DNA from: an uncultured Alphaproteobacteria bacterium
GTDB taxonomy: Bacteria > Pseudomonadota > Alphaproteobacteria > Rs-D84
Length of the DNA: 64,000 bases
Reading direction: 5' to 3'
NCBI GenBank assembly: GCA_944389525.1
Contig: CALXMR010000005.1
Span: forward strand, 362-64,361
Positions 1-64,000 of this stretch are shown here, in pieces. How positions within the stretch are numbered: the stretch's first letter is position 1; each line of letters begins with the position of its first letter. Below the pieces are notes generated by a model. It had not been told where the DNA came from, did not search any database, and worked only from the letters and a program-made list of their open reading frames with translations. A program made the translations under genes and the position numbers.

Positions 1-204
1 AGGATTTGGGAAATTGGTTGTCTCTGCGAACGCAACATCTTCTAGAATCTGTTTGCCATTAATTTTTTCTACGACCAGTGGGGTAGAATCACATAAAGAA
101 AATAAGCTTAAATCCGTAGTCACGGAAAATGTTACACCATATGTTTTTTTATTTTTCTTTGTCTGTTTAACAGTTGGCTGCTGTACTTCTGTTTTTTTTG
201 GCAT
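1..204 (-). CDS. Hypothetical protein, 5' part only (continues past window start); N-term MPKKTEVQQPTVKQTKKNKKTYGVTFSV...
   Basis: Minus-strand frame is open from an ATG at 204-202 down to base 1. AAGGA RBS lies 9 nt upstream (revcomp of 213-209). No stop was listed because the ORF leaves the window. The overlapping plus ORF 14..268 is judged spurious. Confidence 0.35.
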   Translation of the reverse strand, partial: MPKKTEVQQPTVKQTKKNKKTYGVTFSVTTDLSLFSLCDSTPLVVEKINGKQILEDVAFAETTNFPNP

Positions 205-301
205 AATTATAATCCTTTTATATAGTCCCTACTTTATAGCACAAAATATTTTGTTGTCAAGTTTTTAATTTTGGGATACTGTCCCTATGATATTATGCTG
301 T

Positions 302-2281
302 TTATACAAACAAATCTTTGACAAATTGGGCGTGTTCCGTAATAAAGCGAAAACGGAATTCCGGTTTTTTGCCCATCAGTTCAGATACGATTGTGCGCGT
401 TTTCTCGGTATCTTCGGCCCCTTCGTCTGTGCGGGGGGGTAATTCAACCCGAATCAGGCGCCGTGTCTTGGGCGACATGGTTGTTTCGCGTAACTGATTT
501 GGCATCATTTCACCCAGACCCTTGAACCGGGAAATTTCAACGCGTTTGTTCTTGTATTTAGTGTTTTTTAATTCTTCTAGTTCTGCATCCGTATCAACAT
601 AAATCGATTCGGTTCCGCATGTTAGTTTATACAGTGGTGGACACGACAGGTACAGGTGACCACCATATATTAACTGGGGCATTACCTGGTAAAAGAATGC
701 CATTAATAGTGACGCAATATGGCTGCCGTCAACATCGGCATCGGTCATGACAATTATTTTTTCATAGCGTAATTTTGATTCGTCCCAATCGCGTGCAGTG
801 CCTGCGCCGATAATATCAATCAGTTCATTTAATTCTTTGTTCGCGCTGAAACGTTCGTCTGAATTAGAGATAACATTTAAAACCTTGCCCCGCAGTGGCA
901 TAATAGCCTGGGTCATGCGGTCGCGCGCCTGTTTCGCGGTGCCGCCGGCGGATTCCCCTTCGACAATAAATAATTCCGTTCCGTCAATGCCGTGTTTCGA
1001 ACAGTCTGCCAGTTTTGCCGGCATGCGTATGCGTTTTGTTGGGGTTTTGCGGGCGATTTCTTTGACCTGTTTGGTCTTGATTCGCGCCGCCGCCAAATTT
1101 GCAACAAAATCCAAGATTGCATTGGCCGTTTTGGGATCAGATGCCAAGAATATATCCCATGGATCACGCAACGCGTTTTCGGTAAAACGCGCAATTTCAG
1201 GGTTAGATAATTTTTCCTTGGTCTGGCCCAGGAATTGCGGCGTTTTATAGAACACCGATACAATTGCCGCAACCGAATCAAATACATCGTCACTGATTAT
1301 CGTGGCGGCCGATTTATTGTTTGTTTTTTCACCATACGCCTTTATTCCGCGGGTAATTGCCGATTTAAATCCTGTTTCGTGGGTGCCACCATCAATTGTC
1401 GCAATCGTGTTACAGTATGATGAAAAGAACCCATCGTCTGATGCCGCACCATTTTCATCAGTTAAAAATGTTAATGCCCATTCCACGCGACCAGAACCAT
1501 CAGGGAAATCGACCGTGCCACTGAATAATTTTGGCATAATGCGTGGTTTGTCGCGGGTCTTTTCTTCCAAGAAATCGGCCACCCCATTGGGATAGTAAAA
1601 TTCCGTCTGGGCCGGGATGTTCATATCTTCGGTAATTAATTCAGGATTACATACCCAATCAACCCGCACGCCACGCGACAAGAATGACTTTGCCCGTGCC
1701 ATGCGATAAATCTTGACCGGCTTGAATACTGCGTTTGCACCAAAGATTTCATCATCAATTGTGAACCTGATTTTTGTGCCGTGGTTTTTGGTCGGGTTGC
1801 CACGGGTCATCGCACTGGTCGGTTTGCCGCGTGAAAATGTCTGGCGCCATTCATAACCATCACGCGATATAGTCACAATCATTTCAGACGACAGGGCGTT
1901 TACAACCGAACTGCCAACGCCGTGCAGACCACCACTGGTCTTATAAACATTATTATTAAATTTTCCCCCAGAATGCAGGGTGGTTAAAATAACTTCTAGG
2001 GCGGATTTGCCCGGGAATTTCGGATGTTCGTCAACCGGTATGCCACGACCGTCATCGGTGATTTCAATCGTTTTGGCATCAATCAAATCTACAGTGATTT
2101 TTTTTGCGAATCCGGCGACCGCTTCGTCAATGGAATTATCCAATATTTCTATGGGCAGATGGTGCCAGGCCTTTTCATCGGTGCCGCCAATATACATACC
2201 TGGGCGTAAACGAACCGGTTCCAGCCCTTCTAGGACCTGGATATCTGATGCATCATATGTGTGTGTATTCTGTTCAACCAT
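302..2281 (-). CDS. parE: Type IIA topoisomerase ATPase subunit, topoisomerase IV subunit B (short GyrB-family without the proteobacterial GyrB insert)
   Basis: N-term LEGLEPVRLRPGMYIGGT, GHKL ATPase, TOPRIM (EGDSAGG) and C-terminal PLxGKxLN motifs. At 659 aa it is too short for an alphaproteobacterial GyrB (~800 aa). Confidence 0.8.
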   Translation of the reverse strand: MVEQNTHTYDASDIQVLEGLEPVRLRPGMYIGGTDEKAWHHLPIEILDNSIDEAVAGFAKKITVDLIDAKTIEITDDGRGIPVDEHPKFPGKSALEVILTTLHSGGKFNNNVYKTSGGLHGVGSSVVNALSSEMIVTISRDGYEWRQTFSRGKPTSAMTRGNPTKNHGTKIRFTIDDEIFGANAVFKPVKIYRMARAKSFLSRGVRVDWVCNPELITEDMNIPAQTEFYYPNGVADFLEEKTRDKPRIMPKLFSGTVDFPDGSGRVEWALTFLTDENGAASDDGFFSSYCNTIATIDGGTHETGFKSAITRGIKAYGEKTNNKSAATIISDDVFDSVAAIVSVFYKTPQFLGQTKEKLSNPEIARFTENALRDPWDIFLASDPKTANAILDFVANLAAARIKTKQVKEIARKTPTKRIRMPAKLADCSKHGIDGTELFIVEGESAGGTAKQARDRMTQAIMPLRGKVLNVISNSDERFSANKELNELIDIIGAGTARDWDESKLRYEKIIVMTDADVDGSHIASLLMAFFYQVMPQLIYGGHLYLSCPPLYKLTCGTESIYVDTDAELEELKNTKYKNKRVEISRFKGLGEMMPNQLRETTMSPKTRRLIRVELPPRTDEGAEDTEKTRTIVSELMGKKPEFRFRFITEHAQFVKDLFV

Positions 2282-2447
2282 AACACACAATTATTAGTAC
2301 ATTTCCGCGACCCTTGCAAGTGAAAGAATTTGTACACGATGTTCACCGCGCCCTGGGGTAATTCAGGGTAATCAAGAAAAGTTTTTTTATAATCTTGATT
2401 TTTATATTAATATACCTATATATTCTGGGACATAACAAAAGTAGGCA

Positions 2448-3587
2448 TTGAAAATGAATAAAAATCCATATGAAGTTCTGGGGGTGGCGCGCGATGCGTC
2501 TGATGCAGATATTAAAAAGGCATACCATAAACTGGTTATGAAATATCACCCAGACAGAAATCCGGGGGATAAAAATGCCGAAGAAAAATTCAAAGAAGTT
2601 AATAACGCGTTTGATATCCTGAAAGATCCGCAAAAACGCGCGGCATATGATAGATTCGGCGATGCGGCGTTTGCCGGGGGGAATGCGTCTGGGGCGAATC
2701 CGTTTGGTGCAGGCGGCAACCCGTTTGGTAATGGGGCGTTTCACTTTAATATGGGTGGTGGCGCCGGAATGGAAGATATCCTGCGCGAAGCAATGCGGGG
2801 ATTTGGATTTGATGGGTTTGGTGGTGCAACGCGTGGCGCGTCTGGGCGGCGCACAGGGCGCGATTTACTGGATGAGGTTGTAATTGACCTGCGTGATGCA
2901 TATTTTGGCACAACACATACGGTAAAGTTTTCCAGCAATGTTCAATGTGAAAAATGTCATGGATATGGCACGGCCGATGGACGGCCGGCGCCTGAATGTT
3001 CGCGCTGTCACGGTACAGGATATGTCCAAACGAATCGCGGATTTTTTGCAATGGAAACGCCGTGTCCAGATTGCAATGGGCTGGGGCACAAGATTGATAA
3101 AAAATGTTCTGAATGCGATGGTGCGGGAACGGTACGCAAATCTAGAACATTGGATGTTAAAATACCGGCCGGGGTCGAAGATGGAACGCGGCTGCGTCTG
3201 GCTGGCCAGGGCGAGGCCGGACAAAACGGTGCACCGGCGGGGGATTTTTATCTGGATGTGCGCGTGCGGCCAGATAAACGGTTCGAACGCGATGGGGCAG
3301 ATTTGATAACGCGTGCGGATGTTCCGTTTACAACATTGGCGCTGGGCGGTGAAATAGAAATTGAAACAATTGATGATAAAAAACTGTCTGTCAAGGTGCC
3401 GGCCGGTACCCAGGTTGGTGAAAAATTACGCGTGCGTGGCCACGGCATGCCAACACGCCGCGCGGGCAACTTTGGTGATTTATATATCGACATAAATATG
3501 CCTGTGCCAACAAAACTGACCGAAAAGCAAAAGAAATTATTAAACGAATTCGCCGGCACAAAAAGTGCCAAAAAAGGATGGTTCTAA
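2448..3587 (+). CDS. dnaJ: Chaperone DnaJ
   Basis: J-domain with HPD (KYHPDRNPGD), G/F-rich linker, four CxxCxGxG zinc-finger repeats, C-terminal domain. Confidence 0.92.
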   Translation: MKMNKNPYEVLGVARDASDADIKKAYHKLVMKYHPDRNPGDKNAEEKFKEVNNAFDILKDPQKRAAYDRFGDAAFAGGNASGANPFGAGGNPFGNGAFHFNMGGGAGMEDILREAMRGFGFDGFGGATRGASGRRTGRDLLDEVVIDLRDAYFGTTHTVKFSSNVQCEKCHGYGTADGRPAPECSRCHGTGYVQTNRGFFAMETPCPDCNGLGHKIDKKCSECDGAGTVRKSRTLDVKIPAGVEDGTRLRLAGQGEAGQNGAPAGDFYLDVRVRPDKRFERDGADLITRADVPFTTLALGGEIEIETIDDKKLSVKVPAGTQVGEKLRVRGHGMPTRRAGNFGDLYIDINMPVPTKLTEKQKKLLNEFAGTKSAKKGWF

Positions 3588-3632
3588 AAAACGCGCTATG
3601 TGCATAAATTACTGCACATAGCGCGTTTTTTA
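3586..3632 (+). terminator. Rho-independent terminator after dnaJ
   Basis: Stem acgcgctatgtgca/tgcacatagcgcgt followed by a T-run. Confidence 0.6.
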
Positions 3633-3639
3633 TACACAT

Positions 3640-3672
3640 AAAAAAATCCCATCAATTTGATGGGATTTTTAT
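3640..3672. terminator. Bidirectional hairpin terminator (A-run, atcccatcaatttgatgggat, T-run) serving pgsA and dnaJ
   Basis: Perfect hairpin flanked by an A-run on one side and a T-run on the other, located between convergent genes. Confidence 0.55.
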
Positions 3673-4274
3673 TACTTTTTTATCTGTTTTATTTTTTGTG
3701 AAAATGTAATTGTGTACTGGGTTGCAGACCATACAGATGCCAGCAATGACAACCATGTTCCCCAAATACCAATATGTGGCAAGATGTTGATTAACCACAT
3801 TATTGTGCGGCTGTCCATTTCGGGGGTCAGCATTGCACCAATTGCAAACAATAACAAGAATGCCGCGATGGTAATCATTTGCAATGTTGTTTTAATCTTT
3901 GCCATTGAAAAACGACCCTTTTGTACGGGCATTTCAATTTTCTGGGTGCCCAAGAATTCGCGCAGACCACTGATATACAATTCGCGGGCAATCATGATTA
4001 TAATAGGAACAACAATAAACCAGACTGGCATCATTACAACCAACATGATGAATGTATTCACGACCAATAATTTGTCGCCAATGTGATCCATTACACCGCC
4101 CAGTTTGCTGCACACATTATACTTGCGCGCCAAGAAACCATCAAACCAATCAGACAGCGCCGCCAGCACATATAATATAAATGTTGTCCAATACAGGCCA
4201 AACATCAGTGTTGGTATTATCGCAAATGCCGCCGCAATACGGAATGCAGATAAAAAGTTTACAAAAAATTTCAT
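3672..4274 (-). CDS. pgsA: CDP-diacylglycerol--glycerol-3-phosphate 3-phosphatidyltransferase
   Basis: CDP-alcohol phosphatidyltransferase motif DWFDGFLAR...GGVMDHIGDKLL. Multi-TM protein. Conserved uvrC-pgsA linkage. Confidence 0.8.
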   Translation of the reverse strand: MKFFVNFLSAFRIAAAFAIIPTLMFGLYWTTFILYVLAALSDWFDGFLARKYNVCSKLGGVMDHIGDKLLVVNTFIMLVVMMPVWFIVVPIIIMIARELYISGLREFLGTQKIEMPVQKGRFSMAKIKTTLQMITIAAFLLLFAIGAMLTPEMDSRTIMWLINILPHIGIWGTWLSLLASVWSATQYTITFSQKIKQIKK

Positions 4275-4308
4275 ATTTTACTCCTTTATATATCACATAT
4301 GTTCTTGA

Positions 4309-5733
4309 TTATACCACTTCTGTATGAAAATGGGCATAAATTTTTTTTGCTGCCGTGTCCCCCAGCCCCGGCACATGGCACAGGGCGTCCAGCGATGCAT
4401 CGGCAACCGCCCGCACAGAGCCAAAATGATTTAACAGTGCGCGTTTCCGTGTGGGGCCAATGCCGTCAATTTCGTCCAATACAGATGATGTCATCTGCTT
4501 TGCACGAACCGTGCGATGAAATGTGATTACGAAACGATGCGCTTCGTCACGAACAGCACGCAGTAATAAAAACAGTCGTGAATCTTTGGGAATGTCGCGA
4601 TTGACCGAACCGTCTGGTAAAATAAAATGTTCATCGCCGTCACGAACAACGCCCTTGGTCACGCCCAGAATTGGGATGCTGGGCGCGGTTTTATGTGCGA
4701 TGTTCCATTGGGCTGGACCGCCATCTACGATTATTAAATCCAGTTTTGGACCGCGTTCGGTTGCGCGTTGGACAAATTCTGCCATCATTGCAATGTCATT
4801 GCCGGCGCGCGCGCCATCGCGTAATTTAAAATGTCTGTACCCAGATTTTATAAACCCATCGTGACCAAATGTTATCATTGCACCAACAGGACTGCGCCCG
4901 AACAGGTGCGAATTATCAAACACGCCGACACAGTTAATTTTTTGACCGATTAATTTTTCCAGATCACTTACCGCACCAGACCAATCGAAATTCGCGCTAT
5001 GTGCACGATTGCGCCGTATACCGCGTGTTGATGTTTGTGTCAGTGCCGCAATTTTATCGCGCATTGCCGCCGCTGATTCAAAATCCATTGTCGCCGCAAA
5101 TTTTTTCATTTCGGCGGTTAAATCGGCGATAATTGGTTCGCTGTCGCCGGTTAAGATACGACGTGCCAATGCGACATTTTCCATGTAATGCGTTTGCGGG
5201 ATTGTGCACGGCGCGCTGCATCGGCCAATTTGGTATAACAGGCATGGTCGCGTGCGATTACGCATAAATGTGTCCGTACATGTACGCAGACGACATACTT
5301 TTTGAATCGTTTTTATTGTGTCGTTCAATGCCGTGACCGATGGATATGGACCATATACATCGCGCCGTTGTGATATCTTGCCACGAAATTTTAACAGGCG
5401 CGGATATTCAGATTGGGTCAGTGCAATCATCGGGTACATTTTCCCATCGGTCAGCATGATGTTGTATTTGGGTTTCAGTGACTTTATCAGATTTTGTTCC
5501 AATATCAGGGCGTCTGATTCTGTTGGTGTTATGTCCCATTCAACACGCGTAACCAGTGTACGCATAACCTGTTTGTGCGGTTCCAGTTTAGAAATGTCCA
5601 CATACTGTTTTAGTCGGTTGGACAGATTTTTTGCCTTGCCCACATACAGCAGTGTGCCATCTGCGCCATACATTTTGTATATGCCAGGTGCGTTGGGACT
5701 ATTTTCAATCAAATCAGAAAATTGAATATTCAT
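4309..5733 (-). CDS. uvrC: Excinuclease ABC subunit C (compact, 474 aa)
   Basis: N-terminal GIY-YIG (GIYKMYGADGTLLYVGKAKNLSNRLKQY), Cys-rich region, UVR-like segment, RNaseH-like endonuclease region, C-terminal (HhH)2 (LDEIDGIGPTRKRALLNHFGS). Confidence 0.82.
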   Translation of the reverse strand: MNIQFSDLIENSPNAPGIYKMYGADGTLLYVGKAKNLSNRLKQYVDISKLEPHKQVMRTLVTRVEWDITPTESDALILEQNLIKSLKPKYNIMLTDGKMYPMIALTQSEYPRLLKFRGKISQRRDVYGPYPSVTALNDTIKTIQKVCRLRTCTDTFMRNRTRPCLLYQIGRCSAPCTIPQTHYMENVALARRILTGDSEPIIADLTAEMKKFAATMDFESAAAMRDKIAALTQTSTRGIRRNRAHSANFDWSGAVSDLEKLIGQKINCVGVFDNSHLFGRSPVGAMITFGHDGFIKSGYRHFKLRDGARAGNDIAMMAEFVQRATERGPKLDLIIVDGGPAQWNIAHKTAPSIPILGVTKGVVRDGDEHFILPDGSVNRDIPKDSRLFLLLRAVRDEAHRFVITFHRTVRAKQMTSSVLDEIDGIGPTRKRALLNHFGSVRAVADASLDALCHVPGLGDTAAKKIYAHFHTEVV

Positions 5734-5783
5734 GATACTTATGATAGAATATTATAAACTAAATAGCAAATGGGGGATATAAA

Positions 5784-6248
5784 ATGAGGCAAGAATCAGG
5801 TCGTTCAATGATCGAGATGATGGGCGTGTTGGCCATTATGGGTGTTATAACTGTTGGGGCAATTGCCGCGATTTCCAGTGCAATGAATATGCAAAAACGG
5901 AACGAGGTTAATGATGAAGTTTTACAGATGGTAACCCAAGTACGCCAGATTTTCAGCGAATTTGATGATTATTCAAACATAAATAATGCAACGATTTTCA
6001 GTGCGATTAATATGTCTAACAAGAATCCATATGGTGGATCGTACGAGATAACGGTAAATCCGTCTAATCCGCGCCAGTTTATTGTGTCTGTTACAGGACT
6101 GACACAGTCAGAATGTGAATCGCTGGTGGTCAAGGGATGGGATGGTTCTGTCGGATACGAGGCGTCAGGGCGCACAGAAAGTGGTGCCGTGGGTGATTGT
6201 GACAGTGCCGGCGATCAGAATATAGTCAGAATAACATACGGTGAATAA
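5784..6248 (+). CDS. Prepilin-type N-terminal cleavage/methylation domain protein (type IV pilin or pseudopilin-like)
   Basis: Short leader MRQESG, then RSMIEMMGVLAIMGVITVGAIAAI with Glu at +5 and a hydrophobic helix. C-terminal Cys residues. GGGGGA RBS. Confidence 0.55.
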   Translation: MRQESGRSMIEMMGVLAIMGVITVGAIAAISSAMNMQKRNEVNDEVLQMVTQVRQIFSEFDDYSNINNATIFSAINMSNKNPYGGSYEITVNPSNPRQFIVSVTGLTQSECESLVVKGWDGSVGYEASGRTESGAVGDCDSAGDQNIVRITYGE

Positions 6249-6266
6249 ATCGCCAGGGGCGTAAAC

Positions 6267-7238
6267 ATGGCGGAATTAGTGGAAATTTCAAAAACCGAAG
6301 AAGGAACGCGATTGTTGCGTTGGTTCTTGCGGCGTTTTCCTGCCATGCCACAACGGGAGTTTTATAAACTGTGTCGGGGTGGACAGATTCGGGTTAATTC
6401 ATCTCGCGCCCGGGGTCAAGAGATATTATGTGCGGGTGATGTTGTGCGTGTTCCGCCGACTGTGGCCGGGTATGCAAAACCGGCGGTAAAAAAGACCGAG
6501 TCTGGTAACCGTTTTTCGCTATCTGATTTAGAATCATTGCGCCGGTGCATAATTCACAATGATGCTGATATTGTCGTTTTTGACAAGCCGGCTGGTCTGG
6601 CGGTCCAGGGGGGGACCGGTATTCGCAAGTCTGTGGATAAAATGGCGGCGGCGTTGTTTCCGTACGATAAAATTTCGTTGGTGCATCGATTGGATCGGGA
6701 AACTAGCGGGGTTTTAGTGGTCGCAAAAAATCAGCGCGCGGCGCAAATTTTGGCCAATGAATTCCAGACGAAATTTGCACACAAAGAATATTTGGCATTG
6801 TTGAATGGTGATGTTAAACCTGCACATGGTGTTATCGATAACTATATGGTCAAAGGCCAGGTTTTTGACGAACCCACCCGAATAAATGGCGGTACAGGGC
6901 AACGACCCCAGCGTGCGATTACAGAATATGATGTTTTGTCGCGGGCCGGTGGACATTTGTCGTGGGTGCGATTCGCGCCGAAAACTGGGCGAACACATCA
7001 ACTGAGGGTGCATAGCGCGATGTGTTTACATGCACCAATTGTTGGTGATATGTTATACGGCGCAGATAAACAGTTGGATGGTGCGTTGCGGTCTGTGTTG
7101 GCAACGAATAATTTGTTTTTGTTGGCGTATAAATTAACTTTCCAGCATCCATCAACAGGTAAAATGATGACGTTGCGTGCGGGCGTGCCAGAATTTATGC
7201 AGCCAATAATAAAATTTTTAGAATTTAAGTTGCCTTGA
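6267..7238 (+). CDS. RluA-family 23S rRNA pseudouridine synthase with N-terminal S4-like domain (RluC/RluD type)
   Basis: HRLDRETSGVLVVAKN catalytic motif. Full-length S4 plus PseudoU_synth_2 architecture. Confidence 0.85.
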   Translation: MAELVEISKTEEGTRLLRWFLRRFPAMPQREFYKLCRGGQIRVNSSRARGQEILCAGDVVRVPPTVAGYAKPAVKKTESGNRFSLSDLESLRRCIIHNDADIVVFDKPAGLAVQGGTGIRKSVDKMAAALFPYDKISLVHRLDRETSGVLVVAKNQRAAQILANEFQTKFAHKEYLALLNGDVKPAHGVIDNYMVKGQVFDEPTRINGGTGQRPQRAITEYDVLSRAGGHLSWVRFAPKTGRTHQLRVHSAMCLHAPIVGDMLYGADKQLDGALRSVLATNNLFLLAYKLTFQHPSTGKMMTLRAGVPEFMQPIIKFLEFKLP

Positions 7239-7266
7239 TTGGCAAGAGGTATAAAATAAATCCGCA

Positions 7267-9342
7267 ATGGTAAAGAAAAAAAGAAATTTGTTTTTTGTAA
7301 TAGTGCGTGTGATGGTTCTGTTTATAATGGGGCTGGTGGTGGCGGGTGTGGTTGCGCTGTCGCAGATAAATTTAGAGGCATTGCGTGGTAATGTGTTGGC
7401 TGTGTTGCGGGATGCAACCGGATTGCCGGTCGAAATAGATGGGGCCGTGTCGTGGAAACTGTCGCTGCGGCCGCAAATAGAGTTAAACCAGGTGCATGTC
7501 CCAAACGCCGCGTGGGCAAATCATGATGACGCATTCCGCGCAGAAAAAATTGATGTGACGCTGGATTTAATATCGCTGTTCCAGGATCGGCCAACAATTC
7601 AAGATATTAAAATATATGATGCTAATATTTGCATAGAACAAAATGACCAGGGACAATATTCTATATTGCCAGATATGGGTAAACAATCGTCAGCACCTGA
7701 TGCATCGCCCGCCGAATATCCGTTCTTGGACCCAGGACTGGGTGGGGTAGAGGTTCAGAATCTGGAACTGGATGTTTTGGGAAATGAATATTCTATATCT
7801 GGGTTTCAAATTCGGTATATTCCACGTGAAGACAGTCGTGAATACAGTGGGTGGATAAAATCTGATTCAGATGTATTCCCGTTCATTATATCTTTTTCGC
7901 CGTATAATGCCGAACGCAAGGTATATCCAATGAAAATTGCGTTCGCCACAGGGGGCGATGCGTTGATTGCGAATGTCGCACTAGAAGGAACCAGCAAGGC
8001 ACCAATTGATTTTATTATCAAGGGTGATATCCCAGATATTACCGCAGTGGGCGATGTTTTTAATATTCATCTGGCCCAGATGCCGAAATTATCAGTCAAT
8101 ATAACTGGGGGATTTGATTGGCATAAATTAACATTTAGAAATTCGTCCATTACCGTGCGCGGAACACAAATCGGATTTTCTGGCGGGGTTGATTGGTCTG
8201 GACCACGGCCAGTGATAAATGCCAATCTGGAATCAAAGTCTGTTAATCTGATGGAATTGTTTCCCGAGTTATATGGACGGCGTTGGACACGGCCAAATCG
8301 TGATCTGAATGTATTTCATGATATCCCATTGTTTGGTTCGGAATTTTTAAAATTTGATTTAAACCTGCATGCGATAGTCGACAGTTTGTTGGTTTATCGC
8401 GACATGGACATTCGTGATATCGATTTAAAGGTTGATTTGAAAAATGCACATGCACGCGTTGATGCGATGGTAAATTTTGCCGGTGGCGATGTTATGGCGG
8501 GGGCAGATGTTGATATTGCATCAGATGGTCATATGTATGTCAGAATGGGTGGCATGGGGCGCGGTATCGTTATCGGTACATTGATGAATCAAATTCAAAT
8601 AAATGATTTTATTTCTGAATTGCCGGTAAATTTTGATTTGTATGTGGTGGCCAATGGATCCAATTTATCACAGTGGATGCAGACAATTTCTGGCCCGGTC
8701 CAGGTGTATTCTGCGGCCCCAGGCTATGCACATTCGGCGTTGGTTGCAAATATGTACGGAACAGATTTCTTGACCACATTGCGGCACAGTATTCGTGATT
8801 TGTTCAGTTCGGAAAAAAAGTATAACCAAATGAAAATATCGTGCGCGGTTGTGAACACTAAATTGCGTTCAGGGCTGATTGAAACACAGAATGGGGTTGC
8901 CATTGAAACAAACGCGATAAATGTCCGTCTGGGGGGCAGTTTGAATCTGGGGGATGAAGAAATTCAATTATCGTTGACCACAGTGCCAGTGCGTGGGTTG
9001 AAATTATCATTAACAGGTAATGTGGTGAATTCGATTGAAATTACGGGTAATCTGGCCGAACCAACCGTGCGTATCAGTGGCGCGGCCGTTGCGGGCAAGG
9101 TTGCGTCTGCAACCGGGATAGGGTTGCTGTTGGCGCCATTTACAGGTGGTATCGGTTTGGTTGCCGGTGCCGGTGTTGGATTGCTGGCGGGGGATTTGCT
9201 GGAAAATTGGTTGGCGGATGATAATCCGTGTGAAACGGCGATGAACCGTGGTGCGCCCGCGCGCCGTGATGATCCGGAATGGATGAATCGACCAGTTACA
9301 GAATTGGCTGCAGAAATGTTGAATTTAAATATTGAACAGTAA
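7267..9342 (+). CDS. AsmA-family outer-membrane biogenesis protein
   Basis: N-terminal TM anchor followed by a long beta-rich periplasmic region. Resemblance to the AsmA/DUF3971 architecture. Moderate confidence. Confidence 0.55.
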   Translation: MVKKKRNLFFVIVRVMVLFIMGLVVAGVVALSQINLEALRGNVLAVLRDATGLPVEIDGAVSWKLSLRPQIELNQVHVPNAAWANHDDAFRAEKIDVTLDLISLFQDRPTIQDIKIYDANICIEQNDQGQYSILPDMGKQSSAPDASPAEYPFLDPGLGGVEVQNLELDVLGNEYSISGFQIRYIPREDSREYSGWIKSDSDVFPFIISFSPYNAERKVYPMKIAFATGGDALIANVALEGTSKAPIDFIIKGDIPDITAVGDVFNIHLAQMPKLSVNITGGFDWHKLTFRNSSITVRGTQIGFSGGVDWSGPRPVINANLESKSVNLMELFPELYGRRWTRPNRDLNVFHDIPLFGSEFLKFDLNLHAIVDSLLVYRDMDIRDIDLKVDLKNAHARVDAMVNFAGGDVMAGADVDIASDGHMYVRMGGMGRGIVIGTLMNQIQINDFISELPVNFDLYVVANGSNLSQWMQTISGPVQVYSAAPGYAHSALVANMYGTDFLTTLRHSIRDLFSSEKKYNQMKISCAVVNTKLRSGLIETQNGVAIETNAINVRLGGSLNLGDEEIQLSLTTVPVRGLKLSLTGNVVNSIEITGNLAEPTVRISGAAVAGKVASATGIGLLLAPFTGGIGLVAGAGVGLLAGDLLENWLADDNPCETAMNRGAPARRDDPEWMNRPVTELAAEMLNLNIEQ

Positions 9343-9356
9343 AAGGAGAAAAATAC

Positions 9357-10124
9357 ATGTCTGGCATGTTTAGTTGGGTTGCGTTGGTGCAAATTTTAAT
9401 AATTATGCTGATGTTGGCGCTGTTTTATCGCAGTTTTATTCGTAATACTTCATCAGAACGCTTGGTGCGCGGTTTGTTGGGGTTGGCGTTATTGTGGGCG
9501 GTCAGTTTTATTTTAACATGGTTGCATCTGGATTTGTTGGGGACTTTTTTGCATTGGACTGCATTGTTCTTGTCTATCAGTTTGATTGTTGTGTTTCAGC
9601 CCGAATTGCGCAAGTTTATGGCGCTGATGGGAAATATTGATGAATGGCGGCGATTGTTTAAACGCGGCGGGGTGACAACCCGGGATACGCGGGCACTGGA
9701 TGCGATTGTGTCGGCGGTTGAATATATGTCGGCCAAGCATACTGGCGCGCTGATTGTATTCCCCAGCACATTGGATGAAAGCGTAATTGAAAAACCAGGG
9801 GTTAGAATAGATGCCGTGATTTCTAGTGAATTATTACTAACCATATTCTTTAACAAAACGCCGTTGCATGATGGAGCTGTTATAATTGAAAAAAATCGTA
9901 TCGCATATGCTGGGGGCATTTTGCCATTATCACAGAATAATCTGAATTGGAAATATGGCACGCGTCATCGTGCGGCACTGGGGCTGTCAGAGGTGTCTGG
10001 TGCAACCGTGCTGGTCGTGTCCGAAGAAAGTGGTGATATATCAATCGCGGAAAAAGGAAAGTTTACAAAATATGATGATATGAAAAAATTACGCGCAAAA
10101 TTGGAAAAAGTTATGGCAAAATAA
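9357..10124 (+). CDS. cdaA: Diadenylate cyclase CdaA (membrane-anchored DAC domain, c-di-AMP synthase)
   Basis: Three N-terminal TM helices. DAC domain with DGA (TPLHDGAVIIE) and RHR (GTRHRAALGLSE) motifs. Confidence 0.82.
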   Translation: MSGMFSWVALVQILIIMLMLALFYRSFIRNTSSERLVRGLLGLALLWAVSFILTWLHLDLLGTFLHWTALFLSISLIVVFQPELRKFMALMGNIDEWRRLFKRGGVTTRDTRALDAIVSAVEYMSAKHTGALIVFPSTLDESVIEKPGVRIDAVISSELLLTIFFNKTPLHDGAVIIEKNRIAYAGGILPLSQNNLNWKYGTRHRAALGLSEVSGATVLVVSEESGDISIAEKGKFTKYDDMKKLRAKLEKVMAK

Positions 10125-10294
10125 TCTGGCCTGTATGCCAGGTGTCGCCCAAATGGGCAGCTTTTTATTATATACAGATTTTCTTTTTGTCAGAAAAATA
10201 TGGTGTGGATTTGTCCTTGCGCCGAATCGAGATTTTTTGATAGACTGAATCGAAAAGGATGTAGGGACGAAAATATATAGTACAGGAGCATATA

Positions 10295-11413
10295 ATGGAA
10301 TTTTCAGTATTTCGTCAGGTTTTAATTCGTGCGCTGGGGCATATGCAGTCAATCGTTGAGAAGCGGGCGACACTGCCAATATTGATGAATGTAAAACTGG
10401 AACTGGGGGATGATCTGGTTCTGTCGGCGACAAATGTGGATTTGGAATTGGTTGAACATGTGGCCGCAGATATAACACTGGGTGGGAAAACGACTGTCCC
10501 GGTCCAGATGCTGTATGATATTGTTCGTAAACTGCCTGATGATGCAGAAATCAGTTTCAAGCAATCGGGTGACCAGTTGGTCGTGTCCAGTGGTCGTGCG
10601 GTGTTCCGTTTGCCAACACTGCCGGCGGAAAATTTCCCGGCGATGGCGGGCAGTAATTTGACCACAAAATTCCAGATGACCACTGGCGATTTGGCGCATT
10701 TGATTAATCAGACAAAGTTCGCAATTCCAACAGATGATGTTCGTTATCATTTGGGCGGGATTTATTTCCATATCTCGGACGAAGGTAAAGAAAAGATGCT
10801 GACTGCGGTTGCCACTGATGCACAGCGGATGGCCCTGTGTGCGATGCCGGCCCCGGCGGGCAGTGTGGAAATGCCGGCGGTGATTTTGCCACGGCGCGTG
10901 ATTGGCGAACTGTCTAAATTACTAGAAGATGCGACTGTTGATGATGTGACGGTTGAACTGTCGGATACCAAGGCGCGTTTCACCGTTGGACCAGCAACAT
11001 TAACCAGCAAGTTGGTGGATGCACAATATCCAAACTATCGCGTGGTGATTCCAAAGGGCAATGATAAAATCGCAATTTTAGACAGAAAACAGTTCTTGAA
11101 CGCGGTGGATTTGGTGTCTGTGGCCAGTGTTGATAAAACAAAGTCTGTTCAATTGACTTTTTCTATGAACAAGTTGGTGGTAAATGCGTCCAGTCCAGAT
11201 GCTGGTACCGCAACCCAGGAATTAGATGTTGAATACAATGGCGACAGTGCGTTTACCGTTGTGTTTAATGTAAAATTCTTGATGGATGTCGCCGGCCAGG
11301 TCGAAGGCGAAAAATTCCAGATGGAAATGCAAGATCCGTTATCGCCAACGATTATCAAATCAACAGATAAAAAAACAGACGCCTTGTTCGTGTTGATGCC
11401 GATGCGTATGTGA
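10295..11413 (+). CDS. dnaN: DNA polymerase III beta sliding clamp
   Basis: 372 aa. Three-domain clamp signature. N-term MEFSVFRQVLIRALGHMQSIVEKRATLPILMNVKLEL. Confidence 0.9.
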   Translation: MEFSVFRQVLIRALGHMQSIVEKRATLPILMNVKLELGDDLVLSATNVDLELVEHVAADITLGGKTTVPVQMLYDIVRKLPDDAEISFKQSGDQLVVSSGRAVFRLPTLPAENFPAMAGSNLTTKFQMTTGDLAHLINQTKFAIPTDDVRYHLGGIYFHISDEGKEKMLTAVATDAQRMALCAMPAPAGSVEMPAVILPRRVIGELSKLLEDATVDDVTVELSDTKARFTVGPATLTSKLVDAQYPNYRVVIPKGNDKIAILDRKQFLNAVDLVSVASVDKTKSVQLTFSMNKLVVNASSPDAGTATQELDVEYNGDSAFTVVFNVKFLMDVAGQVEGEKFQMEMQDPLSPTIIKSTDKKTDALFVLMPMRM

Positions 11414-11533
11414 TGAAAAATGGGCGAAAAAATGTATAACAGTTCTGCGCCGGCAGGACTGTTTTTGTTTACAGACGATTCGAATTGCAAATCTGATTTT
11501 TTATGATAACATTGCGCCAGTAAAAAAGGATAT

Positions 11534-12085
11534 ATGATTATGGCAGCAATTGAAGAAATCGCACCAGGTAAAGAACCACCAAAGAAGATGAATGCGATTA
11601 TAGAAGTACCGGAAAACGGACATGTAAAGTATGAAATAGACAAGGCAACTGGCTTGCCACGGGTTGACAGAATACTGCATACGCCCATGGCGTACCCGGC
11701 GAACTATGGTTATTTCCCTGGAACATTGGGGGACGATGGTGACCCGTTGGATTGCGTTGTTGTGTGTAATTCGCCGCTGCGTCCGGGGGTTATTATAGAA
11801 GTGCGACCCATCGGTGCATTGTTGATGGAAGACCAGGCCGGTGGTGATGAAAAAATTATCTGTGTGCCGCGTGATAACATTGATCCGTATTATACAAATA
11901 CAGAATATATTGAACAATTGCCGGCAATTTTGCGGTCAAAGATTGAATATTTTTTCCAGCATTATAAAGATTTGCAGCCAAATTCTTGGTCGCGTGTAAC
12001 CGGGTGGGCTGATCGTGCGGCGGCAGATAAACTGATTATGGACAGTATTGACCGCTATTGGGCGCATAAACGCGCAGGGAAATAA
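11534..12085 (+). CDS. ppa: Inorganic pyrophosphatase
   Basis: Family I PPase motifs (YPANYGYFPGTLGDDGDPLDCVV). Confidence 0.9.
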   Translation: MIMAAIEEIAPGKEPPKKMNAIIEVPENGHVKYEIDKATGLPRVDRILHTPMAYPANYGYFPGTLGDDGDPLDCVVVCNSPLRPGVIIEVRPIGALLMEDQAGGDEKIICVPRDNIDPYYTNTEYIEQLPAILRSKIEYFFQHYKDLQPNSWSRVTGWADRAAADKLIMDSIDRYWAHKRAGK

Positions 12086-12148
12086 AGTTCTTGCGCGGGC
12101 GATGTGGCGGATTTTATAATCTAGAAGTAAAAACAAAGGGGTATGTAA

Positions 12149-12718
12149 ATGGCATCTTATATTGCAAATGATATGCGCGTGGGTTGGGTTATTTCCTATA
12201 ATGGCAAACGTTATTCTGTTATGTCTATTACCAAGGTAAAACCAGGCAAGGGTGGTGCGTTTGTCCAGGCGGATTTGCGCGATATTGATTCTGGTAATAA
12301 AGATAACAATCGTTGGCGCGCCGAAGACAAGGTTGAAAAACTGATGGTCGAAGATATCGAATGTCAATACCTGTATTCTGATGGCACAGATGCATATTTT
12401 ATGAATCTGACAACATATGAACAATTTACGGTATCGGTTGAATCGTTGGGTGAACAGATGAAATTCTTGGCCCCAGAAATGACAGTAAAAGTGAATTTTG
12501 TTGAAGGTCAACCAGTATCGGTATCGTTGCCAAAAACAGTCGTTGCCACAGTCGAAGAAACAGAACCTGCATTAAAGGGGCAAACTGTTTCCAACAGTGG
12601 TGGTAAACCGGCTATCTTGGATAATGGTGTTCGTGTTCAAGTGCCGTTGTTCATCGAACAGGGCGAAAAGATAGTGGTAAATACTGAAACCCTGGAATAT
12701 GTCGAACGCGCAAAATAA
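12149..12718 (+). CDS. efp: Elongation factor P
   Basis: KPGKGGAFVQADLRDIDSGNK loop. 189 aa with three OB/KOW-like domains. Confidence 0.9.
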   Translation: MASYIANDMRVGWVISYNGKRYSVMSITKVKPGKGGAFVQADLRDIDSGNKDNNRWRAEDKVEKLMVEDIECQYLYSDGTDAYFMNLTTYEQFTVSVESLGEQMKFLAPEMTVKVNFVEGQPVSVSLPKTVVATVEETEPALKGQTVSNSGGKPAILDNGVRVQVPLFIEQGEKIVVNTETLEYVERAK

Positions 12719-12733
12719 ATTATAATGGCACAT

Positions 12734-12794
12734 CTGCAAAGGTTGATGGGCGTTCATGTAGCATTTGTACACTTCACACCCATCAACCTTTGCA
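12734..12794. terminator. Long perfect hairpin between convergent efp and fba (17-bp stem tgcaaaggttgatgggcg / cacccatcaacctttgca)
   Basis: Inverted repeat read directly from the sequence. Likely a shared terminator or REP-like element. Confidence 0.4.
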
Positions 12795-12875
12795 TCTATA
12801 CCATTCTAATTTATTTTTTATACACTACGCAAATTTTTTGCCGGCATCTATATCATTCTAATTTATTTTTTATGT
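12791..12875. repeat. Two copies of a 29-bp direct repeat catctata(c/t)cattctaatttattttttat
   Basis: Copies at 12791-12819 and 12846-12874. Confidence 0.6.
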
Positions 12876-12887
12876 CTGTATCGAAAA

Positions 12888-13832
12888 TTAAATTTGGTTG
12901 GTTGAGCCCATGATATTTTTTATTTCATCAATGCAATTTGTGTAAATATTTTTCTGGCCAATGCCCAGGTAATCGCGTGGGTTAAATCCAGATGGCGTGG
13001 CAAACAATGACTGGCGCACGCCCGCGGTAAAGGCCAGGCGAGAGTCACTGTCTACATTTATTTTGCATATGTTCATCTGTACCGCGCGGCGCAATTGTTC
13101 GGCGGGGATTCCGCGGGCGTTGGATATTTGCCCCCCATTTTCGTTTATTGTTTTTACAAATTCTTTGGGAATACTGGATGCGCCATGCAATACCAGTGGA
13201 AACCCAGGTAATTGGTCGGCGATTTTTTGCAAGATATCAAATCGTAATTCTTCGTTATCTGATTTGCGTTTGTATGCGCCATGACTGGTGCCGATTGCAA
13301 TTGCCAGTGAATCAATGTTTGTCGCATTTACAAAATTTACAACACCGTCTGGATTGGTATAACTGGATTCTGTGCCGTGGGTGTTTTCGTCTTCGATTCC
13401 TGACAGGGTGCCCAGTTCCGCTTCGACAGAAACATTATATTTGTGTGCATATTCTGCAACAGTGCGCGCCAGGTCAACATTTGCGTCAAATGGTAATTTT
13501 GATCCGTCTATCATCACGCTGGAAAAACCCAGTTTTATCGCGTTTACGCATGCGTCAAATGATGCGCCATGATCCAGGTGCAGTGCAACGCCGTATTCAG
13601 GTTTTAAGTTTAATCCCCAAATCATTCCCATCAGCAAGTCTGGCCCCATATACTTTAATGCGGATTCCGATACTGCCAATATCACGGGGCTGTGCATGTC
13701 GCGCGCGGCGGAAATAATTGCCGATAATGTTTCCATGTTATAAAAATTAAATGCAGGCACCGCATAGTGGTTCGCGGATGCGTGCGCAAACATTTGATTT
13801 GTGTTAACCAGACCAAAATCTTTGTAATCCAT
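12888..13832 (-). CDS. fba: Fructose-bisphosphate aldolase class II (FbaA/KbaY/GatY family)
   Basis: AVPAFNFYNMETLSAIISAARDMHSPVILAVS N-terminus. Zn-binding His residues. Confidence 0.85.
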   Translation of the reverse strand: MDYKDFGLVNTNQMFAHASANHYAVPAFNFYNMETLSAIISAARDMHSPVILAVSESALKYMGPDLLMGMIWGLNLKPEYGVALHLDHGASFDACVNAIKLGFSSVMIDGSKLPFDANVDLARTVAEYAHKYNVSVEAELGTLSGIEDENTHGTESSYTNPDGVVNFVNATNIDSLAIAIGTSHGAYKRKSDNEELRFDILQKIADQLPGFPLVLHGASSIPKEFVKTINENGGQISNARGIPAEQLRRAVQMNICKINVDSDSRLAFTAGVRQSLFATPSGFNPRDYLGIGQKNIYTNCIDEIKNIMGSTNQI

Positions 13833-14034
13833 GTTCGTGTTCCCTTTGTTGTTGTAAAATTATATCACAATCATTGCAGTGACGCCCGAATAAATTATGG
13901 GAATCTTTGTTGTATTTATTTCTGTAAGAGGTTTTTTATTAAAAACTTGACAATGATAAATTTTGTGCGACAATTTAAGTACGAATCGGGGAGCAGGTCA
14001 GAGAACGGGCAGAGTTTGATAAAGGATAGATAGC

Positions 14035-14406
14035 ATGAAAAAAGTTCTGGTTTTTGCGATTGTGCTGGTCGGATTGGCTGGTTGTGGTGCATATTATGAC
14101 TATTACAAGGGCGGTGTTAGATACACCCAGGATGGTCAGGATTGTATTTATTACGCCGGTGAATATGGCAGCAATTTTTCTAAATATGTTGACGGCATGA
14201 ATACAAACAAGAAAATCGTGTATCGTAATACTCGTTGTGAAGACCTGTATGCGCGTGACACATTTGGTTTGCCGGCGCGTAATGAACGCCAGGTTTTGGC
14301 CCCAGCGGCACAAGAAGTGTCATGTCAGTCTTGTAACGCATGCAACACATGCAGCAATGTACAACCGGTTTTGAAACGCAGATATGTTATCGTTCCTGCT
14401 ATGTAA
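14035..14406 (+). CDS. Cys-rich lipoprotein, function unknown
   Basis: Lipoprotein signal with lipobox VGLAGC. Multiple Cys residues. Confidence 0.5.
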   Translation: MKKVLVFAIVLVGLAGCGAYYDYYKGGVRYTQDGQDCIYYAGEYGSNFSKYVDGMNTNKKIVYRNTRCEDLYARDTFGLPARNERQVLAPAAQEVSCQSCNACNTCSNVQPVLKRRYVIVPAM

Positions 14407-14424
14407 TTTATGCATAGTGGATTT

Positions 14425-14457
14425 ATGGCGGCATCAATTGATGCCGCCATTTTTTAT
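14425..14457 (+). terminator. Rho-independent terminator (atggcggcatcaattgatgccgccat plus T-run)
   Basis: Perfect hairpin followed by TTTTTT. Confidence 0.55.
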
Positions 14458-14526
14458 GTTTGATATGCTTGAACCGTGGGATTTTTTATGATAAAATTAG
14501 TCTAACAGGATAAAAGGGGATTTATT

Positions 14527-14910
14527 ATGAGCAAATTATTAAAACAATTGGGTTTCGCAGGGCTGGCCATTGTGGCGGGTGCATCGATGCCGGCATTTGC
14601 GGCAGCGCCAGGTGGGGTGGCCACTGTGGGAAACAGCGGTCTGTGCGAACTGATTGGCCAGATGCAGGGTGTGTTTAAAATTCTGCGTACATTGGCGTTC
14701 GTTGGTGCGGCGTTTTTGATTGCGCAATGGGCGTGGGGGTACATCAAGGCTGGCGATGTCAAAATGGACGAGTTAAAGGACAAAGGTACTGCGTTGTTGG
14801 TTGGGTTCGTGCTGTTGTTCGGAATTGGATTTTTGTTACAGTTCTTGAGTTCTTCGGCCGGGTTAAGTACCATGGGGTGCGACAATTTAATAACAGGTTG
14901 GAATCAATAA
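14527..14910 (+). CDS. TrbC/VirB2-family type IV secretion pilin-like protein
   Basis: Long signal peptide. Mature part GLCELIGQMQGVFKILRTLAFVGAAFLIAQWAWGYI...FGIGFLLQFL parallels the VirB2 pattern (NICTFILGPFG...GIVAIGISWMFGRA...FGASFLGK) with two hydrophobic helices. Confidence 0.45.
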   Translation: MSKLLKQLGFAGLAIVAGASMPAFAAAPGGVATVGNSGLCELIGQMQGVFKILRTLAFVGAAFLIAQWAWGYIKAGDVKMDELKDKGTALLVGFVLLFGIGFLLQFLSSSAGLSTMGCDNLITGWNQ

Positions 14911-14939
14911 AAAAGGCGGCCGGGTTGGCCGCTTTTTTT
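14909..14939. terminator. Bidirectional terminator (A-run ggcggccgggttggccgc T-run)
   Basis: Hairpin flanked by A-run and T-run between convergent genes. Confidence 0.6.
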
Positions 14940-14973
14940 ATGGGTATAGTGCCCTGGGTGCGACCGGGGATTT

Positions 14974-15198
14974 TTATTTTTGTTCTTCGATATTGGCCAA
15001 TGAAAACAGTACCGATGAAATCAACAGTTGGTATGGGACATGCTGTTTGTCCGCCAGTTCTTTGATTCTTTCCAGAATTTGATGCGGAATGCGCATATTT
15101 ATAACACGATCTGATTTGTTAAATGCGCGATAGGCCGCATATTCTTTTAACAAAGTTTCCATATTCATTACGAATAATTGTTGCATTACATTTGGCAT
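14974..15198 (-). CDS. BrnA/CopG-like ribbon-helix-helix antitoxin-family protein (orphan, no cognate toxin found)
   Basis: KSDRVINMRIPHQILERIKELADKQHVPYQLLISSVLFSLA matches the COG3514/BrnA pattern (RVn-R-lp...YQtlIkxiLhxy). The ATG at 15198 is preferred over the TTG at 15204. Confidence 0.5.
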   Translation of the reverse strand: MPNVMQQLFVMNMETLLKEYAAYRAFNKSDRVINMRIPHQILERIKELADKQHVPYQLLISSVLFSLANIEEQK

Positions 15199-15235
15199 AC
15201 ACAAACCCCTATACTGTTGGCAATACCACCGTCTT

Positions 15236-15277
15236 TACAATGAACTATATCATTGTATTGATGTTTGTCAATACAAA
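15236..15277. promoter_or_regulatory. Two overlapping palindromes upstream of the antitoxin-like gene (tacaatgaactatatcattgta and ttgtattgatgtttgtcaatacaa), candidate operator
   Basis: Perfect inverted repeats 35-75 bp upstream of the minus-strand start. Confidence 0.3.
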
Positions 15278-15460
15278 TGTAATTATGCTTGTAGATACTG
15301 TTGTAATTACTGGTGTGGGGACGGGTGTATATTGGTATGTGTTGGGGTAATTGTTTTTACTTTTTTTATTTTGATGGCCGGGAAAACAGATGCCGGGTCT
15401 TGCATTTTTAATTTTATCCATATAGAATTGTGGATGTAGTTTTGGAAAGGATTTATTACG

Positions 15461-16780
15461 ATGTTTAAACGAATTCTGTATATTATGGTTGCGTGCGTGT
15501 TGTTTGCATTACCTGCGCGGGCGGAATTAAAGGTTGATATTATTGCCGGTGCGGTGGAACCAATATCGGTGGCGATTCAGAAAATAGAACCCGTTGGAAA
15601 TGTTTCCACTGATGATACCAATATGATACGCGATGTGGTAGAGGCGGATTTAAAACGAACAGGTTTGTTCCGTATTGTTTCACGCGATGCATTACCAGAA
15701 TTTGTTGAAATGGGCAAAATGCCGGACTTTCAATTGTGGTCGGCAATAAAGGCCCAAGTTCTGGTCCAGGCGAAACTGGTCGCACAGCCAGGTGGGCGAT
15801 ATAGTTTGGAATTCTATGTTTGGGATGTTGCTGGCAAAGAACAGATAGAAGCACAAAGTCTGGTTGCGTCAAAAAAGTCTGTGCGCCGTTTGGCACATAT
15901 TATGGCCGATGGAATTTATGAACGGCTGACCGGGGAAGTGGGATATTTTGATACCCAGATTGTCTTTATTGCCGAAACAGGGCCGGTAAGCGAACGGGTG
16001 AAACGAATGGCAATTATGGACCAGGATGGTTATGGGTTTAGATATCTGTCAGATAAAGATACTTTTGTTATGTCGCCACATTTTTCGCCAAATATGCAGA
16101 CGATTGTATTCTTGTCATATCGTGATGATGATCCGATGGTTTGGACATTGGATCTGGATACCGGTGAACAGCGGCGTCTGGGCCAGTTTGGCGGGATGAA
16201 TTTCGCGCCGCGTTTTTCACCAGATGGGACAAAAATTGCGTTGTCGTTGGTCAAAAACGGTATTACGCACATATATGAATATGATTTGGGAACAAAAAAA
16301 CTGCGCCAGTTAACGTTTGGGTATTCACTGAATACCAGTCCGTCTTATTCACCAGATGGCAAAAAGATGGCATTTAATTCGGACCGCAGCGGGAACCAGC
16401 AAATTTATGTTCTGGATCTGGAAACGGGCGAAGTTGAACGCATCACATACGGGGCAGGGCGTTATGCCACGCCGGCGTGGTCGCCAGATGGGCAGTTTAT
16501 AGCATTCACCAAAATTGCCGATGATACATTCTATATCGGGATTATGGACCCGCGCGGTAAAAATGAAAAAATCTTGGCCGGTGGCTGGTATATGGAGGCC
16601 CCATCCTGGGCCCCGGGGTCGCGCCGCGTTGTGTACTATGAAACAGAAAAGGCATTGGATGGTTTGGAACGCATCAGTCATATTCGCAGTGTTGATATCA
16701 CCGGCCAGCATATTTATGAAATTGATTTACCCGATGATATTAATGGGGTTGAACCAACATGGTCGCCAAGATTGCCGTAA
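15461..16780 (+). CDS. tolB: Tol-Pal system beta-propeller protein TolB
   Basis: Signal peptide, N-terminal TolB domain, repeated FSPDG/YSPDG/WSPDG beta-propeller blades. Confidence 0.9.
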   Translation: MFKRILYIMVACVLFALPARAELKVDIIAGAVEPISVAIQKIEPVGNVSTDDTNMIRDVVEADLKRTGLFRIVSRDALPEFVEMGKMPDFQLWSAIKAQVLVQAKLVAQPGGRYSLEFYVWDVAGKEQIEAQSLVASKKSVRRLAHIMADGIYERLTGEVGYFDTQIVFIAETGPVSERVKRMAIMDQDGYGFRYLSDKDTFVMSPHFSPNMQTIVFLSYRDDDPMVWTLDLDTGEQRRLGQFGGMNFAPRFSPDGTKIALSLVKNGITHIYEYDLGTKKLRQLTFGYSLNTSPSYSPDGKKMAFNSDRSGNQQIYVLDLETGEVERITYGAGRYATPAWSPDGQFIAFTKIADDTFYIGIMDPRGKNEKILAGGWYMEAPSWAPGSRRVVYYETEKALDGLERISHIRSVDITGQHIYEIDLPDDINGVEPTWSPRLP

Positions 16781-17184
16781 AACTGTGTCTGGTGTTTGGA
16801 CTGGCCCTGGGGATTGGGGCGGCCCACGCGGTGCCAGCAACGGTTGATTATATCATCGATGGTGATACTTTTGCGGCGCGTGTGATGTTGGCGGACGATG
16901 TACAGATAACGGTGCGGGTGCGTATATCTAATGTTGATACGCCAGAATTACATGGTATGTGTGATACAGAAATCGAAATGGCCAATCGTGCGCGGTCGCG
17001 TCTGGGGCAGTTATTGCCAATCGGCAGCGCTGTGGAATTAACAGGTATTCGTGATGATAAATATTTGGGACGGATAGATGCGCGGGTTTTTGATAATATG
17101 GGACGTGATATCGGGGCGATGTTGATAGCAGAAGATTTAGGGCGCCCATATGATGGTGGACGGCGTGCGTCATGGTGCGAATAA
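16759..17184 (+). CDS. Secreted thermonuclease (SNase-like)
   Basis: Signal peptide then DGDTFAARV...VRISNVDTPE...GRIDARV motifs. 22-nt overlap with tolB. Confidence 0.75.
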   Translation: MVAKIAVKLCLVFGLALGIGAAHAVPATVDYIIDGDTFAARVMLADDVQITVRVRISNVDTPELHGMCDTEIEMANRARSRLGQLLPIGSAVELTGIRDDKYLGRIDARVFDNMGRDIGAMLIAEDLGRPYDGGRRASWCE

Positions 17185-17218
17185 AAAAATGGGCCAGTTT
17201 GCCCATTTTTTTATTTTC
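17185..17218. terminator. Bidirectional terminator (atgggccagtttgcccat flanked by A and T runs)
   Basis: Hairpin plus T-run between convergent genes. Confidence 0.55.
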
Positions 17219-17924
17219 ATGCGCTGTGGCGATTTATTGCCGCGCTGATTTCATCCAGTGACGCATTGCACGGCAACAGTGGTTCAAACCATACATTTGC
17301 GGTACCACTGTGCATTCTGCCGTGTTTGGGCCAGTACAGGCCGGCATCTGTGCCAACTGGCAAGATGGGTAATTTTAACTGGTGTGCTAAAAATAACAAT
17401 CCACGCCGCAGTGGAATGTGTTGACCTGGCTTTGCGCGCGTACCTTCGGGGAAAATTATTAATGTTTTGCCATCGCGAATTTTCTTTTCAACGGCATGGG
17501 TTAATTTCTGCATATTTGTTGCGCCGCGTGCACGGTTCACCGGTTGCAGTCCCATGCGCCAAAATGCCCACCCATAAATAGGAATCCATAACAGTTCGCG
17601 TTTTATAATAAAAAATGAATCTGGGATATGGGTTGACAACACGGCGATTTCCAGTATGGACATATGCTTTGCCGCAATAATTGATTTGCCGTCAACGCGC
17701 ATGTTTTCGTTAGGCACGCTGGGGATGCCATTTTCTTCGGCCGGTGGAAAGTGGATAACATATTTTATTCCGGCAACCAATCGCGCCAGTAATAACACCC
17801 CAGACGCACATGTTAATACGAAAAATCTGTTTACGCGATTGGATATCAAACCAACCAATAATATTGGTGACCATAATATGAAATATAATGCCAACAGTAT
17901 TTTAAAGATAATTGTTCTGAACAT
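17217..17924 (-). CDS. plsC: 1-acyl-sn-glycerol-3-phosphate acyltransferase
   Basis: HxxxxD-class acyltransferase with FPEGTR motif (IIFPEGTRAKPG). Confidence 0.8.
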   Translation of the reverse strand: MFRTIIFKILLALYFILWSPILLVGLISNRVNRFFVLTCASGVLLLARLVAGIKYVIHFPPAEENGIPSVPNENMRVDGKSIIAAKHMSILEIAVLSTHIPDSFFIIKRELLWIPIYGWAFWRMGLQPVNRARGATNMQKLTHAVEKKIRDGKTLIIFPEGTRAKPGQHIPLRRGLLFLAHQLKLPILPVGTDAGLYWPKHGRMHSGTANVWFEPLLPCNASLDEISAAINRHSA

Positions 17925-17954
17925 TCGTTTTACTTCCTTTGTTTGTTTAAAATT

Positions 17955-18464
17955 CTAGCCCTCTTTGATTCCAAAAAGTGTCACGATATATTTTATATAC
18001 TCAACCAGCCATCGTTCAAGTCTTTTTGCCGGCGGCATACCAACCAGCGGCACAGCACATGTTATGATTTCTGTATCAGGTAATTCGTGCGAAATCAGGT
18101 ATTTTGCGCGGTTCATGTGTTCTTCGGTTGTGATTATAACGATTCTGTCCAGGCCGGCACGTGATACAATATCACGAATTGCACATGCATTTTGATATGT
18201 CGATTTCGAATCGGATTCGATTGTTACACGGCGCGCCATTTCATAGTTGTTTGCAACGCCGGCGCCAATAATGTATAAATCGGTGTCAGAATGTTGACGC
18301 ATTTGACGCATGGCAAATGGAATACGGCGAATGTCGCCCGTCAGAACAAATATGCTGTCATCGTGACGAATGCCGTCACATCCGCGTGGGGCGGCAAGTT
18401 TAAAAGCAATTCCGCCAACAACAAAGGCACAGATTATCAGCAAAGACGGGGTTAGTATTTTCAT
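17955..18464 (-). CDS. DUF218/YdcF (ElyC/SanA-like) family protein
   Basis: N-terminal TM. Start at MKILTPS (ATG 18464-18462), overlapping the ftsX stop by 1 nt (TAATG). Confidence 0.55.
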   Translation of the reverse strand: MKILTPSLLIICAFVVGGIAFKLAAPRGCDGIRHDDSIFVLTGDIRRIPFAMRQMRQHSDTDLYIIGAGVANNYEMARRVTIESDSKSTYQNACAIRDIVSRAGLDRIVIITTEEHMNRAKYLISHELPDTEIITCAVPLVGMPPAKRLERWLVEYIKYIVTLFGIKEG

Positions 18465-19303
18465 TAACTGTTTTTTAATATGTTTATTGTTGTGCGGCGG
18501 GTTATCCATATCGCAAATATCGTGATTGCAATCGGTAACAGTACCAGTGCAATCCATCCCCACCCAGAAATATCTAGCATCGCCATCAGGCCAACGCGTG
18601 CACTGTGCGCCGCCCCAAGTATCAGCAACAATACCGGCGCGGCAATAATAAAACCAATCGCCCCCGCCACGGTACATATTTTTGCAATAATAACCTGCAT
18701 CTGGTGGGCGACATAAGAATCACGCGCGCCAATTTGATTTAATATTTCCAGTTCGCGCCGATGCAACAGTGCCGTGTTGCGCGCAATGTACGAAATGCAT
18801 ACGCCAATCGTTCCCAATACTAACAACAGCACAAATGACGATATGAAAATCATTTTCCACCCGGCCGATGTCGAATGTGATAATGCCTGGGCATGGGTTA
18901 AAAACCGTGCGTGTGGTGATATCTCTTTGCCGATTTTGTCCAGGTCGTCTGGTGATACAAATTCTATTTCATACATCTGGGGCAGATAATTTTCCAATGC
19001 ACTGCCACCCGAAATCCACGGGCGCATTAAATCGTGCATCTGGTCAGTGGTGATTTCGTTTACACTGGTAATTTTATCGCGATTATCATCAATAATTTTC
19101 TTTATCGTATCTGTGTTTTTTGTGTCCATTATCTGGACTGTGGCGTATAAATCCCATTGCGCGTTCCAGCGTACAACACCTGTTCCAATCGCCAGCGCAA
19201 TCCCCAATGCCAAGACAGATAAAAATGTCAGCAGTGACATAATTGCCGTCATAAAGATGGATTGTTCGCGTACCAGTGAAAATACAATAGGCTTTTTAAT
19301 CAT
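18464..19303 (-). CDS. ftsX: Cell division ABC transporter permease FtsX-like
   Basis: Four-TM permease with large periplasmic loop, immediately downstream of ftsE. Confidence 0.8.
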   Translation of the reverse strand: MIKKPIVFSLVREQSIFMTAIMSLLTFLSVLALGIALAIGTGVVRWNAQWDLYATVQIMDTKNTDTIKKIIDDNRDKITSVNEITTDQMHDLMRPWISGGSALENYLPQMYEIEFVSPDDLDKIGKEISPHARFLTHAQALSHSTSAGWKMIFISSFVLLLVLGTIGVCISYIARNTALLHRRELEILNQIGARDSYVAHQMQVIIAKICTVAGAIGFIIAAPVLLLILGAAHSARVGLMAMLDISGWGWIALVLLPIAITIFAIWITRRTTINILKNS

Positions 19304-20095
19304 TTATGCATTTCCAATATCATCAAATTGTTTTGACAGTTCGGTAAAATAATTCTGGGGCTTTGGCCCGCGCCACAGTTTTTTTGTTGTGTTATCCGGG
19401 GCAGGTGTGGTGGCGCCACCAATAAAGTTCACACGATGATTTTCAACGCGTATTACCGGAAATTTATATGTTTCCATTAACTTTGAACTGTGTGTGGCCA
19501 GGATAATTGTTGTGCCAAATGTTTTATTCATCTGGACAAATAATTCCATTAACCGTGACGCATTTTCATCGTCCAGATTGCCGGTTGGTTCGTCCGCCAG
19601 TAATATTGCCGGCTGGATAATAATTGCACGCGCCACAGATACGCGTTGCTGTTGCCCGCCAGACAATGTTTTTGGATTTGCGTCCGCATATTTGGCCAGA
19701 CCAACCCATTCCAAAACCTTGATAACCAGTTTTTTTATTTTTTGTTCGGATATGCCACGCACGCGTAACGGCAATGCAACATTGTCAAACACGGTCATGT
19801 GCGACAACAGTGAATATTCTTGGAATACGATTGCCATTTTATGGCGCAACGCCGCGATTTCATCGCGTGTCATGTCATTTGTTACACGACCAAACAACTT
19901 TATCTGGCCACAGCATGGTTTGTGCAATTGGTATATCAGTCGCAATAATGTCGTTTTTCCCGCGCCAGATGCGCCCGACAGGAAATAAAAGCCGCCTGCA
20001 CTGATATTAAATGACACATCAGATAACACTTCACGGGCATTATCATCGTATCGTGCGCCAACATTTGCAAAAGATATTGCGGTATTATCGTCCAT
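19304..20095 (-). CDS. ftsE: Cell division ATP-binding protein FtsE
   Basis: Walker A GASGAGKTTLL, ABC signature LSGGQQQRV, Walker B ILLADEPTGNLD. Start at MDDNTAISF (ATG 20095). Confidence 0.85.
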   Translation of the reverse strand: MDDNTAISFANVGARYDDNAREVLSDVSFNISAGGFYFLSGASGAGKTTLLRLIYQLHKPCCGQIKLFGRVTNDMTRDEIAALRHKMAIVFQEYSLLSHMTVFDNVALPLRVRGISEQKIKKLVIKVLEWVGLAKYADANPKTLSGGQQQRVSVARAIIIQPAILLADEPTGNLDDENASRLMELFVQMNKTFGTTIILATHSSKLMETYKFPVIRVENHRVNFIGGATTPAPDNTTKKLWRGPKPQNYFTELSKQFDDIGNA

Positions 20096-20147
20096 GTGAA
20101 AAATAGTATAAAAAAAACTGATAATGGTCAAGAGTCCATAAAAAATA

Positions 20148-20176
20148 AAAAATGCGCCGATGGCGCATTTTTTATT
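20148..20176. terminator. Hairpin terminator downstream of pal (atgcgccgatggcgcat flanked by A and T runs)
   Basis: Perfect hairpin with flanking homopolymer runs. Confidence 0.5.
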
Positions 20177-20573
20177 CAACATCAACAACCTTGGTTGTGG
20201 CATTACGATTTAACGCCCACACTTCTTCGCCAGTGCCAGGATATTGTGGCCGTTCTTTACCATAAGAAATTGTTTTGATTCTTTCGGGTTCGATTCCATC
20301 AGCAATTATCACATGTGCCGCATTCCCCGCGCGCAGTGCCCCCAGTGCCAAATTATATTCGGTTGAACCGCGTTCGTCACAGTGCCCTTCGAGAATAATG
20401 TTAACACCAGGATTTTTTTTCATGTATAACGCCTGGCTTTCCAGTTCTTCGCGTGCCGCGTCAGAAATTGTTGCAGAATCAAATGCAAAAAAAACCTTGT
20501 CGTCATTGATCGGGGTGGAACTGGCACATGCAGTGATTCCCAGTGCGACCGCTGCTAACAGAAATTTGTTCAT
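20172..20573 (-). CDS. pal: Peptidoglycan-associated lipoprotein (OmpA-like domain)
   Basis: Lipobox ITAC. OmpA C-like domain (NIILEGHCDERGSTEYNLALGALRA). Start at MNKFLL (ATG 20573). Confidence 0.85.
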   Translation of the reverse strand: MNKFLLAAVALGITACASSTPINDDKVFFAFDSATISDAAREELESQALYMKKNPGVNIILEGHCDERGSTEYNLALGALRAGNAAHVIIADGIEPERIKTISYGKERPQYPGTGEEVWALNRNATTKVVDVE

Positions 20574-20712
20574 TTTTTTCTTCCTTTTTAATTTCTTATA
20601 TATATGTACTAAATTTAGCAAAATTCATAAAAAGTTGTCAATATATGATTTTTATACTTTGGTCTGGGGCGTACTTTGTGATATACTAACGACAAAGTAA
20701 AGGAAGGAACAC

Positions 20713-21453
20713 ATGAAAAGATTAGTATCTATGTTTGTTTTGTTGGGGTTAACCGCGCCGGCGGTTGCGGCGCCCAGTTATTTAACGCGTACGGGTAATG
20801 GTGGCTATCGCGTCACATATGATTACACGGACAAGGCGAAAACCGGATGGTATGTCGGTGGACGCGCAGAACTGGGGTTCTGGAACTGGGAAAACAAGTA
20901 CAGCGTTGATGATAACTTAACAGGGCTGAGAGACGCCTTTAAGAATGACGACTATTCGTTTGAGCCGGTATTTGGTGGCAGTTTGTCTGCCGGTCGCCGG
21001 TTTGCATATTTCTGGCGCGCAGAATTGGAACTGGGATATCTGGGGCATTTTGATGATTCTGATGCCGATTCAAGTATGTCTTTACAGATTCCATATGTCA
21101 TGTTGAATGGATATTATGATTTTGTAAATGGTCTATATCTGGGGGCAGGTGTTGGCGCGGCAATGCCAATAACAGAGATGGAGCTAAGAAGTACAATCCC
21201 TGTGCTTAAGACTTTTGATAGTTCTGATCGTACAGAATACAGTTTTGCGCCAATGGCTGGGTTAATGCTGGGGTATTCGTATGAATTGGATAATAATCTG
21301 GTACTGGATTTACGGTATCGTTTTGCGATAATGACCGGGTTTGACCATCGTGTTGGCTTTGATGATTGGAATGATACTGCGCATTGGATCCAGAACGATG
21401 TTGATTTCTTGATGGATAATTCCATATCGATTGGTATCAGATATGAATTTTAA
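20713..21453 (+). CDS. Outer membrane beta-barrel protein (OmpA-like barrel / OMP_b-brl family)
   Basis: Signal peptide, alternating amphipathic beta strands, C-terminal aromatic residue (IRYEF). Confidence 0.6.
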   Translation: MKRLVSMFVLLGLTAPAVAAPSYLTRTGNGGYRVTYDYTDKAKTGWYVGGRAELGFWNWENKYSVDDNLTGLRDAFKNDDYSFEPVFGGSLSAGRRFAYFWRAELELGYLGHFDDSDADSSMSLQIPYVMLNGYYDFVNGLYLGAGVGAAMPITEMELRSTIPVLKTFDSSDRTEYSFAPMAGLMLGYSYELDNNLVLDLRYRFAIMTGFDHRVGFDDWNDTAHWIQNDVDFLMDNSISIGIRYEF

Positions 21454-21465
21454 CACAAAATGGTG

Positions 21466-21495
21466 TTGACCCGATTCGCACAAATATGATATCAT
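21466..21495 (+). promoter_or_regulatory. Candidate sigma70 promoter (TTGACC, 18 nt spacer, TATCAT) for the tail-fibre-like gene cluster
   Basis: Near-consensus hexamers. This places the TSS downstream of the first ATG at 21486. Confidence 0.35.
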
Positions 21496-21518
21496 TTAGA
21501 CAAGTAGAGAGAATTAGC

Positions 21519-24110
21519 GTGAGAAAAAATCTGAAGATTTCAAGGTTGGCAATAGTTTGTGTCTTGTGCGCTGTTACGGCCTCGGGTGCATATGCGGCAT
21601 CGTCTGTGCGCAGCCTGGGGGGCAGCGGTACATATACTAGTGCGTCTAGTGCGGCATCCGCTGGTTCGGCTGGGGCGACAACGGCGGTACGCGGTGGTTC
21701 GTTGCGTGTGACGCCGTCTTCGGGTCAGTCTGGGTCCAGTACGACAATCAGTGCTGGCACAACAACCTCTGGGCGTGTGGCGACATCGCCGCGTTTGTCG
21801 ATTGGACAGTACTTGGGTGGCGCGACATCTATCAGTGGTGGGGGCAGTTCGTTGCGTCCGGGGACTGGTTCGGGTTCGTCTGGCGGTGGTTCTTCGTCTG
21901 GTGGCGGAATGGATCCGGATGTTGCCGGTGAAGTGTTGACGGCCATAGACGATATCCGGCGTGATGTTGACGCTTTGTTCAATGCGGATACGAACTTGCA
22001 GGATCAGGTTAGTGCAAAGCAAGATATGTTATATCCCGCCGCAGATGGGTTTATCATAATTGATGACAGTACGAACGAAATCTTTGTTGATGTTGATGCG
22101 TTGCAGGGTGCGTTGGAAACTGTTGCCGGCGAAGATGGACGCGAAGTTGAATTGGGTTCTAATGAAACGGATTTGTTGTGGCGCTATGTTGGTGATCCAG
22201 GATGGGAGACCTTGATTTCCAAGGCGGAAATTACCGGACCCCAGGGTGAAAAGGGTGAGCCGGGCGAGGCGGCTAATCTGGACGCATATTCCACGACCGA
22301 GCAGATGAATCAGGCGATTGGAAATGCAATCGCGGCATTGGCGGATGTTTATGCGACCAAGGCAGATGTTGATGCGTTAGAGCGCGAGGTCGCAGCCAAG
22401 GCAAACACACAATATGTAAATGATGAATTGGCAAAAAAAGCAAATGCAGCCGATGTTTATACCAAGACAGAAGTTGATGAAAAAGTTGCCGATATTGTTG
22501 CAGGCGATATGGACGAAGCGCTGGCGAACAAGGCAGATAAAACATATGTTGATGAACAATTGGCGACCAAGGCTGACAAGACAGAATTGGCGAACAAGGC
22601 AGACGCCAGTGCTGTTTCAGCATTAGAGACCGAAGTTGGTGAAATTAACGATTTGGCAAGTGATGCTGCATTGGCGGCGGCAAATGCAATCAGTGGTCTG
22701 GGTGCCAAAGAAAATATTTCAAATAAAACGCAAACTGTAACAAACAGTGCAACGGAATATCCGTCTGGTGCGGCGGTGACAGCCGCATTGGCGGATAAAG
22801 CGGATAAATCCGAATTGGCGAATTATGCCACGAATGATTCTGTTGATACAAAATTAGAAAATTACTATACGATTTCAGAAGTTGATGACAAGGTGGCAGA
22901 TGTTGTTGCCGGTGATATGGGCGAAGCGCTGATTGGTAAAGAAGATAAATCAAATAAAACACAGACAATAGATGCATCGTCTACGGCGGATCAGTATCCG
23001 TCGGCGGCGGCGGTTTATGGTGTTTTGGAACAAAAGGCAGATGCAACAACTGTTGAGCAGATTGAACAAGAAATTACAAATGTTTCAAATCAATATGAAA
23101 CAATAAATGAAACTGTAACAAATTTAGGCGACACAATTAATAACGAAGACACCGGTCTGAAAAAGCAAGTCGAAGATGCTGTAAATACTGCAAATGCTGC
23201 GCAACAGGCGGTCGCTGGCAAGCAAGATGCATTGGGATTCACCCCGGAAAATGTTGCGAACAAGAGTCAGACGGTTGTTGATGACGAAACAAAATATCCA
23301 TCGTCTGCGGCGGTTTATGGTGAATTAGAAACCAAGGCAAATGTATCTGATTTGGCGAATTATGCGACGACGGAAACGGTAAATCAGATTGAACAAAATG
23401 TTACCAATGTAACGGAACAGGTTACAAATTTAGGCGACACAATTAATAACGAAGACACCGGTCTGAAAAAGCAGGTTGAAGATGCTGTAAATACTGCAAA
23501 TGCCGCGCAACAGGCGGTCGCCGGCAAGCAAGATGCTTTGACCGCTGAACAAATGAATGCTGTGAATTCGGGCATTACCGCGGAAAAGGTTTCTGTATAT
23601 GACGGCTATGCCGATACTATCGCGGGCAAGCAAGACGCGTTGGGATATACCGCCGAAGATGTGGCAAACAAAACCGATGATATGGCGGTGGATGCTGGGT
23701 CCACGACCAAATATCCAACAGTTCACGCAGTCGAGGCATATGTCACCAACACTGTGGCCGAAGGGGTTGAAATTAATACAGATCAAATTGCGGCCGGTGC
23801 GGTTAAAACGGATCAGATTGGTGATGGTGCCGTGACGGAAGAAAAATTGTCTGATGAATTAAATGCCGAAATTGATGGCAAGGCAAACACTGCGGATTTG
23901 GGCGATTTGGCGAAAAAGGATCAAATTCGTGACGCCGATGTTGCGGACGATGCGGCAATTTCGAAATCTAAATTGGCGACTGATGTGCAAAACGCGTTGG
24001 ATAACGCGGCAAACGCAGTGGCTGCGCCGGCGGGCGAAAAACCAACAAACAGCGTACTGGGCACGGATGGCGAGGGCAATCCAGTGTGGTATGAAATCGT
24101 AACGGATTAA
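21519..24110 (+). CDS. Secreted phage-tail-fibre-like repeat protein 1 (tail-fibre-type repeats plus a short collagen-like GxY run)
   Basis: ORF 21486..24110. Probable GTG start at 21519 with GAGAGA RBS, giving signal peptide MRKNLKISRLAIVCVLCAVTASGAYA. S/G/T-rich low-complexity region. Repeats KADKTYVDEQLATKADKTELANKAD and YPSxAAV. GPQGEKGEPGE collagen-like run. C-term DGEGNPVWYEIVTD. Confidence 0.7.
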   Translation: MRKNLKISRLAIVCVLCAVTASGAYAASSVRSLGGSGTYTSASSAASAGSAGATTAVRGGSLRVTPSSGQSGSSTTISAGTTTSGRVATSPRLSIGQYLGGATSISGGGSSLRPGTGSGSSGGGSSSGGGMDPDVAGEVLTAIDDIRRDVDALFNADTNLQDQVSAKQDMLYPAADGFIIIDDSTNEIFVDVDALQGALETVAGEDGREVELGSNETDLLWRYVGDPGWETLISKAEITGPQGEKGEPGEAANLDAYSTTEQMNQAIGNAIAALADVYATKADVDALEREVAAKANTQYVNDELAKKANAADVYTKTEVDEKVADIVAGDMDEALANKADKTYVDEQLATKADKTELANKADASAVSALETEVGEINDLASDAALAAANAISGLGAKENISNKTQTVTNSATEYPSGAAVTAALADKADKSELANYATNDSVDTKLENYYTISEVDDKVADVVAGDMGEALIGKEDKSNKTQTIDASSTADQYPSAAAVYGVLEQKADATTVEQIEQEITNVSNQYETINETVTNLGDTINNEDTGLKKQVEDAVNTANAAQQAVAGKQDALGFTPENVANKSQTVVDDETKYPSSAAVYGELETKANVSDLANYATTETVNQIEQNVTNVTEQVTNLGDTINNEDTGLKKQVEDAVNTANAAQQAVAGKQDALTAEQMNAVNSGITAEKVSVYDGYADTIAGKQDALGYTAEDVANKTDDMAVDAGSTTKYPTVHAVEAYVTNTVAEGVEINTDQIAAGAVKTDQIGDGAVTEEKLSDELNAEIDGKANTADLGDLAKKDQIRDADVADDAAISKSKLATDVQNALDNAANAVAAPAGEKPTNSVLGTDGEGNPVWYEIVTD

Positions 24111-24122
24111 AGGAAAGAAAGA

Positions 24123-25937
24123 ATGAAAAAATCAAATATAGCATTTTCTGGGGTTATGGCGGCGATATTGTTCAGTGCCGGCGCGGCTAATGCGACCACA
24201 ACGCAAATTGCCAGCAAACAGTACGTTGACACCCGTGAAACGGCCATTTTGGAAAATGTCAGCAATACATATGAAACCAAAGAAAATGTCCAAAATCTGA
24301 CTGAACAGGTTACAAATTTGGGTGATACGATTAATAATGCCGAAACAGGATTGACAACAACGGTAAAAAAAATAACCCAGGTTGTTGGTGATGATACATC
24401 TGGATTGGTCAAGGATGTTACGGATTTGGGAACAACGGTTGATGGCTTGACAGAAACAGTTGGTAATTTAGATACGGAACTGGATTCTAAATTGGACAGC
24501 GCGACCGCAGATGGCAAGTATGAGGTTTTAACCAACAAGGCGACTGCAATTAATGCAGAAAATCAAACTTCTGGAACATCATATCCATCGGTCGGGGCAA
24601 TCGTTCAATGGACAAATAAAAAGATCGCCGATTTGTCGAATACTGGATTACCAGTTAACCCGGGTAATATCGAAGATGGAACAATTTCTGGCAGTAAATT
24701 GGAAAATGGTGCAATTACCACGGATAAAATCGCAAATGATGCCGTAACATCGGATAAAATTGCGGACGATGCGGTTGGGTCTGAACATATCAAGACCGGC
24801 GCGGTTGGATCCGATGAAATTGCCGATGGCGCGGTTGGTAATGCAGATTTGGCGGCAGATTCCGTAACAACAGATAAAATCAAAGATGGCACGATTTCAT
24901 CGGCTGATTTGGATACGGCATTAAATGCCGAAATAGATGGCAAAGAAGATAAATCAAACAAGGCCACCACCATTGATTCAACCAACCAGGCATCCACAGA
25001 CGCATATCCGTCTGTCAAGGCGGTGTACGATTGGACCACGACCCAGATTGCAAATGTTGAATTTGATCCGTCTGAATTGGCACCGGGGTCAATTGATGGT
25101 GATGCAATCCAAGATGGCAGTATTTCTGGTGATAAAATCACCGATGGCACAATTACATCAGACCAGATTGCCGATGGTACGGTTGGTACCGGTGATATCG
25201 CCGATGGTGCAATCACGGGCGATAAATTGGATGAAACATTGGCGGGGCAAATTGCCGATATCGATGGGAAACAAGACATTGCAATGGGTGTCGGTCACGA
25301 AAATCATATCGTGACAACTGATGCGTCTGGTAATATTACATCCGCTGCGACAATTGGTCAGGACAAGGTTACAGGTTTGACCACAGCGTTGGCGGACAAG
25401 GCGTCAATTGACGATATTCCAACAACTGTTGCGGAATTAACCGATGCATCAAATTATGCAACAACGGGTGCGTTGACGTCTGGATTGGCGGGCAAAGAAG
25501 ATACATCTAATAAGACCAAATTAATCAATGATGGCAATAAATCGTCTGAAACACTGTTCCCGACAATTGGCGCAATCACCACGTGGACAGATCAACAGAT
25601 TCAACAGTTATCGACCGAGGGTATTCCCGTTAATCCAGATAATATCGGTCCAAATGCGATTACAACTGATAAAATTGCAAATGGTGCGGTGACAACGCCG
25701 AAAATTGCAGATAAAGCCGTGACCGAAGACAAGTTGAGTGATGAACTGAACGCGGAAATCGATGGCAAGGCAAATGCCGCAGATGTTTATACCAAATTGG
25801 AAACAGATGGCAAAATTGTTGAATTGGCGGTACCGCAGCCAGACGCAGATTGTCAGGCGGAATCAGGGCTGTGCGTATTATCGGTTACAACCGATGGTGA
25901 TTTGGCATGGGTAAATGTAACCGCACCGGCAGAATAA
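24123..25937 (+). CDS. Secreted phage-tail-fibre-like repeat protein 2
   Basis: Signal peptide then IASKQYVD motif. Tandem 8-11 residue repeats (IADGTVGTGDIADGAITGDKL...). YPSVKAVYDW and YPSVGAIVQW motifs. C-term TTDGDLAWVNVT. Confidence 0.7.
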   Translation: MKKSNIAFSGVMAAILFSAGAANATTTQIASKQYVDTRETAILENVSNTYETKENVQNLTEQVTNLGDTINNAETGLTTTVKKITQVVGDDTSGLVKDVTDLGTTVDGLTETVGNLDTELDSKLDSATADGKYEVLTNKATAINAENQTSGTSYPSVGAIVQWTNKKIADLSNTGLPVNPGNIEDGTISGSKLENGAITTDKIANDAVTSDKIADDAVGSEHIKTGAVGSDEIADGAVGNADLAADSVTTDKIKDGTISSADLDTALNAEIDGKEDKSNKATTIDSTNQASTDAYPSVKAVYDWTTTQIANVEFDPSELAPGSIDGDAIQDGSISGDKITDGTITSDQIADGTVGTGDIADGAITGDKLDETLAGQIADIDGKQDIAMGVGHENHIVTTDASGNITSAATIGQDKVTGLTTALADKASIDDIPTTVAELTDASNYATTGALTSGLAGKEDTSNKTKLINDGNKSSETLFPTIGAITTWTDQQIQQLSTEGIPVNPDNIGPNAITTDKIANGAVTTPKIADKAVTEDKLSDELNAEIDGKANAADVYTKLETDGKIVELAVPQPDADCQAESGLCVLSVTTDGDLAWVNVTAPAE

Positions 25938-26001
25938 ATAAAATTAAATAAAAAACAGATTTGAAAAACAAAAAAACAAAATAGAAAGAAAGGAAAGAAA
26001 A

Positions 26002-27405
26002 ATGAAAAAATTAACAGCAGGTATATTTGCAACATTATTGGCAGTCGTATCAACCGGCGCCGCAAATGCAAGAATTGCGTCACAGGCATATGTTGATGAA
26101 AAAGATGCAGAACGTGTTGCGATTCAACAAGAAACAAATAATGGGGTCTTAACAACGAGTGCAACCGGTGCAGTTCAGGTTTCTGCCACCATCCCACAAT
26201 CGAGTGTTGCTGGATTGGATACGACATTAGCGGGCAAGGTTGATGATGCTGATTTGGCAAATTATGCAACCAAAACGGCACTGACAGATGGTTTGGCAAC
26301 AAAGGCATCGCAATCAGATGTAACAGCGTTGACGGGTCGTGTTACAACAGCAGAAGATGAGATCGATGCATTACAGGCACCAACAGCGCAGGTTGCTGAG
26401 GGGGTAACTGGACCAGTTTCTGGTGGTACAGTATATGACGCGATTGAGGGGGTTACAGGTAATGTAGGTAGTGTAACAGGTCGTGTAGATACATTAGAAG
26501 GTGAAATGGATACGGCGCAATCTGACATCTCAGAATTACAGGCAGGTAAGCAAGATAAAAATATGGGGGCAGGGGCAGCAAACCATATCGTAACAACGGA
26601 TGGCAGTGGTAATATTACATCCAGTGCGACAATTACCCAGGGGCAGGTTGCAGGTTTAAATACAGCATTAGATGCCAAGGCAGATAAATCTGCATTAGAT
26701 GGTAAAGTAGACGCAAATAAAGCAATTAGTGCGGGAACAGGTACAAAAATTACATATGATGCAAAAGGGTTGGTAACGGGCAGCGCCAGTTTAACTGCGT
26801 CGGATATCCCGGCATTGACAACAGATAAGATTACTGGTTTAGATACAGAATTGGATTCAAAGGCATCACAAACGGATTTAACCGCATTAACAGGGCGTGT
26901 TACAACCGCAGAAGGGGATATTGACGCATTACAGGCACCAACAGCGCAGGTTGCTGAGGGGGTAACTGGACCGGTTTCTGGTCAAACAGTGTTTAATGCA
27001 ATCCAGGGCGTTACAGGTGATGTTACCGGTGTAACAGGCCGTGTAGATACATTAGAAGATGAAATGGATACGGCGCAATCTGACATCTCAGGATTAAAGA
27101 CAGGTAAGCAGGATAAATTAACAGGTCCAGTTGGTAGTGCAACCCAGCCAGTGTATGTGAATGCAGAAGGTAATGTAGTTGCAGGAACCGCATATGGTTC
27201 ATTGGCGACCAAAAATCAGGTTGCAAATGCGGATGTTGCAGATAATGCCGCAATCGCGCAAAGCAAGATTGCAAACTTGGTAACTGATTTGGCAGCAAAA
27301 ATTACGGCGCCAGCAACATCTGAAACCGGTGAAACTGGTACATGGGTTTTGACATATGACGGAACCAGTTTCCAATGGGAAGATATTACCCGTGCTGGTG
27401 AATAA
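26002..27405 (+). CDS. Secreted phage-tail-fibre-like repeat protein 3
   Basis: Signal peptide then IASQAYVD. Internal duplication of a ~75 aa block. C-term LTYDGTSFQWEDIT. Confidence 0.7.
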   Translation: MKKLTAGIFATLLAVVSTGAANARIASQAYVDEKDAERVAIQQETNNGVLTTSATGAVQVSATIPQSSVAGLDTTLAGKVDDADLANYATKTALTDGLATKASQSDVTALTGRVTTAEDEIDALQAPTAQVAEGVTGPVSGGTVYDAIEGVTGNVGSVTGRVDTLEGEMDTAQSDISELQAGKQDKNMGAGAANHIVTTDGSGNITSSATITQGQVAGLNTALDAKADKSALDGKVDANKAISAGTGTKITYDAKGLVTGSASLTASDIPALTTDKITGLDTELDSKASQTDLTALTGRVTTAEGDIDALQAPTAQVAEGVTGPVSGQTVFNAIQGVTGDVTGVTGRVDTLEDEMDTAQSDISGLKTGKQDKLTGPVGSATQPVYVNAEGNVVAGTAYGSLATKNQVANADVADNAAIAQSKIANLVTDLAAKITAPATSETGETGTWVLTYDGTSFQWEDITRAGE

Positions 27406-27516
27406 TATGTAATGAATAATGTGTGCGGTGTGATGTCGCGCCGCACACAGGTAAAAAAAACAGATTGCGATAAACGAACAGTGGAACGAAACAGTTTTTT
27501 TAGGTAGAATACGGAT

Positions 27517-29043
27517 ATGATAAAGTCAAAGGGCATTTTCGCAGTTTCTTTTATAGCTATGATGGTGGTGGGGGGCGCATATGCAAATATTGCATCCCAG
27601 GGATACGTTGATCAACAGGTTGACGCAAAGCAAAATGCCAGCACCGCCGTAAAGGTTGCCACCGCCGGGACCGCGGTGGGGGATACGACGCATCCGGTCT
27701 ATGTTAATGCCAGTGGCGTTGCAACAAAAATAGACAAGGTTGCCGCCGCAGCAAGCGCGGATACTGCAACCAGTGCAACCAAGGCAACGCAAGATGGCAA
27801 TGGGGCAAATATTGCCAATACATATGCCAAAAAGACCGAATTGCCAACGGTGAATAATGCCACGCTGACCATTCAGAAAAATGGCGCAACTGTTGATACA
27901 TTTACTGCGAATGCGTCTGCGAACAAGACAATTAATATCACTGTGCCGACACAAACCAGTCAATTACAAAACAATAGTGGTTATATTACATCGGCGGATC
28001 TGCCAGATGAATATCAGTTAAAGGCGGCAACGGCGTCTGAATTGGGCGGTGTGAAATCCGGTGGTGATATTACTGTGGCGACCAGTGGCGCCGTGACCGT
28101 GAACAGTGCCACCAAGGCGACCCAGGACGCGTCCGGCAATGTGATTACAACCACATATGCGACAAAATCTGAATTAACATCTGGGTTGGCTGGGAAACAG
28201 GCGACTTTGTCGGGTGCGCAATTGAATGCGGTGAATTCTGGGATTACGTCGACCAAGGTATCAACCTATGACGGATACAATGCAAAAATAACCGCCGCGC
28301 AGACCGCCGCGCAGACCGCCGCCGATGCCGCCGATGCCGCACAAACAGCGGCAGAAACAGCACAAAGTACCGCGACAGCTGCACAGAATGCTGCGAATGC
28401 CAAGGTTGCCACCGCACAGGGTTCTGGTAATGCAAACAAGGCGGTGATTACGAATTCGTCTGGGAATATTACAACCGGTACGATTTCGTCGGGTATGATT
28501 GCAGATGATGCGGTAACCGCGGCGAAAATAGCAACCGGTGCAGTTGGAACCGATGGGTTGGCGTCTGGTGCCGTGACATCCGCGAAAATTGCCGATAGCA
28601 CAATTGTAAATGCAGATATTTCCGCCAGTGCCGCGATTGCTGCGTCAAAGATTTCGGGATTGGCGACGGTTGCGACATCGGGGTCTTATGATGATTTAAC
28701 GGACAAGCCGACAATTCCAGCGGCGATAACTGTTGATTCTGCGTTAAGTTCAACTAGTACAAATCCAGTTCAGAACAAGGTTATAAACACCGCATTGGCA
28801 GGTAAGTTAAGCACAACAGGGACAGCAGCCAAGGCAACAGCAGATGCAAGTGGTAATAATATTGCAAACACTTATGCGACCAAGGCGCAATTAACGGCAT
28901 TGGACAGTACATCATCTGGTTCAGGTGCGGTGGTTACAAATGTTTCCCAGACAGACGGCAAGGTGTCTGTAACCAAGGGGAATGTTCAAATCCCAGTGGG
29001 CAGTGCAACTGCAACATCTTATGCCACAATTTGGGTTCAATAA
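27517..29043 (+). CDS. Secreted phage-tail-fibre-like repeat protein 4
   Basis: Signal peptide then IASQGYVD. SGSYDDLTDKPTIP motif typical of tail fibres. LSGAQLNAVNSGITSTKVSTYDGY block shared with protein 1. Confidence 0.7.
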   Translation: MIKSKGIFAVSFIAMMVVGGAYANIASQGYVDQQVDAKQNASTAVKVATAGTAVGDTTHPVYVNASGVATKIDKVAAAASADTATSATKATQDGNGANIANTYAKKTELPTVNNATLTIQKNGATVDTFTANASANKTINITVPTQTSQLQNNSGYITSADLPDEYQLKAATASELGGVKSGGDITVATSGAVTVNSATKATQDASGNVITTTYATKSELTSGLAGKQATLSGAQLNAVNSGITSTKVSTYDGYNAKITAAQTAAQTAADAADAAQTAAETAQSTATAAQNAANAKVATAQGSGNANKAVITNSSGNITTGTISSGMIADDAVTAAKIATGAVGTDGLASGAVTSAKIADSTIVNADISASAAIAASKISGLATVATSGSYDDLTDKPTIPAAITVDSALSSTSTNPVQNKVINTALAGKLSTTGTAAKATADASGNNIANTYATKAQLTALDSTSSGSGAVVTNVSQTDGKVSVTKGNVQIPVGSATATSYATIWVQ

Positions 29044-29086
29044 AGGGTGCAGATGTTGTTACAGGGCAGGAGAGAGAACGAATTTC

Positions 29087-29109
29087 GCGGGCCTTTGCCC
29101 GCGTTTTTG
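29087..29109 (+). terminator. Rho-independent terminator after the fibre cluster (gcgggcctttgcccgc plus T-run)
   Basis: GC hairpin followed by TTTTTG. Confidence 0.5.
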
Positions 29110-29410
29110 TTTCTTGTCATTCTGGTGTGTGGGGGCAGGGCGACCGTGGCGATCCAGTGAATGCGATATGTGTCGCGTTGCGACTACATTATTTACTGGA
29201 TTGCTTCGCTATGCTCGCAATGACAAGGGGAGGGCTCGCAATGACAAGAGAGTGTGGTCGTTATTCGTTTCTTGTCATCGCGAGGGAACGCAGTGACCGT
29301 GGCGATCCAGTGAATGCGATATGTGTCGCGTTGCGACTACATTATTTACTGGATTGCTTCGCTGCGCTCGCAATGACAAGGGGGGGCACGCAATGACAAG
29401 GGGGCAGAGG
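29110..29410. repeat. Palindromic repeat element cluster
   Basis: Two ~88-bp direct repeats (29142-29229 and 29295-29383, ~97% identical) with internal palindromes. Additional ctcgcaatgacaag/cttgtcat motifs. Spurious ORFs read VIASAAKQSSK or LAMTRGG. Confidence 0.7.
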
Positions 29411-29416
29411 GGCAAG

Positions 29417-29992
29417 TTAAAACAGGGTGATTAATCCAACCCCCAGACCGGCGGCGATAATTGCGCCAATCGTTAATGGCCAAAAATATTTCTTTACAAT
29501 TGCGTTCGCGCGTTCTTGGAAAAAATACAGCAATGTTGCAATTATTGCAAAGCGACCTGTGCGGAATATTGCAGATACGGCAACAAATATCCACAGTGGG
29601 TACCCAATAAAGCCCAGCCATATTGCCAGTAATTTATATGGTATTGGTGTTACAGCAGTCAGAACAATTATCAGTATCCCATATTTACTGAACATCGGTT
29701 TTATCGCAGTTTCAATTAATTCAGGGTTTGTAAATGTGTTTACTATCCATTGACCCAGTGAATCCCACAGCCATGCACCAATCATATATGCCAATATTCC
29801 GCCGACAATCGACCCCAATGATGCGGCAATCGTTATTGGAACCGCGCGCCGTTTGTTTGCAATGATTGGTGGGGTCATGAATACTTCGGGTGGAATAAAT
29901 AAAAATATCGATTCGCAGATTGTTAATATAAATACTATCCATGAATATGCACGACTTTCTGATTTGCTGAGTATATATTCTGCGAATTTCAT
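29417..29992 (-). CDS. DedA/YqaA-family inner membrane protein
   Basis: Multi-TM protein with a SNARE-associated/DedA-like core. Confidence 0.55.
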   Translation of the reverse strand: MKFAEYILSKSESRAYSWIVFILTICESIFLFIPPEVFMTPPIIANKRRAVPITIAASLGSIVGGILAYMIGAWLWDSLGQWIVNTFTNPELIETAIKPMFSKYGILIIVLTAVTPIPYKLLAIWLGFIGYPLWIFVAVSAIFRTGRFAIIATLLYFFQERANAIVKKYFWPLTIGAIIAAGLGVGLITLF

Positions 29993-30063
29993 GTGTTTTT
30001 CCTTTCCTTGGTCAAAAAAATTTACTTGATTCTAAATTAATATCTTATAATTTACAATATATA

Positions 30064-30420
30064 ATGATGAAACGACAAAATAATTCTAATCGGGGTGCGC
30101 GTGTCGCCAGTAAAGTGCAAACACTGGTGGCGGAAATTTTGCGCGATAATTATGGCGAAGATAAGTTAATTTCTGGGGTGTCGTTGGTTGGGGCGGTGGC
30201 ACATGGGGGATTGCAATTCGTGCGGTTGTTCTATTATTCCCGTAATGATGATATTGATGCAGTACAGCGCCGGTTAAATGATATTACAAAAACGGTGCGG
30301 TATGAACTGGGGGCGCGAATGAATCAAAAATATGTTCCAGATATCCGATTCGAATATGATGACACTTTGGACAGGGCAGAGAGAATAGATGAACTGTTAA
30401 ACAAAATGGATGAAAAATGA
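30064..30420 (+). CDS. rbfA: Ribosome-binding factor A
   Basis: 118 aa. RVASKVQTLVAEIL KH-like N-terminus typical of RbfA. Confidence 0.7.
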   Translation: MMKRQNNSNRGARVASKVQTLVAEILRDNYGEDKLISGVSLVGAVAHGGLQFVRLFYYSRNDDIDAVQRRLNDITKTVRYELGARMNQKYVPDIRFEYDDTLDRAERIDELLNKMDEK

Positions 30421-30872
30421 AAGCAGGATTAAAACAAATTTCAATCGTTTCAACAGATGTGTTAAAAGATTGCTTTGCAATCGTTGATCAGGTGCATCCG
30501 TATGATGCAATCGCGCTGTTCCATAAAATGCGCGACGATGTTGAACGCCGGGGACATGTGCTGTTCGTGTTTAATGGTGCACATAACACCATGGGATTTA
30601 TCAAAGGACAAATAAATAAACCAAACTTTAAATCAATTACACCGTATGGGTACCAGGCGCAGATTGACAGTCTGTACGTAGATAAAAAATATCAGAATTC
30701 TGGAATTGGGCGGATGCTGGTCCAGGCGTATGAAAATTACTGTAAAAGCCAGAATGTTGCAGAAATTATATTACGGGCACTGCCGACAGAACAGGCAAAG
30801 AAGTTCTGTGAGAAGAATGGGTATAAACTTGTCAATAATACTGCAGTGATGCGTAAGTATTTGGTGCGATAG
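30417..30872 (+). CDS. GNAT-family N-acetyltransferase
   Basis: Acetyl-CoA binding motif [10 protein letters not shown]. Overlaps the rbfA stop. Confidence 0.7.
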
Positions 30873-30951
30873 TTCTGTCGCACCCTTTTTAAAAATTGGT
30901 TGCAAATCTAAATATACTGGTGTATCATTGCCGCAGACTATTGGGGTTTTT

Positions 30952-32751
30952 ATGAACCAAAAGAATATTAGAAACTTTGCAATTGTTGCCCATATTGATC
31001 ATGGTAAATCAACACTGTCAGACAGGTTGATTGAATATACTGGCGGACTGCAATCGCGCGAAATGAAGGCCCAGGTTCTGGATTCTATGGATATCGAACG
31101 CGAACGCGGAATTACGATAAAGGCCCAGACAGTGCGATTGAACTATACCGCGCGCGATGGGCAAGTATATCAGCTGAATTTAATGGATACGCCGGGACAT
31201 GTTGATTTCTCGTACGAGGTGTCGCGATCGCTGGCCGCGTGCGAGGGGGCGTTAATTCTGGTCGATGCAACCCAAGGGGTCCAGGCGCAAACACTGGCGA
31301 ATGCATATCTGGCGTTGGATAATGATTTAGAAATGCTGCCTGTGCTGAATAAAATTGATTTGCCGTCCAGTGATGTGGACGCCGCACGGGAACAGATCGC
31401 AGATGTTATTGGACTGGATGCGTCAAATGCAATATGCGTGTCGGGAAAAACAGGGGCGGGGGTGCCAGAACTGCTGGAAGAAATTGTGCATCGGTTGCCC
31501 GCACCAGATGGTGATGAAAATGCGCCGGCGCGCGCGCTGTTGGTGGATTCGTGGTATGATTCATACCTGGGGGTTGTGATATTGGTGCGCGTGGTAGATG
31601 GACAATTGACCCGTGGTCAGAAAATAAAATTTATGGCAACAGGGGCCGAATATACGGTTGAAAAAATCGGCTATTTTACGCCAAAGATGGTGGATGTGGA
31701 TGTTCTGGGTACTGGTGAAATTGGGTTTATTATAACTGGTATGAAAACAATTCATGATTGCAAGGTTGGTGATACAATTGTGGACAGTCGCACTGGGGGT
31801 GGGTGTGAACCGTTGCCGGGATTCAAGCCATCTGTGCCAGTGGTGTTTTCATCATTCTTTCCGATGGCCGCTGATGATTATCCAGCGTTGCGGGACGGGG
31901 CGGAAAAATTGGCACTGAATGATGCATCGTTCGTTTTTACAACAGAGAAGTCGTCTGCGCTGGGGTTTGGTTTGCGGTGTGGATTCTTGGGGCTGTTGCA
32001 CATGGAAATCATCAGTGAACGGTTGCGCCGTGAATTTAATCTGAGTTTGATAAGCACTGTGCCCAGCGTGCTGTACAAGGTGTATTTGCGCGATGGCACG
32101 GAATTGGATTTGGAAAATCCGGCCGATATGCCAGATGTTACGAAAATCGCGTCAATCGAAGAACCGTGGGTGCGCGCAACAATCATGATGCCTGATAAAT
32201 ATATGGGTGGTATTATGTCGCTGTGTTCGGCGCGGCGCGGAATACAAGAAAATATTTCTTATGTTGGTAATCGGGCGGTCTTGGTGTATCAGTTACCACT
32301 GGCGGAAATTGTGTTCGATTTTTACGACAGAATAAAGTCACTGTCATCGGGGTATGCATCGTTTGACTATGTGGTCCAAGGGTATCGGCCGTCTGATTTG
32401 GTCAAAGTGTCGATATTGGTTAATGATGAAAATGTTGAACCGCTGTCGTTCATATGTCATCGCAGCAATGCGGAAAAACGCGGACGGCAAATTGTCGAAA
32501 AATTAAAGGATCTGATTCCGCGACATCAATTTAAAATACCATTACAGGCGGCAATCGGCGGTAAAATTATCGCGCGTGAAACAATTGCCGCATATCGCAA
32601 GGATGTAACCGCAAAATGCTATGGCGGGGACATCACACGCAAAAGAAAGTTGTTGGAGAAGCAGAAGGAGGGAAAAAAACGAATGCGGACATTTGGAAAT
32701 GTTGAAATTCCGCAATCCGCATTTATAAATGCACTGAAGGTGTCGGATTAG
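30952..32751 (+). CDS. lepA: Translation elongation factor 4 (LepA)
   Basis: [23 protein letters not shown]-domain and the LepA-specific C-terminal domain. Confidence 0.92.
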
Positions 32752-33287
32752 AAATAAACACAATAAAAACAGGAGTTGCCAATGTTTGAAGTTATACAAT
32801 ATTTATTAAATAACAATATCAATTCAATTCGCAGTGATTGCGCAGAATATAAAATACTGCAACAAAAGTATAAATCTTTAAAGGCGCAAAAGAAAGCCGC
32901 GTATGCAAAATTGAAAGAATTTGGTGCATGTGTGTCGAATTACAAAACGTGTCAAGAATATGATTATGTTATAGATAATGGTTGTCCACCCGTCATAGAA
33001 AATGTAGTTGTTGAAGCTTACACGGAAACATTACATGCATGCGATAATTGGTCTGAAACGCCATGTCTTAACGAGAGTTGCCCGCATTTTGCTGAAAACA
33101 AAAATTATATCCGCATATTACAGGATTATAAAACAGTGTGTGATATGAAAAAGCGCTTTTGGTGTGAAAAGTTTAACCGTACTAAATAAAAAACAGATGG
33201 CGTGTTTTCTTGTTCGTTATGTTTTGAAAACGCCATATTTGTCAATTTTGGCGGAGTTTATAAATGCACTGAAAGTATCTGATTAAA
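32718..33287. repeat. Imperfect ~35-bp direct repeat of the lepA 3' terminus flanking small-protein gene A
   Basis: Copies at 32718-32752 and 33252-33287. tttataaatgcactgaa is an exact 17-mer. The second copy still encodes FINALKVSD-stop and differs only at synonymous sites. Confidence 0.6.
32782..33189 (+). CDS. Small basic Cys-motif protein, paralog A of novel family
   Basis: ATG 32782 with AGGAG RBS. Motifs KY(L/F), EYKxL, C-x-C-x3-5-C(P)x(F/Y) ... FW. Confidence 0.55.
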   Translation: MFEVIQYLLNNNINSIRSDCAEYKILQQKYKSLKAQKKAAYAKLKEFGACVSNYKTCQEYDYVIDNGCPPVIENVVVEAYTETLHACDNWSETPCLNESCPHFAENKNYIRILQDYKTVCDMKKRFWCEKFNRTK

Positions 33288-33297
33288 GGAAAATAGC

Positions 33298-33729
33298 ATG
33301 CTGAAAGAAATAATAAATTATGTGTTTTCAAAATCGCCATTGCGAATTTGGGTTGATTATGAAGACTATTTAATTATAAAAACAAAGTGCACAGAACTTG
33401 AGGAACGTATGCGTGATGCACGGCGTTTGCTGGTGCGGCCATATGTCACAAAATCAGAAATTAAAGAACCTATTGGTTGTATAAAACGACGGGTTGTTTT
33501 TCCCGTGCAGTCAGCAGAAAATATTGTTTGTGAAAGAAAATCATCTGTGATGAAGGAATATTATTGTGTGAATTTCAATGAAAGTGCACAGAGATTTTCT
33601 GATTCGTGCAATATTAAAAGCTGCCCATTGTATCAAAATTATAAAACGTATGCTGATTTAAAACGAAAGTACGAGTTCTTGTTGAATGAAAAAAAATCAT
33701 TTTGGCAAAACAAAATTTGCTTGAAATAA
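33298..33729 (+). CDS. Small basic Cys-motif protein, paralog B
   Basis: Same size and motif pattern (INYVF, SCNIKSCPLY, KSFW). Own RBS. Confidence 0.55.
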   Translation: MLKEIINYVFSKSPLRIWVDYEDYLIIKTKCTELEERMRDARRLLVRPYVTKSEIKEPIGCIKRRVVFPVQSAENIVCERKSSVMKEYYCVNFNESAQRFSDSCNIKSCPLYQNYKTYADLKRKYEFLLNEKKSFWQNKICLK

Positions 33730-33750
33730 AAATAGAAAAGAGGATTTTTT

Positions 33751-34167
33751 ATGGGTTTGTTTAAATATTTGTATACAACATCGTGGAATAAAATTCATCA
33801 AGATATCCAGGAATATAAAAGGTTGCGTCAGACAGAAAAAACGGCAGACAAGCTGATGTGGGAAAAATATTCACAAATAAAAATTGATTTGGGGCCACAA
33901 GAATATGATATCACCCAAACAACCAATGGCTGTATCGTGCTGTGCGAGCAATTGTTGCCGGACTTTGGTCGTGATACAGTGCCAATGCTTTTACTGCGCA
34001 GATCGGTGTGTCCATATTTTAAATATAAAGAGTTTTGTAATCGGTCAGATTGTGAATTCAGAACACAGCAAAAACAGTATGTTGAAGCGGTTGTTCGGTA
34101 TGACTTGATAAAAAGTGAATGCAGAAATTTTTGGCGCAAGAAATTTATCGCGTCAAATACAAAGTAA
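33751..34167 (+). CDS. Small basic Cys-motif protein, paralog C
   Basis: Motifs FKYLY, QEYKRL, SVCPYF...CNRSDCEF, RNFW. RBS AGAGGA. Confidence 0.55.
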   Translation: MGLFKYLYTTSWNKIHQDIQEYKRLRQTEKTADKLMWEKYSQIKIDLGPQEYDITQTTNGCIVLCEQLLPDFGRDTVPMLLLRRSVCPYFKYKEFCNRSDCEFRTQQKQYVEAVVRYDLIKSECRNFWRKKFIASNTK

Positions 34168-34186
34168 GATAGTACAGGAAAATAAA

Positions 34187-34582
34187 ATGTTTCTAGGAAA
34201 ATTAAAATATGCTATTCGTGCCCCAATTGTGTGTATAAAGAAAAATTGGCATGAATACAAATTTTTAAGCAAAGCAATTGATCGGGCTCAAAAGGCGTGT
34301 GACCAGGCTAGAGCAAATATAACAACGGTCAGTTTTGATGATGATGGATTGTCTTGTATTGTAAAACATAGCACATTTGTACGCTTTTCTGAAAGACAGA
34401 AAAAGCCATTTTATTGTGATTATGAAACGCATTGTCTGATGTGGCGTGAAGGCTGTACCGTAAAAACATGTCAATATTTTAATAGACATATTACGTACAA
34501 TAAAGCTAAATCTAGATTAGATATGCTGATGACACGAAAAAATAATTTTTGGTCACGAAAATTATCTGGAAAAATTAGATAA
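34187..34582 (+). CDS. Small basic Cys-motif protein, paralog D
   Basis: Start at MFLGKLKY (ATG 34187, AGGAAA RBS), not the ORF-track start at 34115. Motifs HEYKFL, CQYF, NNFW. Confidence 0.5.
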   Translation: MFLGKLKYAIRAPIVCIKKNWHEYKFLSKAIDRAQKACDQARANITTVSFDDDGLSCIVKHSTFVRFSERQKKPFYCDYETHCLMWREGCTVKTCQYFNRHITYNKAKSRLDMLMTRKNNFWSRKLSGKIR

Positions 34583-34595
34583 ATGGAGGTGCATA

Positions 34596-35015
34596 ATGTT
34601 TATTGATTGGGTTAAATATTTTTTAAAAACAACCAGGGCAGAAAGAATTTCAGATAGAAAAAAATACGATAATTTGAACACGGTATATAAAATAAAGGCT
34701 CAACAGTGCATCTTGGCATATAATGATTTGTTGTCATTTAATGGCGAAATGTCTTGTCGTTGTACAAAGATGAGTTTAAAGACAACTATTGACAATAATC
34801 CTGGGGGTAATAATACCGCAACAGGTCTTGTAAAAAGTATCTTTGTGGAATGCCCCAAGTTTTTTTATTATACGGAATGCGATAATGAAGACTGTTCGTT
34901 TTATGAAAAAAACAAAAATTTTGTTCGTTTAAATAATGAATTGGTGGAAGTGCGCTTGAAGCGGGATGCATTTTGGCAAATCACAGTTGATAAAAGGTTG
35001 GAAAAAATATACTAG
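34596..35015 (+). CDS. Small basic Cys-motif protein, paralog E
   Basis: GGAGG RBS. Motifs VKYFL, ECPKFFYYTECDNEDCSFY, DAFW. Confidence 0.55.
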   Translation: MFIDWVKYFLKTTRAERISDRKKYDNLNTVYKIKAQQCILAYNDLLSFNGEMSCRCTKMSLKTTIDNNPGGNNTATGLVKSIFVECPKFFYYTECDNEDCSFYEKNKNFVRLNNELVEVRLKRDAFWQITVDKRLEKIY

Positions 35016-35033
35016 ATATAGGTGAAAAAGACC

Positions 35034-36032
35034 ATGGCACATCAATTTTTTTTCAATCCGTTTATATTGGATAATTTGCCGGCCCCAGCAACAGGGTTTG
35101 ATGTTGTCCAGGATATTTCTGAACCACGGTTGCGTATGTATGTGACCAGCCGGGGTGTAAAAACATTCTTTGTGCGTAAACGCGTGCATGGGCGTGACCG
35201 GCGCATATTGATTGGTAATTATCCTGATGTGGATATCGAAACAGCGCGCGGGGCAGTGTCAGAGATTTTGACCCGTGCCATGGAAAAACCAGTTCAGCAT
35301 CGCCGTAAAATCACATTTCGCAAATTCTTGGATTTATATATGGCGAATCGTGTTCGGCGCAGTGGGTATTCGTACGATAAACTGGTTCGGGCCGTGAACC
35401 GTCATTTGGGGGGGCTGTTTGATAAAAATTTATCTGATATAACACCGGCAGATATATCAACAACAATTTCAAATATAGATGGTCGGGCAATTGCCGCGCG
35501 TATGCAAGAATTTCTGCAAAGTGTTTTTAAATATGCGGTGGAAAACGGGTATGTGGTGGAAAATCCAGTCTCGACATTGCCCAAAATATCACAAAATCGC
35601 CGCGTGCGCCCATTGAATAAATCTGGGTTCTTGCGATTGATGCGCGTATTACAGCGCCAGCCATCGCCTGTACTGCGGTCGGCGTTTTTGATGTTGGTGT
35701 ACGGTTTTGCACCAAAGTCCCAGGTTTTTGCAATGCAATGGCGTGACTTAGATTTTAATCATTACACATGGTGTGATCGGCCATTGTCAGATGCGGCGGT
35801 GGTATTGCTGCAAGATTTGCCCCAGGACAGTCGTTGGGTTTTTCCGGGACGGGGCCGGGGACATTTGACCGACCCGCGTGTCGCGTGGCGGCGTGTGGCG
35901 GTGGCGGCTGGGATACCAAATTTGACAATGGATGATGTTTATAAATTCTTGATGCGCCAGGTTGTCTGGGCGTCAGACAAGGAAGAGTTTCGTGCAAATA
36001 TGAATGCGCTGTTATCAGAACTGATGGCGTAA
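35034..36032 (+). CDS. Tyrosine recombinase/P4-type integrase homolog with degenerate catalytic residues
   Basis: N-terminal DUF4102-like arm-binding region (RLRMYVTSRGVKTFFVRKRVHGRDRRILIGNYPDVDIETAR). SAM-like core-binding region. In the C-terminal region the R, HxxR and Y catalytic positions appear substituted (GFAPKSQ, TMDDVYKF, EEFRANM). Confidence 0.6.
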   Translation: MAHQFFFNPFILDNLPAPATGFDVVQDISEPRLRMYVTSRGVKTFFVRKRVHGRDRRILIGNYPDVDIETARGAVSEILTRAMEKPVQHRRKITFRKFLDLYMANRVRRSGYSYDKLVRAVNRHLGGLFDKNLSDITPADISTTISNIDGRAIAARMQEFLQSVFKYAVENGYVVENPVSTLPKISQNRRVRPLNKSGFLRLMRVLQRQPSPVLRSAFLMLVYGFAPKSQVFAMQWRDLDFNHYTWCDRPLSDAAVVLLQDLPQDSRWVFPGRGRGHLTDPRVAWRRVAVAAGIPNLTMDDVYKFLMRQVVWASDKEEFRANMNALLSELMA

Positions 36033-36166
36033 ACATAAATTTCTGTAATTGTCAAGCGTTTGTTATCGTTTGTTATAATTCCTTGACACTGGTGGCGGAA
36101 AATGATAGTTTAGAATAATGACGCCCATGTGTGGGCCACAAATTTAACCTAAACAAAGGATAAAAA

Positions 36167-36400
36167 ATGACAACTTTTGAAAAAGTAAGAAAAATAGTCG
36201 CCGACAAATTGGGTGTACAGGAATCGAAAATCGAAGAAACATCTGCATTTGTTAACGATCTGGGCGCAGATTCTTTGGATGTTGTTGAATTCGTTATGGA
36301 AGTGGAAAAAGAATTCGATATCACTATCCCAGATGAAGAAGCAGCCAAACTGACAACAGTTGGTGATGCGGTAAAGTATATCGAAGCGCATAAAAAATAA
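36167..36400 (+). CDS. acpP: Acyl carrier protein
   Basis: 77 aa. DSLD phosphopantetheine attachment motif ([13 protein letters not shown]). Confidence 0.92.
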
Positions 36401-36427
36401 TTCTACAAGGGTTTATAGACTCTGGGG

Positions 36428-36468
36428 GTTCCGTTGTGATATCTTGTTATTGCAACGGAACTTTTTTT
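36428..36468 (+). terminator. Rho-independent terminator after acpP
   Basis: gttccgttg ... caacggaac hairpin followed by TTTTTTT. Confidence 0.5.
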
Positions 36469-36534
36469 CTGTACGCGGGGCAAAAAACAGTCTATGATTG
36501 TCACAGGTATTTAGTTTTTTAGAAAGGATAATGA

Positions 36535-37788
36535 ATGAAAAGAGTTGTTATCACTGGTATGGGTATTGTGTCACCGGTTGGAACGGGGATTGAATACGCG
36601 TGGAAAAATATTGTCAATGGTGTTTCTGGGGTTCGTAAAATCGATACATTTGATGCGTCTGATTTATCGTCACAGATTGCGGGGTTGCCGATTATTGGAA
36701 CAGATGCCGGACAATACAATCCTGATGCGGTGGTTGACGCGCGCGAACAGCGTAAAATGGACAAGTGCATTGTATACGGCATGGTCGCCGCGGACGAGGC
36801 TATTCGTGATGCTGGATTAATTGACTATGATGGTGACAAAAGTCGCATGGGGGTATCAATTGGTGCCGGTATTGGTGGATTGAATACAATATATGACAAC
36901 TGTGTTGAACTGTATGCGAATGGTCCGCGTCATATCAGTCCATTCTTTATACCAAAGGTTATTATTAATATGACCGCCGGTCATGTTTCCATCAAGTATG
37001 GATTAAAGGGGCCGAACTTGTCGGTGGTGACGGCGTGCGCGTCGGCGGCGCATTCAATTGGTGAAGCGGTTCGTTTAATTCAACATGGTGATGCTGATGT
37101 CATGGTTGCCGGTGGTGCCGAAGGTGCGGTTGGTAAAATCGGTGTTGCTGGGTTCTGTGCGATGAAGGCGTTAAGTACGCGCAATGATGCGCCGACCAAA
37201 GCATCGCGCCCCTGGGACAAGGAACGCGATGGTTTTGTCATGGCCGAAGGTGCGGGTATTCTGGTTCTGGAAGAATACGAACATGCGGTTGCCCGTGGCG
37301 CAAAGATTTATGCCGAAGTGGCGGGATACGGTCTGTCGGGTGATGCGTATCATATTACTGCGCCGGCCCCTGGGGGCGAAGGCGGTCTGCGCGCGATGCA
37401 GGCGGCGTTAAAAGATGCCGGTATGCAGCCGGGTGATGTTGACTATATCAATGCACACGGTACATCAACAGGTTTGGGCGACCTGGGCGAATTAAGCGCG
37501 GTGCAAACATTATTTGCTGGCACAAATGTTTCGATGTCGTCAACAAAATCTATGACAGGGCATCTGTTGGGTGCCGCCGGCGGGGTAGAGGCGATATTCT
37601 GTGTCATGGCGATTCGTGATGGTATCGTTCCGCCGACAATTAATTTGGAAAATCCAGAAGATGCAGTTGGTGATTTCGACCTGGTGCCGAATGTTGCAAA
37701 ACAGCGGCCGGTTAATGTCGCGTTAAGCAATTCTTTTGGATTTGGTGGTACAAATGCCAGTTTGATTATCAAACGATTTGAAAAATAA
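36535..37788 (+). CDS. fabF: 3-oxoacyl-ACP synthase II
   Basis: KAS II: Cys-His-His catalytic residues. Conserved acpP-fabF linkage. 417 aa. Confidence 0.9.
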   Translation: MKRVVITGMGIVSPVGTGIEYAWKNIVNGVSGVRKIDTFDASDLSSQIAGLPIIGTDAGQYNPDAVVDAREQRKMDKCIVYGMVAADEAIRDAGLIDYDGDKSRMGVSIGAGIGGLNTIYDNCVELYANGPRHISPFFIPKVIINMTAGHVSIKYGLKGPNLSVVTACASAAHSIGEAVRLIQHGDADVMVAGGAEGAVGKIGVAGFCAMKALSTRNDAPTKASRPWDKERDGFVMAEGAGILVLEEYEHAVARGAKIYAEVAGYGLSGDAYHITAPAPGGEGGLRAMQAALKDAGMQPGDVDYINAHGTSTGLGDLGELSAVQTLFAGTNVSMSSTKSMTGHLLGAAGGVEAIFCVMAIRDGIVPPTINLENPEDAVGDFDLVPNVAKQRPVNVALSNSFGFGGTNASLIIKRFEK

Positions 37789-37814
37789 AAAACGGGGCAT
37801 CGCCCCGTTTTTTC
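37787..37814 (+). terminator. Rho-independent terminator after fabF (aacggggcatcgccccgtt plus T-run)
   Basis: Perfect GC hairpin followed by TTTTTT. Confidence 0.65.
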
Positions 37815-37857
37815 AAAGGCAAAGCGCAGAGTGCAATTGTTATCCGCGGTTTTCTCT

Positions 37858-37958
37858 CTCTTGTCACCCCGTGGTCAAGCCCACCGGGTGACAAGATGAA
37901 AAGTGTCATCCTGGGGTCAAGCCCCAGGATGACAAGAAAGACAGTCACGGGGTGACAG
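37858..37958. repeat. Three adjacent palindromes sharing tgacaag arms and tcaagc loops
   Basis: cttgtcaccccgtggtcaagcccaccgggtgacaag, gtcatcctggggtcaagccccaggatgacaag, gtcacggggtgac. Motifs related to the 29.1-29.4 kb repeat family. Confidence 0.6.
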
Positions 37959-38059
37959 ATTTATGAGTTGGGTGTAACTGGTGCTGTTGTTACAATAATA
38001 TTTTTGTTGATTTTTTGTCCCGGGGGTTGCATAATCGGCCTGCTTTGGTTGTGAATGTC

Positions 38060-38135
<76 letters not shown>

Positions 38136-38271
38136 CTGTTTGATATCTTTTTGGTAAATCAAGGGACATCATGTCCCGTTTATTTTTTCGCGGAAATTTT
38201 TATTCATATTTTTATTTTACATGTCATAAATATATTGCAATAATCTGTTGTAACGCAAAAAGGGTTGTTTT

Positions 38272-39954
38272 ATGTTCGCACGTAAATTCTTAAAAAAGAC
38301 AGAGTTTGATAACTATGATGACTATATTCAAAATGGTGCGCCAATTGTCCCCGCGAATTTTAATTTTGCATATGATGTGATTGATGTCTTGGGGCAACAG
38401 GAACCGAACAAGTTGGCGTTGCTGTGGACGGACGATTCAGGCGTTAAAATGGAATTTACTTTTCGCGATTTGTCGCGTATGTCAAATGCCGTGGCAAATT
38501 TCTTGGCATCGCGGGGGCTGCATCGTGGGGATACGGTGTTGCTGTTTATGCGGCGGCGGTGGGAATATTGGATTTTGATGTTGGCCATGCATAAACTGGG
38601 GGTGATTCCAATTCCATCCACCAATCAATTAAAGGCCGAAGATATTGAATATCGCATAGACCAGGCCGCATGTCGTGCCATTGTCGCATTTGACGATGGG
38701 CACATCGTTGATGAAATAAAAAAAGCAATTGGTGAACGCGATGTGCAATTGATTTCTAATATCGAAGTTGCCGAATCGATTGATACTATGCCGGATACAT
38801 TGACGCGTGTGCCAAATGAAAATACTGATACTATGGTGATTTATTTTACCAGTGGCACCACAGATATGCCGAAGATGGTGGCGCATAATTTTGTTTATCC
38901 GTTGGGGCATATAAATACCGCGCTGTTCTGGCAGCGGTTGCATGACGGCGACATTCATTTCACATTGTCTGAATCGGGTTGGGCAAAATGTTCATGGGGC
39001 AAGATGTATGGCCAGTGGCTGGCCGGGGCGGTCGTGTTTGTGTTTGATTTTGCGGGCATTGCAACGGCACATGATTTATTACAGGCAATGGCAGATAATC
39101 ATATTACATCTTTCTGTGCACCACCGACTGTGTATAAAATGCTGATACATGCAGATTTCAGTAAGTATGATTTGTCTGCATTGAAAAAGGCCGATGTCGC
39201 AGGCGAAGCATTGAATCCAGAGGTTTATGAACGCTTTTATAACGCCACAGGGGTAAAATTACACGAAGGATTCGGTCAAACAGAAACATGTATATTGCTG
39301 TTTACGAATCAGTGGATTGAACCAAAACCAGGCAGTATGGGTATGCCGGCCGCGGGTTGGGATATAATGTTGCTGGACGAAGGGGGGCGGCCTGTGCCCA
39401 CTGGCACGGTTGGTGAAATTTGTGTGTCATTAAAAAATGGGCGCCCCGTTGGTCTGTTCCAGGGATATCACAAAAATGAAAAACTGACCGCCAAGGCGTT
39501 TCGTGACGATATCTATCATACGGGTGATGTTGCCTATCGTGATAATGATGGATATTTTTGGTTCGTGGGTCGTAATGATGATCTGATTAAAACATCTGGG
39601 TATCGCGTCAGCCCGTTCGAGGTGGAAAGTGTGCTGTTGGAACATCCGGCCGTACGCGAAGTGGCAGTCACTGGTGTGCCAGATCCAACCCGTGGTATGG
39701 CGGTCAAGGCGACAATTGTTCTGAACAAATATTTCCAGGGTACTGATGTTCTGGTGCGTCAATTACAGGACCATGTGCGTGCGCGGACTGCATCGTATAA
39801 ATATCCGCGTATAATCGAATTCGTGGACAGTTTGCCGATGACTATTTCTGGGAAAATTCGCCGCGCGCTGATACGAACACTGGACAGTGCCAAGGGTACC
39901 ATTATTGAACCGGTCAAGAATGTCATCGGTCTGGGCAAGGACGAAGAAAAATAA
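38272..39954 (+). CDS. AMP-dependent synthetase/ligase (acyl-CoA synthetase family)
   Basis: AMP-binding motif YTSGTTDMPKMV. Adenylate-forming domain architecture. 560 aa. Confidence 0.8.
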   Translation: MFARKFLKKTEFDNYDDYIQNGAPIVPANFNFAYDVIDVLGQQEPNKLALLWTDDSGVKMEFTFRDLSRMSNAVANFLASRGLHRGDTVLLFMRRRWEYWILMLAMHKLGVIPIPSTNQLKAEDIEYRIDQAACRAIVAFDDGHIVDEIKKAIGERDVQLISNIEVAESIDTMPDTLTRVPNENTDTMVIYFTSGTTDMPKMVAHNFVYPLGHINTALFWQRLHDGDIHFTLSESGWAKCSWGKMYGQWLAGAVVFVFDFAGIATAHDLLQAMADNHITSFCAPPTVYKMLIHADFSKYDLSALKKADVAGEALNPEVYERFYNATGVKLHEGFGQTETCILLFTNQWIEPKPGSMGMPAAGWDIMLLDEGGRPVPTGTVGEICVSLKNGRPVGLFQGYHKNEKLTAKAFRDDIYHTGDVAYRDNDGYFWFVGRNDDLIKTSGYRVSPFEVESVLLEHPAVREVAVTGVPDPTRGMAVKATIVLNKYFQGTDVLVRQLQDHVRARTASYKYPRIIEFVDSLPMTISGKIRRALIRTLDSAKGTIIEPVKNVIGLGKDEEK

Positions 39955-39966
39955 AAGTTATATATA

Positions 39967-40013
39967 AACTCGTTACCTGTTTTTATATTGGTGACGAGTT
40001 GCTTTTATTTTTT
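39967..40013 (+). terminator. Rho-independent terminator after the acyl-CoA ligase gene
   Basis: aactcgttacc ... ggtgacgagtt hairpin then gcttttatttttt. Confidence 0.5.
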
Positions 40014-40048
40014 GCAATTATTTTTTTATCTGTAATAATTATCTGGTC

Positions 40049-41065
40049 ATGAGAAAGAGAAAACTGATTCCCAAAAACAAGTATGTGAATGTTGTATGTG
40101 TCGTACTGATTGCGGTGGTGATTGCGCTGGGCTATGTATTCGGGTGGCGGTCTGTGGTGAAGACAGATGTTGTGTTTAATATCGACCGCGGAACCAGTGT
40201 GTCGGCGGTTGCCACAGAATTGGTGGCGCATGATTTAATCGATTCGCCAGATTTGTTTAAATTGGCCGTGCGTGGAAATGGGGGTGCGGTACAATCTGGG
40301 ATGTATGATATCGCGCGCGGAACCAGTCTGTGGCGCATGGCGCGCATGTTTGCACGCGGTGATGTTGCCGCAACAACCGTTGTTATTCCCGAAGGACTGA
40401 CCGTGCAACAGATAAAGCAGTTGTTAATGGAAACGCCAACATTAACCGGCGGGGTTGAATGTGGCGATGATACAGATTTACCGGTTTGTGATTTACATGA
40501 TGGCGAATTATTTCCTGATACATATCGTGTTGCGCGCGGAACATCGCGGCTGGCGTTCTTGGATTTGATGCGGAAAAAAATGATGGATGTGAAAGAAAAT
40601 TGGCAGCGGGCAGGGCGCATCGCACCAAAACCATTACGGGACTGGAACGATGTTGTAACATTGGCATCAATTGTGCAAAAAGAAACCCCGCGCACAGACG
40701 AAATGCCAATTGTCGCCAGTGTGTATTTAAATCGTCTGCGCGATGGAATGCGCTTACAGGCCGATCCGACTGTGGTGTATGCGTTAACTAATGGGTTGGG
40801 CGATATGCAGGGACGGCCGCTGTTGCGTGGACATTTACAAATCGACAGTTCGTATAATACTTATAAAAACTATGGGTTGCCGCCGGGGCCGATTGCAAAT
40901 GTGGGACTGGATGCAATATATGCGGTTTTGCAACCCGCGGATACAAATTATCTGTATTTTGTGGCAGACGGCCAGGGTGGACATCGATTTGCGCGAACAT
41001 ATGACCAGCATATGAAAAATCACGCTGACTGGCGCGCGATAAAAAAACTTAAAGCGCAAGAGTAA
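40049..41065 (+). CDS. mltG: Endolytic murein transglycosylase MltG (YceG family)
   Basis: N-terminal TM. YceG-like domain with conserved YYFVADGQGGHRFARTYDQH. Confidence 0.85.
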   Translation: MRKRKLIPKNKYVNVVCVVLIAVVIALGYVFGWRSVVKTDVVFNIDRGTSVSAVATELVAHDLIDSPDLFKLAVRGNGGAVQSGMYDIARGTSLWRMARMFARGDVAATTVVIPEGLTVQQIKQLLMETPTLTGGVECGDDTDLPVCDLHDGELFPDTYRVARGTSRLAFLDLMRKKMMDVKENWQRAGRIAPKPLRDWNDVVTLASIVQKETPRTDEMPIVASVYLNRLRDGMRLQADPTVVYALTNGLGDMQGRPLLRGHLQIDSSYNTYKNYGLPPGPIANVGLDAIYAVLQPADTNYLYFVADGQGGHRFARTYDQHMKNHADWRAIKKLKAQE

Positions 41066-41130
41066 AAAACCGTAATTTGTTAAATTGTTTAATAATTCTA
41101 TAATTTAATCAATTTTTGTATCGGCATAAT

Positions 41131-41158
41131 AAAACGCCCGATTTCTGGGCGTTTTGTT
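41131..41158 (+). terminator. Rho-independent terminator after mltG (acgcccgatttctgggcgt plus T-run)
   Basis: Hairpin followed by TTTTGTT. Confidence 0.5.
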
Positions 41159-41210
41159 AAACTGTTGTGAAAATATTCCGAATCGCGAACAGGCGCAGCA
41201 TAGCATATTT

Positions 41211-41239
41211 TTGACCAAAATGCAAAAATCTTTTATCTT
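41211..41239 (+). promoter_or_regulatory. Candidate sigma70 promoter (TTGACC, 17 nt spacer, TATCTT) upstream of the OMP gene
   Basis: Hexamer match and spacing. Confidence 0.3.
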
Positions 41240-41323
41240 GCCAGGTGGTTAAAAAGCGCGGTAAAATGTTCCTAGGCTAGGTAGTAAAGAATCTAGTTTT
41301 TAACAAAACCATAAGGATATATT

Positions 41324-41953
41324 ATGAAAAAGATAGTCTTGACATCATTGTTAGCAGTTTTTGCAGCAGCCAGCGCAAGCGCGGCGGATTATTTCGTCGG
41401 TGGCGCGGTCAGCCTGAATTTAAATGATGAACATGCGAATGTTATGGGTATCGCACCAGAAGTTGGCTGGAAATACAACGATAACTGGGATTTTGGTATC
41501 GGTGCCGGCTTTATGTACAATGGTGATTTGACACCGGCAGATATGTCGATGGTTTCGGATAATGTTACGTCGGCTGATTTGGTCGGTACAGACAGATACG
41601 AATATGGCGTTGATCTGTTTGCGCGTTACAAAGTCGCACAGTGGGGCAATTTTAAATTGCTGTTAAAGGGTACTGTTGGCGCAGATTTCGCAACATATTC
41701 ATCTGATATGGATGCGATTGATGGCGAAACGTCAATTGCGCTGGGGGCATCGATTGCACCAATGGTCACATACGATGTATCCGAAGCGTTTACACTGTAT
41801 GCGAATTTGAACTTTATGGGCATCAGCGCGGGTTATACATTTGAAAATGAAGACCTGAAGATTGATGATGGCTGGAATATCGGACTGTTCGGTGATTCTG
41901 CAAATGTGTTGAATACCGGTTCGTTCCAGATTGGTTTCTTGTATAATTTCTAG
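41324..41953 (+). CDS. Outer membrane beta-barrel protein (small porin/OmpW-OmpA-like barrel)
   Basis: Signal peptide ending ASASA. Amphipathic beta strands. C-terminal FLYNF. Confidence 0.6.
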   Translation: MKKIVLTSLLAVFAAASASAADYFVGGAVSLNLNDEHANVMGIAPEVGWKYNDNWDFGIGAGFMYNGDLTPADMSMVSDNVTSADLVGTDRYEYGVDLFARYKVAQWGNFKLLLKGTVGADFATYSSDMDAIDGETSIALGASIAPMVTYDVSEAFTLYANLNFMGISAGYTFENEDLKIDDGWNIGLFGDSANVLNTGSFQIGFLYNF

Positions 41954-41959
41954 TCATGA

Positions 41960-41992
41960 AAAAAATCCCGCCGTGCGGCGGGATTTTTTATA
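41960..41992 (+). terminator. Rho-independent terminator (aatcccgccgtgcggcgggatt plus T-run)
   Basis: Perfect hairpin followed by TTTTTAT. Confidence 0.65.
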
Positions 41993-42129
41993 TGCGCATA
42001 TCAATGTTGTGGTGGCACCAGATAATATTGTTGTACCAATAAAATAATTGTCATTGTGGTAAATTGCTATCTGTCCCGGTTTTTTGGGATTTTCCACCTG
42101 TTTTTTTGATAAAAATTCCCAGTTTTCTC

Positions 42130-42158
42130 TTGACAATGTTGGGGTTCGTGGTTATAGT
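42130..42158 (+). promoter_or_regulatory. Near-consensus sigma70 promoter (TTGACA, 17 nt spacer, TATAGT) for the str operon, with ~150-nt leader before rpsL
   Basis: Both hexamers near consensus with a 17-nt spacer. Confidence 0.5.
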
Positions 42159-42306
42159 ATGTTCGCTTTCCGTGTAAATAAGGAAAGAAAAAACACAGAA
42201 ATCTGCGTATCTTGACAGATTTATAATCGCGACATGGTCGTTGAAATAAGTCTGATAGGCGGGTTTTGTGCGGACAAAATATACAGGAAAAACAAAGAGA
42301 TTTTGA

Positions 42307-42678
42307 ATGCCAACAGTAAACCAACTGATTCGGAAACCACGTAAAAAGGTTGTTGTAAAGTCTACGGCACCGGATATGATGGAGTCTCCGCAAAAGCGCG
42401 GTGTGTGTACGCGTGTGTACACAACTACGCCGAAAAAACCTAACTCTGCCCAGCGTAAGGTGGCGCGTGTTAAACTGGCCAATGGTCGTGAAGTTACGGC
42501 ATATATCCCAGGCGAAGGGCACAATCTGCAAGAACACAGCGTTGTTATGATTCGTGGCGGCCGTGTAAAGGACTTGCCTGGTGTGAAATATCATATCATT
42601 CGTGGCGTTCTGGATACCAAGGGTGTCGACAGCAGAAAACAAGGCCGTTCCCTGTACGGGGCCAAGGCGGCAAAATAA
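42307..42678 (+). CDS. rpsL: 30S ribosomal protein S12
   Basis: [14 protein letters not shown]... Highly conserved. Confidence 0.95.
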
Positions 42679-42748
42679 TAATTACACGCGGGTGTGTCCG
42701 TGTGAGTAATTCGGCAATGCTGGATGAAGTAACAAAAGGAAATATAAA

Positions 42749-43222
42749 ATGTCAAGACGCAAAAGTGCAGCTAAACGCGAAATTCTGCCAGATTCAAAGT
42801 ATAATAATCTGGTCGTTGCAAAATGTATTAATGTTGTTATGTGGGACGGCAAGAAAGAAGTTGCCGAAGGTATTGTTTATGGTGCGTTGGATGCGCTGAA
42901 AAAAATTGCCAAAGACGGTGATGAATTGGCGGCTTTCCTGGAAGCGGTCGATGCGTTAAAACCATCGGTCGAGGTCAAGGGTCGCCGTGTTGGTGGTGCA
43001 ACATACCAGGTCCCGGTCGAAGTTAGACCAGCGCGCCAGCAGACATTGGCGTTGCGTTGGTTGGTTGGCTATGCGCGTAAACGCGGTGAACGGTCAATGA
43101 AAGACAGACTGTTTGGTGAACTGCGCGATGCACTGAATGGCCAGGGCGGCGCATTTAAAAAGAAAATTGATACCCACAAGATGGCAGAAGCCAACAAGGC
43201 ATTTGCGCATTTCCGTTGGTAA
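42749..43222 (+). CDS. rpsG: 30S ribosomal protein S7
   Basis: Conserved S7 sequence, 157 aa. Confidence 0.95.
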
Positions 43223-43276
43223 TATAAAAATTGGGCAAGTAAACGAGATAAATAACACAACAGGGAAAGGAATAAC

Positions 43277-45358
43277 ATGTCAGTTGGAAAAACCGCACCT
43301 TTGCATATGTACCGCAATATTGGTATTATGGCCCATATTGACGCGGGTAAGACAACCACATCAGAACGCATTTTGTTCTATACCGGTAAAACATATAAAA
43401 TCGGTGAAGTGCATGATGGTGGCGCGACCATGGACTGGATGGAACAGGAACAAGAACGTGGAATTACGATTACATCCGCGGCGACAACATGTTTCTGGCG
43501 CGATCATCGTATTAACCTGATTGATACACCGGGACACGTGGACTTTACAATGGAAGTGGAACGTTCGTTGCGCGTGTTGGACGGCGCGGTTGCCGTGTTC
43601 GAATCGGTGTCCGGGGTGCAGCCACAGACAGAAACAGTGTGGCGCCAGGCTGATCGTTATAATGTGCCGCGTATCTGTTTTGTGAACAAGATGGATCGTA
43701 TTGGTGGAAACTTTTTCCGCTGTGTTGATATGATACGCGAACGGTTGGGTGCAAATCCGTTGGTGGTGAATTTTCCAATTGGTTCTGAATCTGATTTCCG
43801 CGGGGTTGTTGATGTTGTCGAAATGCGCGGTATTGTTTGGGAAGATGACTTGGGCAAGGATCCGCAAATTGTTGACATCCCAGACGATTTAAAAGAAAAA
43901 GCAGAAGAACTGCATAACAAATTAATCGAAGAAGTTGTAACGCTGGATGATGATATTATGGAAGCCTATATGGAAGGCAAAGTACCAGATGTTGCAACAA
44001 TTAAAAAATTAATTCGCAAGGGCACAATTGCACAGAACTTTAACCCAGTGTTGTGCGGTACAGCGTTCAAGAACAAGGGTGTTCAACCGCTGTTGGATGC
44101 GATTGTTGATTATCTGCCAAGCCCACTGGATATTCCGGCGATCAAGGGGACGGCAATGGATAAAACAACTGTTATTGAACGGCATGCCGATCCAAAAGAA
44201 CCGTTCAGTGCGCTGGCGTTCAAGGTTGCAAACGATCCATTTGTTGGTAACTTGATGTTTATTCGTATCTATTCAGGTAAATTGACGGCGGGTTCATATA
44301 TTTATAACTCTAACCGTGATAAACGCGAACGCGTGGGACGCATGCTGCTGATGCATTCTAATCAACGCGAAGAAATCAAAGAAGCATCGGCCGGTGATAT
44401 TATCACATTGGTTGGTATGAAAGAAACAATTACTGGTGATACACTGTGTGATGAATCTAATCCGATTATTTTGGAAAACATCCATGTTCCAGAACCGGTT
44501 ATGAGCATCGCGGTCGAACCAAAAACCAAGGCGGATATCGAAAAGATGTCACTGGGGTTACAGGCGTTGGCCAAGGAAGATCCGTCATTCCGCGTGTCTG
44601 TGGACGAAGAATCTGGCCAGACTATTTTGGCGGGTGTTGGTGAATTGCATTTGGAAATCTTGGTGGATCGCTTGCTGCGTGAATTCAAGGTTGATGTTAA
44701 TGTTGGTGAACCGCGCATCGCGTATCGTGAAACATTCCGCAAGGCTGTGACCGAAGAATATACGCATAAGAAACAGTCTGGTGGTTCGGGTCAATACGCC
44801 CAGGTAAAGATTGTGTTTGAACCGCTGGAACCAGGTGCGGGTTACGAATTCGAAAACAAGATTGTCGGTGGGGCAATTCCAAAAGAATACATCCCCGGCG
44901 TTGAAAAGGGTTTGAAGATAGCGCAACAGACAGGTGTTCTGATTGGCTATCCTACGGTGGATTTCAAAGCGACATTGATTGACGGTAAGTATCACGAAGT
45001 TGACTCTAATGTTTTGTGCTTTGAAATTGCGGCGCGTGCCTGCTTCCGCGAGGCAATGAAAAAGGCATCGCCGAAATTGTTGGAACCGATTATGAAACTG
45101 TCGGTAACTACGCCAGAAGAATATGTCGGTGACATCATTGGGGACCTGAACAGCCGCCGTGGACAAATCAATGGTATCGAAACACAATTCGGTAACCAGA
45201 TGATTTCGGCATTCGTTCCATTGGCAAATCTGTTCGGATATGTCAAAACACTGCGTTCTTTGTCCCAGGGTCGTGCCAATCCGTATATGGAATTGTCACA
45301 CTATGACGAAGTGCCGCAGAATGTCGCAGATGAAGTTATAAAGAAGCTGACAAAATAA
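43277..45358 (+). CDS. fusA: Elongation factor G
   Basis: [16 protein letters not shown]-domain. 693 aa. Confidence 0.95.
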
Positions 45359-45479
45359 AAAAAAGATAAAAAAAGATTGTGATTTTTGATTTCTGGTTTA
45401 TGATTTGGTAGAAATCCAATGAATCGGATGTCAGATTTCAGAATCAGTTTAACAACAAGCCAAGCCTAAGGAGAAAACT

Positions 45480-46667
45480 ATGGCAAAAGAAAAGTATGTA
45501 AGAACCAAGCCGCATGTTAATATCGGTACAATTGGTCACGTTGACCACGGTAAAACAACATTGACGGCCGCGATCGTTCACTACTATGGTGTTGGTGCAG
45601 ACCAGTCCAAGGGTGTCGATCAAATCGATAATGCACCAGAAGAACGTGCACGTGGTATTACAATTAATACTGCACACGTTGAATACGAAACGGAAAATCG
45701 TCATTATGCACACGTTGACTGCCCAGGGCACGCGGACTATGTTAAAAACATGATTACCGGTGCGGCACAGATGGACGGTGCTATCTTGGTTGTGGCCGCC
45801 ACAGACGGTCCGATGCCACAGACACGTGAACACATTCTGTTGGCACGCCAGGTGGGTATTCCAAAAATCGTTGTTTATCTGAACAAGTGCGATTTGGCAA
45901 ATGATCCAGAATTGTTGGAATTGGTCGAAATGGAAATTCGCGAACTGTTGTCGGCGAATGATTTCGATGGTGAAAATGTGCCAATTATTCGTGGTTCTGC
46001 GGTTTCTGCACTGGAAGGCAAAAATGATGGTTTGGGCAAAGAATCAATTGATGCGTTGTTAAAGGCATGCGATGAATATATCCCATTGCCAGAACGTCCA
46101 GTTGACAAACCGTTCTTGATGCCAATCGAAGACGTGTTCTCTATCACTGGTCGTGGTACAGTGGTTACCGGCCGTATCGAAGCAGGTACTGTAAAGGTTG
46201 GTGACGAATGCGAAATCGTTGGTCTGCGTCCGACACAGAAAACAACAGTTACCGGTGTTGAAATGTTCCGCAAACTGCTGGATCAGGGTGAAGCCGGTGA
46301 TAACGTAGGTTTGCTGTTGCGTGGTACAAAGAAAGAAGATGTAGAACGTGGTCAGATTATCTGCAAACCGGGTTCTATTACACCACACACAGAATTCGAA
46401 GCTGAAGTATATATCTTGACGAAAGAAGAAGGCGGACGCCATACAGCGTTCTTTAGCAACTATCGTCCACAGTTCTATTTCAGCACAACAGACGTAACAG
46501 GTACAATTACACTGCCGGCTGATAAAGAAATGGTTCTGCCGGGTGATAATGTCCGTATCACAGTGCAACTGATTGCACCAATTGCTATGGACGAAGGCCG
46601 CCGCTTTGCTATCCGTGAAGGTGGACGCACAGTTGGCGCAGGCGTTGTATCAAAAATCATTAAATAA
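45480..46667 (+). CDS. tuf: Elongation factor Tu
   Basis: [14 protein letters not shown], alphaproteobacterial AHVEYET signature. 395 aa. Confidence 0.95.
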
Positions 46668-46752
46668 GTAAAAACAGTCGCGGGTCGGTGTATCTGGATA
46701 AAAAACGCCAGAGATTACCGACCCGGAATAACGAGATAAGGAAAACGAACAA

Positions 46753-47064
46753 ATGGTACCAGCATCTAAAATTCGCATTAAATTGACGGCATTTGACCAC
46801 AGGGTGTTAATGGAATCTGTGGATGAGATTGTCAAAACTGCAAAGCGCACAGGCGCAGATGTAGTTGGACCCGTTCGCTTGCCGACATTGATTAAAAAAT
46901 TTACAGTCAACCGTTCACCACACGTTGATAAAAAATCACGCGAACAATTCGAAATCCGCAATCACAAGGCGGTCGTCGATATTGTTAATCCAACCCCTCA
47001 GACCGTTGATGCGTTGATGAAGTTGGATTTGGCATCTGGGGTTGATGTAAAGATTAAGTTGTAA
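46753..47064 (+). CDS. rpsJ: 30S ribosomal protein S10
   Basis: [17 protein letters not shown]... Confidence 0.9.
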
Positions 47065-47145
47065 AGGTAAATAAATGTTTGTGTTGGATGTCAAACAATG
47101 GTGTGTACAGCATCCAACCTACTGACAGAAGAAAAGGCAAATAAA

Positions 47146-47868
47146 ATGAAACGTAGCGGATTAATAACAACAAAAATAGGTATGACACGTTTATATGACG
47201 ATGGCGGTGTGGCGCATCCTGTGACGGTGCTGTCGGTTGGTGATTGCACAGTTATCGGCAATCGCACAATGGATAAAAATGGATATGTCGCAAATATTTT
47301 AGGTATGCGCGAAGCCAAGGCAAAGCATGTCGCAAAACCACAGGCGGTGGCCGCAGAAAAAGCAGGGGTCAAACCATATCGCAAGGTTGTTGAATTCCGC
47401 GTGTCTGATGATTGTATTATCCCAGCAGGTACACAATTGTCGGCCGCGCATTTTATTGCCGGTCAATTTGTCGATGTCCAGGCAACCAGCAAGGGTAAAG
47501 GTTTCCAGGGTGCGATGAAACGCCATAACTTTGGCGGTAAGGAAGCATCGCACGGTGTTTTAAAGGCGCATCGTTCCATTGGTGGTACAGGTATGCGTGA
47601 ATGGCCAGGTCGCGTTCTGAAAGGTAAAAAAATGGCCGGCCAGATGGGTAATGAAACTGTTACTGTCCAGAACTTGAAAGTGTTCGGTGTGGACGAAGCA
47701 GAAAACTTGATTTTTGTAGAAGGCGCCGTTCCTGGTGCAAATGGCACATTCGTTCTGGTTGCAGATGCAATTAAAAAAGAACATGCTGATTTGCCAGTAC
47801 CAACAAAAATGGCAACCCCAGCAGAAGATGCCCCGGCGCAACCCGAAACAGAAACTGTTGCGGAATAA
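47146..47868 (+). CDS. rplC: 50S ribosomal protein L3
   Basis: Start MKRSGLITTKIGMTRLY (ATG 47146). C-terminal extension. Confidence 0.9.
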   Translation: MKRSGLITTKIGMTRLYDDGGVAHPVTVLSVGDCTVIGNRTMDKNGYVANILGMREAKAKHVAKPQAVAAEKAGVKPYRKVVEFRVSDDCIIPAGTQLSAAHFIAGQFVDVQATSKGKGFQGAMKRHNFGGKEASHGVLKAHRSIGGTGMREWPGRVLKGKKMAGQMGNETVTVQNLKVFGVDEAENLIFVEGAVPGANGTFVLVADAIKKEHADLPVPTKMATPAEDAPAQPETETVAE

Positions 47869-47889
47869 TGATGGCAACAGAACAGCAAG

Positions 47890-48519
47890 GTGGATAAAAT
47901 GCAAGTAGATGTTATAAATTTTGATGGAAAATCGGTCGGTAAAATTGAATTGGCAGACCAGATATTCGGGATCGATGCGCGCGCAGATATTCTGCATCGT
48001 GTCGTCACATGGCAACGGGCAAAATCACGTGCCGGTACACATGCCGTAAAAACTGTTTCTGATGTCGCAGGCAGCGGTAAAAAGGCATTTAAGCAAAAGA
48101 AAACAGGTAATGCGCGTCAGGGTGAACGCTATAATGTTCATATGCGTGGCGGTGGTGTTGTGCATGGGCCAGTCGTTCGTGACCACAGCATTGATTTGCC
48201 AAAGAAAATCCGCAGTTTGGGCCTGAAAATGGCACTGTCGTCCAAGGTCAAAGATGGCAATCTGGTCGTGATTGATTCTGAAAAATTGGCCAGTGTTAAA
48301 ACAGCGGCGTTGGCGAAACAGTTGAAAAAACTGGATATCAAGTCTGCATTGTTTGTTGGCGCGGATGCGTTGGATGAAAATTTCCGGAAATCTGCGGCCA
48401 ATATTGCAAATATTGATGCATTGCCAACGGTTGGTCTGAATGTTTTGGATATTCTGAAACATGACAAGTTGGTTCTGACGGCAGACGCAGTCAAGGCGGT
48501 AGAGGCGCGTTTGGCATAA
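47890..48519 (+). CDS. rplD: 50S ribosomal protein L4
   Basis: Conserved L4 core (KKAFKQKKTGNARQG). Confidence 0.9.
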   Translation: MDKMQVDVINFDGKSVGKIELADQIFGIDARADILHRVVTWQRAKSRAGTHAVKTVSDVAGSGKKAFKQKKTGNARQGERYNVHMRGGGVVHGPVVRDHSIDLPKKIRSLGLKMALSSKVKDGNLVVIDSEKLASVKTAALAKQLKKLDIKSALFVGADALDENFRKSAANIANIDALPTVGLNVLDILKHDKLVLTADAVKAVEARLA

Positions 48520-48557
48520 TTATTAATGCACGCGTATGACGAAAAAGGTGGAATAAA

Positions 48558-48890
48558 ATGGCAGAAAAGAAAGTGACATCAGAGAAAAAAATCGTGCGAA
48601 CCGCTGGGGTTTATGATATACTGCGGCGCCCGATAATCTCGGAAAAGGCGGCAAAACTGTCTGAAAGCAACGGTGTTGCATTCGAAGTTGCGGCAAACGC
48701 AACCAAAGAGGATGTTGCACGCGCAATCCAGGCAATTTACAATGTAAAGCCAACCAAGGTAAACATTGTTGTCGTCAAAGGAAAAGTAAAAACTTTCCGT
48801 GGACGCGGCACAGGTACACAACGCACCGTGAAAAAGGCATATATCTCTTTGCCGGCGGATGCCAAGTTGGACCTGGCGGCGAATGTATAG
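48558..48890 (+). CDS. rplW: 50S ribosomal protein L23
   Basis: ILRRPIISEKA motif. Confidence 0.9.
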   Translation: MAEKKVTSEKKIVRTAGVYDILRRPIISEKAAKLSESNGVAFEVAANATKEDVARAIQAIYNVKPTKVNIVVVKGKVKTFRGRGTGTQRTVKKAYISLPADAKLDLAANV

Positions 48891-48967
48891 TTAAACATAG
48901 CCCATGGCAGAGAACCCAGAATAAATGGATGCTAGTGTCGTGGGATAAATAAAAAAGGTAAGAAAAA

Positions 48968-49801
48968 ATGGCATTAAAGCATTACAAGCCGACAACAGCG
49001 GGAACGCGCGGTCTGACATTGGTCGATCGCAGCGAATTGCACCGCGGCGCACCAGAAAAGTCGCTGACAGTCGGTTTAAAGTCCAAGGGTGGACGCAATA
49101 ATTTTGGTCATGTCACCGTGATGCACCAGGGTGGTGGTCATAAACGCAAATATCGTCTGATTGATTTTGCGCGCAAGAAAAAAGGTGTGCCGGCAACGGT
49201 TGTTCGTTTGGAATATGACCCAAATCGTACGGCATTTATCGCACTGATCGAATATACAGATGGTGCGCGTTCGTACATATTGGCACCACGTGATTTAAAG
49301 GTTGGTGATGTCGTTATTTCTGGCGAACGTGAAGATATCAAGCCAGGTAATGCGATGCCATTGAAAAATATGCCAATCGGTACAATTGTGCACAATGTTG
49401 AATTAAAACCAGGTGCCGGTGGTCAGTTGGCGCGCAGTGCAGGGTGCTATGCCCAGTTGATGGGTAAAGACGGTGTATATGCCCAGATAAAAATGAACAG
49501 TGGCGAACTGCGCAAGGTTCATTCTGACTGTATCGCAACAGTTGGCAGTGTTTCTAATCCGGATCAACGCAATGTTAGCCTGGGCAAGGCGGGACGTGCG
49601 CGTTGGTTGGGTATTCGTCCATCTGTCCGTGGTATGGCAATGAATCCGGTCGATCATCCGATGGGTGGTGGTAATGGTCATTCCAAAGGACATGAACCAG
49701 TATCGCGTACAGGTATCCCGGCCAAGGGCTATCGCACACGCAGCAATAAACGCACTGCAAAGATGATTATCCGCAGCAGACATTTGGCAAAGAAAAAATA
49801 A
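48968..49801 (+). CDS. rplB: 50S ribosomal protein L2
   Basis: 277 aa. Conserved L2 motifs. Confidence 0.95.
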
Positions 49802-49816
49802 AAAACGGAGTGATTG

Positions 49817-50092
49817 ATGTCTCGTTCAGTATGGAAAGGTCCTTATGTTCATCCGTCTATCTTGAAAAAGATTGCGGTGGCGAACGAAAAAAATGACCAC
49901 AAGCCGATTAAAACCTGGTCGCGCGGCAGCACCATTGTTCCGCCGATGGTTGGATTGACTTTTGAAGTTCACAATGGTAACAAATTTATCCCAGTTTTGA
50001 TTGTCGAAGATATGATTGGGCATAAGTTGGGTGAATTTGCGCCGACACGCACCTTTAAGGGACATGCGGCGAATAAAAAAGCAGCGAAATAA
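49817..50092 (+). CDS. rpsS: 30S ribosomal protein S19
   Basis: [11 protein letters not shown] start (ATG 49817). Confidence 0.9.
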
Positions 50093-50113
50093 TAAAAGAT
50101 AAGGTAAACAGTT

Positions 50114-50530
50114 ATGGCAACGACAAGATATGGAATCAAAGACAATCAGGTTCGCGCGTTCAATAAAATGATACGCGTCAGCCACCAGAAATTGAATCTG
50201 GTTTGCGATATGGTACGCGGTTTGCCGGTCGCGCGGGCGATTGATGTCTTGAAATTTTCAAAAAAGCGTGTCGCAGGCGAAGTTTTAAAAACTTTGATGT
50301 CTGCGGTGGCAAATGCGGAACATAACAAAAACTTGCCCGCGGACAGTTTGTTCGTCAAAGAAATTTGGTGTGGCAAGGCATTGACAATGAAACGCATTAT
50401 GCCGGGACCACGTGGCAGCGCGCGTCCGATTTTGAAACCGTTTTCTAATTTGACAATCGTTTTGGAATCGGGTGTGGCACCAACAAAAAAAGTGGCAAAA
50501 AAAACCACAACAAAGGAAAAAACAAAATAA
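50114..50530 (+). CDS. rplV: 50S ribosomal protein L22
   Basis: Conserved L22 core with K-rich C-terminal tail. Confidence 0.9.
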   Translation: MATTRYGIKDNQVRAFNKMIRVSHQKLNLVCDMVRGLPVARAIDVLKFSKKRVAGEVLKTLMSAVANAEHNKNLPADSLFVKEIWCGKALTMKRIMPGPRGSARPILKPFSNLTIVLESGVAPTKKVAKKTTTKEKTK

Positions 50531-50618
50531 TAAAACCGGCAAGTGGTATGGATTAAGTTCCTGAATAAAGCGAAATGCTTCAAGAACACTTGCCGCAGAA
50601 ACACTAAGGAAAAATAAA

Positions 50619-51320
50619 ATGGGACAGAAAGTATCGCCGATTTCTTTGCGCGAATTTATTAACAAGATTACCGATTCGCGTTGGATTGCGGGTAAAAAAG
50701 ACTATGCGAATTTGTTGGCCGAAGATATCAAAATTCGCAAATTTATTGAAAAGAAATTGAAAAAAGCAGGTTTGGCAAAAATCGTAATTGAACGCTTTGC
50801 CAAGAAAGTCGTGGTGACCATCCACACATCGCGCCCAGGTATGATTATTGGTAAAAATGGCGCAGATATCGAAGCGTTGCGTAACGATATCAAAAAATTG
50901 GTCAAAAATGACCAGGTTGTTGTCAATATCTATGAAGTGCGCCGGCCAGACTTAAATGCGCAATTGGTTGCACAAAGCATTGCACAACAAATCGAAGGTC
51001 GTGTTTCTTTTAAACGTGCAATGAAAAAGGCTGTGCAAAACGCAGTCAAGGCGGGTGCCCAGGGTATCAAGGTTATGTGTTCGGGGCGTCTGAATGGTGC
51101 AGAAATCGCGCGCAGTGAACAAATCCGCGAAGGTCGCATCCCATTGCATACTTTGCGTGCCGATATTGACTATGCGTCAATCCAGGCAAAAACAACATAC
51201 GGTGTTATTGGTGTGAAAGTTTGGATTTACACTGGTGATGTCGTGAACAAGGAAAAGTTGGCATCTGAAATGGCACGTCCAGCCGAATATGCCGGCACCA
51301 GCGAAAGAAAAAGCAAGTAA
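50619..51320 (+). CDS. rpsC: 30S ribosomal protein S3
   Basis: [11 protein letters not shown] start. KH domain. Confidence 0.95.
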
Positions 51321-51387
51321 TTTTTGTCGGCATCTATATGGTGTCGGGACGACAAAAATTAAACACAGAAATTAAAAGGTTGTTATT

Positions 51388-51801
51388 ATGTTAATGCCAA
51401 ATAAAACAAAATTTCGCAAGCAGCACAAGGGACGCATTCATGGCGTTGCCAAAGGTGGCAGCGAATTGGCATTCGGATCTTTTGGTCTGAAAGCTATGAC
51501 CCCAGAACGCGTCACAGCACGCCAGATAGAAGCGGCACGCCGTGCAATCACGCGGCATATGCGCCGTATGGGTAAATTATGGATTCGTGTGTTTCCTGAT
51601 GTGCCTGTTACCAAGAAACCAGCCGAAGTCCGTATGGGTAAAGGTAAGGGGGCTGTTGAATACTGGATTTGCCGTGTAAAACCAGGTCGTATCTTGTTCG
51701 AACTGGACGGTGTAAAACCAGAAGTTGCGTACGAAGCATTTGCCTTGGCGGCCGCAAAGTTGCCGGTCAAGACCAAGGTTGTTGAACGCAAGATTAACTA
51801 A
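51388..51801 (+). CDS. rplP: 50S ribosomal protein L16
   Basis: [16 protein letters not shown]. Confidence 0.95.
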
Positions 51802-51839
51802 TATTACTATGTCTGGATTATGGCAAAAAGGTAGAAAAA

Positions 51840-52034
51840 ATGGCTCAAAAGAAAGTTGAAAAAGAAACTTTGACAGCAGATGCACTGCAGAGCAAGTTGG
51901 AAAATCTGAAAAAAGATCAGTTCAACCAGCGTTTGCAGCATGCCGCCGGTCAGATGACAAAAACACATGTTATTCGTCAGACACGGCGCGAAATTGCACG
52001 GGTTAAAACACAAATGCGTGCAGGGAAAAAATAA
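51840..52034 (+). CDS. rpmC: 50S ribosomal protein L29
   Basis: 64 aa, position and conserved helices. Confidence 0.85.
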   Translation: MAQKKVEKETLTADALQSKLENLKKDQFNQRLQHAAGQMTKTHVIRQTRREIARVKTQMRAGKK

Positions 52035-52165
52035 AAAATTGCCGATTTTTGTTGAGATTTCTAAATTTTTAGTTATCATATGCCGAAGTCGGGTAAAACA
52101 AGTGGGTCAATTTGTGCGTCAAATGCGGACATTTTGACCATAAACAATGTAAGGGAATAATAGTT

Positions 52166-52435
52166 ATGCCAAGACGTATACTGCAAGGAACAGTTAAAAG
52201 TACAGCAAACGATAAAACGGTTGTTGTCGAAGTGGAACGCCGCTTTCGTCATCCGCTGTATGGTAAATTCGTAAAGCAGAATAAAAAATACAAGGCACAC
52301 GATGAAAACAACGAATACAAGGTTGGGGACATCGTTGCAATCGAAGAACATCGTCCGATTTCCAAGACAAAGACTTGGGTGGTCAAGGGCCGCGTTGGTG
52401 TGTCCAAGGACGAAAATGTCGAAGTCGCAGACTGA
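52166..52435 (+). CDS. rpsQ: 30S ribosomal protein S17
   Basis: Start [10 protein letters not shown] (ATG 52166). Confidence 0.9.
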
Positions 52436-52553
52436 GACAAGTCACAACAGGTTCTTTGAGGTTTGGGTGTTGACAAGTTCAATGCAAAACAGTCGGAACC
52501 TATAACAAAGCGGCGGGGGATTGCCCCGGACGCAGGATAAAAGGTGAATTGTT

Positions 52554-52928
52554 ATGATACAAAATGAAACAGTTATGACAGTCGCAGATAATTCTGGTGC
52601 GCGCAAGGCAATGTGCATCAAGGTTCTGGGCGGTTCTCATCGCCGTTATGCGACAGTTGGTGACAAAATCGTTGTTGCCATCAAAGAAGCTATACCACGT
52701 GGCAAAGTTCAAAAGGGTACTGTACAGCGTGCAATCATCGTTCGTACAAAATTCCCAGTAAAACGGCCTGATGGTTCAATCATTCGCTTTGATGACAATG
52801 CGGTTGTGTTAATTAACAAAAACAATTTCGAACCGATTGGTACGCGTATCTTTGGGCCGATTGCACGTGAAGTTCGCCGCAAATATGACGTTCAGAAAAT
52901 TGTTTCTTTGGCACCCGAAGTCATATAA
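52554..52928 (+). CDS. rplN: 50S ribosomal protein L14
   Basis: [18 protein letters not shown]. Confidence 0.95.
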
Positions 52929-52963
52929 CACAGCGGGCATTGCAATAGACAAAGGATTATGAA

Positions 52964-53266
52964 ATGAAAATCAAAAAAGGCGATGAAGTTATTGTTATTT
53001 CGGGAAAGTACAAGGGCGTTAAAGGCAAAGTGCTGGAAGCACGTCCGTCTGAATCCCGCGTTGTTGTCGAAGGTGTTAACCGTCACAAGTGGCATGTGAA
53101 ACCGACCCAAGAACAGGCCGGACACATCGTTGATCGCGAAGCGCCAGTGCATGTTTCAAATGTTGCGTTGGTCGATCCGAAAACAAAAAAAGCCACACGC
53201 GTAGGTTATAAAATCCAAGGCGACAAGAAAGTTCGCATTGCAAAAAAATCTGGTGCGGAAATATAA
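52964..53266 (+). CDS. rplX: 50S ribosomal protein L24
   Basis: KOW motif [16 protein letters not shown]. Confidence 0.9.
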
Positions 53267-53278
53267 TGTACAATCCGT

Positions 53279-53294
53279 TCCCGCTGTTACGGGG
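53279..53294 (+). promoter_or_regulatory. Small hairpin tcccg-ctgtta-cggga just upstream of rplE (copy 1 of a 19-nt motif ttcccgctgttacgggga)
   Basis: Identical 19-mer recurs upstream of rplR. Confidence 0.35.
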
Positions 53295-53316
53295 ACATAA
53301 AGTTAAGGAATTAAAA

Positions 53317-53862
53317 ATGCAAAGCAGATTGCGTGAAATTTACGAAAAGCAGATTGTTCCGGAATTGGTTAAAGAATTCGGATACACTAATCCGATGGCG
53401 GTTCCGAAACTGTCGAAAATTGTTTTGAATATGGGTGTTGGCGAAGCCGTTGCAGATAAAAAGAAACTGGACGCCGCCGCCGCAGATTTAACGGCGATTG
53501 CCGCGCAAAAGTCGGTTATTACACGCGCAAAAAAATCAATCGCAACATATCGTCTGCGCGAAGGTCAGCCCATCGGGACCAAGGTCACATTGCGTGGTAA
53601 AAGAATGTATGATTTCTTGGATAAATTAATCACGGTTGCGTTGCCACGCGTCAAGGATTTTCGTGGGTTGTCCAAATCAAAATTTGACGGTCGTGGAAAT
53701 TATGCGTTCGGTATCAAAGAACATCTGATTTTCCCGGAAATTTCTGTGGATAAAATTGATGCAATTCGTGGTATGGATATTGTTATTGCGACAACTGCAA
53801 AAACAGATGACGAAGCGCGGGCACTGCTGACAAAAATCGGTTTGCCGCTGGTTCTGAAATAA
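53317..53862 (+). CDS. rplE: 50S ribosomal protein L5
   Basis: Start [17 protein letters not shown] (ATG 53317). Confidence 0.9.
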
Positions 53863-53884
53863 TCGTTAGAAAAGGTAAATAAAA

Positions 53885-54187
53885 ATGGCAAAGTTAGCAT
53901 TGATTAATAAACAGAAAAAACGCGAAAAAATGGTTGCACAATACGCGAAAAAGCGTGAAGCAATCAAGGCGAAAATGTCTGTGAATGCATCGCCCGAAGA
54001 ACGTATGGACGCGATGAAAGAATTGGCCAAATTGCCGCGTAATGCCAACCCAACGCGTTTGCATAATCGTTGTTCCGTGACAGGACGCGCGCGCGGGTAT
54101 TTCCGTCTGTTCGGTCTGTGCCGCCAACAGGTGCGCACAATGGCGTCCGAAGGTAAACTGCCAGGTGTACGCAAGTCCAGTTGGTAA
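53885..54187 (+). CDS. rpsN: 30S ribosomal protein S14
   Basis: 100 aa long-form S14. Confidence 0.9.
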
Positions 54188-54264
54188 AATTTTAATCACC
54201 AGTTGTGGACAATGCAGCTGGGGCATGACGCAGCAGAACTGTGTCAAGTACAAGGAGTAAATAG

Positions 54265-54663
54265 ATGTCATTATCACACCCAATCGGAGATATGCTGACC
54301 CGTATTCGTAATGGTCAGAATGCCGGTAAAGAATTTGTAACTGTTCCAAACAGCAAACTGCGTGCGGCGGTTTTGGCTGTGTTAAAGGACGAAGGTTTTA
54401 TTACTGATTTCCGCAAAGAACAAATTGACGAACATCGTGCAAATTTGGTCGTTGAATTAAAGTATGTTGGCGGAAATGGTGCAATCCAGGATATTTCAGT
54501 CGTTTCAAAACCAGGGCGCCGTGTCTATTCGGGCAGTGCAAAAATGCCAAAGGTTTTGAATGGTTTGGGTATCGCAATTGTTTCTACGCCAAATGGGGTT
54601 ATGACTGATCACAAGGCGCGTCTGATGAATGTCGGCGGTGAAGTATTGTGCAAGGTTATATAA
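54265..54663 (+). CDS. rpsH: 30S ribosomal protein S8
   Basis: MSLSHPIGDMLTRIRNG. Confidence 0.95.
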   Translation: MSLSHPIGDMLTRIRNGQNAGKEFVTVPNSKLRAAVLAVLKDEGFITDFRKEQIDEHRANLVVELKYVGGNGAIQDISVVSKPGRRVYSGSAKMPKVLNGLGIAIVSTPNGVMTDHKARLMNVGGEVLCKVI

Positions 54664-54684
54664 TTATATAGTGAGGATTTAGAT

Positions 54685-55236
54685 ATGTCACGTGCAGGAA
54701 AACATCCAGTTAAATTAATAGATGGCGTATCGGCGGCAATTGCGGACGATGTGCTGACTGTCAAGGGACCAAAGGGCGAAATTAAATTGCCGTTGGATAC
54801 AAAGAATGCCGGCTTGGTCGATGTTGTTGTTGAATCTGACCAGGTTGTTATTACACCAAAAGATGCCGAAGATAAAAAATCACGCGCGATGTGGGGTACA
54901 ATGGCGCGCAATGTTCGCAGCGCAGTCGAAGGTGTATCAAATGGGTTCAGCAAGGCCATGTACATGAAGGGCGTTGGGTACAAGGCGTCTGTCAGTGGAA
55001 ACAAGTTGGTCTTGGTTGCGGGGTATTCGCATGATGTTATTATGGAAATCCCAGCGGGGCTGACGGTGCAAATGGGCGAAACACCAACGGAATTTACCAT
55101 CAGTGGTATTGATAAATGCCTGGTTGGACAATTCGCTGACAAGGTGCACAAGGTTCGCAAGGTCGATCCGTACAAGGGCAAGGGTATCTTTTACAAGGGC
55201 GAAAGAATCCGCCGCAAAGAAGGTAAAAAGAAATAA
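54685..55236 (+). CDS. rplF: 50S ribosomal protein L6
   Basis: MSRAGKHPVKL. Confidence 0.9.
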   Translation: MSRAGKHPVKLIDGVSAAIADDVLTVKGPKGEIKLPLDTKNAGLVDVVVESDQVVITPKDAEDKKSRAMWGTMARNVRSAVEGVSNGFSKAMYMKGVGYKASVSGNKLVLVAGYSHDVIMEIPAGLTVQMGETPTEFTISGIDKCLVGQFADKVHKVRKVDPYKGKGIFYKGERIRRKEGKKK

Positions 55237-55247
55237 TAAATGTTGAT

Positions 55248-55264
55248 TCCCGCTGTTACGGGGA
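55248..55264 (+). promoter_or_regulatory. Copy 2 of the ttcccgctgttacgggga hairpin motif, upstream of rplR
   Basis: Exact repeat of the 53279-53294 motif. Confidence 0.35.
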
Positions 55265-55284
55265 TAAGAAAAAAGGAAAATAAA

Positions 55285-55641
55285 ATGTTAAAACATTTGT
55301 CTGCAGAAGAAAGACGCAAGCTGGCCAATCGCGGCGCGTTGAAAAGAAAAAATCCGGGCAAGATTCGTTTGTCTGTGTTCCGTTCGGGTCGTCATATTGA
55401 AATTCAGGCGATTGACGATGTGCGTGGTCACACAATTTGTGCCGCATCGTCCAAGGAAAAAGAATTCAAAGGTAATGGTTGGAATGTCGCCGGCGCCGAA
55501 CAGGTTGGTAAAAATTTTGCCGCGCGTGCAGTCAAGGCAGGTATCGCCGACAATTGTTATTTTGATCGCGGTGGATATCGCTATCATGGTCGTATCAAGG
55601 CACTGTGCGAAGCAATCCGCGCAGGTGGTGTTAGAATCTAA
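55285..55641 (+). CDS. rplR: 50S ribosomal protein L18
   Basis: Start [16 protein letters not shown] (ATG 55285). Confidence 0.9.
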
Positions 55642-55664
55642 TCGGTAATATACGGAGTTTTATA

Positions 55665-56228
55665 ATGGCACGTTTTGATGATAAAAAATTGCAAACGGAT
55701 AATTTGGTAGATAAGTTAGTTTCTATCAACCGCGTTTCTAAAACTGTAAAGGGCGGCCGTAATATGTCTTTTGCGGCGTTGGTTGTTGTCGGGGACAAGG
55801 TCGGTCGTGTGGGATTTGGTAAAGGCAAAGCACTGGAAGTTCAAAGCGCAGTTCAAAAGGCGACCAAGGCAGCCAAAGCGAAAATGATTCGGGTTCCATT
55901 GAAAGAAGGTCGTACACTGCATCATGACAGCGCGGCAAAATATGGCGCCAGCAAGTTGGTTGTTCGCAGCGCGGTTCCAGGTACTGGTATCATTGCCGGG
56001 GGTGCATTGCGCGCGGTCTTTGAATGTTTGGGGGTCCAAGATGTGGTTGTTAAATCCCAGGGATCTAATAATCCGAATAACATGATTCGTGCGGCGTTCT
56101 TGGCGTTTTCGAAAATGAATTCACCAAAGACTGTTGCTGCGCGCCGTGGTAAGTCGGTCGCAGAGATCATTGCGGGTCGTGACGGAAAAAAATTGGAAAC
56201 AGCCAGTGAAGCGACAGAAGAAAAATAA
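55665..56228 (+). CDS. rpsE: 30S ribosomal protein S5
   Basis: dsRBD-like N-domain plus S5 C-domain with [15 protein letters not shown]. Confidence 0.95.
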
Positions 56229-56263
56229 TTCGCACACCCACAGATAAAAAACGGAGATTGGTT

Positions 56264-56443
56264 ATGGCAAAAATAGTTGTAAAGCAGGTTAAGAGTACGA
56301 TTGGTCGTCCGACTGCACAGCGCAAGGTTATTGCGGCACTGGGGCTGGGGCGGATTGGTAAAACCCGTGAAATCGAAGATACACCCGCCGTTCGTGGAAT
56401 GGTGGCCAAGGTTTCACATCTGGTCGAAATCGTTGGAAAATAA
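56264..56443 (+). CDS. rpmD: 50S ribosomal protein L30
   Basis: Start [14 protein letters not shown] (ATG 56264). Confidence 0.85.
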
Positions 56444-56530
56444 ATATAGAAAACCGAGTGCATCATTCATATATGATGTGCGATACAGAATTACAAAATT
56501 GTAATTCGCAGGATAAAAAAGGAAAATAAA

Positions 56531-56989
56531 ATGAAACTGAATGCATTGATGGATAATTATGGTGCGCGCGCGGATGCAAAACGCGTTGGTCGTGGTATTG
56601 GGTCTGGGATGGGTAAAACATCTGGCCGTGGTAACAAAGGTCAGAAATCACGCAGCGGTTCACGCAAGCAGGCCACATTCCAAGGGGGCCAGATGCCAAT
56701 CTTGCGCCGTTTCCCAAAGTTTGGGTTTAACAATCCGTTTGCCAAGGAATACGCGACAATTAATCTGGGTGATATTGAAAAATTTATTGCATCTGGTAAA
56801 ATTGATGCAAAATCACCGATTACAATTGATTCGCTGATGTCGGCAAGAATTATCAATCGTACAAAAGACGGATTGAAAATTTTGGCCAAGGGTGAAATTA
56901 AAACAGCAGTTAATATTGTTGCAGATAAGTGGTCCAAGGCTGCTGAGGCGGCAATAGTAAAAGCCGGCGGTTCAATTAAAAACAAATAA
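56531..56989 (+). CDS. rplO: 50S ribosomal protein L15
   Basis: G-rich N-terminus GRGIGSGMGKTSGRGNKGQKSRSG. Confidence 0.9.
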   Translation: MKLNALMDNYGARADAKRVGRGIGSGMGKTSGRGNKGQKSRSGSRKQATFQGGQMPILRRFPKFGFNNPFAKEYATINLGDIEKFIASGKIDAKSPITIDSLMSARIINRTKDGLKILAKGEIKTAVNIVADKWSKAAEAAIVKAGGSIKNK

Positions 56990-57050
56990 TTAACCTATAT
57001 TGCATCTGGGTGAAATACCCCAGGTGCAAAGCAATTAGAAGCGTGTTCGC

Positions 57051-58367
57051 ATGAAATTTTTGAGAGAGTTTTTTAGCAGTATGTCCGATTTGCAAAAGCG
57101 CATCTTGTTTACTATTGGTGCGTTGATTGTTTATCGTATTGGATCGTTTATTCCATTGCCGGGGGTTAATGCGTCTGCGGTTTTACACTTGTTCACTGGC
57201 GAAGGCAGCGGCATGATGGGCATGTTCGATATGTTTTCGGGTGGTTCGTTGTCGCGTATGTCTGTGTTGGCGTTGAACATCTTTCCATACATTTCGGCAT
57301 CGATCGTATTGCAGTTGTTAACCGCCACCAGCAAATCTTTGAACGAATTGCGTAAAGAGGGCGAATCTGGTCGTATCAAGATAAATCAATATACGCGTTA
57401 TTTGGCGGTGTTTTTGGCTGTGGTCCAGGGTTGGGCTGTTGTGCGCGGATTGGAATCTATGGCGCCAGTTAATGGTGTGGCCGCGGTGGTGAACCCAGGG
57501 CTGGCATTTGAATTGTCGGCGATAATTGCGTTGGTCGGTGGAACGGTGTTTGTTATGTGGCTGGCTGAGCAGATTACTGCGCGTGGTATCGGCCAGGGTG
57601 CATCATTGTTAATCTTTGCTGGTATTATCGCAGAAGTTCCCGGCGGAATTGCCCAGGTATTTTCACTGGGGTCGGTGGGACAGATTTCACCAGCGATGAT
57701 TGCGTTGATTGTTGCGTTCATTGTCGGCATTATTGCGTTGATTGCATTCTTTGAACAGGCCCAGCGGCGTATTCAGATTTTGTATCCGCGCCAGGTTATG
57801 GCCAATGGTGTTATGAATACGAACGCGTCTTATTTGCCGATAAAGGTTAATATGTCTGGTGTTATGGGGCCGGTTTTTGCCGCCAGTATCATGATGTTGC
57901 CGGCATTTGTTCAGCGTTTCGTGCAAAGTGAAAATCCGATTGTGCAATCAGTTATGGGATTCTTTACATACGGAACATGGTCTTATATCATCACATACAC
58001 AATCTTGATTGCCTTCTTTGCGTATTTCCAGACGGCGGTTGTGTTTAATTCCGAAGAGACTGCTAATAATCTGAAAAATGCAGGTGGCTATATCCCGGGG
58101 GTGCGTCCGGGTGAACAGACCATGCACTATCTGGATTCGGTTGTGTCGCGTACAACAGCGATTGGTGTATTGTACCTGGTCGTTGTGTGTGTGGTGCCAA
58201 TTATTCTGAATTCTCATGCAGGGATGCCGTTGGCAATCGGCGGAACCAGCGTGTTAATCGTTGCGGGGGTGGTGTTAGACACCATGAACCAGGTGCAATC
58301 ATACTTGGTTGCCAAGCAATATAAAAGTGTTATTAAAAAAGCACAGAAAAAGGGACGCTTTCGTTAA
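57051..58367 (+). CDS. secY: Preprotein translocase subunit SecY
   Basis: 10-TM SecY. 438 aa. Confidence 0.95.
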   Translation: MKFLREFFSSMSDLQKRILFTIGALIVYRIGSFIPLPGVNASAVLHLFTGEGSGMMGMFDMFSGGSLSRMSVLALNIFPYISASIVLQLLTATSKSLNELRKEGESGRIKINQYTRYLAVFLAVVQGWAVVRGLESMAPVNGVAAVVNPGLAFELSAIIALVGGTVFVMWLAEQITARGIGQGASLLIFAGIIAEVPGGIAQVFSLGSVGQISPAMIALIVAFIVGIIALIAFFEQAQRRIQILYPRQVMANGVMNTNASYLPIKVNMSGVMGPVFAASIMMLPAFVQRFVQSENPIVQSVMGFFTYGTWSYIITYTILIAFFAYFQTAVVFNSEETANNLKNAGGYIPGVRPGEQTMHYLDSVVSRTTAIGVLYLVVVCVVPIILNSHAGMPLAIGGTSVLIVAGVVLDTMNQVQSYLVAKQYKSVIKKAQKKGRFR

Positions 58368-58396
58368 TAGTATATTGGCGGGCGGTAAACAAAGAT

Positions 58397-58424
58397 TTGA
58401 CTTTTGCGGCAATTCTTATAGAAT
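58397..58424 (+). promoter_or_regulatory. Candidate promoter (TTGACT, 16 nt spacer, TAGAAT) in the secY-rpsM spacer
   Basis: Hexamers and spacing. Confidence 0.35.
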
Positions 58425-58530
58425 AATGCGGCAGAATAAAATGCGTCACAAAGTTCAAAAATGGGGTTTTGTGATGTTTGTACCGGGCGTAATTATTACG
58501 ACCACAGTTAAATAAAAAGGAAAATGAAAA

Positions 58531-58908
58531 ATGGCACGTATAGCAGGTGTTAACATTCCGACAGAAAAGCGTATCGAAATCGCGCTGCAATACATTCATG
58601 GCATTGGTCCGGCAAAGTCGGCCCAAATTTGCAAAGCCTTGAAATTAAAAGATGGATTGCGCGCCAAGGACTTGACTGACGAAGATGTTATAAAAATTTC
58701 AAAGTATATTGAACAAAATTTCAAGGTCGAAGGTGATGTTCGCCGCGAAGTCGCGATGAATATCAAGCGGCTGCAAGATTTAAAAACCTATCGCGGGATT
58801 CGCCATCGTAACCGTTTGCCGGTTCGTGGCCAGCGCACACAGACAAATGCACGTACTCGCAAGGGTAAACGCGTTGTGGTTGCGGGATCTGCGGTCAAGG
58901 GTAAATAA
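58531..58908 (+). CDS. rpsM: 30S ribosomal protein S13
   Basis: [14 protein letters not shown]. Confidence 0.95.
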
Positions 58909-58971
58909 TTAAACAAGGTAGAGATTAACACGATAGTTAATTGAAGACATCTAATAATAAAGGTATAAATA

Positions 58972-59355
58972 ATGGCTGTTACAAAAGCGAAAAAGAAAGT
59001 CGTAAAGAAAGTATCACACGGTATTGCCCATGTGGTCGCGACAAATAACAATACACGTATTACTATCACAGACCAATCGGGTGCCGTATTGACATGGGCA
59101 ACCGCCGGTGCAAATAATTTCAAGGGTGCAAAAAAATCAACACCATATGCCGCAACCGTTGTTGCCGATGCTGTTGGTAAAAAAGTTGCAGAAATGGGTA
59201 TGAAGACAGTTGATGTTCTGATGCGTGGTATTGGCCAGGGTCGCGAATCTGCTGTCCGTGGGTTGGCAAATGCCGGACTGATTGTACAGTCTATTACAGA
59301 TACCACACGCATCCCGCATAACGGATGCCGCCCGAAGAAAGTTCGCCGCGTGTAA
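58972..59355 (+). CDS. rpsK: 30S ribosomal protein S11
   Basis: GIAHVVATNNNTRITITD. Confidence 0.95.
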   Translation: MAVTKAKKKVVKKVSHGIAHVVATNNNTRITITDQSGAVLTWATAGANNFKGAKKSTPYAATVVADAVGKKVAEMGMKTVDVLMRGIGQGRESAVRGLANAGLIVQSITDTTRIPHNGCRPKKVRRV

Positions 59356-59363
59356 TAACAACA

Positions 59364-59388
59364 AATCCCGCAAAAGCGGGATTTTTAT
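59364..59388 (+). terminator. Rho-independent terminator immediately after rpsK (aatcccgcaaaagcgggatt plus T-run)
   Basis: Perfect hairpin followed by TTTTAT. Unusual position inside the alpha operon. Confidence 0.6.
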
Positions 59389-59423
59389 GTTCTGTGACAA
59401 ATCAAAAAAGGGAATTTTATAAA

Positions 59424-59879
59424 ATGGATGTTGCCAATAGTTTTAAGTTTCTGTCAAATATGGGTGATGTGCGGGATAATCACAAAGATATCTATAATGT
59501 TGGGTATGAATCTGGGATATATACCGTGTTTGCAAAGAATGTTTTGTTGAATGATATGCGTGGGGTTGTGAATCTGGTGAATTTAATGGCGTGTCGTGAT
59601 GTGTTTATAAAAAATGCGCGTGTATTATATGCGCCGTGTTTGGAATATGTGGAAAACATCGTTTTACCCCAGGCACGATATGTTGATTTATTTTGTTTGG
59701 GAATGGGGAATATTTATGTGCCAGATGCGAACGTGGTTCGTATATCTAATCCAAAGTTTAGCGGCACGATATTTTGTGGCAACCAGACAAATATAAAATC
59801 CATTTCGCCCGTGGCGGTTCGACGGTTTAAAGATTTTGCCACAATAAAGAATGTGATTCCGTGTTCATATTCCAGGTAA
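59424..59879 (+). CDS. Hypothetical protein (152 aa, AT-rich, Cys-containing) inserted between rpsK and rpoA
   Basis: ATG 59424 with AAAGGGA RBS. No recognisable motifs. Flanked by terminators. Confidence 0.45.
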   Translation: MDVANSFKFLSNMGDVRDNHKDIYNVGYESGIYTVFAKNVLLNDMRGVVNLVNLMACRDVFIKNARVLYAPCLEYVENIVLPQARYVDLFCLGMGNIYVPDANVVRISNPKFSGTIFCGNQTNIKSISPVAVRRFKDFATIKNVIPCSYSR

Positions 59880-59880
59880 T

Positions 59881-59910
59881 AAAAAATGCCCCATCGGGGC
59901 ATATTTTATT
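59881..59910. terminator. Bidirectional terminator (atgccccatcggggcat flanked by A and T runs)
   Basis: Perfect hairpin between convergent inserted genes. Confidence 0.6.
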
Positions 59911-60310
59911 ATCGTGCGCATGTGCCACAATGTGGATTTGGGGCATCAATATAACGGCGGGTTGAATATGTGCCGGCCGGTTTATATGTCACGACTGGTT
60001 CATATATTTGATAGTGGTCAATAACCTCGCTGTATGTTTTTACGCGCACAGGTGCCAGTTTACGGGCCATTGGTTTTTTGCAACCACGGTTAGTACGGGC
60101 AACATCAATTGACGATGCCACGCGACATGGTGATACATGGCGCGTCACACGTCCGGGTGCTACATAGTTGGTGTCAATATATTTTACTGTATCAATGGTG
60201 ATTGTTTCATATGTGTTGATGGTTTCTGTTTCTGTGTACATGCCATCAGACGCATATGCGCCAGCGCAAATAACAGATGCAAAAATTCCAGATAAAATAA
60301 TTTTTTTCAT
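59909..60310 (-). CDS. Hypothetical lipoprotein or secreted Cys-containing protein (133 aa) on the strand opposite the ribosomal operon
   Basis: Signal peptide MKKIILSGIFASVICAGAYAS (possible lipobox ICAG). AT-rich. Confidence 0.45.
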   Translation of the reverse strand: MKKIILSGIFASVICAGAYASDGMYTETETINTYETITIDTVKYIDTNYVAPGRVTRHVSPCRVASSIDVARTNRGCKKPMARKLAPVRVKTYSEVIDHYQIYEPVVTYKPAGTYSTRRYIDAPNPHCGTCAR

Positions 60311-60512
60311 CGTGTTTCCTTTGTGTTTTCTCTCCTAAGACTAGGACAATTTTTTCTGGTTGTCAACTTTTTTGTACAATGATTTTGTGCACGGCGTGTC
60401 CAGAATAATAATTTGACTTTTGGGCATTTGTGGTATAAAATTGCCGGGCGTGTTGGATAACCCACATGCAGCCGATTGGCGAAAATGATAAACTAAGCCG
60501 AAGGGGTTTTTT

Positions 60513-61541
60513 ATGATCGAAAAAAACTGGGTTACTTTGATTAAACCCAAAAAATTGAATATCAAAATTGATGAACATAATCCGAACCAGGCAACATTGG
60601 TCGCAGAACCATTGGAAAAGGGTTTTGGTTTGACATTGGGGACCGCGTTGCGCCGTGTATTGCTGTCTTCGTTGCAGGGATGTGCGCCGATTTATATCAA
60701 AATAGACGGGGTGCAACATGAATTTTCTGATATCCCAGGTGTTCGCGAGGATGTAACAGATATTATCTTGAATTTAAAAGGCGTCTATTTCAAGGCGTTG
60801 ACCGAAGGACAGCACAAGGCCGTATTAAAGGTCAAAGGGCCAGCCGTTGTGACCGCAGGGATGATTGAAACATCTGGTGGTGTCGAAGTTATGAACAAAG
60901 ATGCAGAAATCTGCACATTGGACAAGGATGCTGAATTAGATATGGAAATAACTTTGGCCACGGGTCGTGGATATGTGCCGGCGTCTGCGCATGCAGATGG
61001 ATTGCCACTGGGGGTTATTCCGGTTGATTCAATCTTTTCACCGATTTTGAATGTTGCGACATCTGTTTCGGAAACCCGCGTGGGGCAAAGCACTGATTAC
61101 GACAAGCTGGAAATGATTGTCAAGACAAACGGTTCTGTATCGCCCGAAGATGCAATTGCACTGGCGGCGCGTATCTTGACAGACCAGTTGGTTGTATTCA
61201 TTAACTTTGAAGATCCGGCGCAAATTAATGCACCAACCGAAGAAGAAAAAGCCAAAGATGCATTGCCGTTTGATCCGAAACTGTTAAAGCATGTTGATGA
61301 ATTGGAATTGTCTGTTCGTGCAAACAATTGCTTAAAGAACGACAAGATTAACTGGTTGGGCGAACTGGTTCAAAAGACCGAAGCGGATATGTTGAAAACA
61401 CCAAACTTTGGCCGCAAGTCTTTGAATGAAATCAAAGTTCAACTGGAAGCAATGGGCTTAAGTCTGGGGATGGAAGTTCCAGGTTGGCCACCGGAAAATA
61501 TTGCGGAGTTGGCAAAAAAATACGAAGACCCCTACAAATAA
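60513..61541 (+). CDS. rpoA: DNA-directed RNA polymerase alpha subunit
   Basis: 342 aa. NTD and CTD motifs ([13 protein letters not shown]). Confidence 0.95.
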
Positions 61542-61555
61542 AATTATTATAGCGT

Positions 61556-61820
61556 GTCATCTGGCGCGTTTTCCGATTGCTCATGTAGGTTAACTACACT
61601 ACGCCATCGGAAAACATCGCCATCTGGCGCACTCTAATAATTTTACAATTAAATTTTATGGACGCTTGTCGCGATTGTCGGTTCTTATGTAGGTTTACTA
61701 CACTGCGAACCGTCAATCGTTTCCAATCGTCTCATAAAATTTAATTTCTTGTCCAGGTGCGAATTTTACAATTAAATTTTATGGGCGCTTGTCGCGATTT
61801 CATAAACTTTAATTTCTTGC
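61556..61820. repeat. Repeat-rich expanded rpoA-rplQ spacer
   Basis: Direct repeats aattttacaattaaattttatgg(a/g)cgcttgtcgcgatt (61640-61677 and 61762-61799). t(c/t)atgtaggtt(a/t)actacact (61581 and 61685). ataaa(a/c)tttaatttcttg (61733 and 61802, inverted relative to the first family). catctggcgc twice. Confidence 0.55.
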
Positions 61821-61983
61821 ACTTGCGTGGTTGATGCGTATTTTATTGCTTTACAAATGCGCTGGATGTGTTAGAATGCACGGCGCAAAGCAAAGCAGGT
61901 TGCGTTACTGAAATTTATTTTGGGGCGCAATGTTATGAAAAATCCCCCGTGTCGGGGCAGAAGATTATAAAAAAGGAGTAGTC

Positions 61984-62529
61984 ATGAGACACATGAGAGC
62001 AGGTCGCACATTTAATCGCGATACTAATGCACGCAAGGCCTTGTTTATTGGGCTGGCGAAAAACTTGATTGAAAAAGAACAAATTAAAACAACCCTGCCA
62101 AAGGCAAAAGATCTGCGCAGTGTGGTCGAAAAATTGATTACCCGCGCCAAGGTTGATACCGTGGCGAATCGCCGCCTGGTGGCTAGCGAATTGGGCAATA
62201 ATTCCAGCGCAGCGGTTAAAAAATTGTTCACAGTTTTGGGCCCGCGTTATGCCAAGCGTCCAGGTGGATATACCCGTGTGTTAAAGGCTGGGTTCCGCTA
62301 TGGCGATGCCGCGCCAATGGCAATTATTGAATTGGTCGATCGTGATGAAAATGCGAAAAAGACTGTAAAGGCGGCGGCGGAAAAGCAAGAAAAAGCAACA
62401 GAAAAAGTTGCGGACGCGGCCGAGAAAACAGAAAAAGCACCGCGCGCAAAAAAGACAGCGACGGCAGATGCAGATAGTGCGGCGGCTGAAAAAAAGCCGG
62501 CAAAACGCCGTACGACATCAAAAAAATAA
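61984..62529 (+). CDS. rplQ: 50S ribosomal protein L17 with ~45-aa K/A/E-rich C-terminal extension
   Basis: [21 protein letters not shown] core. Tail ...[51 protein letters not shown]. Confidence 0.9.
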
Positions 62530-62557
62530 TTGGTGTATCAGTGTGGTGCAAGAAAAT

Positions 62558-62584
62558 CGGGGACAACTCCCCCGGTTTTTTTTG
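62558..62584 (+). terminator. Rho-independent terminator after rplQ (cgggggacaactcccccg plus T8)
   Basis: GC hairpin followed by TTTTTTTT. Confidence 0.65.
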
Positions 62585-62665
62585 TAAGATTTGTTAGAGA
62601 CAAAAAAATCCTTTTATTAATATGATCATTTGTGATAGAATTAAATGAATGTTGAAGGGATGTTT

Positions 62666-64000
62666 ATGAAAGGATTAGCATTTTTTTGCATGATGTTGAT
62701 TGGTTTTGCATTAAACGCTGATGCTGCGGTGCCACAGCAGCGGCGTGGTGGCGGTACCACATCCCCAGTGGCATCAACAACATCAACGCGTACGGGGACA
62801 GTATCTGCACGCAGTGCAACTACCGCGCGTGGTGCAACATCTGCACGCAGTGCGGCGACCCCGGCGGTGTCTGCACGTGCGGCAACAACGGGGCGTGCAA
62901 CTGTTGATCGTGGAACTGCGTCGACAACATCTTCTGGAACATCGTCAACCACAGCGCGCAGCGCGGTTGTCGCGCGCGCGGGCGCAACACAAAAGGTTAT
63001 CGGTACTGGAACCAAGGTTGCCGCCGCCGCAGAAAATGTTATTGTCAGTGCGGAATGTCGCCAGAAATATATGGGGTGTATGGATTCTTTTTGTATGTTG
63101 GATAACGCCAGTGGTGGTAGATGTATTTGCAGTGATAAAAATGCCGAACTGAATGATGTTCTGGCACAGATTGAAGAATTGGATCAGCGCAGTTACCAGA
63201 TGGCGACATATGGTGTTGAAAGAATTGAAATGGGTGATTCTGCGGACGCAGTTATTGCCAGCGCAAACGCGGTTGCACAATCTATTATTGATGCAGATAA
63301 AGAGGAAGAAGAGGTTGAAGAGAAGAGGGGGTTAGATCTTTCGTTGTGGAGTAATCCTGATTACTTGTACGATACCGCAGATATCGATATATTTAATACT
63401 GCATTTGAAGAGCCGGTGGAAGAAGTGGAAGGTGATGACTTATATGCCGCAGCTGACGAGATTTGTGTGGCGCAGATACCAGAATGCGCGAACGAAATGT
63501 CAATGTTGAAATTGATGTATCAACAACAAATTCGTTCGGATTGTACGGCCTATGAGAATAGTTTAAAGCAACAAAAAAATGCCAGTGCACAAAAATTAGC
63601 GGCGGCGGAAACGGCATTGCGTGATGCGGCACTGGAACAATATCAAAGCGCGAATAAGTACGATTTGGGCCAATGCGTGGTTGAATTTAAGAACTGTATG
63701 ATTGACACTGGTGGCTGTGGCGACGATTTTGCCGGATGTGCATCTGTGGTGGCGTTTGATGCAACAAATACACGTGGTCGTGGCGAAGAAGCCAAAATAT
63801 ATAGAGTCAAGGGTGCAGTCACAGATATAGAAATTTCTGCATCGACGTATGATATATTAATGTCTAAAAAACCCTTGTGTGAGAGTGTGACGAAGCAATG
63901 TGTTGCCGTTGCGGACCAGGTGTGGGATACCTTTTTACGAGAAGTAGCCCCACAGGTTAAGTCGGCTGAACTGATCGCAGAAGATAATTCCAGACAAAAC
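62666..64000 (+). CDS. Secreted protein, partial (runs off window end), with ST/A-rich low-complexity N-region and Cys-rich C-region
   Basis: Hand-translated frame is open from ATG 62666 (GAAGGGA RBS) to base 64000 (445 codons). Signal peptide MKGLAFFCMMLIGFALNADA. It was not in the ORF track because no stop falls inside the window. The listed minus ORFs 62641..63015 and 62945..63280 are antisense to it. Confidence 0.55.
   Translation, partial: MKGLAFFCMMLIGFALNADAAVPQQRRGGGTTSPVASTTSTRTGTVSARSATTARGATSARSAATPAVSARAATTGRATVDRGTASTTSSGTSSTTARSAVVARAGATQKVIGTGTKVAAAAENVIVSAECRQKYMGCMDSFCMLDNASGGRCICSDKNAELNDVLAQIEELDQRSYQMATYGVERIEMGDSADAVIASANAVAQSIIDADKEEEEVEEKRGLDLSLWSNPDYLYDTADIDIFNTAFEEPVEEVEGDDLYAAADEICVAQIPECANEMSMLKLMYQQQIRSDCTAYENSLKQQKNASAQKLAAAETALRDAALEQYQSANKYDLGQCVVEFKNCMIDTGGCGDDFAGCASVVAFDATNTRGRGEEAKIYRVKGAVTDIEISASTYDILMSKKPLCESVTKQCVAVADQVWDTFLREVAPQVKSAELIAEDNSRQN

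What the first reader, a model, noticed from the sequence alone, without database searches (positions are those of the whole stretch)
21466..29109. Four tandem paralogous secreted proteins built from phage tail-fibre repeats
Four adjacent same-strand genes (874, 604, 467 and 508 aa) all have Sec signal peptides. They consist of repeats characteristic of phage side-tail fibres: KADK(T/S)xV/ADVYTKTEVD-type repeats, repeated YPS(x)AAV(Y) motifs, SGSYDDLTDKPTIP, 8-11 residue beta-helix-like tandem repeats (I-A-D-G-x-V-T-x-D-K), and a short collagen-like GPQGEKGEPGE run. No phage structural or lysis genes are nearby. The genes are noticeably more GC-rich than surrounding housekeeping DNA. They look like domesticated or horizontally acquired fibre proteins used as surface adhesins, S-layer-like components or variable antigens.
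Basis: partly seen in the sequence, partly recalled or inferred. Interest (0 to 1): 0.75.

Follow-up and report, generated by a model that had tools for sequence, protein, structure and literature searches.

The report
Conserved operon of secreted phage-fibre-like proteins
A tiny-genome, uncultured gut alphaproteobacterium (Candidatus Enterousia group) keeps a conserved four-gene operon for exported proteins built from phage-tail-fibre and adhesin-stalk modules; they are most likely fast-evolving surface fibres, and may be how this partner-dependent bacterium attaches to other cells.

Summary
Four adjacent + strand genes (A 21519/21486-24110, B 24123-25937, C 26002-27405, D 27517-29043) lie between a promoter-like site (21466-21495) and an intrinsic terminator (29086-29113). 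Each begins with a canonical Sec/SPase-I signal ending AxA.

Homology to phage fibres is confirmed for B and D, is weaker for C, and is only motif-level for A. The KADxxVYTKxE and IAS(K/Q)xYVD motifs are the published beta-layer motifs of trimeric alpha/beta coiled coils (HylP1 tail fibre, NadA).

The horizontal-acquisition reading is not supported. GC3 is not raised. The locus sits in identical synteny (tolB...ftsEX, pal | OMP, A, B, C, D | dedA-like, rbfA, lepA) in 15 Rs-D84/Enterousia genomes, with no phage genes nearby.

The signal peptides and C-termini are conserved. The shafts vary in length (D 293-724 aa) through repeat indels and module or allele swaps.

Best reading: vertically inherited, recombining trimeric cell-surface fibres, functionally analogous to Bdellovibrio MAT fibres. 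They are not members of the TAA, MAT, fibritin or collagen families. Surface exposure, trimerisation and the route across the outer membrane are inferred, not shown.

The parts
20713..21453 (+). 246-aa outer-membrane beta-barrel protein with its own signal peptide. It lies immediately upstream and is co-oriented and co-conserved with the fibre genes. It is a possible envelope partner; this is not shown.
   Evidence: Pfam OMP_b-brl 9.6e-8, above cut-off. Present directly upstream of gene A in all related loci.
21466..21495 (+). Sigma-70-like promoter candidate (TTGACC-18-TATCAT with an extended TG).
   Evidence: 10 of 12 matches. This is a consensus match only. The region as a whole has no excess of such sites (11 found against 17 expected).
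21519..24110 (+). Gene A (863 aa from GTG 21519; the ORF from ATG 21486 gives 874 aa). In 863-aa numbering:
- signal peptide 1-26
- conserved Ser/Gly/Thr/Arg-rich region 27-131
- helix plus small beta module 133-239
- collagen-like GPQGEKGEPGE 240-250
- long alpha/beta coiled-coil rod with four YPS knobs and a 306-nt internal duplication
- short 10-residue repeats
- C-terminal hairpin ...NSVLGTDGEGNPVWYEI
   Evidence: (P0121 100% identical, 863 aa). PDB profile hit to NadA 4cjd at 3e-5 on KANxADVYTKAEVY.
21597..21911 (+). A-specific N-terminal region (residues 27-131). It looks low-complexity but has dozens of invariant residues (SVRxLGGxGTY, RGGSxRVxP, GRVATxPRLSIGxYLxG). It is a candidate envelope-anchoring segment; this is an inference.
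   Evidence: Invariant columns in 30 orthologues. Conserved in 37%-identical P0504. AF2 pLDDT about 30 with no regular structure.
22236..22268 (+). Short collagen-like run GPQGEKGEPGE, preceded by the beta module GREVELG..LLWRYVG..W..LI..ITG.
   Evidence: G240, P241, Q242, G243, G246 and E247 are invariant. The same module is repeated 7-15 times in collagen-repeat proteins P0399 and P0410. The Pfam Collagen model was not reached.
24123..25937 (+). Gene B (604 aa):
- signal peptide 1-24
- mature N-terminus with neck-type beta-layer IASKQYVD (29-36)
- helical segments 24-129
- three YPS/FPT knobs (154, 295, 479)
- three blocks of 10-residue repeats (183-262, 329-368, 508-527)
- ADVYTKLETD
- C-terminal Cys pair plus hairpin CVLSVTTDGDLAWVNV
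   Evidence: (phrog_892 tail fiber 5e-32). PDB 9eg4_H phage LME-1 orf16 at 1.9e-6 with the profile.
24669..24908 (+). Longest array of 10-residue (30-nt) repeats, (I/L)-A-D-G-A-V-T-x-D-K. This is the segment shared with phage tail fibres, minor tail proteins and hyaluronidase. It is inferred to form a triple-stranded beta-helix.
   Evidence: family D1; period 30.
26002..27405 (+). Gene C (467 aa):
- signal peptide 1-23
- IASQAYVD at 25-32
- a 558-nt-spaced internal duplication (26293-26559 and 26851-27117, 84% identical)
- C-terminal hairpin TWVLTYDGTSFQWEDI
   Evidence: (phrog_2824 virion structural protein 2.6e-8). In L001 the body is replaced by a 30%-identical allele behind an identical signal peptide.
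27517..29043 (+). Gene D (508 aa):
- signal peptide 1-23
- IASQGYVD at 25-32
- phage module PTVNNATLTIQKNG...NITVPT (about 79-160)
- NAVNSGIT module shared with A
- Ala/Gln-rich helix
- 10-residue repeats (328-368)
- PTR-like module ATVATSGSYDDLTDKPTIP...STSTNPVQNKVI (about 380-430)
- conserved C-terminus ...ATSYATIWVQ
29086..29113 (+). Intrinsic terminator closing the four-gene unit (CGCGGGC-CTTT-GCCCGCG followed by TTTTTGTTTC).

Best explanation
The locus is a chromosomal, vertically inherited operon of an Enterousia/Rs-D84 gut alphaproteobacterium. It encodes four paralogous fibre proteins.

Proposed mechanism:
- Each protein is made with a cleavable Sec signal peptide and exported from the cytoplasm.
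- Each then folds as a parallel homotrimeric fibre.
- The fibre starts at the mature N-terminus with a neck-type beta-layer (IAS(K/Q)xYVD in B, C and D).
- It continues through alpha/beta coiled-coil segments (KAD/KADxxVYTKxE beta-layers), small YPS..AV knobs and triple-stranded beta-helix segments made of 10-residue repeats.
- It ends in a short paralogue-specific beta-hairpin.
- The fibres are displayed on the cell surface. A probably serves as the envelope-attached member, through its conserved Ser/Gly/Arg-rich N-terminal region.
- The shafts and their modules turn over rapidly by repeat gain and loss, by gene conversion between paralogues, and by module exchange with the phage tail-fibre pool. 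This changes fibre length and binding or antigenic properties while the export and terminal elements stay fixed.
- In an organism of about 1 Mb without flagella, respiration or standard transporters, the most likely use is attachment to a partner cell or host surface.

Shown: gene structure, signal-like N-termini, motif content, homology to phage fibre modules, deep synteny, mosaic variation.

Inferred: trimer formation, surface location, anchoring by A, adhesion.
For: - Genes and operon signals.
- Canonical AxA signal peptides, conserved across orthologues.
- Phage-fibre homology: B to phrog_892 at 5e-32 and to 449 phage records at 30-37% identity. D to a viral tail-fibre-like protein at 56% identity, 2e-28, and 110 viral stretches in all. 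A PTR module as in P0346.
- Trimer-specific motifs: NadA 4cjd at 3e-5 and GCN4-fusion coiled-coil constructs. The published consensus LxxKADKxxVYTKxE and the AATKAYVD neck of HylP1 2C3F, all described in trimeric structures (PMC4786415). Motif counts against shuffles.
- Predicted secondary structure: long helices, unstructured repeat blocks (expected when a trimeric fold is modelled as a monomer) and terminal hairpins.
- Same order and neighbours in L001-L014 and L017, with flanking genes 60-99% identical and fibres 28-86% identical, and lengths A 557-1078, C 324-595, D 293-724 aa.
- Strain variants differ by clean in-frame loss of a 10-aa repeat, loss of a 29-aa module, and module replacement. 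The C allele is replaced in L001.
- Host biology: genomes under 1 Mb, no flagella, partner-dependent lifestyle proposed (PMC12306168).
- Precedent for Sec-exported phage-like fibres on a bacterial surface: Bdellovibrio MAT (PMC10769870).
Against: - There is no experimental or proteomic evidence of expression or location.
- No outer-membrane translocator or anchor was identified. There is no YadA-type barrel, no lipobox and no C-terminal aromatic beta-signal.
- The adjacent 246-aa barrel protein is too small to be an obvious translocator for a trimer.
- Monomer AF2 models are poor (pLDDT 45 and 44), so the fold is not confirmed. Fold search gave nothing significant.
- Codon adaptation is only average to slightly above average (0.58-0.65 against a mean of 0.58). 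That argues against a very abundant coat protein.
- A itself has only weak PHROG matches (0.005).
- The C-terminal ends are conserved and small, so there is no obvious variable receptor-binding tip as in phage fibres or MATs.
Confidence: 0.55

Rival explanations
1. Protective or antigenically variable fibrillar surface coat (S-layer-like brush). On this view it has no specific adhesive role. It might shield the cell from phages, host immunity or bile, or act as a decoy that presents phage-like fibres.
For: - Ala/Thr/Asp/Gly-rich, nearly Cys-free acidic composition typical of surface-layer proteins.
- Rapid length and module variation between strains and species.
- The conserved small C-termini offer no obvious receptor-binding tip.
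- Four co-transcribed paralogues could form a mixed coat.
Against: - Codon adaptation is not in the range of the translation genes (0.58-0.65 against 0.70-0.75). Major coat proteins are usually among the most highly expressed.
- There is no S-layer family match (SLH, RsaA-type) in Pfam or NCBIfam.
- Fibre modules of this kind are, where studied, binding organelles (phage fibres, TAAs, MATs).
Confidence: 0.2
2. Envelope-internal (periplasmic) trimeric spacers or scaffold. These would be exported by Sec but retained between the membranes and would work with the neighbouring Tol-Pal/OmpA-like envelope genes, analogous to Lpp-type coiled-coil struts.
For: - Sec signal but no recognisable outer-membrane export or anchor element.
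- The locus is flanked by pal (OmpA-family lipoprotein) and tolB, and preceded by an OMP.
Against: - Fibres of 450-1000 residues would far exceed the width of the periplasm (inference from coiled-coil rise per residue).
- Strain-level module shuffling and length variation are typical of externally exposed proteins, not of housekeeping envelope struts.
- The modules are shared with phage receptor-binding fibres.
Confidence: 0.1
3. Remnant of a prophage, gene-transfer agent or tailocin whose fibre genes survived.
For: Sequence similarity to phage tail fibre, minor tail and virion structural families.
Against: - There are no other phage genes, no integrase and no tRNA nearby.
- Synteny between housekeeping genes is identical in 15 genomes spanning deep divergence.
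- All four have conserved Sec signal peptides, which virion fibres do not need.
- GC3 and codon usage are native.
- There are no further copies in the window.
Confidence: 0.03

Closest known systems
Bdellovibrio bacteriovorus MAT (mosaic adhesive trimer) fibre proteins (Caulton et al. 2024, PMC10769870)
   Same: Both are chromosomal multigene families of Sec-signal-bearing, phage-tail-fibre-like proteins in a Gram-negative bacterium that depends on other cells. Both have a mosaic, modular build. MATs have been shown to sit on the cell surface and bind prey glycans.
   Different: [quoted passage not shown] They also have variable C-terminal tip domains or an S74 chaperone-protease.
- Here B, C and D start directly with a coiled-coil neck. 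A has a Ser/Gly/Arg-rich region with no predicted structure. The C-termini are short and conserved, and no S74 domain is found.
- There is no sequence match to the solved MAT fragments in the PDB.
- MATs are 21 dispersed genes. Here there are four paralogues in one conserved operon.
Streptococcus pyogenes prophage tail-fibre hyaluronidase HylP1 (PDB 2C3F) and related phage fibres
   Same: The motif grammar is the same: a KADKxxVYTKxE tandem beta-layer, an AATKAYVD-type neck, and a central triple-stranded beta-helix (PMC4786415). B matches a streptococcal phage hyaluronidase gene (E 8e-7) and many tail fibre and minor tail proteins.
   Different: HylP is a virion protein without a signal peptide, encoded in a prophage tail module, and it has enzymatic activity. 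Here there is no phage context and Sec signals are present. No PDB-level sequence match to HylP was found.
Trimeric autotransporter adhesins (type Vc; NadA, YadA, OMP100)
   Same: Both have a Sec signal and a long stalk of trimeric coiled coil interrupted by beta-layers. The A profile matches NadA 4cjd at 3e-5 on KANSADVYTKAEVYTK.
   Different: The defining C-terminal YadA-type membrane-anchor barrel is absent. The C-terminus here is a 15-40 residue hairpin.
Phage T4 fibritin and the T4 long-tail-fibre gene set (gp34-37)
   Same: All are segmented trimeric coiled-coil fibres ending in a small C-terminal beta-hairpin. T4 also has four consecutive fibre genes.
   Different: Foldon homology was tested and not found (hhalign probability 0.5%; no fibritin or foldon construct in the PDB profile search). 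The Pfam Fibritin_C match is below threshold (E 0.031). Nothing indicates end-to-end assembly of A to D.

Membership tests
Trimeric autotransporter adhesin (type Vc secretion) | C-terminal YadA-like beta-barrel translocator/anchor (Pfam YadA_anchor) | tested here: not met
   No such hit for any of the four proteins at E<=1. The C-termini are short conserved hairpins.
Trimeric autotransporter adhesin (type Vc secretion) | N-terminal Sec signal and a coiled-coil stalk with beta-layer motifs | tested here: met
   AxA signal peptides. NadA 4cjd match at 3e-5. Motifs as defined in PMC4786415.
Phage tail fibre / virion fibre protein | Sequence homology to phage fibre families | tested here: met
   B: phrog_892 at 5e-32 and 449 phage records. 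D: 56% identity, 2e-28, to a tail-fibre-like protein in viral contig L019. C: phrog_2824 at 2.6e-8. A: only weak (0.005).
Phage tail fibre / virion fibre protein | Encoded within a virion structural (tail/baseplate) module of a phage or prophage | tested here: not met
   The neighbours are tolB, plsC-like, DUF218, ftsX, ftsE, pal, an OMP, a DedA/VTT protein, rbfA, a GNAT protein and lepA, in 15 genomes. The only tRNA is 9 kb away.
Bdellovibrio MAT superfamily | Conserved beta-rich domain of about 130 aa immediately after the signal peptide | tested here: inconclusive
   B, C and D have none; the coiled-coil neck starts at mature residue 2-6. A has a conserved 105-aa region, but the low-confidence model gives it no beta structure. 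No MAT N-domain sequence was available for direct comparison.
Bdellovibrio MAT superfamily | Variable C-terminal adhesive tip or S74 chaperone-protease domain | tested here: not met
   No Peptidase_S74 hit. The C-termini are short and conserved within each paralogue. There are no PDB matches to solved MAT tips.
Bdellovibrio MAT superfamily | Trimeric fibre located on the cell surface | not testable with these tools
   Only monomer AF2 was available (pLDDT 45 and 44). No localisation data exist.
Collagen-like proteins | Extended Gly-X-Y repeat region recognised by Pfam Collagen | tested here: not met
   A has a single run of 3-4 triplets. There is no Collagen hit at E<=1.
T4 fibritin | C-terminal foldon trimerisation domain | tested here: not met
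   hhalign probability 0.5% against the foldon sequence. The PDB profile search returned no fibritin or foldon-fusion chains. Fibritin_C E 0.031, below cut-off and elsewhere in the protein.
S-layer proteins | Membership of a known S-layer family, or formation of a 2D lattice | not testable with these tools
   No S-layer family hit in Pfam or NCBIfam. Lattice formation needs microscopy.

The most novel reading that the evidence does not exclude
The four fibres are the host-range organelle of an obligately partner-dependent (epibiotic or parasitic) alphaproteobacterium. On this reading they are a bacterial equivalent of a phage tail-fibre set. They would determine which cell or mucosal surface Enterousia attaches to. 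They would diversify by drawing on the same module pool as gut phage tail fibres. Export across the outer membrane would use a route not yet described, because no known anchor or translocator element is present.
Probability: 0.25. Interest if true: 0.75.

Novelty: new variant of a known kind. Interest (0 to 1): 0.5.

Why it matters
Rs-D84/Enterousia bacteria are widespread in human and animal guts. Their genomes are under 1 Mb, they lack respiration, flagella and ordinary transporters, and they are thought to live off a partner. Nothing is known about how they make contact (PMC12306168).

A 7.6-kb operon, close to 1% of such a genome, that is retained in every related genome examined and evolves by module shuffling is the most obvious candidate for that contact apparatus.

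It would also extend the idea, so far shown only for Bdellovibrio MAT proteins, that bacteria dependent on other cells reuse phage-fibre building blocks as Sec-exported surface fibres. It also gives concrete targets (conserved termini, variable shafts) for antibodies, for FISH-coupled imaging and for strain typing.

Tried and rejected
1. Foldon hypothesis for the C-terminal VLxxDGxxxW hairpin. hhalign probability was 0.5%, and the PDB profile search gave only chance hits such as hirudin. Rejected as homology.
2. AF2 monomer models of B and A with 30-sequence alignments. pLDDT was 45 and 44, so they were used only for secondary structure. The Foldseek search of the A model against viral structures gave nothing at E<=0.001. 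The remaining fold searches were not spent on such models.
3. Pfam and NCBIfam. No family reached its cut-off for any of the four proteins.
4. PADLOC. Only PD-Lambda-5_A matched, on the 10-residue repeat of B (1.2e-7). This is a repeat-only match and not evidence of a defence system.
5. High-expression test by codon adaptation. The result was not distinctive.
6. Foreign-origin test by GC and GC3. Negative.
7. Search for silent cassettes or extra copies in the window. None found.
8. Lipoprotein reading of A (Cys residues in the h-region). There is no lipobox-like context, and the AYA|A cleavage site is conserved.
9. Close relatives of B in viral contigs. Only one weak hit, so B as a whole is not a current phage gene.

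Full report
**What is there.** Four + strand ORFs lie head to tail: 21486-24110 (874 aa), 24123-25937 (604 aa), 26002-27405 (467 aa) and 27517-29043 (508 aa). I call them A, B, C and D.

A most likely starts at GTG 21519, which is preceded by GAGAG. That start gives 863 aa, identical to database protein P0121, and orthologues begin MKxxLKIS.

A promoter-like TTGACC-18-TATCAT site sits at 21466-21495. A 7-bp all-GC hairpin with a T-run sits at 29086-29113. The gaps between the genes are 12, 64 and 111 nt, and no convincing terminator lies between them.

**Signal peptides.** Each protein starts with two to four basic residues, then a hydrophobic core of 10-17 residues, then a small-x-small site:
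- A: ...TASGAYA|ASS
- B: ...SAGAANA|TTT
- C: ...STGAANA|RIA
- D: ...VGGAYA|NIA

These segments are the best-conserved part of each protein across orthologues. SignalP was not available, so this is a rule-based reading. No lipobox is present.

**Motifs.**
- YPS/YPT..A[VIM] knobs: 4 in A and 3 in B, against 0 in shuffles.
- 10-residue repeat (I/L)ADGAVTxDK: 14 in B, 3 in D and 2 in A, against about 0.1-0.3 in shuffles.
- K[AE][DN] nonad-type motifs: 26 in A, against 1.9 in shuffles.
- KANAADVYTKTEVD-type tandem: one each in A and B.
- SGSYDDLTDKPTIP: one in D.
- GPQGEKGEPGE: one in A.

The 30-nt period and several internal duplications are visible in the DNA. A has a 306-nt spacing at 92% identity and C has a 558-nt spacing at 84% identity. 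Segments are also shared between paralogues. The paralogues themselves are old, at 24-30% identity with E 1e-13 to 1e-28. The motif sets differ between proteins, and C carries almost none of the listed ones.

**Base composition.** The claim of raised GC fails. The region is 0.467 GC against 0.443 for the rest of the window. GC3 is 0.29-0.45 against 0.449 elsewhere. The small excess reflects Ala/Gly/Thr codons. Codon adaptation relative to the EF-Tu, EF-G and ribosomal-protein genes of the same window is 0.58-0.65, against a mean of 0.58 for other genes.

**Organism and context.** A scan of one genome per species found the locus in 14 MAG contigs labelled uncultured Alphaproteobacteria or Candidatus Enterousia. 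Protein P0172 is named as Candidatus Enterousia intestinigallinarum.

In all of these loci the order is the same: tolB ... acyltransferase, DUF218, ftsX, ftsE, pal (minus strand) | OMP beta-barrel, A, B, C, D | VTT/DedA (minus strand), rbfA, GNAT, lepA. A 37%-identical A orthologue, P0504, lies in the same arrangement in a more distant genome.

No phage gene, integrase or nearby tRNA is present. No extra copy exists in the window.

Enterousia and the order Rs-D84 have genomes mostly below 1 Mb. They lack the TCA cycle, respiration, flagella and standard transporters, and a partner-dependent lifestyle has been proposed for them (PMC12306168).

**Variation.** Flanking genes are 60-99% identical between these genomes. 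The fibre proteins are 28-86% identical and vary in length:

| Protein | Length range (aa) |
|---|---|
| A | 557-1078 |
| B | 573-670 |
| C | 324-595 |
| D | 293-724 |

Each paralogue keeps its own signal peptide and its own C-terminus:
- A: ...NSVLGTDGEGNPVWYEIAM
- B: C...LCVLSVT..GDLAWVxVT.PAE
- C: C...KCVL....Y.WEVI.RG
- D: ...VSVTKGNV.IPVG..ATSYATIWVE

Near-identical strain variants of B differ by clean loss of one 10-residue repeat and of a 29-residue module, or by replacement of a whole knob-plus-repeat module. In L001 the body of C is a 30%-identical allele behind an identical signal peptide. This is the pattern of a recombining, modular gene with fixed ends.

**Relation to phage fibres.**
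- B matches PHROG 892 'tail fiber protein' (5e-32) and PHROG 28766 (2.6e-13).
- By tblastn, B residues about 176-380 match 449 phage records at 30-37% identity, with E down to 1e-14. These are annotated as minor tail protein, tail fiber(-like) protein, host specificity protein J, receptor binding complex and hyaluronidase.
- The same repeat occurs in orf16 of Legionella phage LME-1 (PDB 9eg4, the capsid model). E is 9e-4 with the single sequence and 1.9e-6 with the profile.
- D had no PHROG hit, but 110 viral-contig stretches share its modules.
- D residues 79-160 are 56% identical (2e-28) to a repeated module of a 1351-aa protein in an 85-kb viral contig. That module is what matches the tail-fibre PHROGs 35419 and 24919.
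- D residues about 380-430 are the 'phage tail repeat like' PTR module, as seen in P0346.
- C matches virion structural PHROG 2824 at 2.6e-8.
- A has only weak PHROG hits (0.005).

**Trimer grammar.** A profile of A orthologues hits the trimeric adhesin NadA (4cjd, 3e-5) on KANxADVYTKAEVY. It also hits GCN4-fused coiled-coil fragments.

Hartmann et al. (PMC4786415) describe these sequences as beta-layers of trimeric alpha/beta coiled coils:
- The tandem consensus LxxKADKxxVYTKxE occurs in the HylP1 tail fibre (2C3F), in NadA4 and in 'many bacterial ORFs'.
- The beta-to-coiled-coil neck is ...AATKAYVDKA....

The mature N-termini of B, C and D are that neck: IASKQYVD, IASQAYVD and IASQGYVD, at mature residues 2-13. 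These three proteins therefore begin their trimeric shaft directly after signal cleavage.

HylP1 also has a central triple-stranded beta-helix (my own knowledge of 2C3F). B's repeat region aligns with a streptococcal phage hyaluronidase gene.

The trimeric fibre architecture is thus well supported by motif-level knowledge. It was not confirmed structurally. AF2 monomer models were poor (pLDDT 45 and 44). They show long helices, unstructured repeat blocks and terminal hairpins. The fold search gave nothing significant.

**The odd member, A.** After its signal peptide, A has about 105 Ser/Gly/Thr/Arg-rich residues. This stretch looks low-complexity but contains dozens of invariant positions, and it is kept in the 37%-identical orthologue.

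A phmmer search of 1.84 billion representative proteins with A residues 1-239 found 654 clusters, 275 of them at E<=1e-10. Most matched at their own N-terminus, which indicates a very diversified family sharing this head.

Next comes a helix and a small beta module (GREVELG..LLWRYVG..W..LI..ITG) abutting 3-4 collagen triplets. That module is repeated 7-15 times in unrelated collagen-repeat proteins and has no Pfam model.

I infer that the conserved N-region of A is the envelope-binding end. Nothing tests this.

**Explanation and rivals.** The best reading (0.55) is a set of Sec-exported, homotrimeric cell-surface fibres. They are vertically inherited in Rs-D84 and diversified by module shuffling, partly from the phage fibre pool. 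They would be used for attachment by an organism that needs a partner.

The closest functional precedent is the Bdellovibrio MAT family: Sec signal, phage-like trimeric fibres, surface location and glycan binding (PMC10769870).

The weak points are these:
- No outer-membrane anchor or translocator is recognisable.
- There is no variable tip domain.
- There are no expression data.

Rivals:
- A non-adhesive variable coat (0.2).
- Periplasmic struts linked to the neighbouring Tol-Pal genes (0.1).
- A prophage or GTA remnant (0.03). This is contradicted by synteny, signal peptides and native codon usage.

**Family membership.**
- Not a trimeric autotransporter adhesin: no YadA anchor.
- Not a virion fibre: no phage context.
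- Not demonstrably a MAT: no S74 or tip domain, the N-domain test is inconclusive, and there is no PDB match.
- Not a collagen-family protein.
- Not a fibritin: the foldon test was negative.

The proteins share building blocks with all of these families.

**Verdict.** This is a real, conserved and previously undescribed locus. I found no named homologue among the listed hits except one 'hypothetical protein', and no mention in the Enterousia paper I read. It is a new variant of a known kind, phage-fibre-like exported bacterial fibres. Interest is moderate. The biology would matter if the fibres prove to be the attachment apparatus of these reduced-genome gut bacteria, but the present evidence is entirely computational.

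Noticed in passing
window 29142-29243 and 29270-29395: Two tandem copies (96% identical) of a palindromic element of about 100-126 nt lie just downstream of the terminator. The element folds into one long hairpin (-63 kcal/mol). Further copies sit at the same intergenic site in L001 and L002, and there are no others in the window. It looks like a small MITE- or REP-type repeat.
   Followed up: partly
window 32776-35015: Five tandem small paralogous ORFs (137-155 aa, e.g. MPMFDVIQYLLNNNINSIRSDFAEYKAL...) lie in a markedly low-GC stretch (0.33-0.35) downstream of lepA. Their number and sequence vary between related genomes.
   Followed up: no
window 21597-21911 (protein A residues 27-131 of the 863-aa form): This Ser/Gly/Thr/Arg-rich stretch looks disordered (pLDDT about 30) yet has dozens of invariant residues across 30 orthologues. 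It is kept in a 37%-identical orthologue. No known domain matches it and its function is unknown.
   Followed up: partly
window 22110-22268; proteins P0399, P0410: A beta module of about 40 aa (GREVELG..LLWRYVG..W..LI..ITG) abuts collagen-like triplets. It is repeated 7-15 times in unrelated long collagen-repeat proteins and has no Pfam model. It may be an uncatalogued collagen-registering or trimerisation module.
   Followed up: partly
L001 12521-13855 against window 26002-27405: In the closest reference genome the body of gene C is replaced by an allele only about 30% identical, while the signal-peptide region is identical. This points to allelic replacement by recombination at conserved ends.
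   Followed up: partly
window 24663-24920 (B residues 181-266): The PADLOC model PD-Lambda-5_A matches the 10-residue fibre repeat (E 1.2e-7). That defence-system model therefore contains a tail-fibre-like repeat and can give repeat-only hits.
   Followed up: no
L002 about 13230-14792: In this genome gene D lacks its signal-peptide start in frame; the ORF begins at an internal Met (441 aa). This could be a frameshift, a pseudogene or an assembly error.
   Followed up: no
window 17955-18677 and 18464-19303 (minus strand): The mechanically called DUF218 ORF overlaps the ftsX-like ORF by about 210 nt. Orthologues are 152-176 aa, so the true start of the DUF218 gene is probably further downstream.
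   Followed up: no

Follow-up and report, generated by a model that had tools for sequence, protein, structure and literature searches.

The last 30 nucleotides of lepA occur twice in the window, by which we mean the whole 64 kb stretch of DNA analysed here: once as the functional end of the gene and a second time behind the adjacent small gene (gene A). With a probability of roughly 75%, this second lepA tail is the scar of an imprecise recombination that joined two allelic versions of a small-gene array, with no site-specific recombinase involved. The tail is a duplicate and is fused in frame to a truncated gene, both parental layouts exist in related loci, the integrase-like gene of the locus is dead, and the scar is unique. 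A single event, and the mechanism proposed for it below, are what we infer from these observations.

Results

Layout of the locus

The gene order is lepA, gene A, a 108-nt spacer that holds the second lepA tail (copy 2), genes B to E, an integrase-like gene, acpP and fabF (Table 1). lepA is intact and encodes a complete LepA_C domain; its longest open reading frame begins with TTG at 30928, and the start used in relatives is the ATG at 30952. Genes A to E are five paralogues, 21-30% identical to gene A, that share four conserved cysteines and a C-terminal FW motif, and the spacers among genes B to E measure 13-21 nt. None of the five proteins had a match in Pfam, NCBIfam, PADLOC or PHROGs. Profile searches with the family returned 223 cluster representatives, nearly all of 120-145 aa, and an AlphaFold model of a small Cys-rich protein predicted two long helices with confidence and a disordered Cys-rich middle (pLDDT 67). 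LepA of cultured alphaproteobacteria is at most 67% identical to that of the window; the nearest named genomes are metagenome-assembled genomes (MAGs) labelled 'uncultured Rickettsiales' and a rumen 'RUG' MAG.

Table 1. Features of the lepA locus (positions in the window)
Feature	Positions	Strand	Description
lepA	30952..32751	+	Pfam GTP_EFTU, EFG_C, LepA_C (residues 498-604 of 607); ORF list
High-identity segment	32681..33290		Window species against L007 species: 92-99% identity; neighbourhood ~84%
Copy 1	32722..32751	+	Functional lepA end: last 9 codons and stop, FINALKVSD*
Gene A	32782..33189	+	135 aa, uncharacterised Cys-rich small-protein family
X' relic	33197..33256	+	First 20 codons of a truncated family gene; putative orthologue of the second small gene of L101/L102
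Copy 2	33257..33286	+	Putative displaced lepA tail (last 9 codons and stop), in-frame fusion to X'; non-coding, decaying in relatives
Gene B	33298..33729	+	143 aa, B-type; orthologue of the sole small gene after lepA in L094/L095
Gene C	33751..34167	+	Paralogue of the A-E family
Gene D	34187..34582	+	Paralogue of the A-E family
Gene E	34596..35015	+	Paralogue of the A-E family
Integrase-like gene	35034..36032	+	332 aa; arm-binding and core-binding domains kept, catalytic residues lost

Our survey took in 87 such loci from collections of genomes, metagenomes and assemblies. All of them (87/87) show the same order of lepA, small ORFs and integrase-like gene, and the number of small ORFs ranged from zero, in 11 loci, to nine. 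Since the order persists even where there are no small genes, what looks like an island is a conserved backbone, and the variable part is the small-gene array. The tandem paralogues A to E and the range of copy numbers make it clear that duplication occurs in this locus.

A second copy of the lepA tail

A repeat finder paired positions 32722-32750 with 33257-33285 (29 nt, 90% identity, 535 nt apart). When the stop codon is included, the two tails are 30 nt each and identical at 26/30 positions, TTTATAAATGCACTGAAGGTGTCGGATTAG in copy 1 and TTTATAAATGCACTGAAAGTATCTGATTAA in copy 2. None of the four differences falls within the first 17 nt. Three are third-codon changes (AAG/AAA, GTG/GTA and TCG/TCT) and one distinguishes the stop codons (TAG/TAA), so that both copies encode FINALKVSD-stop. 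The likeness ends sharply on either side, upstream of TTTAT and approximately at the stop codon. A 20-mer pattern allowing up to three mismatches matched copies 1 and 2 and nothing else in the 64 kb, where 0.01 matches are expected by chance. The repeat of the lepA end reported in a preliminary description of this DNA is thus real, but its second copy spans 33257-33286 and not 33252-33287. The further degenerate copies that were to be sought downstream of genes B to E and of the integrase-like gene did not turn up: with copy 2 masked, the best score for a third tail on either strand of 32752-38200 was 9-9.5, against a shuffle mean of 9.8. The claim that the copies differ only synonymously holds for the window, but not for relatives, whose relics show non-synonymous changes or the loss of the stop codon.

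A truncated gene fused to the lepA tail

Positions 33197-33286 translate in one frame as MACFLVRYVLKTPYLSILAE followed by FINALKVSD*. The origin of the first part can be traced to a layout found in two human-gut contigs (L101/L102), where lepA is followed by an A-type gene, a second family gene (X) and the integrase-like gene. Gene X starts with MRLDVVRYVLKTSPLSILADVREY, and its N-terminus is identical to the 20-residue peptide of the window at 13/20 positions; the next best match among 146 distinct family ORFs reached 7/20, and interior 20-mers at most 6/20. The nucleotide alignment to L101/L102 runs colinearly from the 3' third of gene A through this peptide (36 nt at 92%, 43 nt at 84%). Together, the N-terminal match and the colinear alignment indicate that the apparent spacer is a 5' stump of X, here called X', which breaks off at codon 20 and continues as the 30-nt lepA tail. 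That is, the junction connects non-homologous sequences and truncates a gene. The identification of X' rests on 20 codons.

A terminator behind gene A had been considered for the same DNA and was rejected: shuffled sequences fold about as stably as the hairpin at 33197-33236 (z = -1.3), and the sequence belongs to a gene relic.

Over their whole length, the proteins of gene A and of the L101/L102 A-type gene are 40% identical, with ~90% nucleotide identity in the 3' third of the gene. Because the overall identity is this low, the exact parents are not in hand. In none of the close relatives did a full-length X turn up behind gene A, and the contigs encoding 87-96% identical gene A variants all carry the scar. 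Identity between the window and L101 is mosaic: 97% over 32650-32717, ~70% over the last 34 nt of lepA, unalignable in the 5' two-thirds of gene A and 85-90% in its 3' third and X'. Hence the segment is the product of more than one event.

A related layout without gene A

In another species, represented by L094/L095 (lepA 85% identical to that of the window at the nucleotide level), lepA is followed directly by one B-type small gene and then by the integrase-like gene, and gene A is absent. The small gene is 38-39% identical to gene B in amino acid sequence, against a background of ~22% between paralogues, and is thus its orthologue. The lepA end of L094/L095 reads ...TCTGATTAA (in longer form ...GTGTCTGATTAA) and has in common with copy 2 the codons TCT and TAA; their counterparts in the functional window lepA are TCG and TAG. 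The window follows the L101-like layout colinearly up to the join and the L094-like layout from there on, and so both parental arrangements, lepA/A-type/X/integrase-like and lepA/B-type/integrase-like, are present among the related loci.

Genes A and B are 27% identical, which is lower than gene B and its L094 counterpart. The two lepA tails of the window agree at 26/30 positions, and the lepA tails of the window and L094 at 24/30. With tails this similar and genes A and B this different, the tails must be younger than the split between A and B, which argues against a simple tandem duplication within one genome.

The relic in other carriers of gene A

All 22 fetched contigs that bear gene A carry the scar at the same place (22/22). 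Across the 87 loci, including those with arrays of 8-9 genes, a lepA-tail copy scoring above shuffles was restricted to gene-A-bearing loci. Truncated genes are also no general feature of the arrays, as a scan with the family HMM gave 200 hits in 72 loci that were essentially all full-length; the 8 partial hits appear to be divergent genes whose alignments were split. By these counts, the scar appears to be a one-off event in the clade.

The relic varies among its carriers. The type found in L004 and L181, TTTGTAAATGCACTGAAAGTATCTGATGAA, has lost the stop codon (TAA to GAA) and has an I-to-V change, and the L009 type, TTTATAAATGCACGGAATTTATCTGATTAA, carries three non-synonymous changes. In the X' part, 4 non-synonymous changes to 1 synonymous change separate the window from L007. 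In relatives, then, the relic is decaying as non-coding DNA.

The 17-nt identity between the two copies is present in the window and L007 types. In the conspecific strains L181-L187 and L013, with lepA bodies 98-99.5% identical to that of the window, the lepA end is TTTATTAACGCCTTGAAGGTGTCGGATTAG; their two copies match at 20/30 positions, with identical runs never longer than 4 nt. These strains differ from the window in the lepA tail at four clustered synonymous sites (32727, 32730, 32733 and 32734), and at 4/4 of them the lepA of the window equals its own copy 2. This agreement could reflect a mosaic breakpoint or the conversion of a short patch. In L004, lepA and gene A are of the window type (100% identical) and the relic and gene B of the L181 type, so that a breakpoint lies between gene A and the relic. 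Recombination is frequent at this locus.

Probable exchange of the segment between species

The segment listed in Table 1 stands out in comparison with the L007 species. The left edge of high identity lies 41 nt upstream of copy 1, and the right edge coincides with the end of copy 2 and the following spacer. Outside it, the two neighbourhoods differ by ~16% (BLAST segments 79-87% identical), with dS values of ~1.0 for the lepA body and the integrase-like gene and ~0.5 for acpP and fabF. Inside it, dS falls to 0.06 for the last 23 codons of lepA and to 0.16 for gene A (93.6% identical), and the relic region is ~92% identical. A single difference separates the window from L007 over 32681-32751, where L094 differs from the window at 12 positions. 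Identity drops where gene B begins, to 43-45% at the protein level, with dS saturated. A segment this similar in so divergent a neighbourhood suggests that the lepA tail, gene A, X' and the relic probably passed between the species recently by homologous recombination. The identity that continues 41 nt to the left of the repeat fits such an exchange of the whole segment and not an independent integration at a core.

The integrase-like gene

The integrase-like gene starts 1.75 kb past copy 2. Pfam recognized an arm-binding domain (P4-type, Arm-DNA-bind_3) and central domains in its product, and the catalytic domain PF00589 had no Pfam match. In a phmmer alignment to lambda Int, Pro takes the place of the catalytic Arg212, and the alignment does not go beyond residue 248 of 332. 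Relatives down to 58% identity all keep the motifs YGFAPK and TMDDVxKFxMR unchanged, and no C-terminal Tyr is conserved among them. Of the catalytic set, the Arg, the His-x-x-Arg motif and the Tyr are missing. The best 120 of 1083 homologues are all ~332 aa long and without PF00589, and a dN/dS of ~0.1 indicates purifying selection. The protein is catalytically dead, and its gene, found in every surveyed locus, is a vertically inherited backbone gene of the clade.

AlphaFold modelled the arm beta-sheet and the core-binding helices with confidence and residues 220-281 with low confidence. In a fold search with this model the best matches were true integrases (lambda Int, E 7.5e-6). The phi3T protein SroF (PDB 9rd5), an integrase-like DNA-binding protein without recombinase function, has in common with the protein a tyrosine-recombinase fold minus the catalytic set; however, it appeared far down the list as a weak match (E 0.5). 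YopR of SPbeta is likewise an integrase-like DNA-binding protein without recombinase function. By analogy, the 332-aa protein, with its fold kept and the catalytic set gone, may bind DNA or act as a regulator.

Discussion

Proposed origin of the scar

The event we propose would have involved two parents, one with the order lepA, A-type gene, gene X and, further on, the integrase-like gene, the other with lepA, a B-type gene and, further on, the integrase-like gene. An illegitimate join would have connected codon 20 of X to the position 30 nt before the lepA stop codon, and an ordinary homologous crossover, in lepA or on the side of the integrase-like gene and acpP, would have closed the other side. 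The product would be lepA, A, X' (20 codons) fused to a lepA tail (10 codons including the stop), genes B, C, D and E and the integrase-like gene. Incoming related DNA may have recombined in this way by homology-facilitated illegitimate recombination, or unequal crossover may have taken place between co-resident copies of the locus. The direction could have been either of two. If a lepA 3' end with A and X' entered a genome in which B followed lepA, copy 1 would be the replacement end and copy 2 the displaced original; if a fragment beginning 30 nt inside a donor lepA and carrying the B array entered a genome with lepA, A and X, lepA would never have been interrupted. Later, the relic would have decayed as non-coding DNA, and the segment from the lepA tail to the relic would probably have been passed between species by homologous recombination.

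The same join of X' and lepA would also be expected had an unequal exchange between sister chromosomes copied the last 30 nt of lepA, the first small gene and the start of the second, after which the downstream copy diverged very fast, or was replaced, to become gene B. Tandem paralogues and arrays of 0-9 copies speak for such a duplication, yet we think it unlikely. The gene behind the relic has its orthologue in the small gene right after lepA in L094, and it resembles A no more than any other paralogue does (27%). The 30-nt tails are 87% identical, whereas A and B are too diverged for a nucleotide alignment, and an extra replacement step would be required. Moreover, no other array, not even those of 8-9 genes, holds a lepA-tail relic. 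A chance likeness or an independently conserved motif, such as a promoter or terminator reused before gene B, is close to negligible as an explanation. The region is AT-rich and copy 2 ends 11 nt before gene B, but the 0.01 matches expected per window, the free variation of the relic in relatives and the hairpin at 33197-33236, which does no better than shuffles (z = -1.3), all argue against it, and neither a sigma-70-like promoter nor a terminator was called at copy 2. Copy 2 was dropped as a gene B promoter on the same ground, there being no sigma-70-like site called there.

The preliminary description took the tails for att-like repeats. They would then be attL/attR-like ends of a gene A cassette or element remnant that a tyrosine recombinase had inserted together with a replacement gene end, with TTTATAAATGCACTGAA as the candidate core for its action. 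Three observations are in keeping with such an insertion: the direct repeats are identical over 17 nt and differ only synonymously beyond that, the locus has an integrase-like gene, and a related species has a B-type gene and no gene A behind lepA. We nevertheless consider it highly improbable. What precedes copy 2 is a truncated paralogue, so that the junction falls within a gene; this is an illegitimate join and not an att site. The repeats were said to bracket only gene A; the supposed island indeed lies outside them and there is no third copy, but the 535 nt they enclose hold the 60-nt X' fragment as well as gene A. The integrase-like gene is itself outside the repeats. It encodes a protein without Arg-I, HxxR and Tyr and behaves as a vertical backbone gene, being present in 87/87 loci, even those with no small genes. 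In conspecific strains the copies are just 20/30 identical, with no perfect core, and a crossover within the core would not give the interspecies identity that reaches 41 nt to the left of the repeat. Finally, carriers show no insertion polymorphism: gene A comes with the scar at the same place in each of the 22 carrier contigs, and the sole layout without gene A belongs to another species. What does stand is stepwise gene gain at the lepA 3' end, as L094/L095 have lepA followed by the B-type gene without gene A.

Comparison with known systems

The proposed recombination scar most resembles the C-terminal displacement and the orphan arrays known from rhs loci and from the effector-immunity loci of CDI and T6SS (Kirchberger et al. 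2017, PMC5361080, where Jackson et al. 2009 is cited on rhs). New modules are inserted there next to a conserved upstream gene that serves as anchor, and this pushes old 3' ends and immunity genes downstream. In common with those loci, the lepA locus has a homologous anchor, an imprecise join, a scar of the anchor 3' end, no integrase, and parental layouts in other strains. The anchor here, however, is the housekeeping GTPase gene lepA and not a toxin gene, just 30 nt were displaced, and the array is one family of small uncharacterised Cys-rich proteins in place of immunity genes. With one such scar in 87 loci, displacement is also not the main growth route of these arrays.

As to mechanism, homology-facilitated illegitimate recombination during natural transformation or conjugation is treated by Prudhomme et al. 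2002 and de Vries & Wackernagel 2002, both as cited in PMC5361080, and for E. coli in PMC3240628. It combines one homologous crossover with one non-homologous join and so inserts foreign DNA beside a conserved gene, and the fusion of X' to the last 30 nt of lepA would fit this pattern, the difference being that the mechanism here is deduced from sequence alone.

A literature search for elements integrating at lepA returned nothing relevant. Genomic islands, ICEs and prophages that integrate at gene 3' ends supply a replacement end, examples being P4-like integrases at tRNA genes and ICESt1/ICESt3 at fda. They have in common with the lepA locus a direct repeat of a gene 3' end, synonymous differences and a neighbouring gene with a P4-type Arm-DNA-bind_3 domain. 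In the lepA locus, by contrast, the integrase-like gene is outside the repeats, dead and vertically inherited, one repeat is fused to a truncated gene, and the core is not conserved. Integron cassette arrays likewise combine a small-gene array of variable length with a tyrosine-recombinase-like gene. Here, however, there are no attC-like elements (the 13-21 nt spacers form no repeat family) and the array genes are all paralogues, while the integrase-like gene is downstream on the same strand and without catalytic residues, so that there is no active IntI. The locus is thus no integron, nor is it a P4-type island, against which both the repeat geometry and the catalytic residues speak.

We regard the scar as an ordinary recombination footprint of a known kind, in an uncharacterised hypervariable locus. 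On this account it shows how one array may have grown, by the splicing of allelic arrays and not by cassette integration. It also calls for caution, since a duplicated gene end with synonymous differences beside an 'integrase' can mimic an att site.

More interesting than the scar is the wider locus, with a dead integrase-like gene kept across the clade and 0-9 fast-evolving paralogues next to lepA. That lepA, the Cys-rich genes, the dead integrase-like gene and acpP-fabF serve a clade of uncultured gut and rumen alphaproteobacteria as a dedicated variable-gene system is a long shot. In such a system the integrase-like protein would bind array DNA and either regulate it or promote non-catalytic recombination and turnover, and the scar would be a by-product. 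One array member is fused to an acyl-carrier-protein (ACP) domain (L099, 4345-4974), and acpP adjoins the locus; both hint at a possible link to ACP or lipid metabolism.

Two lepA-tail alleles within one species

Two alleles of the lepA tail were found within one species, namely that of the window and that of contigs L181-L187 and L013, with lepA bodies that are 98-99.5% identical. The allele differences consist of four clustered synonymous sites, and at all four the window allele matches the window's own downstream relic, the second copy of the lepA tail behind gene A. The window allele could stem from short-tract conversion of lepA by the relic, or from a mosaic breakpoint.

High identity was also detected at rbfA, which is 96% identical (dS 0.12) between the window species and the species of contig L007, compared to ~84% for neighbouring genes. 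This makes rbfA another recently exchanged patch and marks the genomes of both species as mosaics. In addition, a ~100-280 nt sequence of the window matched several separate places in L007 with 72-91% identity. It appears internally repeated; a dispersed repeat of intergenic DNA is one possible reading, a miniature element another.

A variable and rapidly diverging small-gene array

Among 87 loci, 0 to 9 Cys-rich small paralogues lie between lepA and the integrase-like gene. Their orthologues diverge very rapidly: genes akin to gene B share only 43-56% identity among close relatives, in contrast to 94% for LepA between the window and L007. Annotation for this small-protein family was found in none of the libraries searched. 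The 3' third of gene A shares ~88-92% nucleotide identity with its counterpart in L101, whereas the 5' two-thirds could not be aligned to that gene. Compared with the L101 gene, gene A is mosaic, which implies that recombination breakpoints fall within the small genes.

One array member encodes an N-terminal PP-binding (acyl-carrier-protein) domain fused to the small-protein family domain, and acpP-fabF lies just downstream of the array; this arrangement may be a functional hint. A few family members of ~250 aa, each with two matched stretches in the profile search (P0148, P0195, P0231 and P0265), could have arisen from pairs of array genes fused in tandem.

A conserved integrase-like protein

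The integrase-like gene holds a constant position, with lepA or the small-gene array on one side and acpP-fabF on the other, in an uncultured alphaproteobacterial clade of the gut and rumen. Its catalytic set is degenerate: Arg-I is replaced by Pro, and both the HxxR motif and the Tyr are absent. Despite this degeneracy, the protein is strongly conserved (dN/dS ~0.1; 1,083 homologues) and looks like a domesticated DNA-binding protein.

Coordinates of features at the lepA locus and in relatives
Feature	Window	Relatives
Repeat-like sequence	29102-29385	L007 1553-1660, 1671-1929, 2296-2410, 2419-2545, 10579-10637
rbfA	30064-30420	
Differing lepA-tail sites	32727-32734	
Cys-rich small-gene array	32782-35015	
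Gene A, 3' third	33040-33189	L101 4400-4554
Integrase-like gene (332 aa)	35034-36032	L014, L015, L094-L180
ACP-small-protein fusion gene (209 aa)		L099 4345-4974; L100 4346-4975

What the first reader, a model, noticed from the sequence alone, without database searches (positions are those of the whole stretch)
35034..36032. Integrase homolog with all catalytic positions apparently substituted
The protein has a clear P4-type arm-binding N-terminus (DUF4102-like) and a core-binding region. In my by-eye alignment of the catalytic domain the conserved Arg I (TGxRxxE becomes GFAPKSQ), the HxxR box (becomes TMDDVYKF) and the terminal Tyr (becomes EEFRANM) are all replaced, and the protein is ~60 aa shorter than typical P4 integrases. 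Yet the ORF is intact with a good RBS. This could be a decaying integrase marking an immobilised island or a domesticated integrase-derived DNA-binding protein.
Basis: inference. Interest (0 to 1): 0.55.

Follow-up and report, generated by a model that had tools for sequence, protein, structure and literature searches.

The report
Catalytically dead integrase kept as host gene
A gene that descends from a phage-type integrase has lost every residue needed to cut DNA, yet it is strictly conserved at one chromosomal position in hundreds of species of tiny-genome gut bacteria, so the host most likely keeps it as a DNA-binding protein and it is not a decaying relic.

Summary
The ORF at 35034-36032 (332 aa) has the arm-binding domain, the core-binding domain and a degenerate catalytic domain of a P4/SXT-type tyrosine integrase. 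Profile-profile alignment with its nearest active relatives puts Pro227 at Arg I, a 10-12-residue deletion at the Lys hairpin, Asp300 at His and Tyr303 at Arg II. The C-terminal His/Trp...Tyr segment is missing altogether. None of 199 distinct family sequences restores a catalytic residue.

It is not a pseudogene. At least 224 species of Candidatus Enterousia and related gut Alphaproteobacteria (genomes under 1 Mb) encode it. In all 80 loci examined it is intact and lies in the order lepA-[0-8 small ORFs]-intL-acpP-fabF. That synteny persists down to 39% identity. dN/dS is 0.04-0.15, and 0.115 in the degenerate catalytic domain.

The best reading is a domesticated, non-catalytic DNA-binding protein. 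A candidate target lies 26 nt downstream of its stop codon: the repeat TTTGTTAT-NN-TTTGTTAT, found in 78/78 species, 6 nt before the acpP -35 box in 77. IntL binding to it is inference only.

No att site links the gene to tRNA-Pro. The neighbouring small-ORF array is a variable insertion hot spot, and one cassette carries a scar of the lepA 3' end.

The parts
35034..36032 (+). intL: gene for a 332-aa integrase-derived protein without catalytic residues
   Evidence: ORF and RBS. 1083 homologues, the top 120 all 332-350 aa and none with PF00589. Purifying selection.
35034..35303 (+). Arm-type DNA-binding domain (residues 1-90, DUF4102/Arm-DNA-bind_3); the most conserved part of the protein
   Evidence: Pfam PF13356, 29.4 bits against a cut-off of 27. 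Profile hit to the HPI integrase arm domain 3jtz. Mean conservation 0.84 and omega 0.10.
35313..35603 (+). Core-binding (SAM-like / Phage_int_M) domain, residues about 94-190
   Evidence: Pfam PF22022 and PF14659. PDB profile hits to integrase core-binding domains 2kkv, 2kj9 and 2kiw. pLDDT 83-93.
35604..36029 (+). Degenerate catalytic-domain remnant, residues 191-332. The structural core motifs are kept (MxWxDLD, PLSxxA, WVFP, GHLxDP..AW).
   Evidence: hhalign against active relatives. Foldseek top hits are lambda Int, Brujita Int, XerA and Tn1549 Int. Omega 0.16 and 0.115 for the two halves.
35712..35714 (+). Pro227 codon at the position of catalytic Arg I
   Evidence: Family census: P180, S7, T5, N3, K2, H1, Q1, never Arg.
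35778..35783 (+). Site of the 10-12-residue deletion (between Arg249 and Pro250) that removes the beta-hairpin carrying the catalytic Lys
   Evidence: Alignment A2 and hhalign.
35931..35942 (+). Asp300-Asp301-Val302-Tyr303 at the HxxR box (His to Asp, Arg II to Tyr)
   Evidence: Census: D193/G2/N2/T1/S1 at the His position and Y113/H44/N40/I2 at the Arg II position.
35949..36029 (+). 27-residue C-terminal tail (one predicted helix, 316-331) in place of the ~50-60-residue segment that carries His/Trp III and the Tyr nucleophile
   Evidence: This tail is not aligned by hhalign. Tails are 25-36 aa across the family and no column is a conserved Tyr. Secondary structure.
36059..36076 (+). Conserved direct repeat TTTGTTAT-CG-TTTGTTAT, 26 nt after the intL stop and 6 nt before the acpP -35 box; candidate IntL binding site (inference)
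   Evidence: Present in 78/78 species spacers with at most 2 mismatches. The TGTTA core is invariant in both copies and the 2-nt linker varies freely. The distance to TTGACA is 6 nt in 77/78. Shuffled spacers never come closer than 3 mismatches.
36083..36111 (+). Conserved acpP promoter-like element: TTGACA, 17 nt, TG-n-TAGTTT (extended -10)
   Evidence: Read from the sequence. Conserved in at least 80% of 78 species.
30928..32751 (+). lepA (EF4), the conserved upstream neighbour. In lineages without the small-ORF array it ends 3-28 bp before intL, so co-transcription is likely.
   Evidence: Pfam. Synteny and gap lengths. No terminator-like site on the + strand between lepA and intL.
32782..35015 (+). 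Array of five tandem paralogous small ORFs (131-143 aa, three invariant Cys, C-terminal FW motif, GC 0.34), inserted between lepA and intL
   Evidence: Copy number is 0-8 among species and hits occur only in this interval.
36167..37788 (+). acpP (36167-36400) and fabF (36535-37788), the conserved downstream neighbours

Best explanation
intL is a domesticated pseudo-recombinase. An ancestor of the Rs-D84/Enterousia lineage captured a P4/SXT-type (DUF4102 arm domain) tyrosine integrase next to lepA. The gene then lost all six catalytic positions (Arg I, Lys, His, Arg II, His/Trp, Tyr) but kept the arm-binding domain, the core-binding domain and the structural core of the catalytic domain.

It therefore cannot cleave or rejoin DNA. 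Most likely it acts by binding DNA alone, as a sequence-specific regulatory or architectural protein, using the same two DNA-binding surfaces that let true integrases bridge arm and core sites and repress their own promoters. It is probably expressed with lepA.

Its best candidate target is the invariant direct repeat TTTGTTAT-NN-TTTGTTAT just upstream of the acpP-fabF promoter, which would make it a regulator of acyl-carrier-protein and fatty-acid synthesis genes.

Shown: loss of the catalytic residues, integrase ancestry and fold, purifying selection, deep synteny, and conservation of the repeat.
Inferred: DNA binding, co-transcription with lepA, and the repeat as target (about 0.25 on its own).
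For: Ancestry and fold. hhalign against active relatives gives probability 100% and E 2e-58. PHROG_1 integrase matches at E 2e-29. The top Foldseek hits are all tyrosine recombinases, with lambda Int first at E 4e-8.

Catalytic loss. PF00589 is not detected at E<=10. No catalytic residue is restored in any of 199 distinct sequences.

Functional constraint. NG86 dN/dS is 0.04-0.10 for the closest pairs, and the median is 0.15 over 401 pairs. By domain it is 0.10 (arm), 0.21 (core-binding) and 0.16/0.115 (the two halves of the catalytic remnant). 104 positions are at least 97% conserved.

Host-gene status. 224 species hits were found, and all 80 loci examined are gut Enterousia-type MAGs. All have lepA-(variable)-intL-acpP-fabF. 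The same order holds at 47%, 46%, 43% and 39% identity. The family is absent from IMG/VR viral contigs. The nearest active relatives carry PF00589 and sit among mobile-element-type genes (HTH_17, HTH_3, S24 peptidase, Fic). These genomes are under 1 Mb (PMC12306168).

Candidate site. A second fatty-acid link is that the 34%-identical member P0129 sits beside an acyl-ACP thioesterase gene.

Precedent. The IntS integrase represses its own promoter through arm-type and core-type sites (PMC2951348).
Against: No experiment or computation here shows that IntL binds DNA, or this repeat in particular.
- The repeat lies inside a generally conserved promoter region and could be bound by another factor or act as an UP-like element.
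- At deeper divergence only part of it remains: one GTTAT-like copy in L084 and L088, two in L087.
- The motif is not enriched elsewhere in the 64-kb window, so there is no sign of a regulon.
- Conserved adjacency to acpP could simply reflect frozen gene order in reduced genomes.
- The AF2 model has low confidence in the arm domain (pLDDT 34-61 over residues 1-90) because the alignment was shallow.
Confidence: 0.8

Rival explanations
1. Non-catalytic recognition or architectural subunit of a cassette-insertion system. IntL binds the lepA 3' end or the junction region and directs, assists or blocks insertion of the small-ORF cassettes that pile up between lepA and intL. An active recombinase encoded elsewhere, or homologous recombination, does the strand exchange. 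This would parallel TnsF, an inactivated tyrosine recombinase that selects the target for Tn6022.
For: - The small-ORF family occurs only in the lepA-intL interval, in 0-8 copies per species.
- par1 is followed by a decayed copy of the lepA 3' end: 29 nt at 26/29 identity with none expected by chance, and weaker similarity extending roughly 20 nt further upstream across an 11-nt gap.
- Between this window and L001, par1 has dS 0.126. The flanking genes have intL 1.33, mid-lepA 1.5-1.6, the last 57 lepA codons 0.41, acpP 0.43 and fabF 0.53. This indicates recent transfer of [lepA 3' end + par1].
- TnsF provides a precedent (PMC10293859).
Against: - The deepest lineages have lepA directly followed by intL with no array (gaps of 3, 18 and 74 bp), as do 7 Enterousia species. 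IntL is therefore conserved where there are no cassettes.
- Only one insertion scar was found among 78 loci.
- Nothing upstream of intL is conserved beyond the RBS, and the cassette junctions share no att-like motif.
- Other par ORFs look vertically inherited and simply evolve fast.
- No carrier element turned up in viral contigs.
- No active recombinase gene lies in the window.
Confidence: 0.1
2. Decaying integrase pseudogene left behind by an immobilised genomic island.
For: All catalytic residues are lost and the protein is shortened. A low-GC variable gene array lies next to it.
Against: - The frame is intact and the length is 327-353 aa in every full-length family member.
- dN/dS is 0.04-0.15, including in the degenerate domain.
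- Synteny is conserved down to 39% identity.
- The gene is retained in genomes under 1 Mb, which shed non-functional DNA.
- No att repeats or adjacent tRNA are present.
Confidence: 0.03
3. Still an active recombinase or nuclease that uses an unconventional active site built from other conserved residues (for example Lys228, His277, Arg282, Lys304, Asp301).
For: Several polar and basic residues of the C-terminal domain are invariant: K228/R, H277, R282, D301, K304, R320.
Against: - No conserved Tyr, or other obvious nucleophile, exists in the C-terminal 100 residues. Columns 244 and 303 are only partly Tyr.
- The Lys hairpin and the Tyr-bearing segment are physically deleted, not substituted.
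- H277, W285 and D301 are also conserved in active relatives as non-catalytic family motifs.
Confidence: 0.02
4. A protein-protein scaffold that no longer binds DNA (for example a partner of LepA/ribosome or of the fatty-acid synthesis machinery), with the integrase fold reused for another purpose.
For: Tight linkage to lepA (gaps down to 3 bp) and to acpP-fabF over deep divergence. One divergent member sits beside an acyl-ACP thioesterase gene.
Against: The arm-type DNA-binding domain is the most strongly conserved part. It keeps its basic motif FFVRKRxxGRDxR and the residues it shares with active integrases, which is hard to explain without DNA binding.
Confidence: 0.05

Closest known systems
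P4/SXT-type tyrosine integrases with a DUF4102 arm-binding domain (IntSXT subgroup of Smyshlyaev et al. 2021, PMC8138268; e.g. HPI integrase, P4 Int, KplE1 IntS)
   Same: The three-domain order is the same (arm-binding, core-binding, catalytic-type domain). Identity to the nearest active members is 25-31%, and hhalign gives probability 100% over residues 1-305. Family motifs are shared (TFF.RKR..GR..R, ANR, MxW.DID, WVFP, GHL.(E/D)P..AW).
   Different: All catalytic residues are replaced or deleted and the protein is about 60 aa shorter. It is a single-copy host gene at a fixed chromosomal position and not part of a mobile element. It has no att repeats and no adjacent tRNA.
Bacteriophage lambda integrase (PDB 1z1b/1z1g/5j0n)
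   Same: It is the best structural match (Foldseek E 4e-8) and the best PDB sequence match (E 1e-6, residues 52-248). Both are heterobivalent in layout, with arm-binding, core-binding and catalytic-type domains.
   Different: Sequence similarity stops at the Arg I region, where IntL has Pro at lambda R212. The arm domain is of the DUF4102 type, not the lambda type.
TnsF of Tn6022-like Tn7 transposons (Faure et al. 2023, PMC10293859)
   Same: It is a bacterial protein with an inactivated tyrosine-recombinase domain, kept for DNA recognition and bending and not for catalysis.
   Different: TnsF is carried by a transposon, has N-terminal zinc fingers and tandem core-binding-like domains, and serves transposition. 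IntL is a host core gene with a DUF4102 arm domain. No Tn7 genes appeared among the IntL neighbours that were identified. Homology between the two was not tested directly.
Eukaryotic DUF3504 proteins derived from Crypton tyrosine recombinases (KCTD1, ZMYM2-4, QRICH1, KIAA1958; Kojima and Jurka 2011, PMC3212892), and yeast Ndc10 (recalled from memory, not checked here)
   Same: These are domesticated tyrosine recombinases that lost the catalytic Tyr and Arg yet are strongly conserved. Many act as transcription regulators or DNA-binding proteins.
   Different: They are eukaryotic, of independent origin, and lack an arm-binding domain. The Pfam scan at E<=10 returned three integrase-domain families and no DUF3504.
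Integrases that act as transcriptional repressors of their own promoter (IntS of KplE1; Panis et al. 2010, PMC2951348)
   Same: This is the proposed way of working: arm-type and core-type site binding overlaps a promoter and controls transcription without recombination.
   Different: IntS is a fully active recombinase and its repression is a side function at its own attL. For IntL, DNA binding would be the only function, and the candidate site is at the promoter of the downstream acpP gene.

Membership tests
Tyrosine recombinase / phage integrase catalytic family (PF00589) | Catalytic Arg I in the TGxR motif | tested here: not met
   Pro227 aligns with Arg I. It is never Arg in 199 sequences.
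Tyrosine recombinase / phage integrase catalytic family (PF00589) | Catalytic Lys on the beta2-beta3 hairpin | tested here: not met
   A 10-12-residue deletion removes the hairpin.
Tyrosine recombinase / phage integrase catalytic family (PF00589) | HxxR box (His II, Arg II) | tested here: not met
   IHDLRRT aligns with MDDVYKF. The His position is D/G/N/T/S and the Arg II position is Y/H/N/I across the family.
Tyrosine recombinase / phage integrase catalytic family (PF00589) | C-terminal His/Trp III and Tyr nucleophile | tested here: not met
   The segment is absent. The 25-36-residue tail is not aligned and has no conserved Tyr. The active-integrase profile matches only positions 3-327 of 385.
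Tyrosine recombinase / phage integrase catalytic family (PF00589) | Significant match to the Pfam catalytic-domain model | tested here: not met
   PF00589 is not reported even at E<=10, whereas the nearest active relatives carry it.
Tyrosine recombinase / phage integrase catalytic family (PF00589) | Overall tyrosine-recombinase fold (core-binding plus catalytic-type domain) | tested here: met
   The 18 Foldseek hits with E<=0.001 are all tyrosine recombinases, at probability 1.00. The model has mean pLDDT 73.9, and 75-93 over most of residues 91-332 apart from a 271-278 loop. TM-scores are low (0.3-0.4) because the domains are arranged differently.
IntSXT/P4-type integrases (DUF4102 subgroup) | N-terminal DUF4102 / Arm-DNA-bind_3 domain | tested here: met
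   PF13356 scores 29.4 bits against a cut-off of 27. Profile hit to 3jtz at E 0.002.
IntSXT/P4-type integrases (DUF4102 subgroup) | Central core-binding domain (Phage_int_M / SAM-like) | tested here: met
   PF22022 scores 26.2 bits, just under the cut-off of 27. hhalign covers the domain at probability 100%, and NMR core-binding domains are matched.
IntSXT/P4-type integrases (DUF4102 subgroup) | Encoded at the edge of a mobile element, next to its att site (usually a tRNA or gene 3' end) and bounded by direct repeats | tested here: not met
   Fixed synteny lepA-intL-acpP-fabF in 80 species and in deep lineages. No tRNA-Pro 3' repeat. No tRNA in the related loci. Absent from viral contigs.
IntSXT/P4-type integrases (DUF4102 subgroup) | Site-specific recombination activity | not testable with these tools
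   Needs biochemistry. The sequence predicts none.
Pseudogene / decaying integrase remnant | Frameshifts, premature stops or variable truncation among orthologues | tested here: not met
   All 81 orthologous ORFs are intact at 331-337 codons. The 120 best database clusters are 332-350 aa.
Pseudogene / decaying integrase remnant | Relaxed selection (dN/dS near 1) | tested here: not met
   Omega is 0.04-0.10 for the closest pairs, with a median of 0.15, and 0.115 in the C-terminal domain.
Inactivated-recombinase DNA-binding proteins (TnsF; DUF3504) | Sequence membership in those families | tested here: not met
   DUF3504 is not among the three families the Pfam scan returned at E<=10. TnsF was not compared directly. 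The resemblance is functional only.
Integron-like cassette system | Active IntI-type integrase, an attI site and attC-bounded cassettes | tested here: not met
   IntL lacks the catalytic residues. The cassette junctions are 13-24 bp (108 bp after par1) and carry no shared repeat or hairpin. Only one junction carries a scar.

The most novel reading that the evidence does not exclude
IntL is a new type of bacterial transcription or architectural factor built from a complete heterobivalent integrase. It has become indispensable in the reduced genomes of Rs-D84/Enterousia and controls acpP-fabF (lipid synthesis) through the invariant TTTGTTAT-NN-TTTGTTAT repeat. Its residual affinity for the ancestral attachment region at the lepA 3' end would, in addition, make the lepA-intL junction a capture site where small mobile cassettes such as par1 accumulate.
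Probability: 0.2. Interest if true: 0.75.

Novelty: new variant of a known kind. Interest (0 to 1): 0.58.

Why it matters
Pseudo-enzymes derived from mobile-element recombinases are well documented in eukaryotes (DUF3504 proteins). In bacteria they have so far been described on transposons (TnsF).

Here a complete arm/core/catalytic-type integrase has lost all catalytic residues yet is kept under strong purifying selection as a single-copy chromosomal gene. This holds across hundreds of species whose genomes are under 1 Mb, where useless DNA is quickly lost. That argues for an important host function gained by domestication.

The case offers a clean natural example of how an integrase turns into a pure DNA-binding protein. 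It also carries a practical warning for annotation: these genes are labelled "integrase" and would wrongly flag a mobile element or genomic island.

The nearby invariant repeat at the acpP promoter gives a concrete hypothesis that can be tested cheaply in vitro, even though the organisms are uncultured.

Tried and rejected
- att site at tRNA-Pro. The 25-nt 3' end of the tRNA occurs only once in the window, and acpP-fabF separate it from intL, so this was rejected.
- Other recombinases. A profile of active relatives finds only intL among 278 window ORFs.
- Defence-system link. PADLOC gives no hit for IntL or the five small ORFs.
- Phage origin of the neighbours. PHROGs gives nothing significant for the small ORFs. 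IMG/VR scans for the IntL family, par1 and the lepA 3' 29-mer found nothing. The scan with the paralogue alignment could not run.
- RNA elements. Rfam finds only tRNA-Pro in 32000-38500.
- Regulon search. The paired repeat occurs once in the window, and the single 8-mer is not enriched: 8 found against 6.5 expected.
- Conserved site upstream of intL (attB-like). Only the RBS is conserved.
- General lepA 3' duplications. Only the par1 clade has one.
- Structure of a small ORF. The AF2 model of par2 gives two confident long helices, but the Cys-rich middle is below pLDDT 50, so no fold search was run.
- par1 homologues. Only 8 clusters, all in 87-96%-identical local alignments to par1, and nothing distant.
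- Names in databases. The only name given is "integrase" (JGI).
- Literature. Searches found no description of a host-conserved, catalytically dead arm-type integrase in bacteria. This covers the held library only.
Full report
**1. The observation**

The + strand ORF at 35034-36032 encodes 332 aa. An AGGTGA ribosome-binding site lies 8 nt upstream of the ATG. Orthologues invariably start MAHQFFF, so 35034 is the true start.

Pfam detects the DUF4102-type arm DNA-binding domain (PF13356, residues 32-83, 29.4 bits against a cut-off of 27). It also detects the integrase central domain (PF22022, residues 128-182, 26.2 bits) and a weak SAM-like match. There is no match to the catalytic-domain model PF00589, even at E<=10. 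PHROG_1 (integrase) matches residues 26-298 at E 2e-29.

**2. Where the catalytic residues went**

Three independent alignments agree.
- phmmer against lambda Int (E 1e-6, residues 52-248) puts Pro of YGFAPKS opposite lambda Arg212.
- An exhaustive profile search of 1.84 billion representatives first returned a handful of full-length family members (327-353 aa, more than 265 bits). Scores then dropped sharply to about 160 bits for integrases of roughly 390 aa.
- Alignment with those integrases (A2), and hhalign of the family profile against a profile of 20 of them, gave probability 100%, E 2e-58 and 28% identity.

The mapping is:
- Arg I (TGARRS) corresponds to Pro227.
- The beta-hairpin IPETKNG that carries the catalytic Lys corresponds to a 10-12-residue deletion after YTWCDR.
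- RIHDLRRT corresponds to TMDDVYKF, so His becomes Asp300 and Arg II becomes Tyr303.
- The hhalign alignment ends at residue 305. The remaining 27 residues (one predicted helix) have no counterpart to the ~50-60 residues of active relatives that carry LGH...Y.

A profile built from active relatives matches IntL at 211 bits, but only over profile positions 3-327 of 385.

In 199 distinct family sequences:
- the Arg I position is P/S/T/N/K/H/Q;
- the His position is D/G/N/T/S;
- the Arg II position is Y/H/N/I;
- no column of the C-terminal part is a conserved Tyr.

The one refinement is that the Tyr region is deleted, not substituted.

The AlphaFold2 model has mean pLDDT 73.9 and is good over most of residues 91-332. 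It retrieves only tyrosine recombinases from the PDB: lambda Int first at E 4e-8, then Brujita Int, XerA, Tn1549 Int and the integron integrase.

**3. It is not decaying**

- The word-indexed search found 1083 homologues. The best 120 clusters are all 332-350 aa at 73-99% identity, and none carries PF00589.
- In the one-genome-per-species collection, 224 stretches (one genome per species) encode a relative. The 80 retained loci (65-84% identity) are all gut MAGs labelled Candidatus Enterousia or uncultured Alphaproteobacteria, apart from one record titled Bacteroides fragilis that is probably mislabelled. One is a circular 958-kb chromosome.
- Enterousia belongs to the order Rs-D84, whose members have genomes under about 1 Mb (PMC12306168).
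- All 81 ORFs are intact.
- Nei-Gojobori dN/dS is 0.04-0.10 for the closest pairs, with a median of 0.15 over 401 pairs with dS 0.1-1.5. By domain it is 0.10 (arm), 0.21 (core-binding), 0.16 (residues 191-250) and 0.115 (residues 251-332).
- The degenerate catalytic domain is thus as constrained as the arm domain, and 104 positions are at least 97% conserved.
- Structural-core motifs shared with active integrases are retained (MxWxDLD, PLSxxA, WVFP, GHLxDP..AW), while exactly the catalytic positions are lost. This is the signature of a pseudo-enzyme.

**4. Context**

The neighbours are as follows:

| Gene | Window coordinates |
|---|---|
| lepA (EF4) | 30928-32751 |
| acpP | 36167-36400 |
| fabF | 36535-37788 |
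| tRNA-Pro(CGG) | 38059-38135 |
| acyl-CoA synthetase-like gene | 38272-39954 |
| mltG/yceG | 40049-41065 |

In all 80 species loci the order is lepA-[variable interval]-intL-acpP-fabF, on one strand. The lepA-to-intL gap is 17-28 bp in 7 species, about 400-460 bp in about 30, and up to 3.7 kb in others.

Divergent family members keep the arrangement:

| Member | Identity to window protein | Arrangement |
|---|---|---|
| P0121 | 47% | lepA-3 bp-intL-acpP-fabF |
| P0122 | 46% | lepA-74 bp-intL-acpP-fabF-mltG |
| P0123 | 43% | lepA-18 bp-intL |
| P0126 | 39% | intL-acpP-fabF-mltG |
| P0129 | 34% | acyl-ACP thioesterase-intL-recR-ksgA (different) |

By contrast, the nearest active relatives carry PF00589 and lie among mobile-element-type genes: HTH_17, HTH_3 and an S24 peptidase for one, and a Fic/RhuM-domain gene for the other. 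The family is absent from IMG/VR. The window has no other tyrosine recombinase. The tRNA-Pro 3' end has no repeat.

No terminator-like site lies on the + strand between lepA and intL. The first convincing one follows acpP. Co-transcription with lepA is therefore likely, but it is inferred.

**5. How it most likely works**

The protein keeps both DNA-binding modules of a heterobivalent integrase, and the clamp-like remnant of the catalytic domain, but it has no nucleophile and no activating residues. The best-supported reading is that it acts by DNA binding alone, as a regulator or architectural factor. True integrases of this type already do this as a side activity: IntS of KplE1 represses its own promoter through arm-type and core-type sites (PMC2951348).

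A concrete candidate site exists. The 134-bp intL-acpP spacer is unusually conserved. It contains TTTGTTAT-CG-TTTGTTAT at 36059-36076, followed 6 nt later by TTGACA (36083-36088), then 17 nt, then TG-n-TAGTTT (36103-36111). Across 78 species the repeat behaves as follows:
- It is present with 0 mismatches in 56 species, 1 in 16 and 2 in 6.
- The TGTTA core is invariant in both copies.
- The two linker bases vary freely, with 8 different dinucleotides.
- The distance to the -35 box is fixed in 77 of 78.
- Shuffled spacers never come closer than 3 mismatches.

Two 8-bp repeats one helical turn apart, at about -41 to -58, is the geometry of a tandem activator or repressor site, and arm-type sites are typically direct repeats. 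Synonymous sites of the adjacent genes are saturated (dS above 1 for intL), so this element is under selection.

Whether IntL is the protein that binds it is pure inference (about 0.25). The motif is not enriched elsewhere in the window. At deeper divergence two copies persist in L087 but only one in L084 and L088.

**6. The neighbouring array and the "island" idea**

Between lepA and intL the window carries five tandem paralogous ORFs of 131-143 aa. GC dips to 0.34. They have three invariant Cys and a C-terminal FW motif, and no Pfam, PHROG or PADLOC match. A profile of them hits 1-8 ORFs in 69 of the 80 loci, always inside the lepA-intL interval and nowhere else in the 64-kb window. Most evolve faster than intL.

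One unit, par1, shows a real insertion signature:
- The last 29 nt of lepA recur 3' of par1 at 26/29 identity, with none expected by chance. Weaker similarity extends roughly 20 nt further upstream across an 11-nt gap. The same relic is present in L001 and L003.
- Between this window and L001, par1 has dS 0.126 and the last 57 lepA codons 0.41. This compares with 1.5-1.6 for mid-lepA, 1.33 for intL, 0.43 for acpP and 0.53 for fabF.
- So a segment made of the lepA 3' end plus par1 was exchanged recently and displaced the resident lepA end.

The lepA-intL junction is therefore an insertion hot spot. It is compatible with the idea that the lepA 3' end was the attachment site of the ancestral element. 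But the deepest lineages and seven Enterousia species have no array while IntL is fully conserved, and only this one scar was found in 78 loci. A role for IntL in cassette capture therefore remains a minority hypothesis (about 0.1).

**7. Comparison with what is known**

By descent IntL belongs to the DUF4102/IntSXT-type integrases (PMC8138268). It fails every catalytic criterion of the tyrosine-recombinase family and the mobile-element criterion, so it should not be filed as an integrase.

Functionally its closest analogues are:
- TnsF, an inactivated tyrosine-recombinase domain used as a Tn7 target selector (PMC10293859);
- the eukaryotic Crypton-derived DUF3504 proteins, which lost the catalytic tetrad but are conserved regulators (PMC3212892).

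Within the library searched, I found no report of a host-conserved, catalytically dead, complete arm-type integrase in bacteria. The only database name for the family is "integrase".

**8. Verdict**

- The pseudogene/island reading is rejected.
- The domesticated DNA-binding reading is supported at about 0.8. Its specific target is unproven.
- Novelty: a new variant of a known kind (a recombinase-derived pseudo-enzyme).
- Interest is moderate to high for the mobile-DNA and genome-reduction fields. There is also a practical lesson: the "integrase" annotation here does not mark a mobile element.

Noticed in passing
window 32776-35015: Five tandem, co-directional paralogous ORFs of 131-143 aa lie between lepA and intL. 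They are 18-30% identical to one another, have three invariant Cys and a C-terminal FW motif, and GC is about 0.34 against about 0.45 for the window. They have no Pfam, PHROG or PADLOC match. The family occurs in 0-8 copies per Enterousia species, only in this interval, and usually evolves faster than intL. The AF2 model of par2 shows two confident long helices with an unresolved Cys-rich middle.
   Followed up: partly
window 32722-32750 and 33234-33286 (also L001 and L003): The 3' end of lepA is duplicated as a decaying relic just downstream of par1. par1 plus the last ~170 nt of lepA are far less diverged from L001 and L003 (dS 0.13-0.19 for par1, 0.36-0.41 for the lepA end) than mid-lepA (1.2-1.6) or intL (1.3-1.6). 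This is the signature of a recent transfer or insertion of a ~0.6-kb cassette at the lepA 3' end. No other locus of the 78 examined shows such a scar.
   Followed up: partly
window 36059-36111: The direct repeat TTTGTTAT-NN-TTTGTTAT lies 6 nt upstream of a TTGACA-17 nt-TGnTAGTTT promoter-like element for acpP. It is essentially invariant in 78 species while the 2-nt linker varies. An upstream TTGTCA (36049-36054) with TATAAT (36074-36079) at a 19-nt spacing overlaps the repeat.
   Followed up: partly
window 36123-36136: A small hairpin, GCCCA-TGTG-TGGGC, sits in the presumed acpP 5' leader. In other species the stem changes by apparently compensatory substitutions (for example GGTC...GGACC in L041 and L073), which suggests a conserved RNA or DNA stem-loop. 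There is no Rfam match.
   Followed up: no
window 33196-33236: An inverted repeat, GATGGCGTGTTTTC-16 nt-GAAAACGCCAT, lies immediately after the par1 stop codon, at the right edge of the recently transferred segment and abutting the lepA relic. It has no T-run, so it is not an obvious terminator.
   Followed up: no
window 37850-37960: A cluster of G+C-rich palindromes lies between the fabF terminator (37787-37813) and tRNA-Pro. It includes a 13-bp-stem hairpin at 37904-37934 and repeated GTCACCCCGTG/CACGGGGTGAC motifs, and may be a REP-like element.
   Followed up: no
L014 5276-5503, L023 4286-4513, L024 4344-4568, L029 5364-5594: In four species the variable lepA-intL interval also holds a second, divergent acyl-carrier-protein-like ORF (32-39% identical to acpP) among the small paralogues.
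   Followed up: no
L081 2580-5033 (contig CAZEWI010000038.1): The most divergent family member (P0129, 353 aa, 34% identity) is not next to lepA and acpP. It lies between an acyl-ACP thioesterase gene and recR. This is a second association with a fatty-acid gene, and it may be chance.
   Followed up: no
L057 (CAVGNU010000007.1): A contig titled 'Bacteroides fragilis isolate ... cleanbin' carries the full Enterousia-type lepA-par-intL-acpP-fabF locus (IntL 70% identical). This is almost certainly a binning or labelling error in the public record.
   Followed up: no
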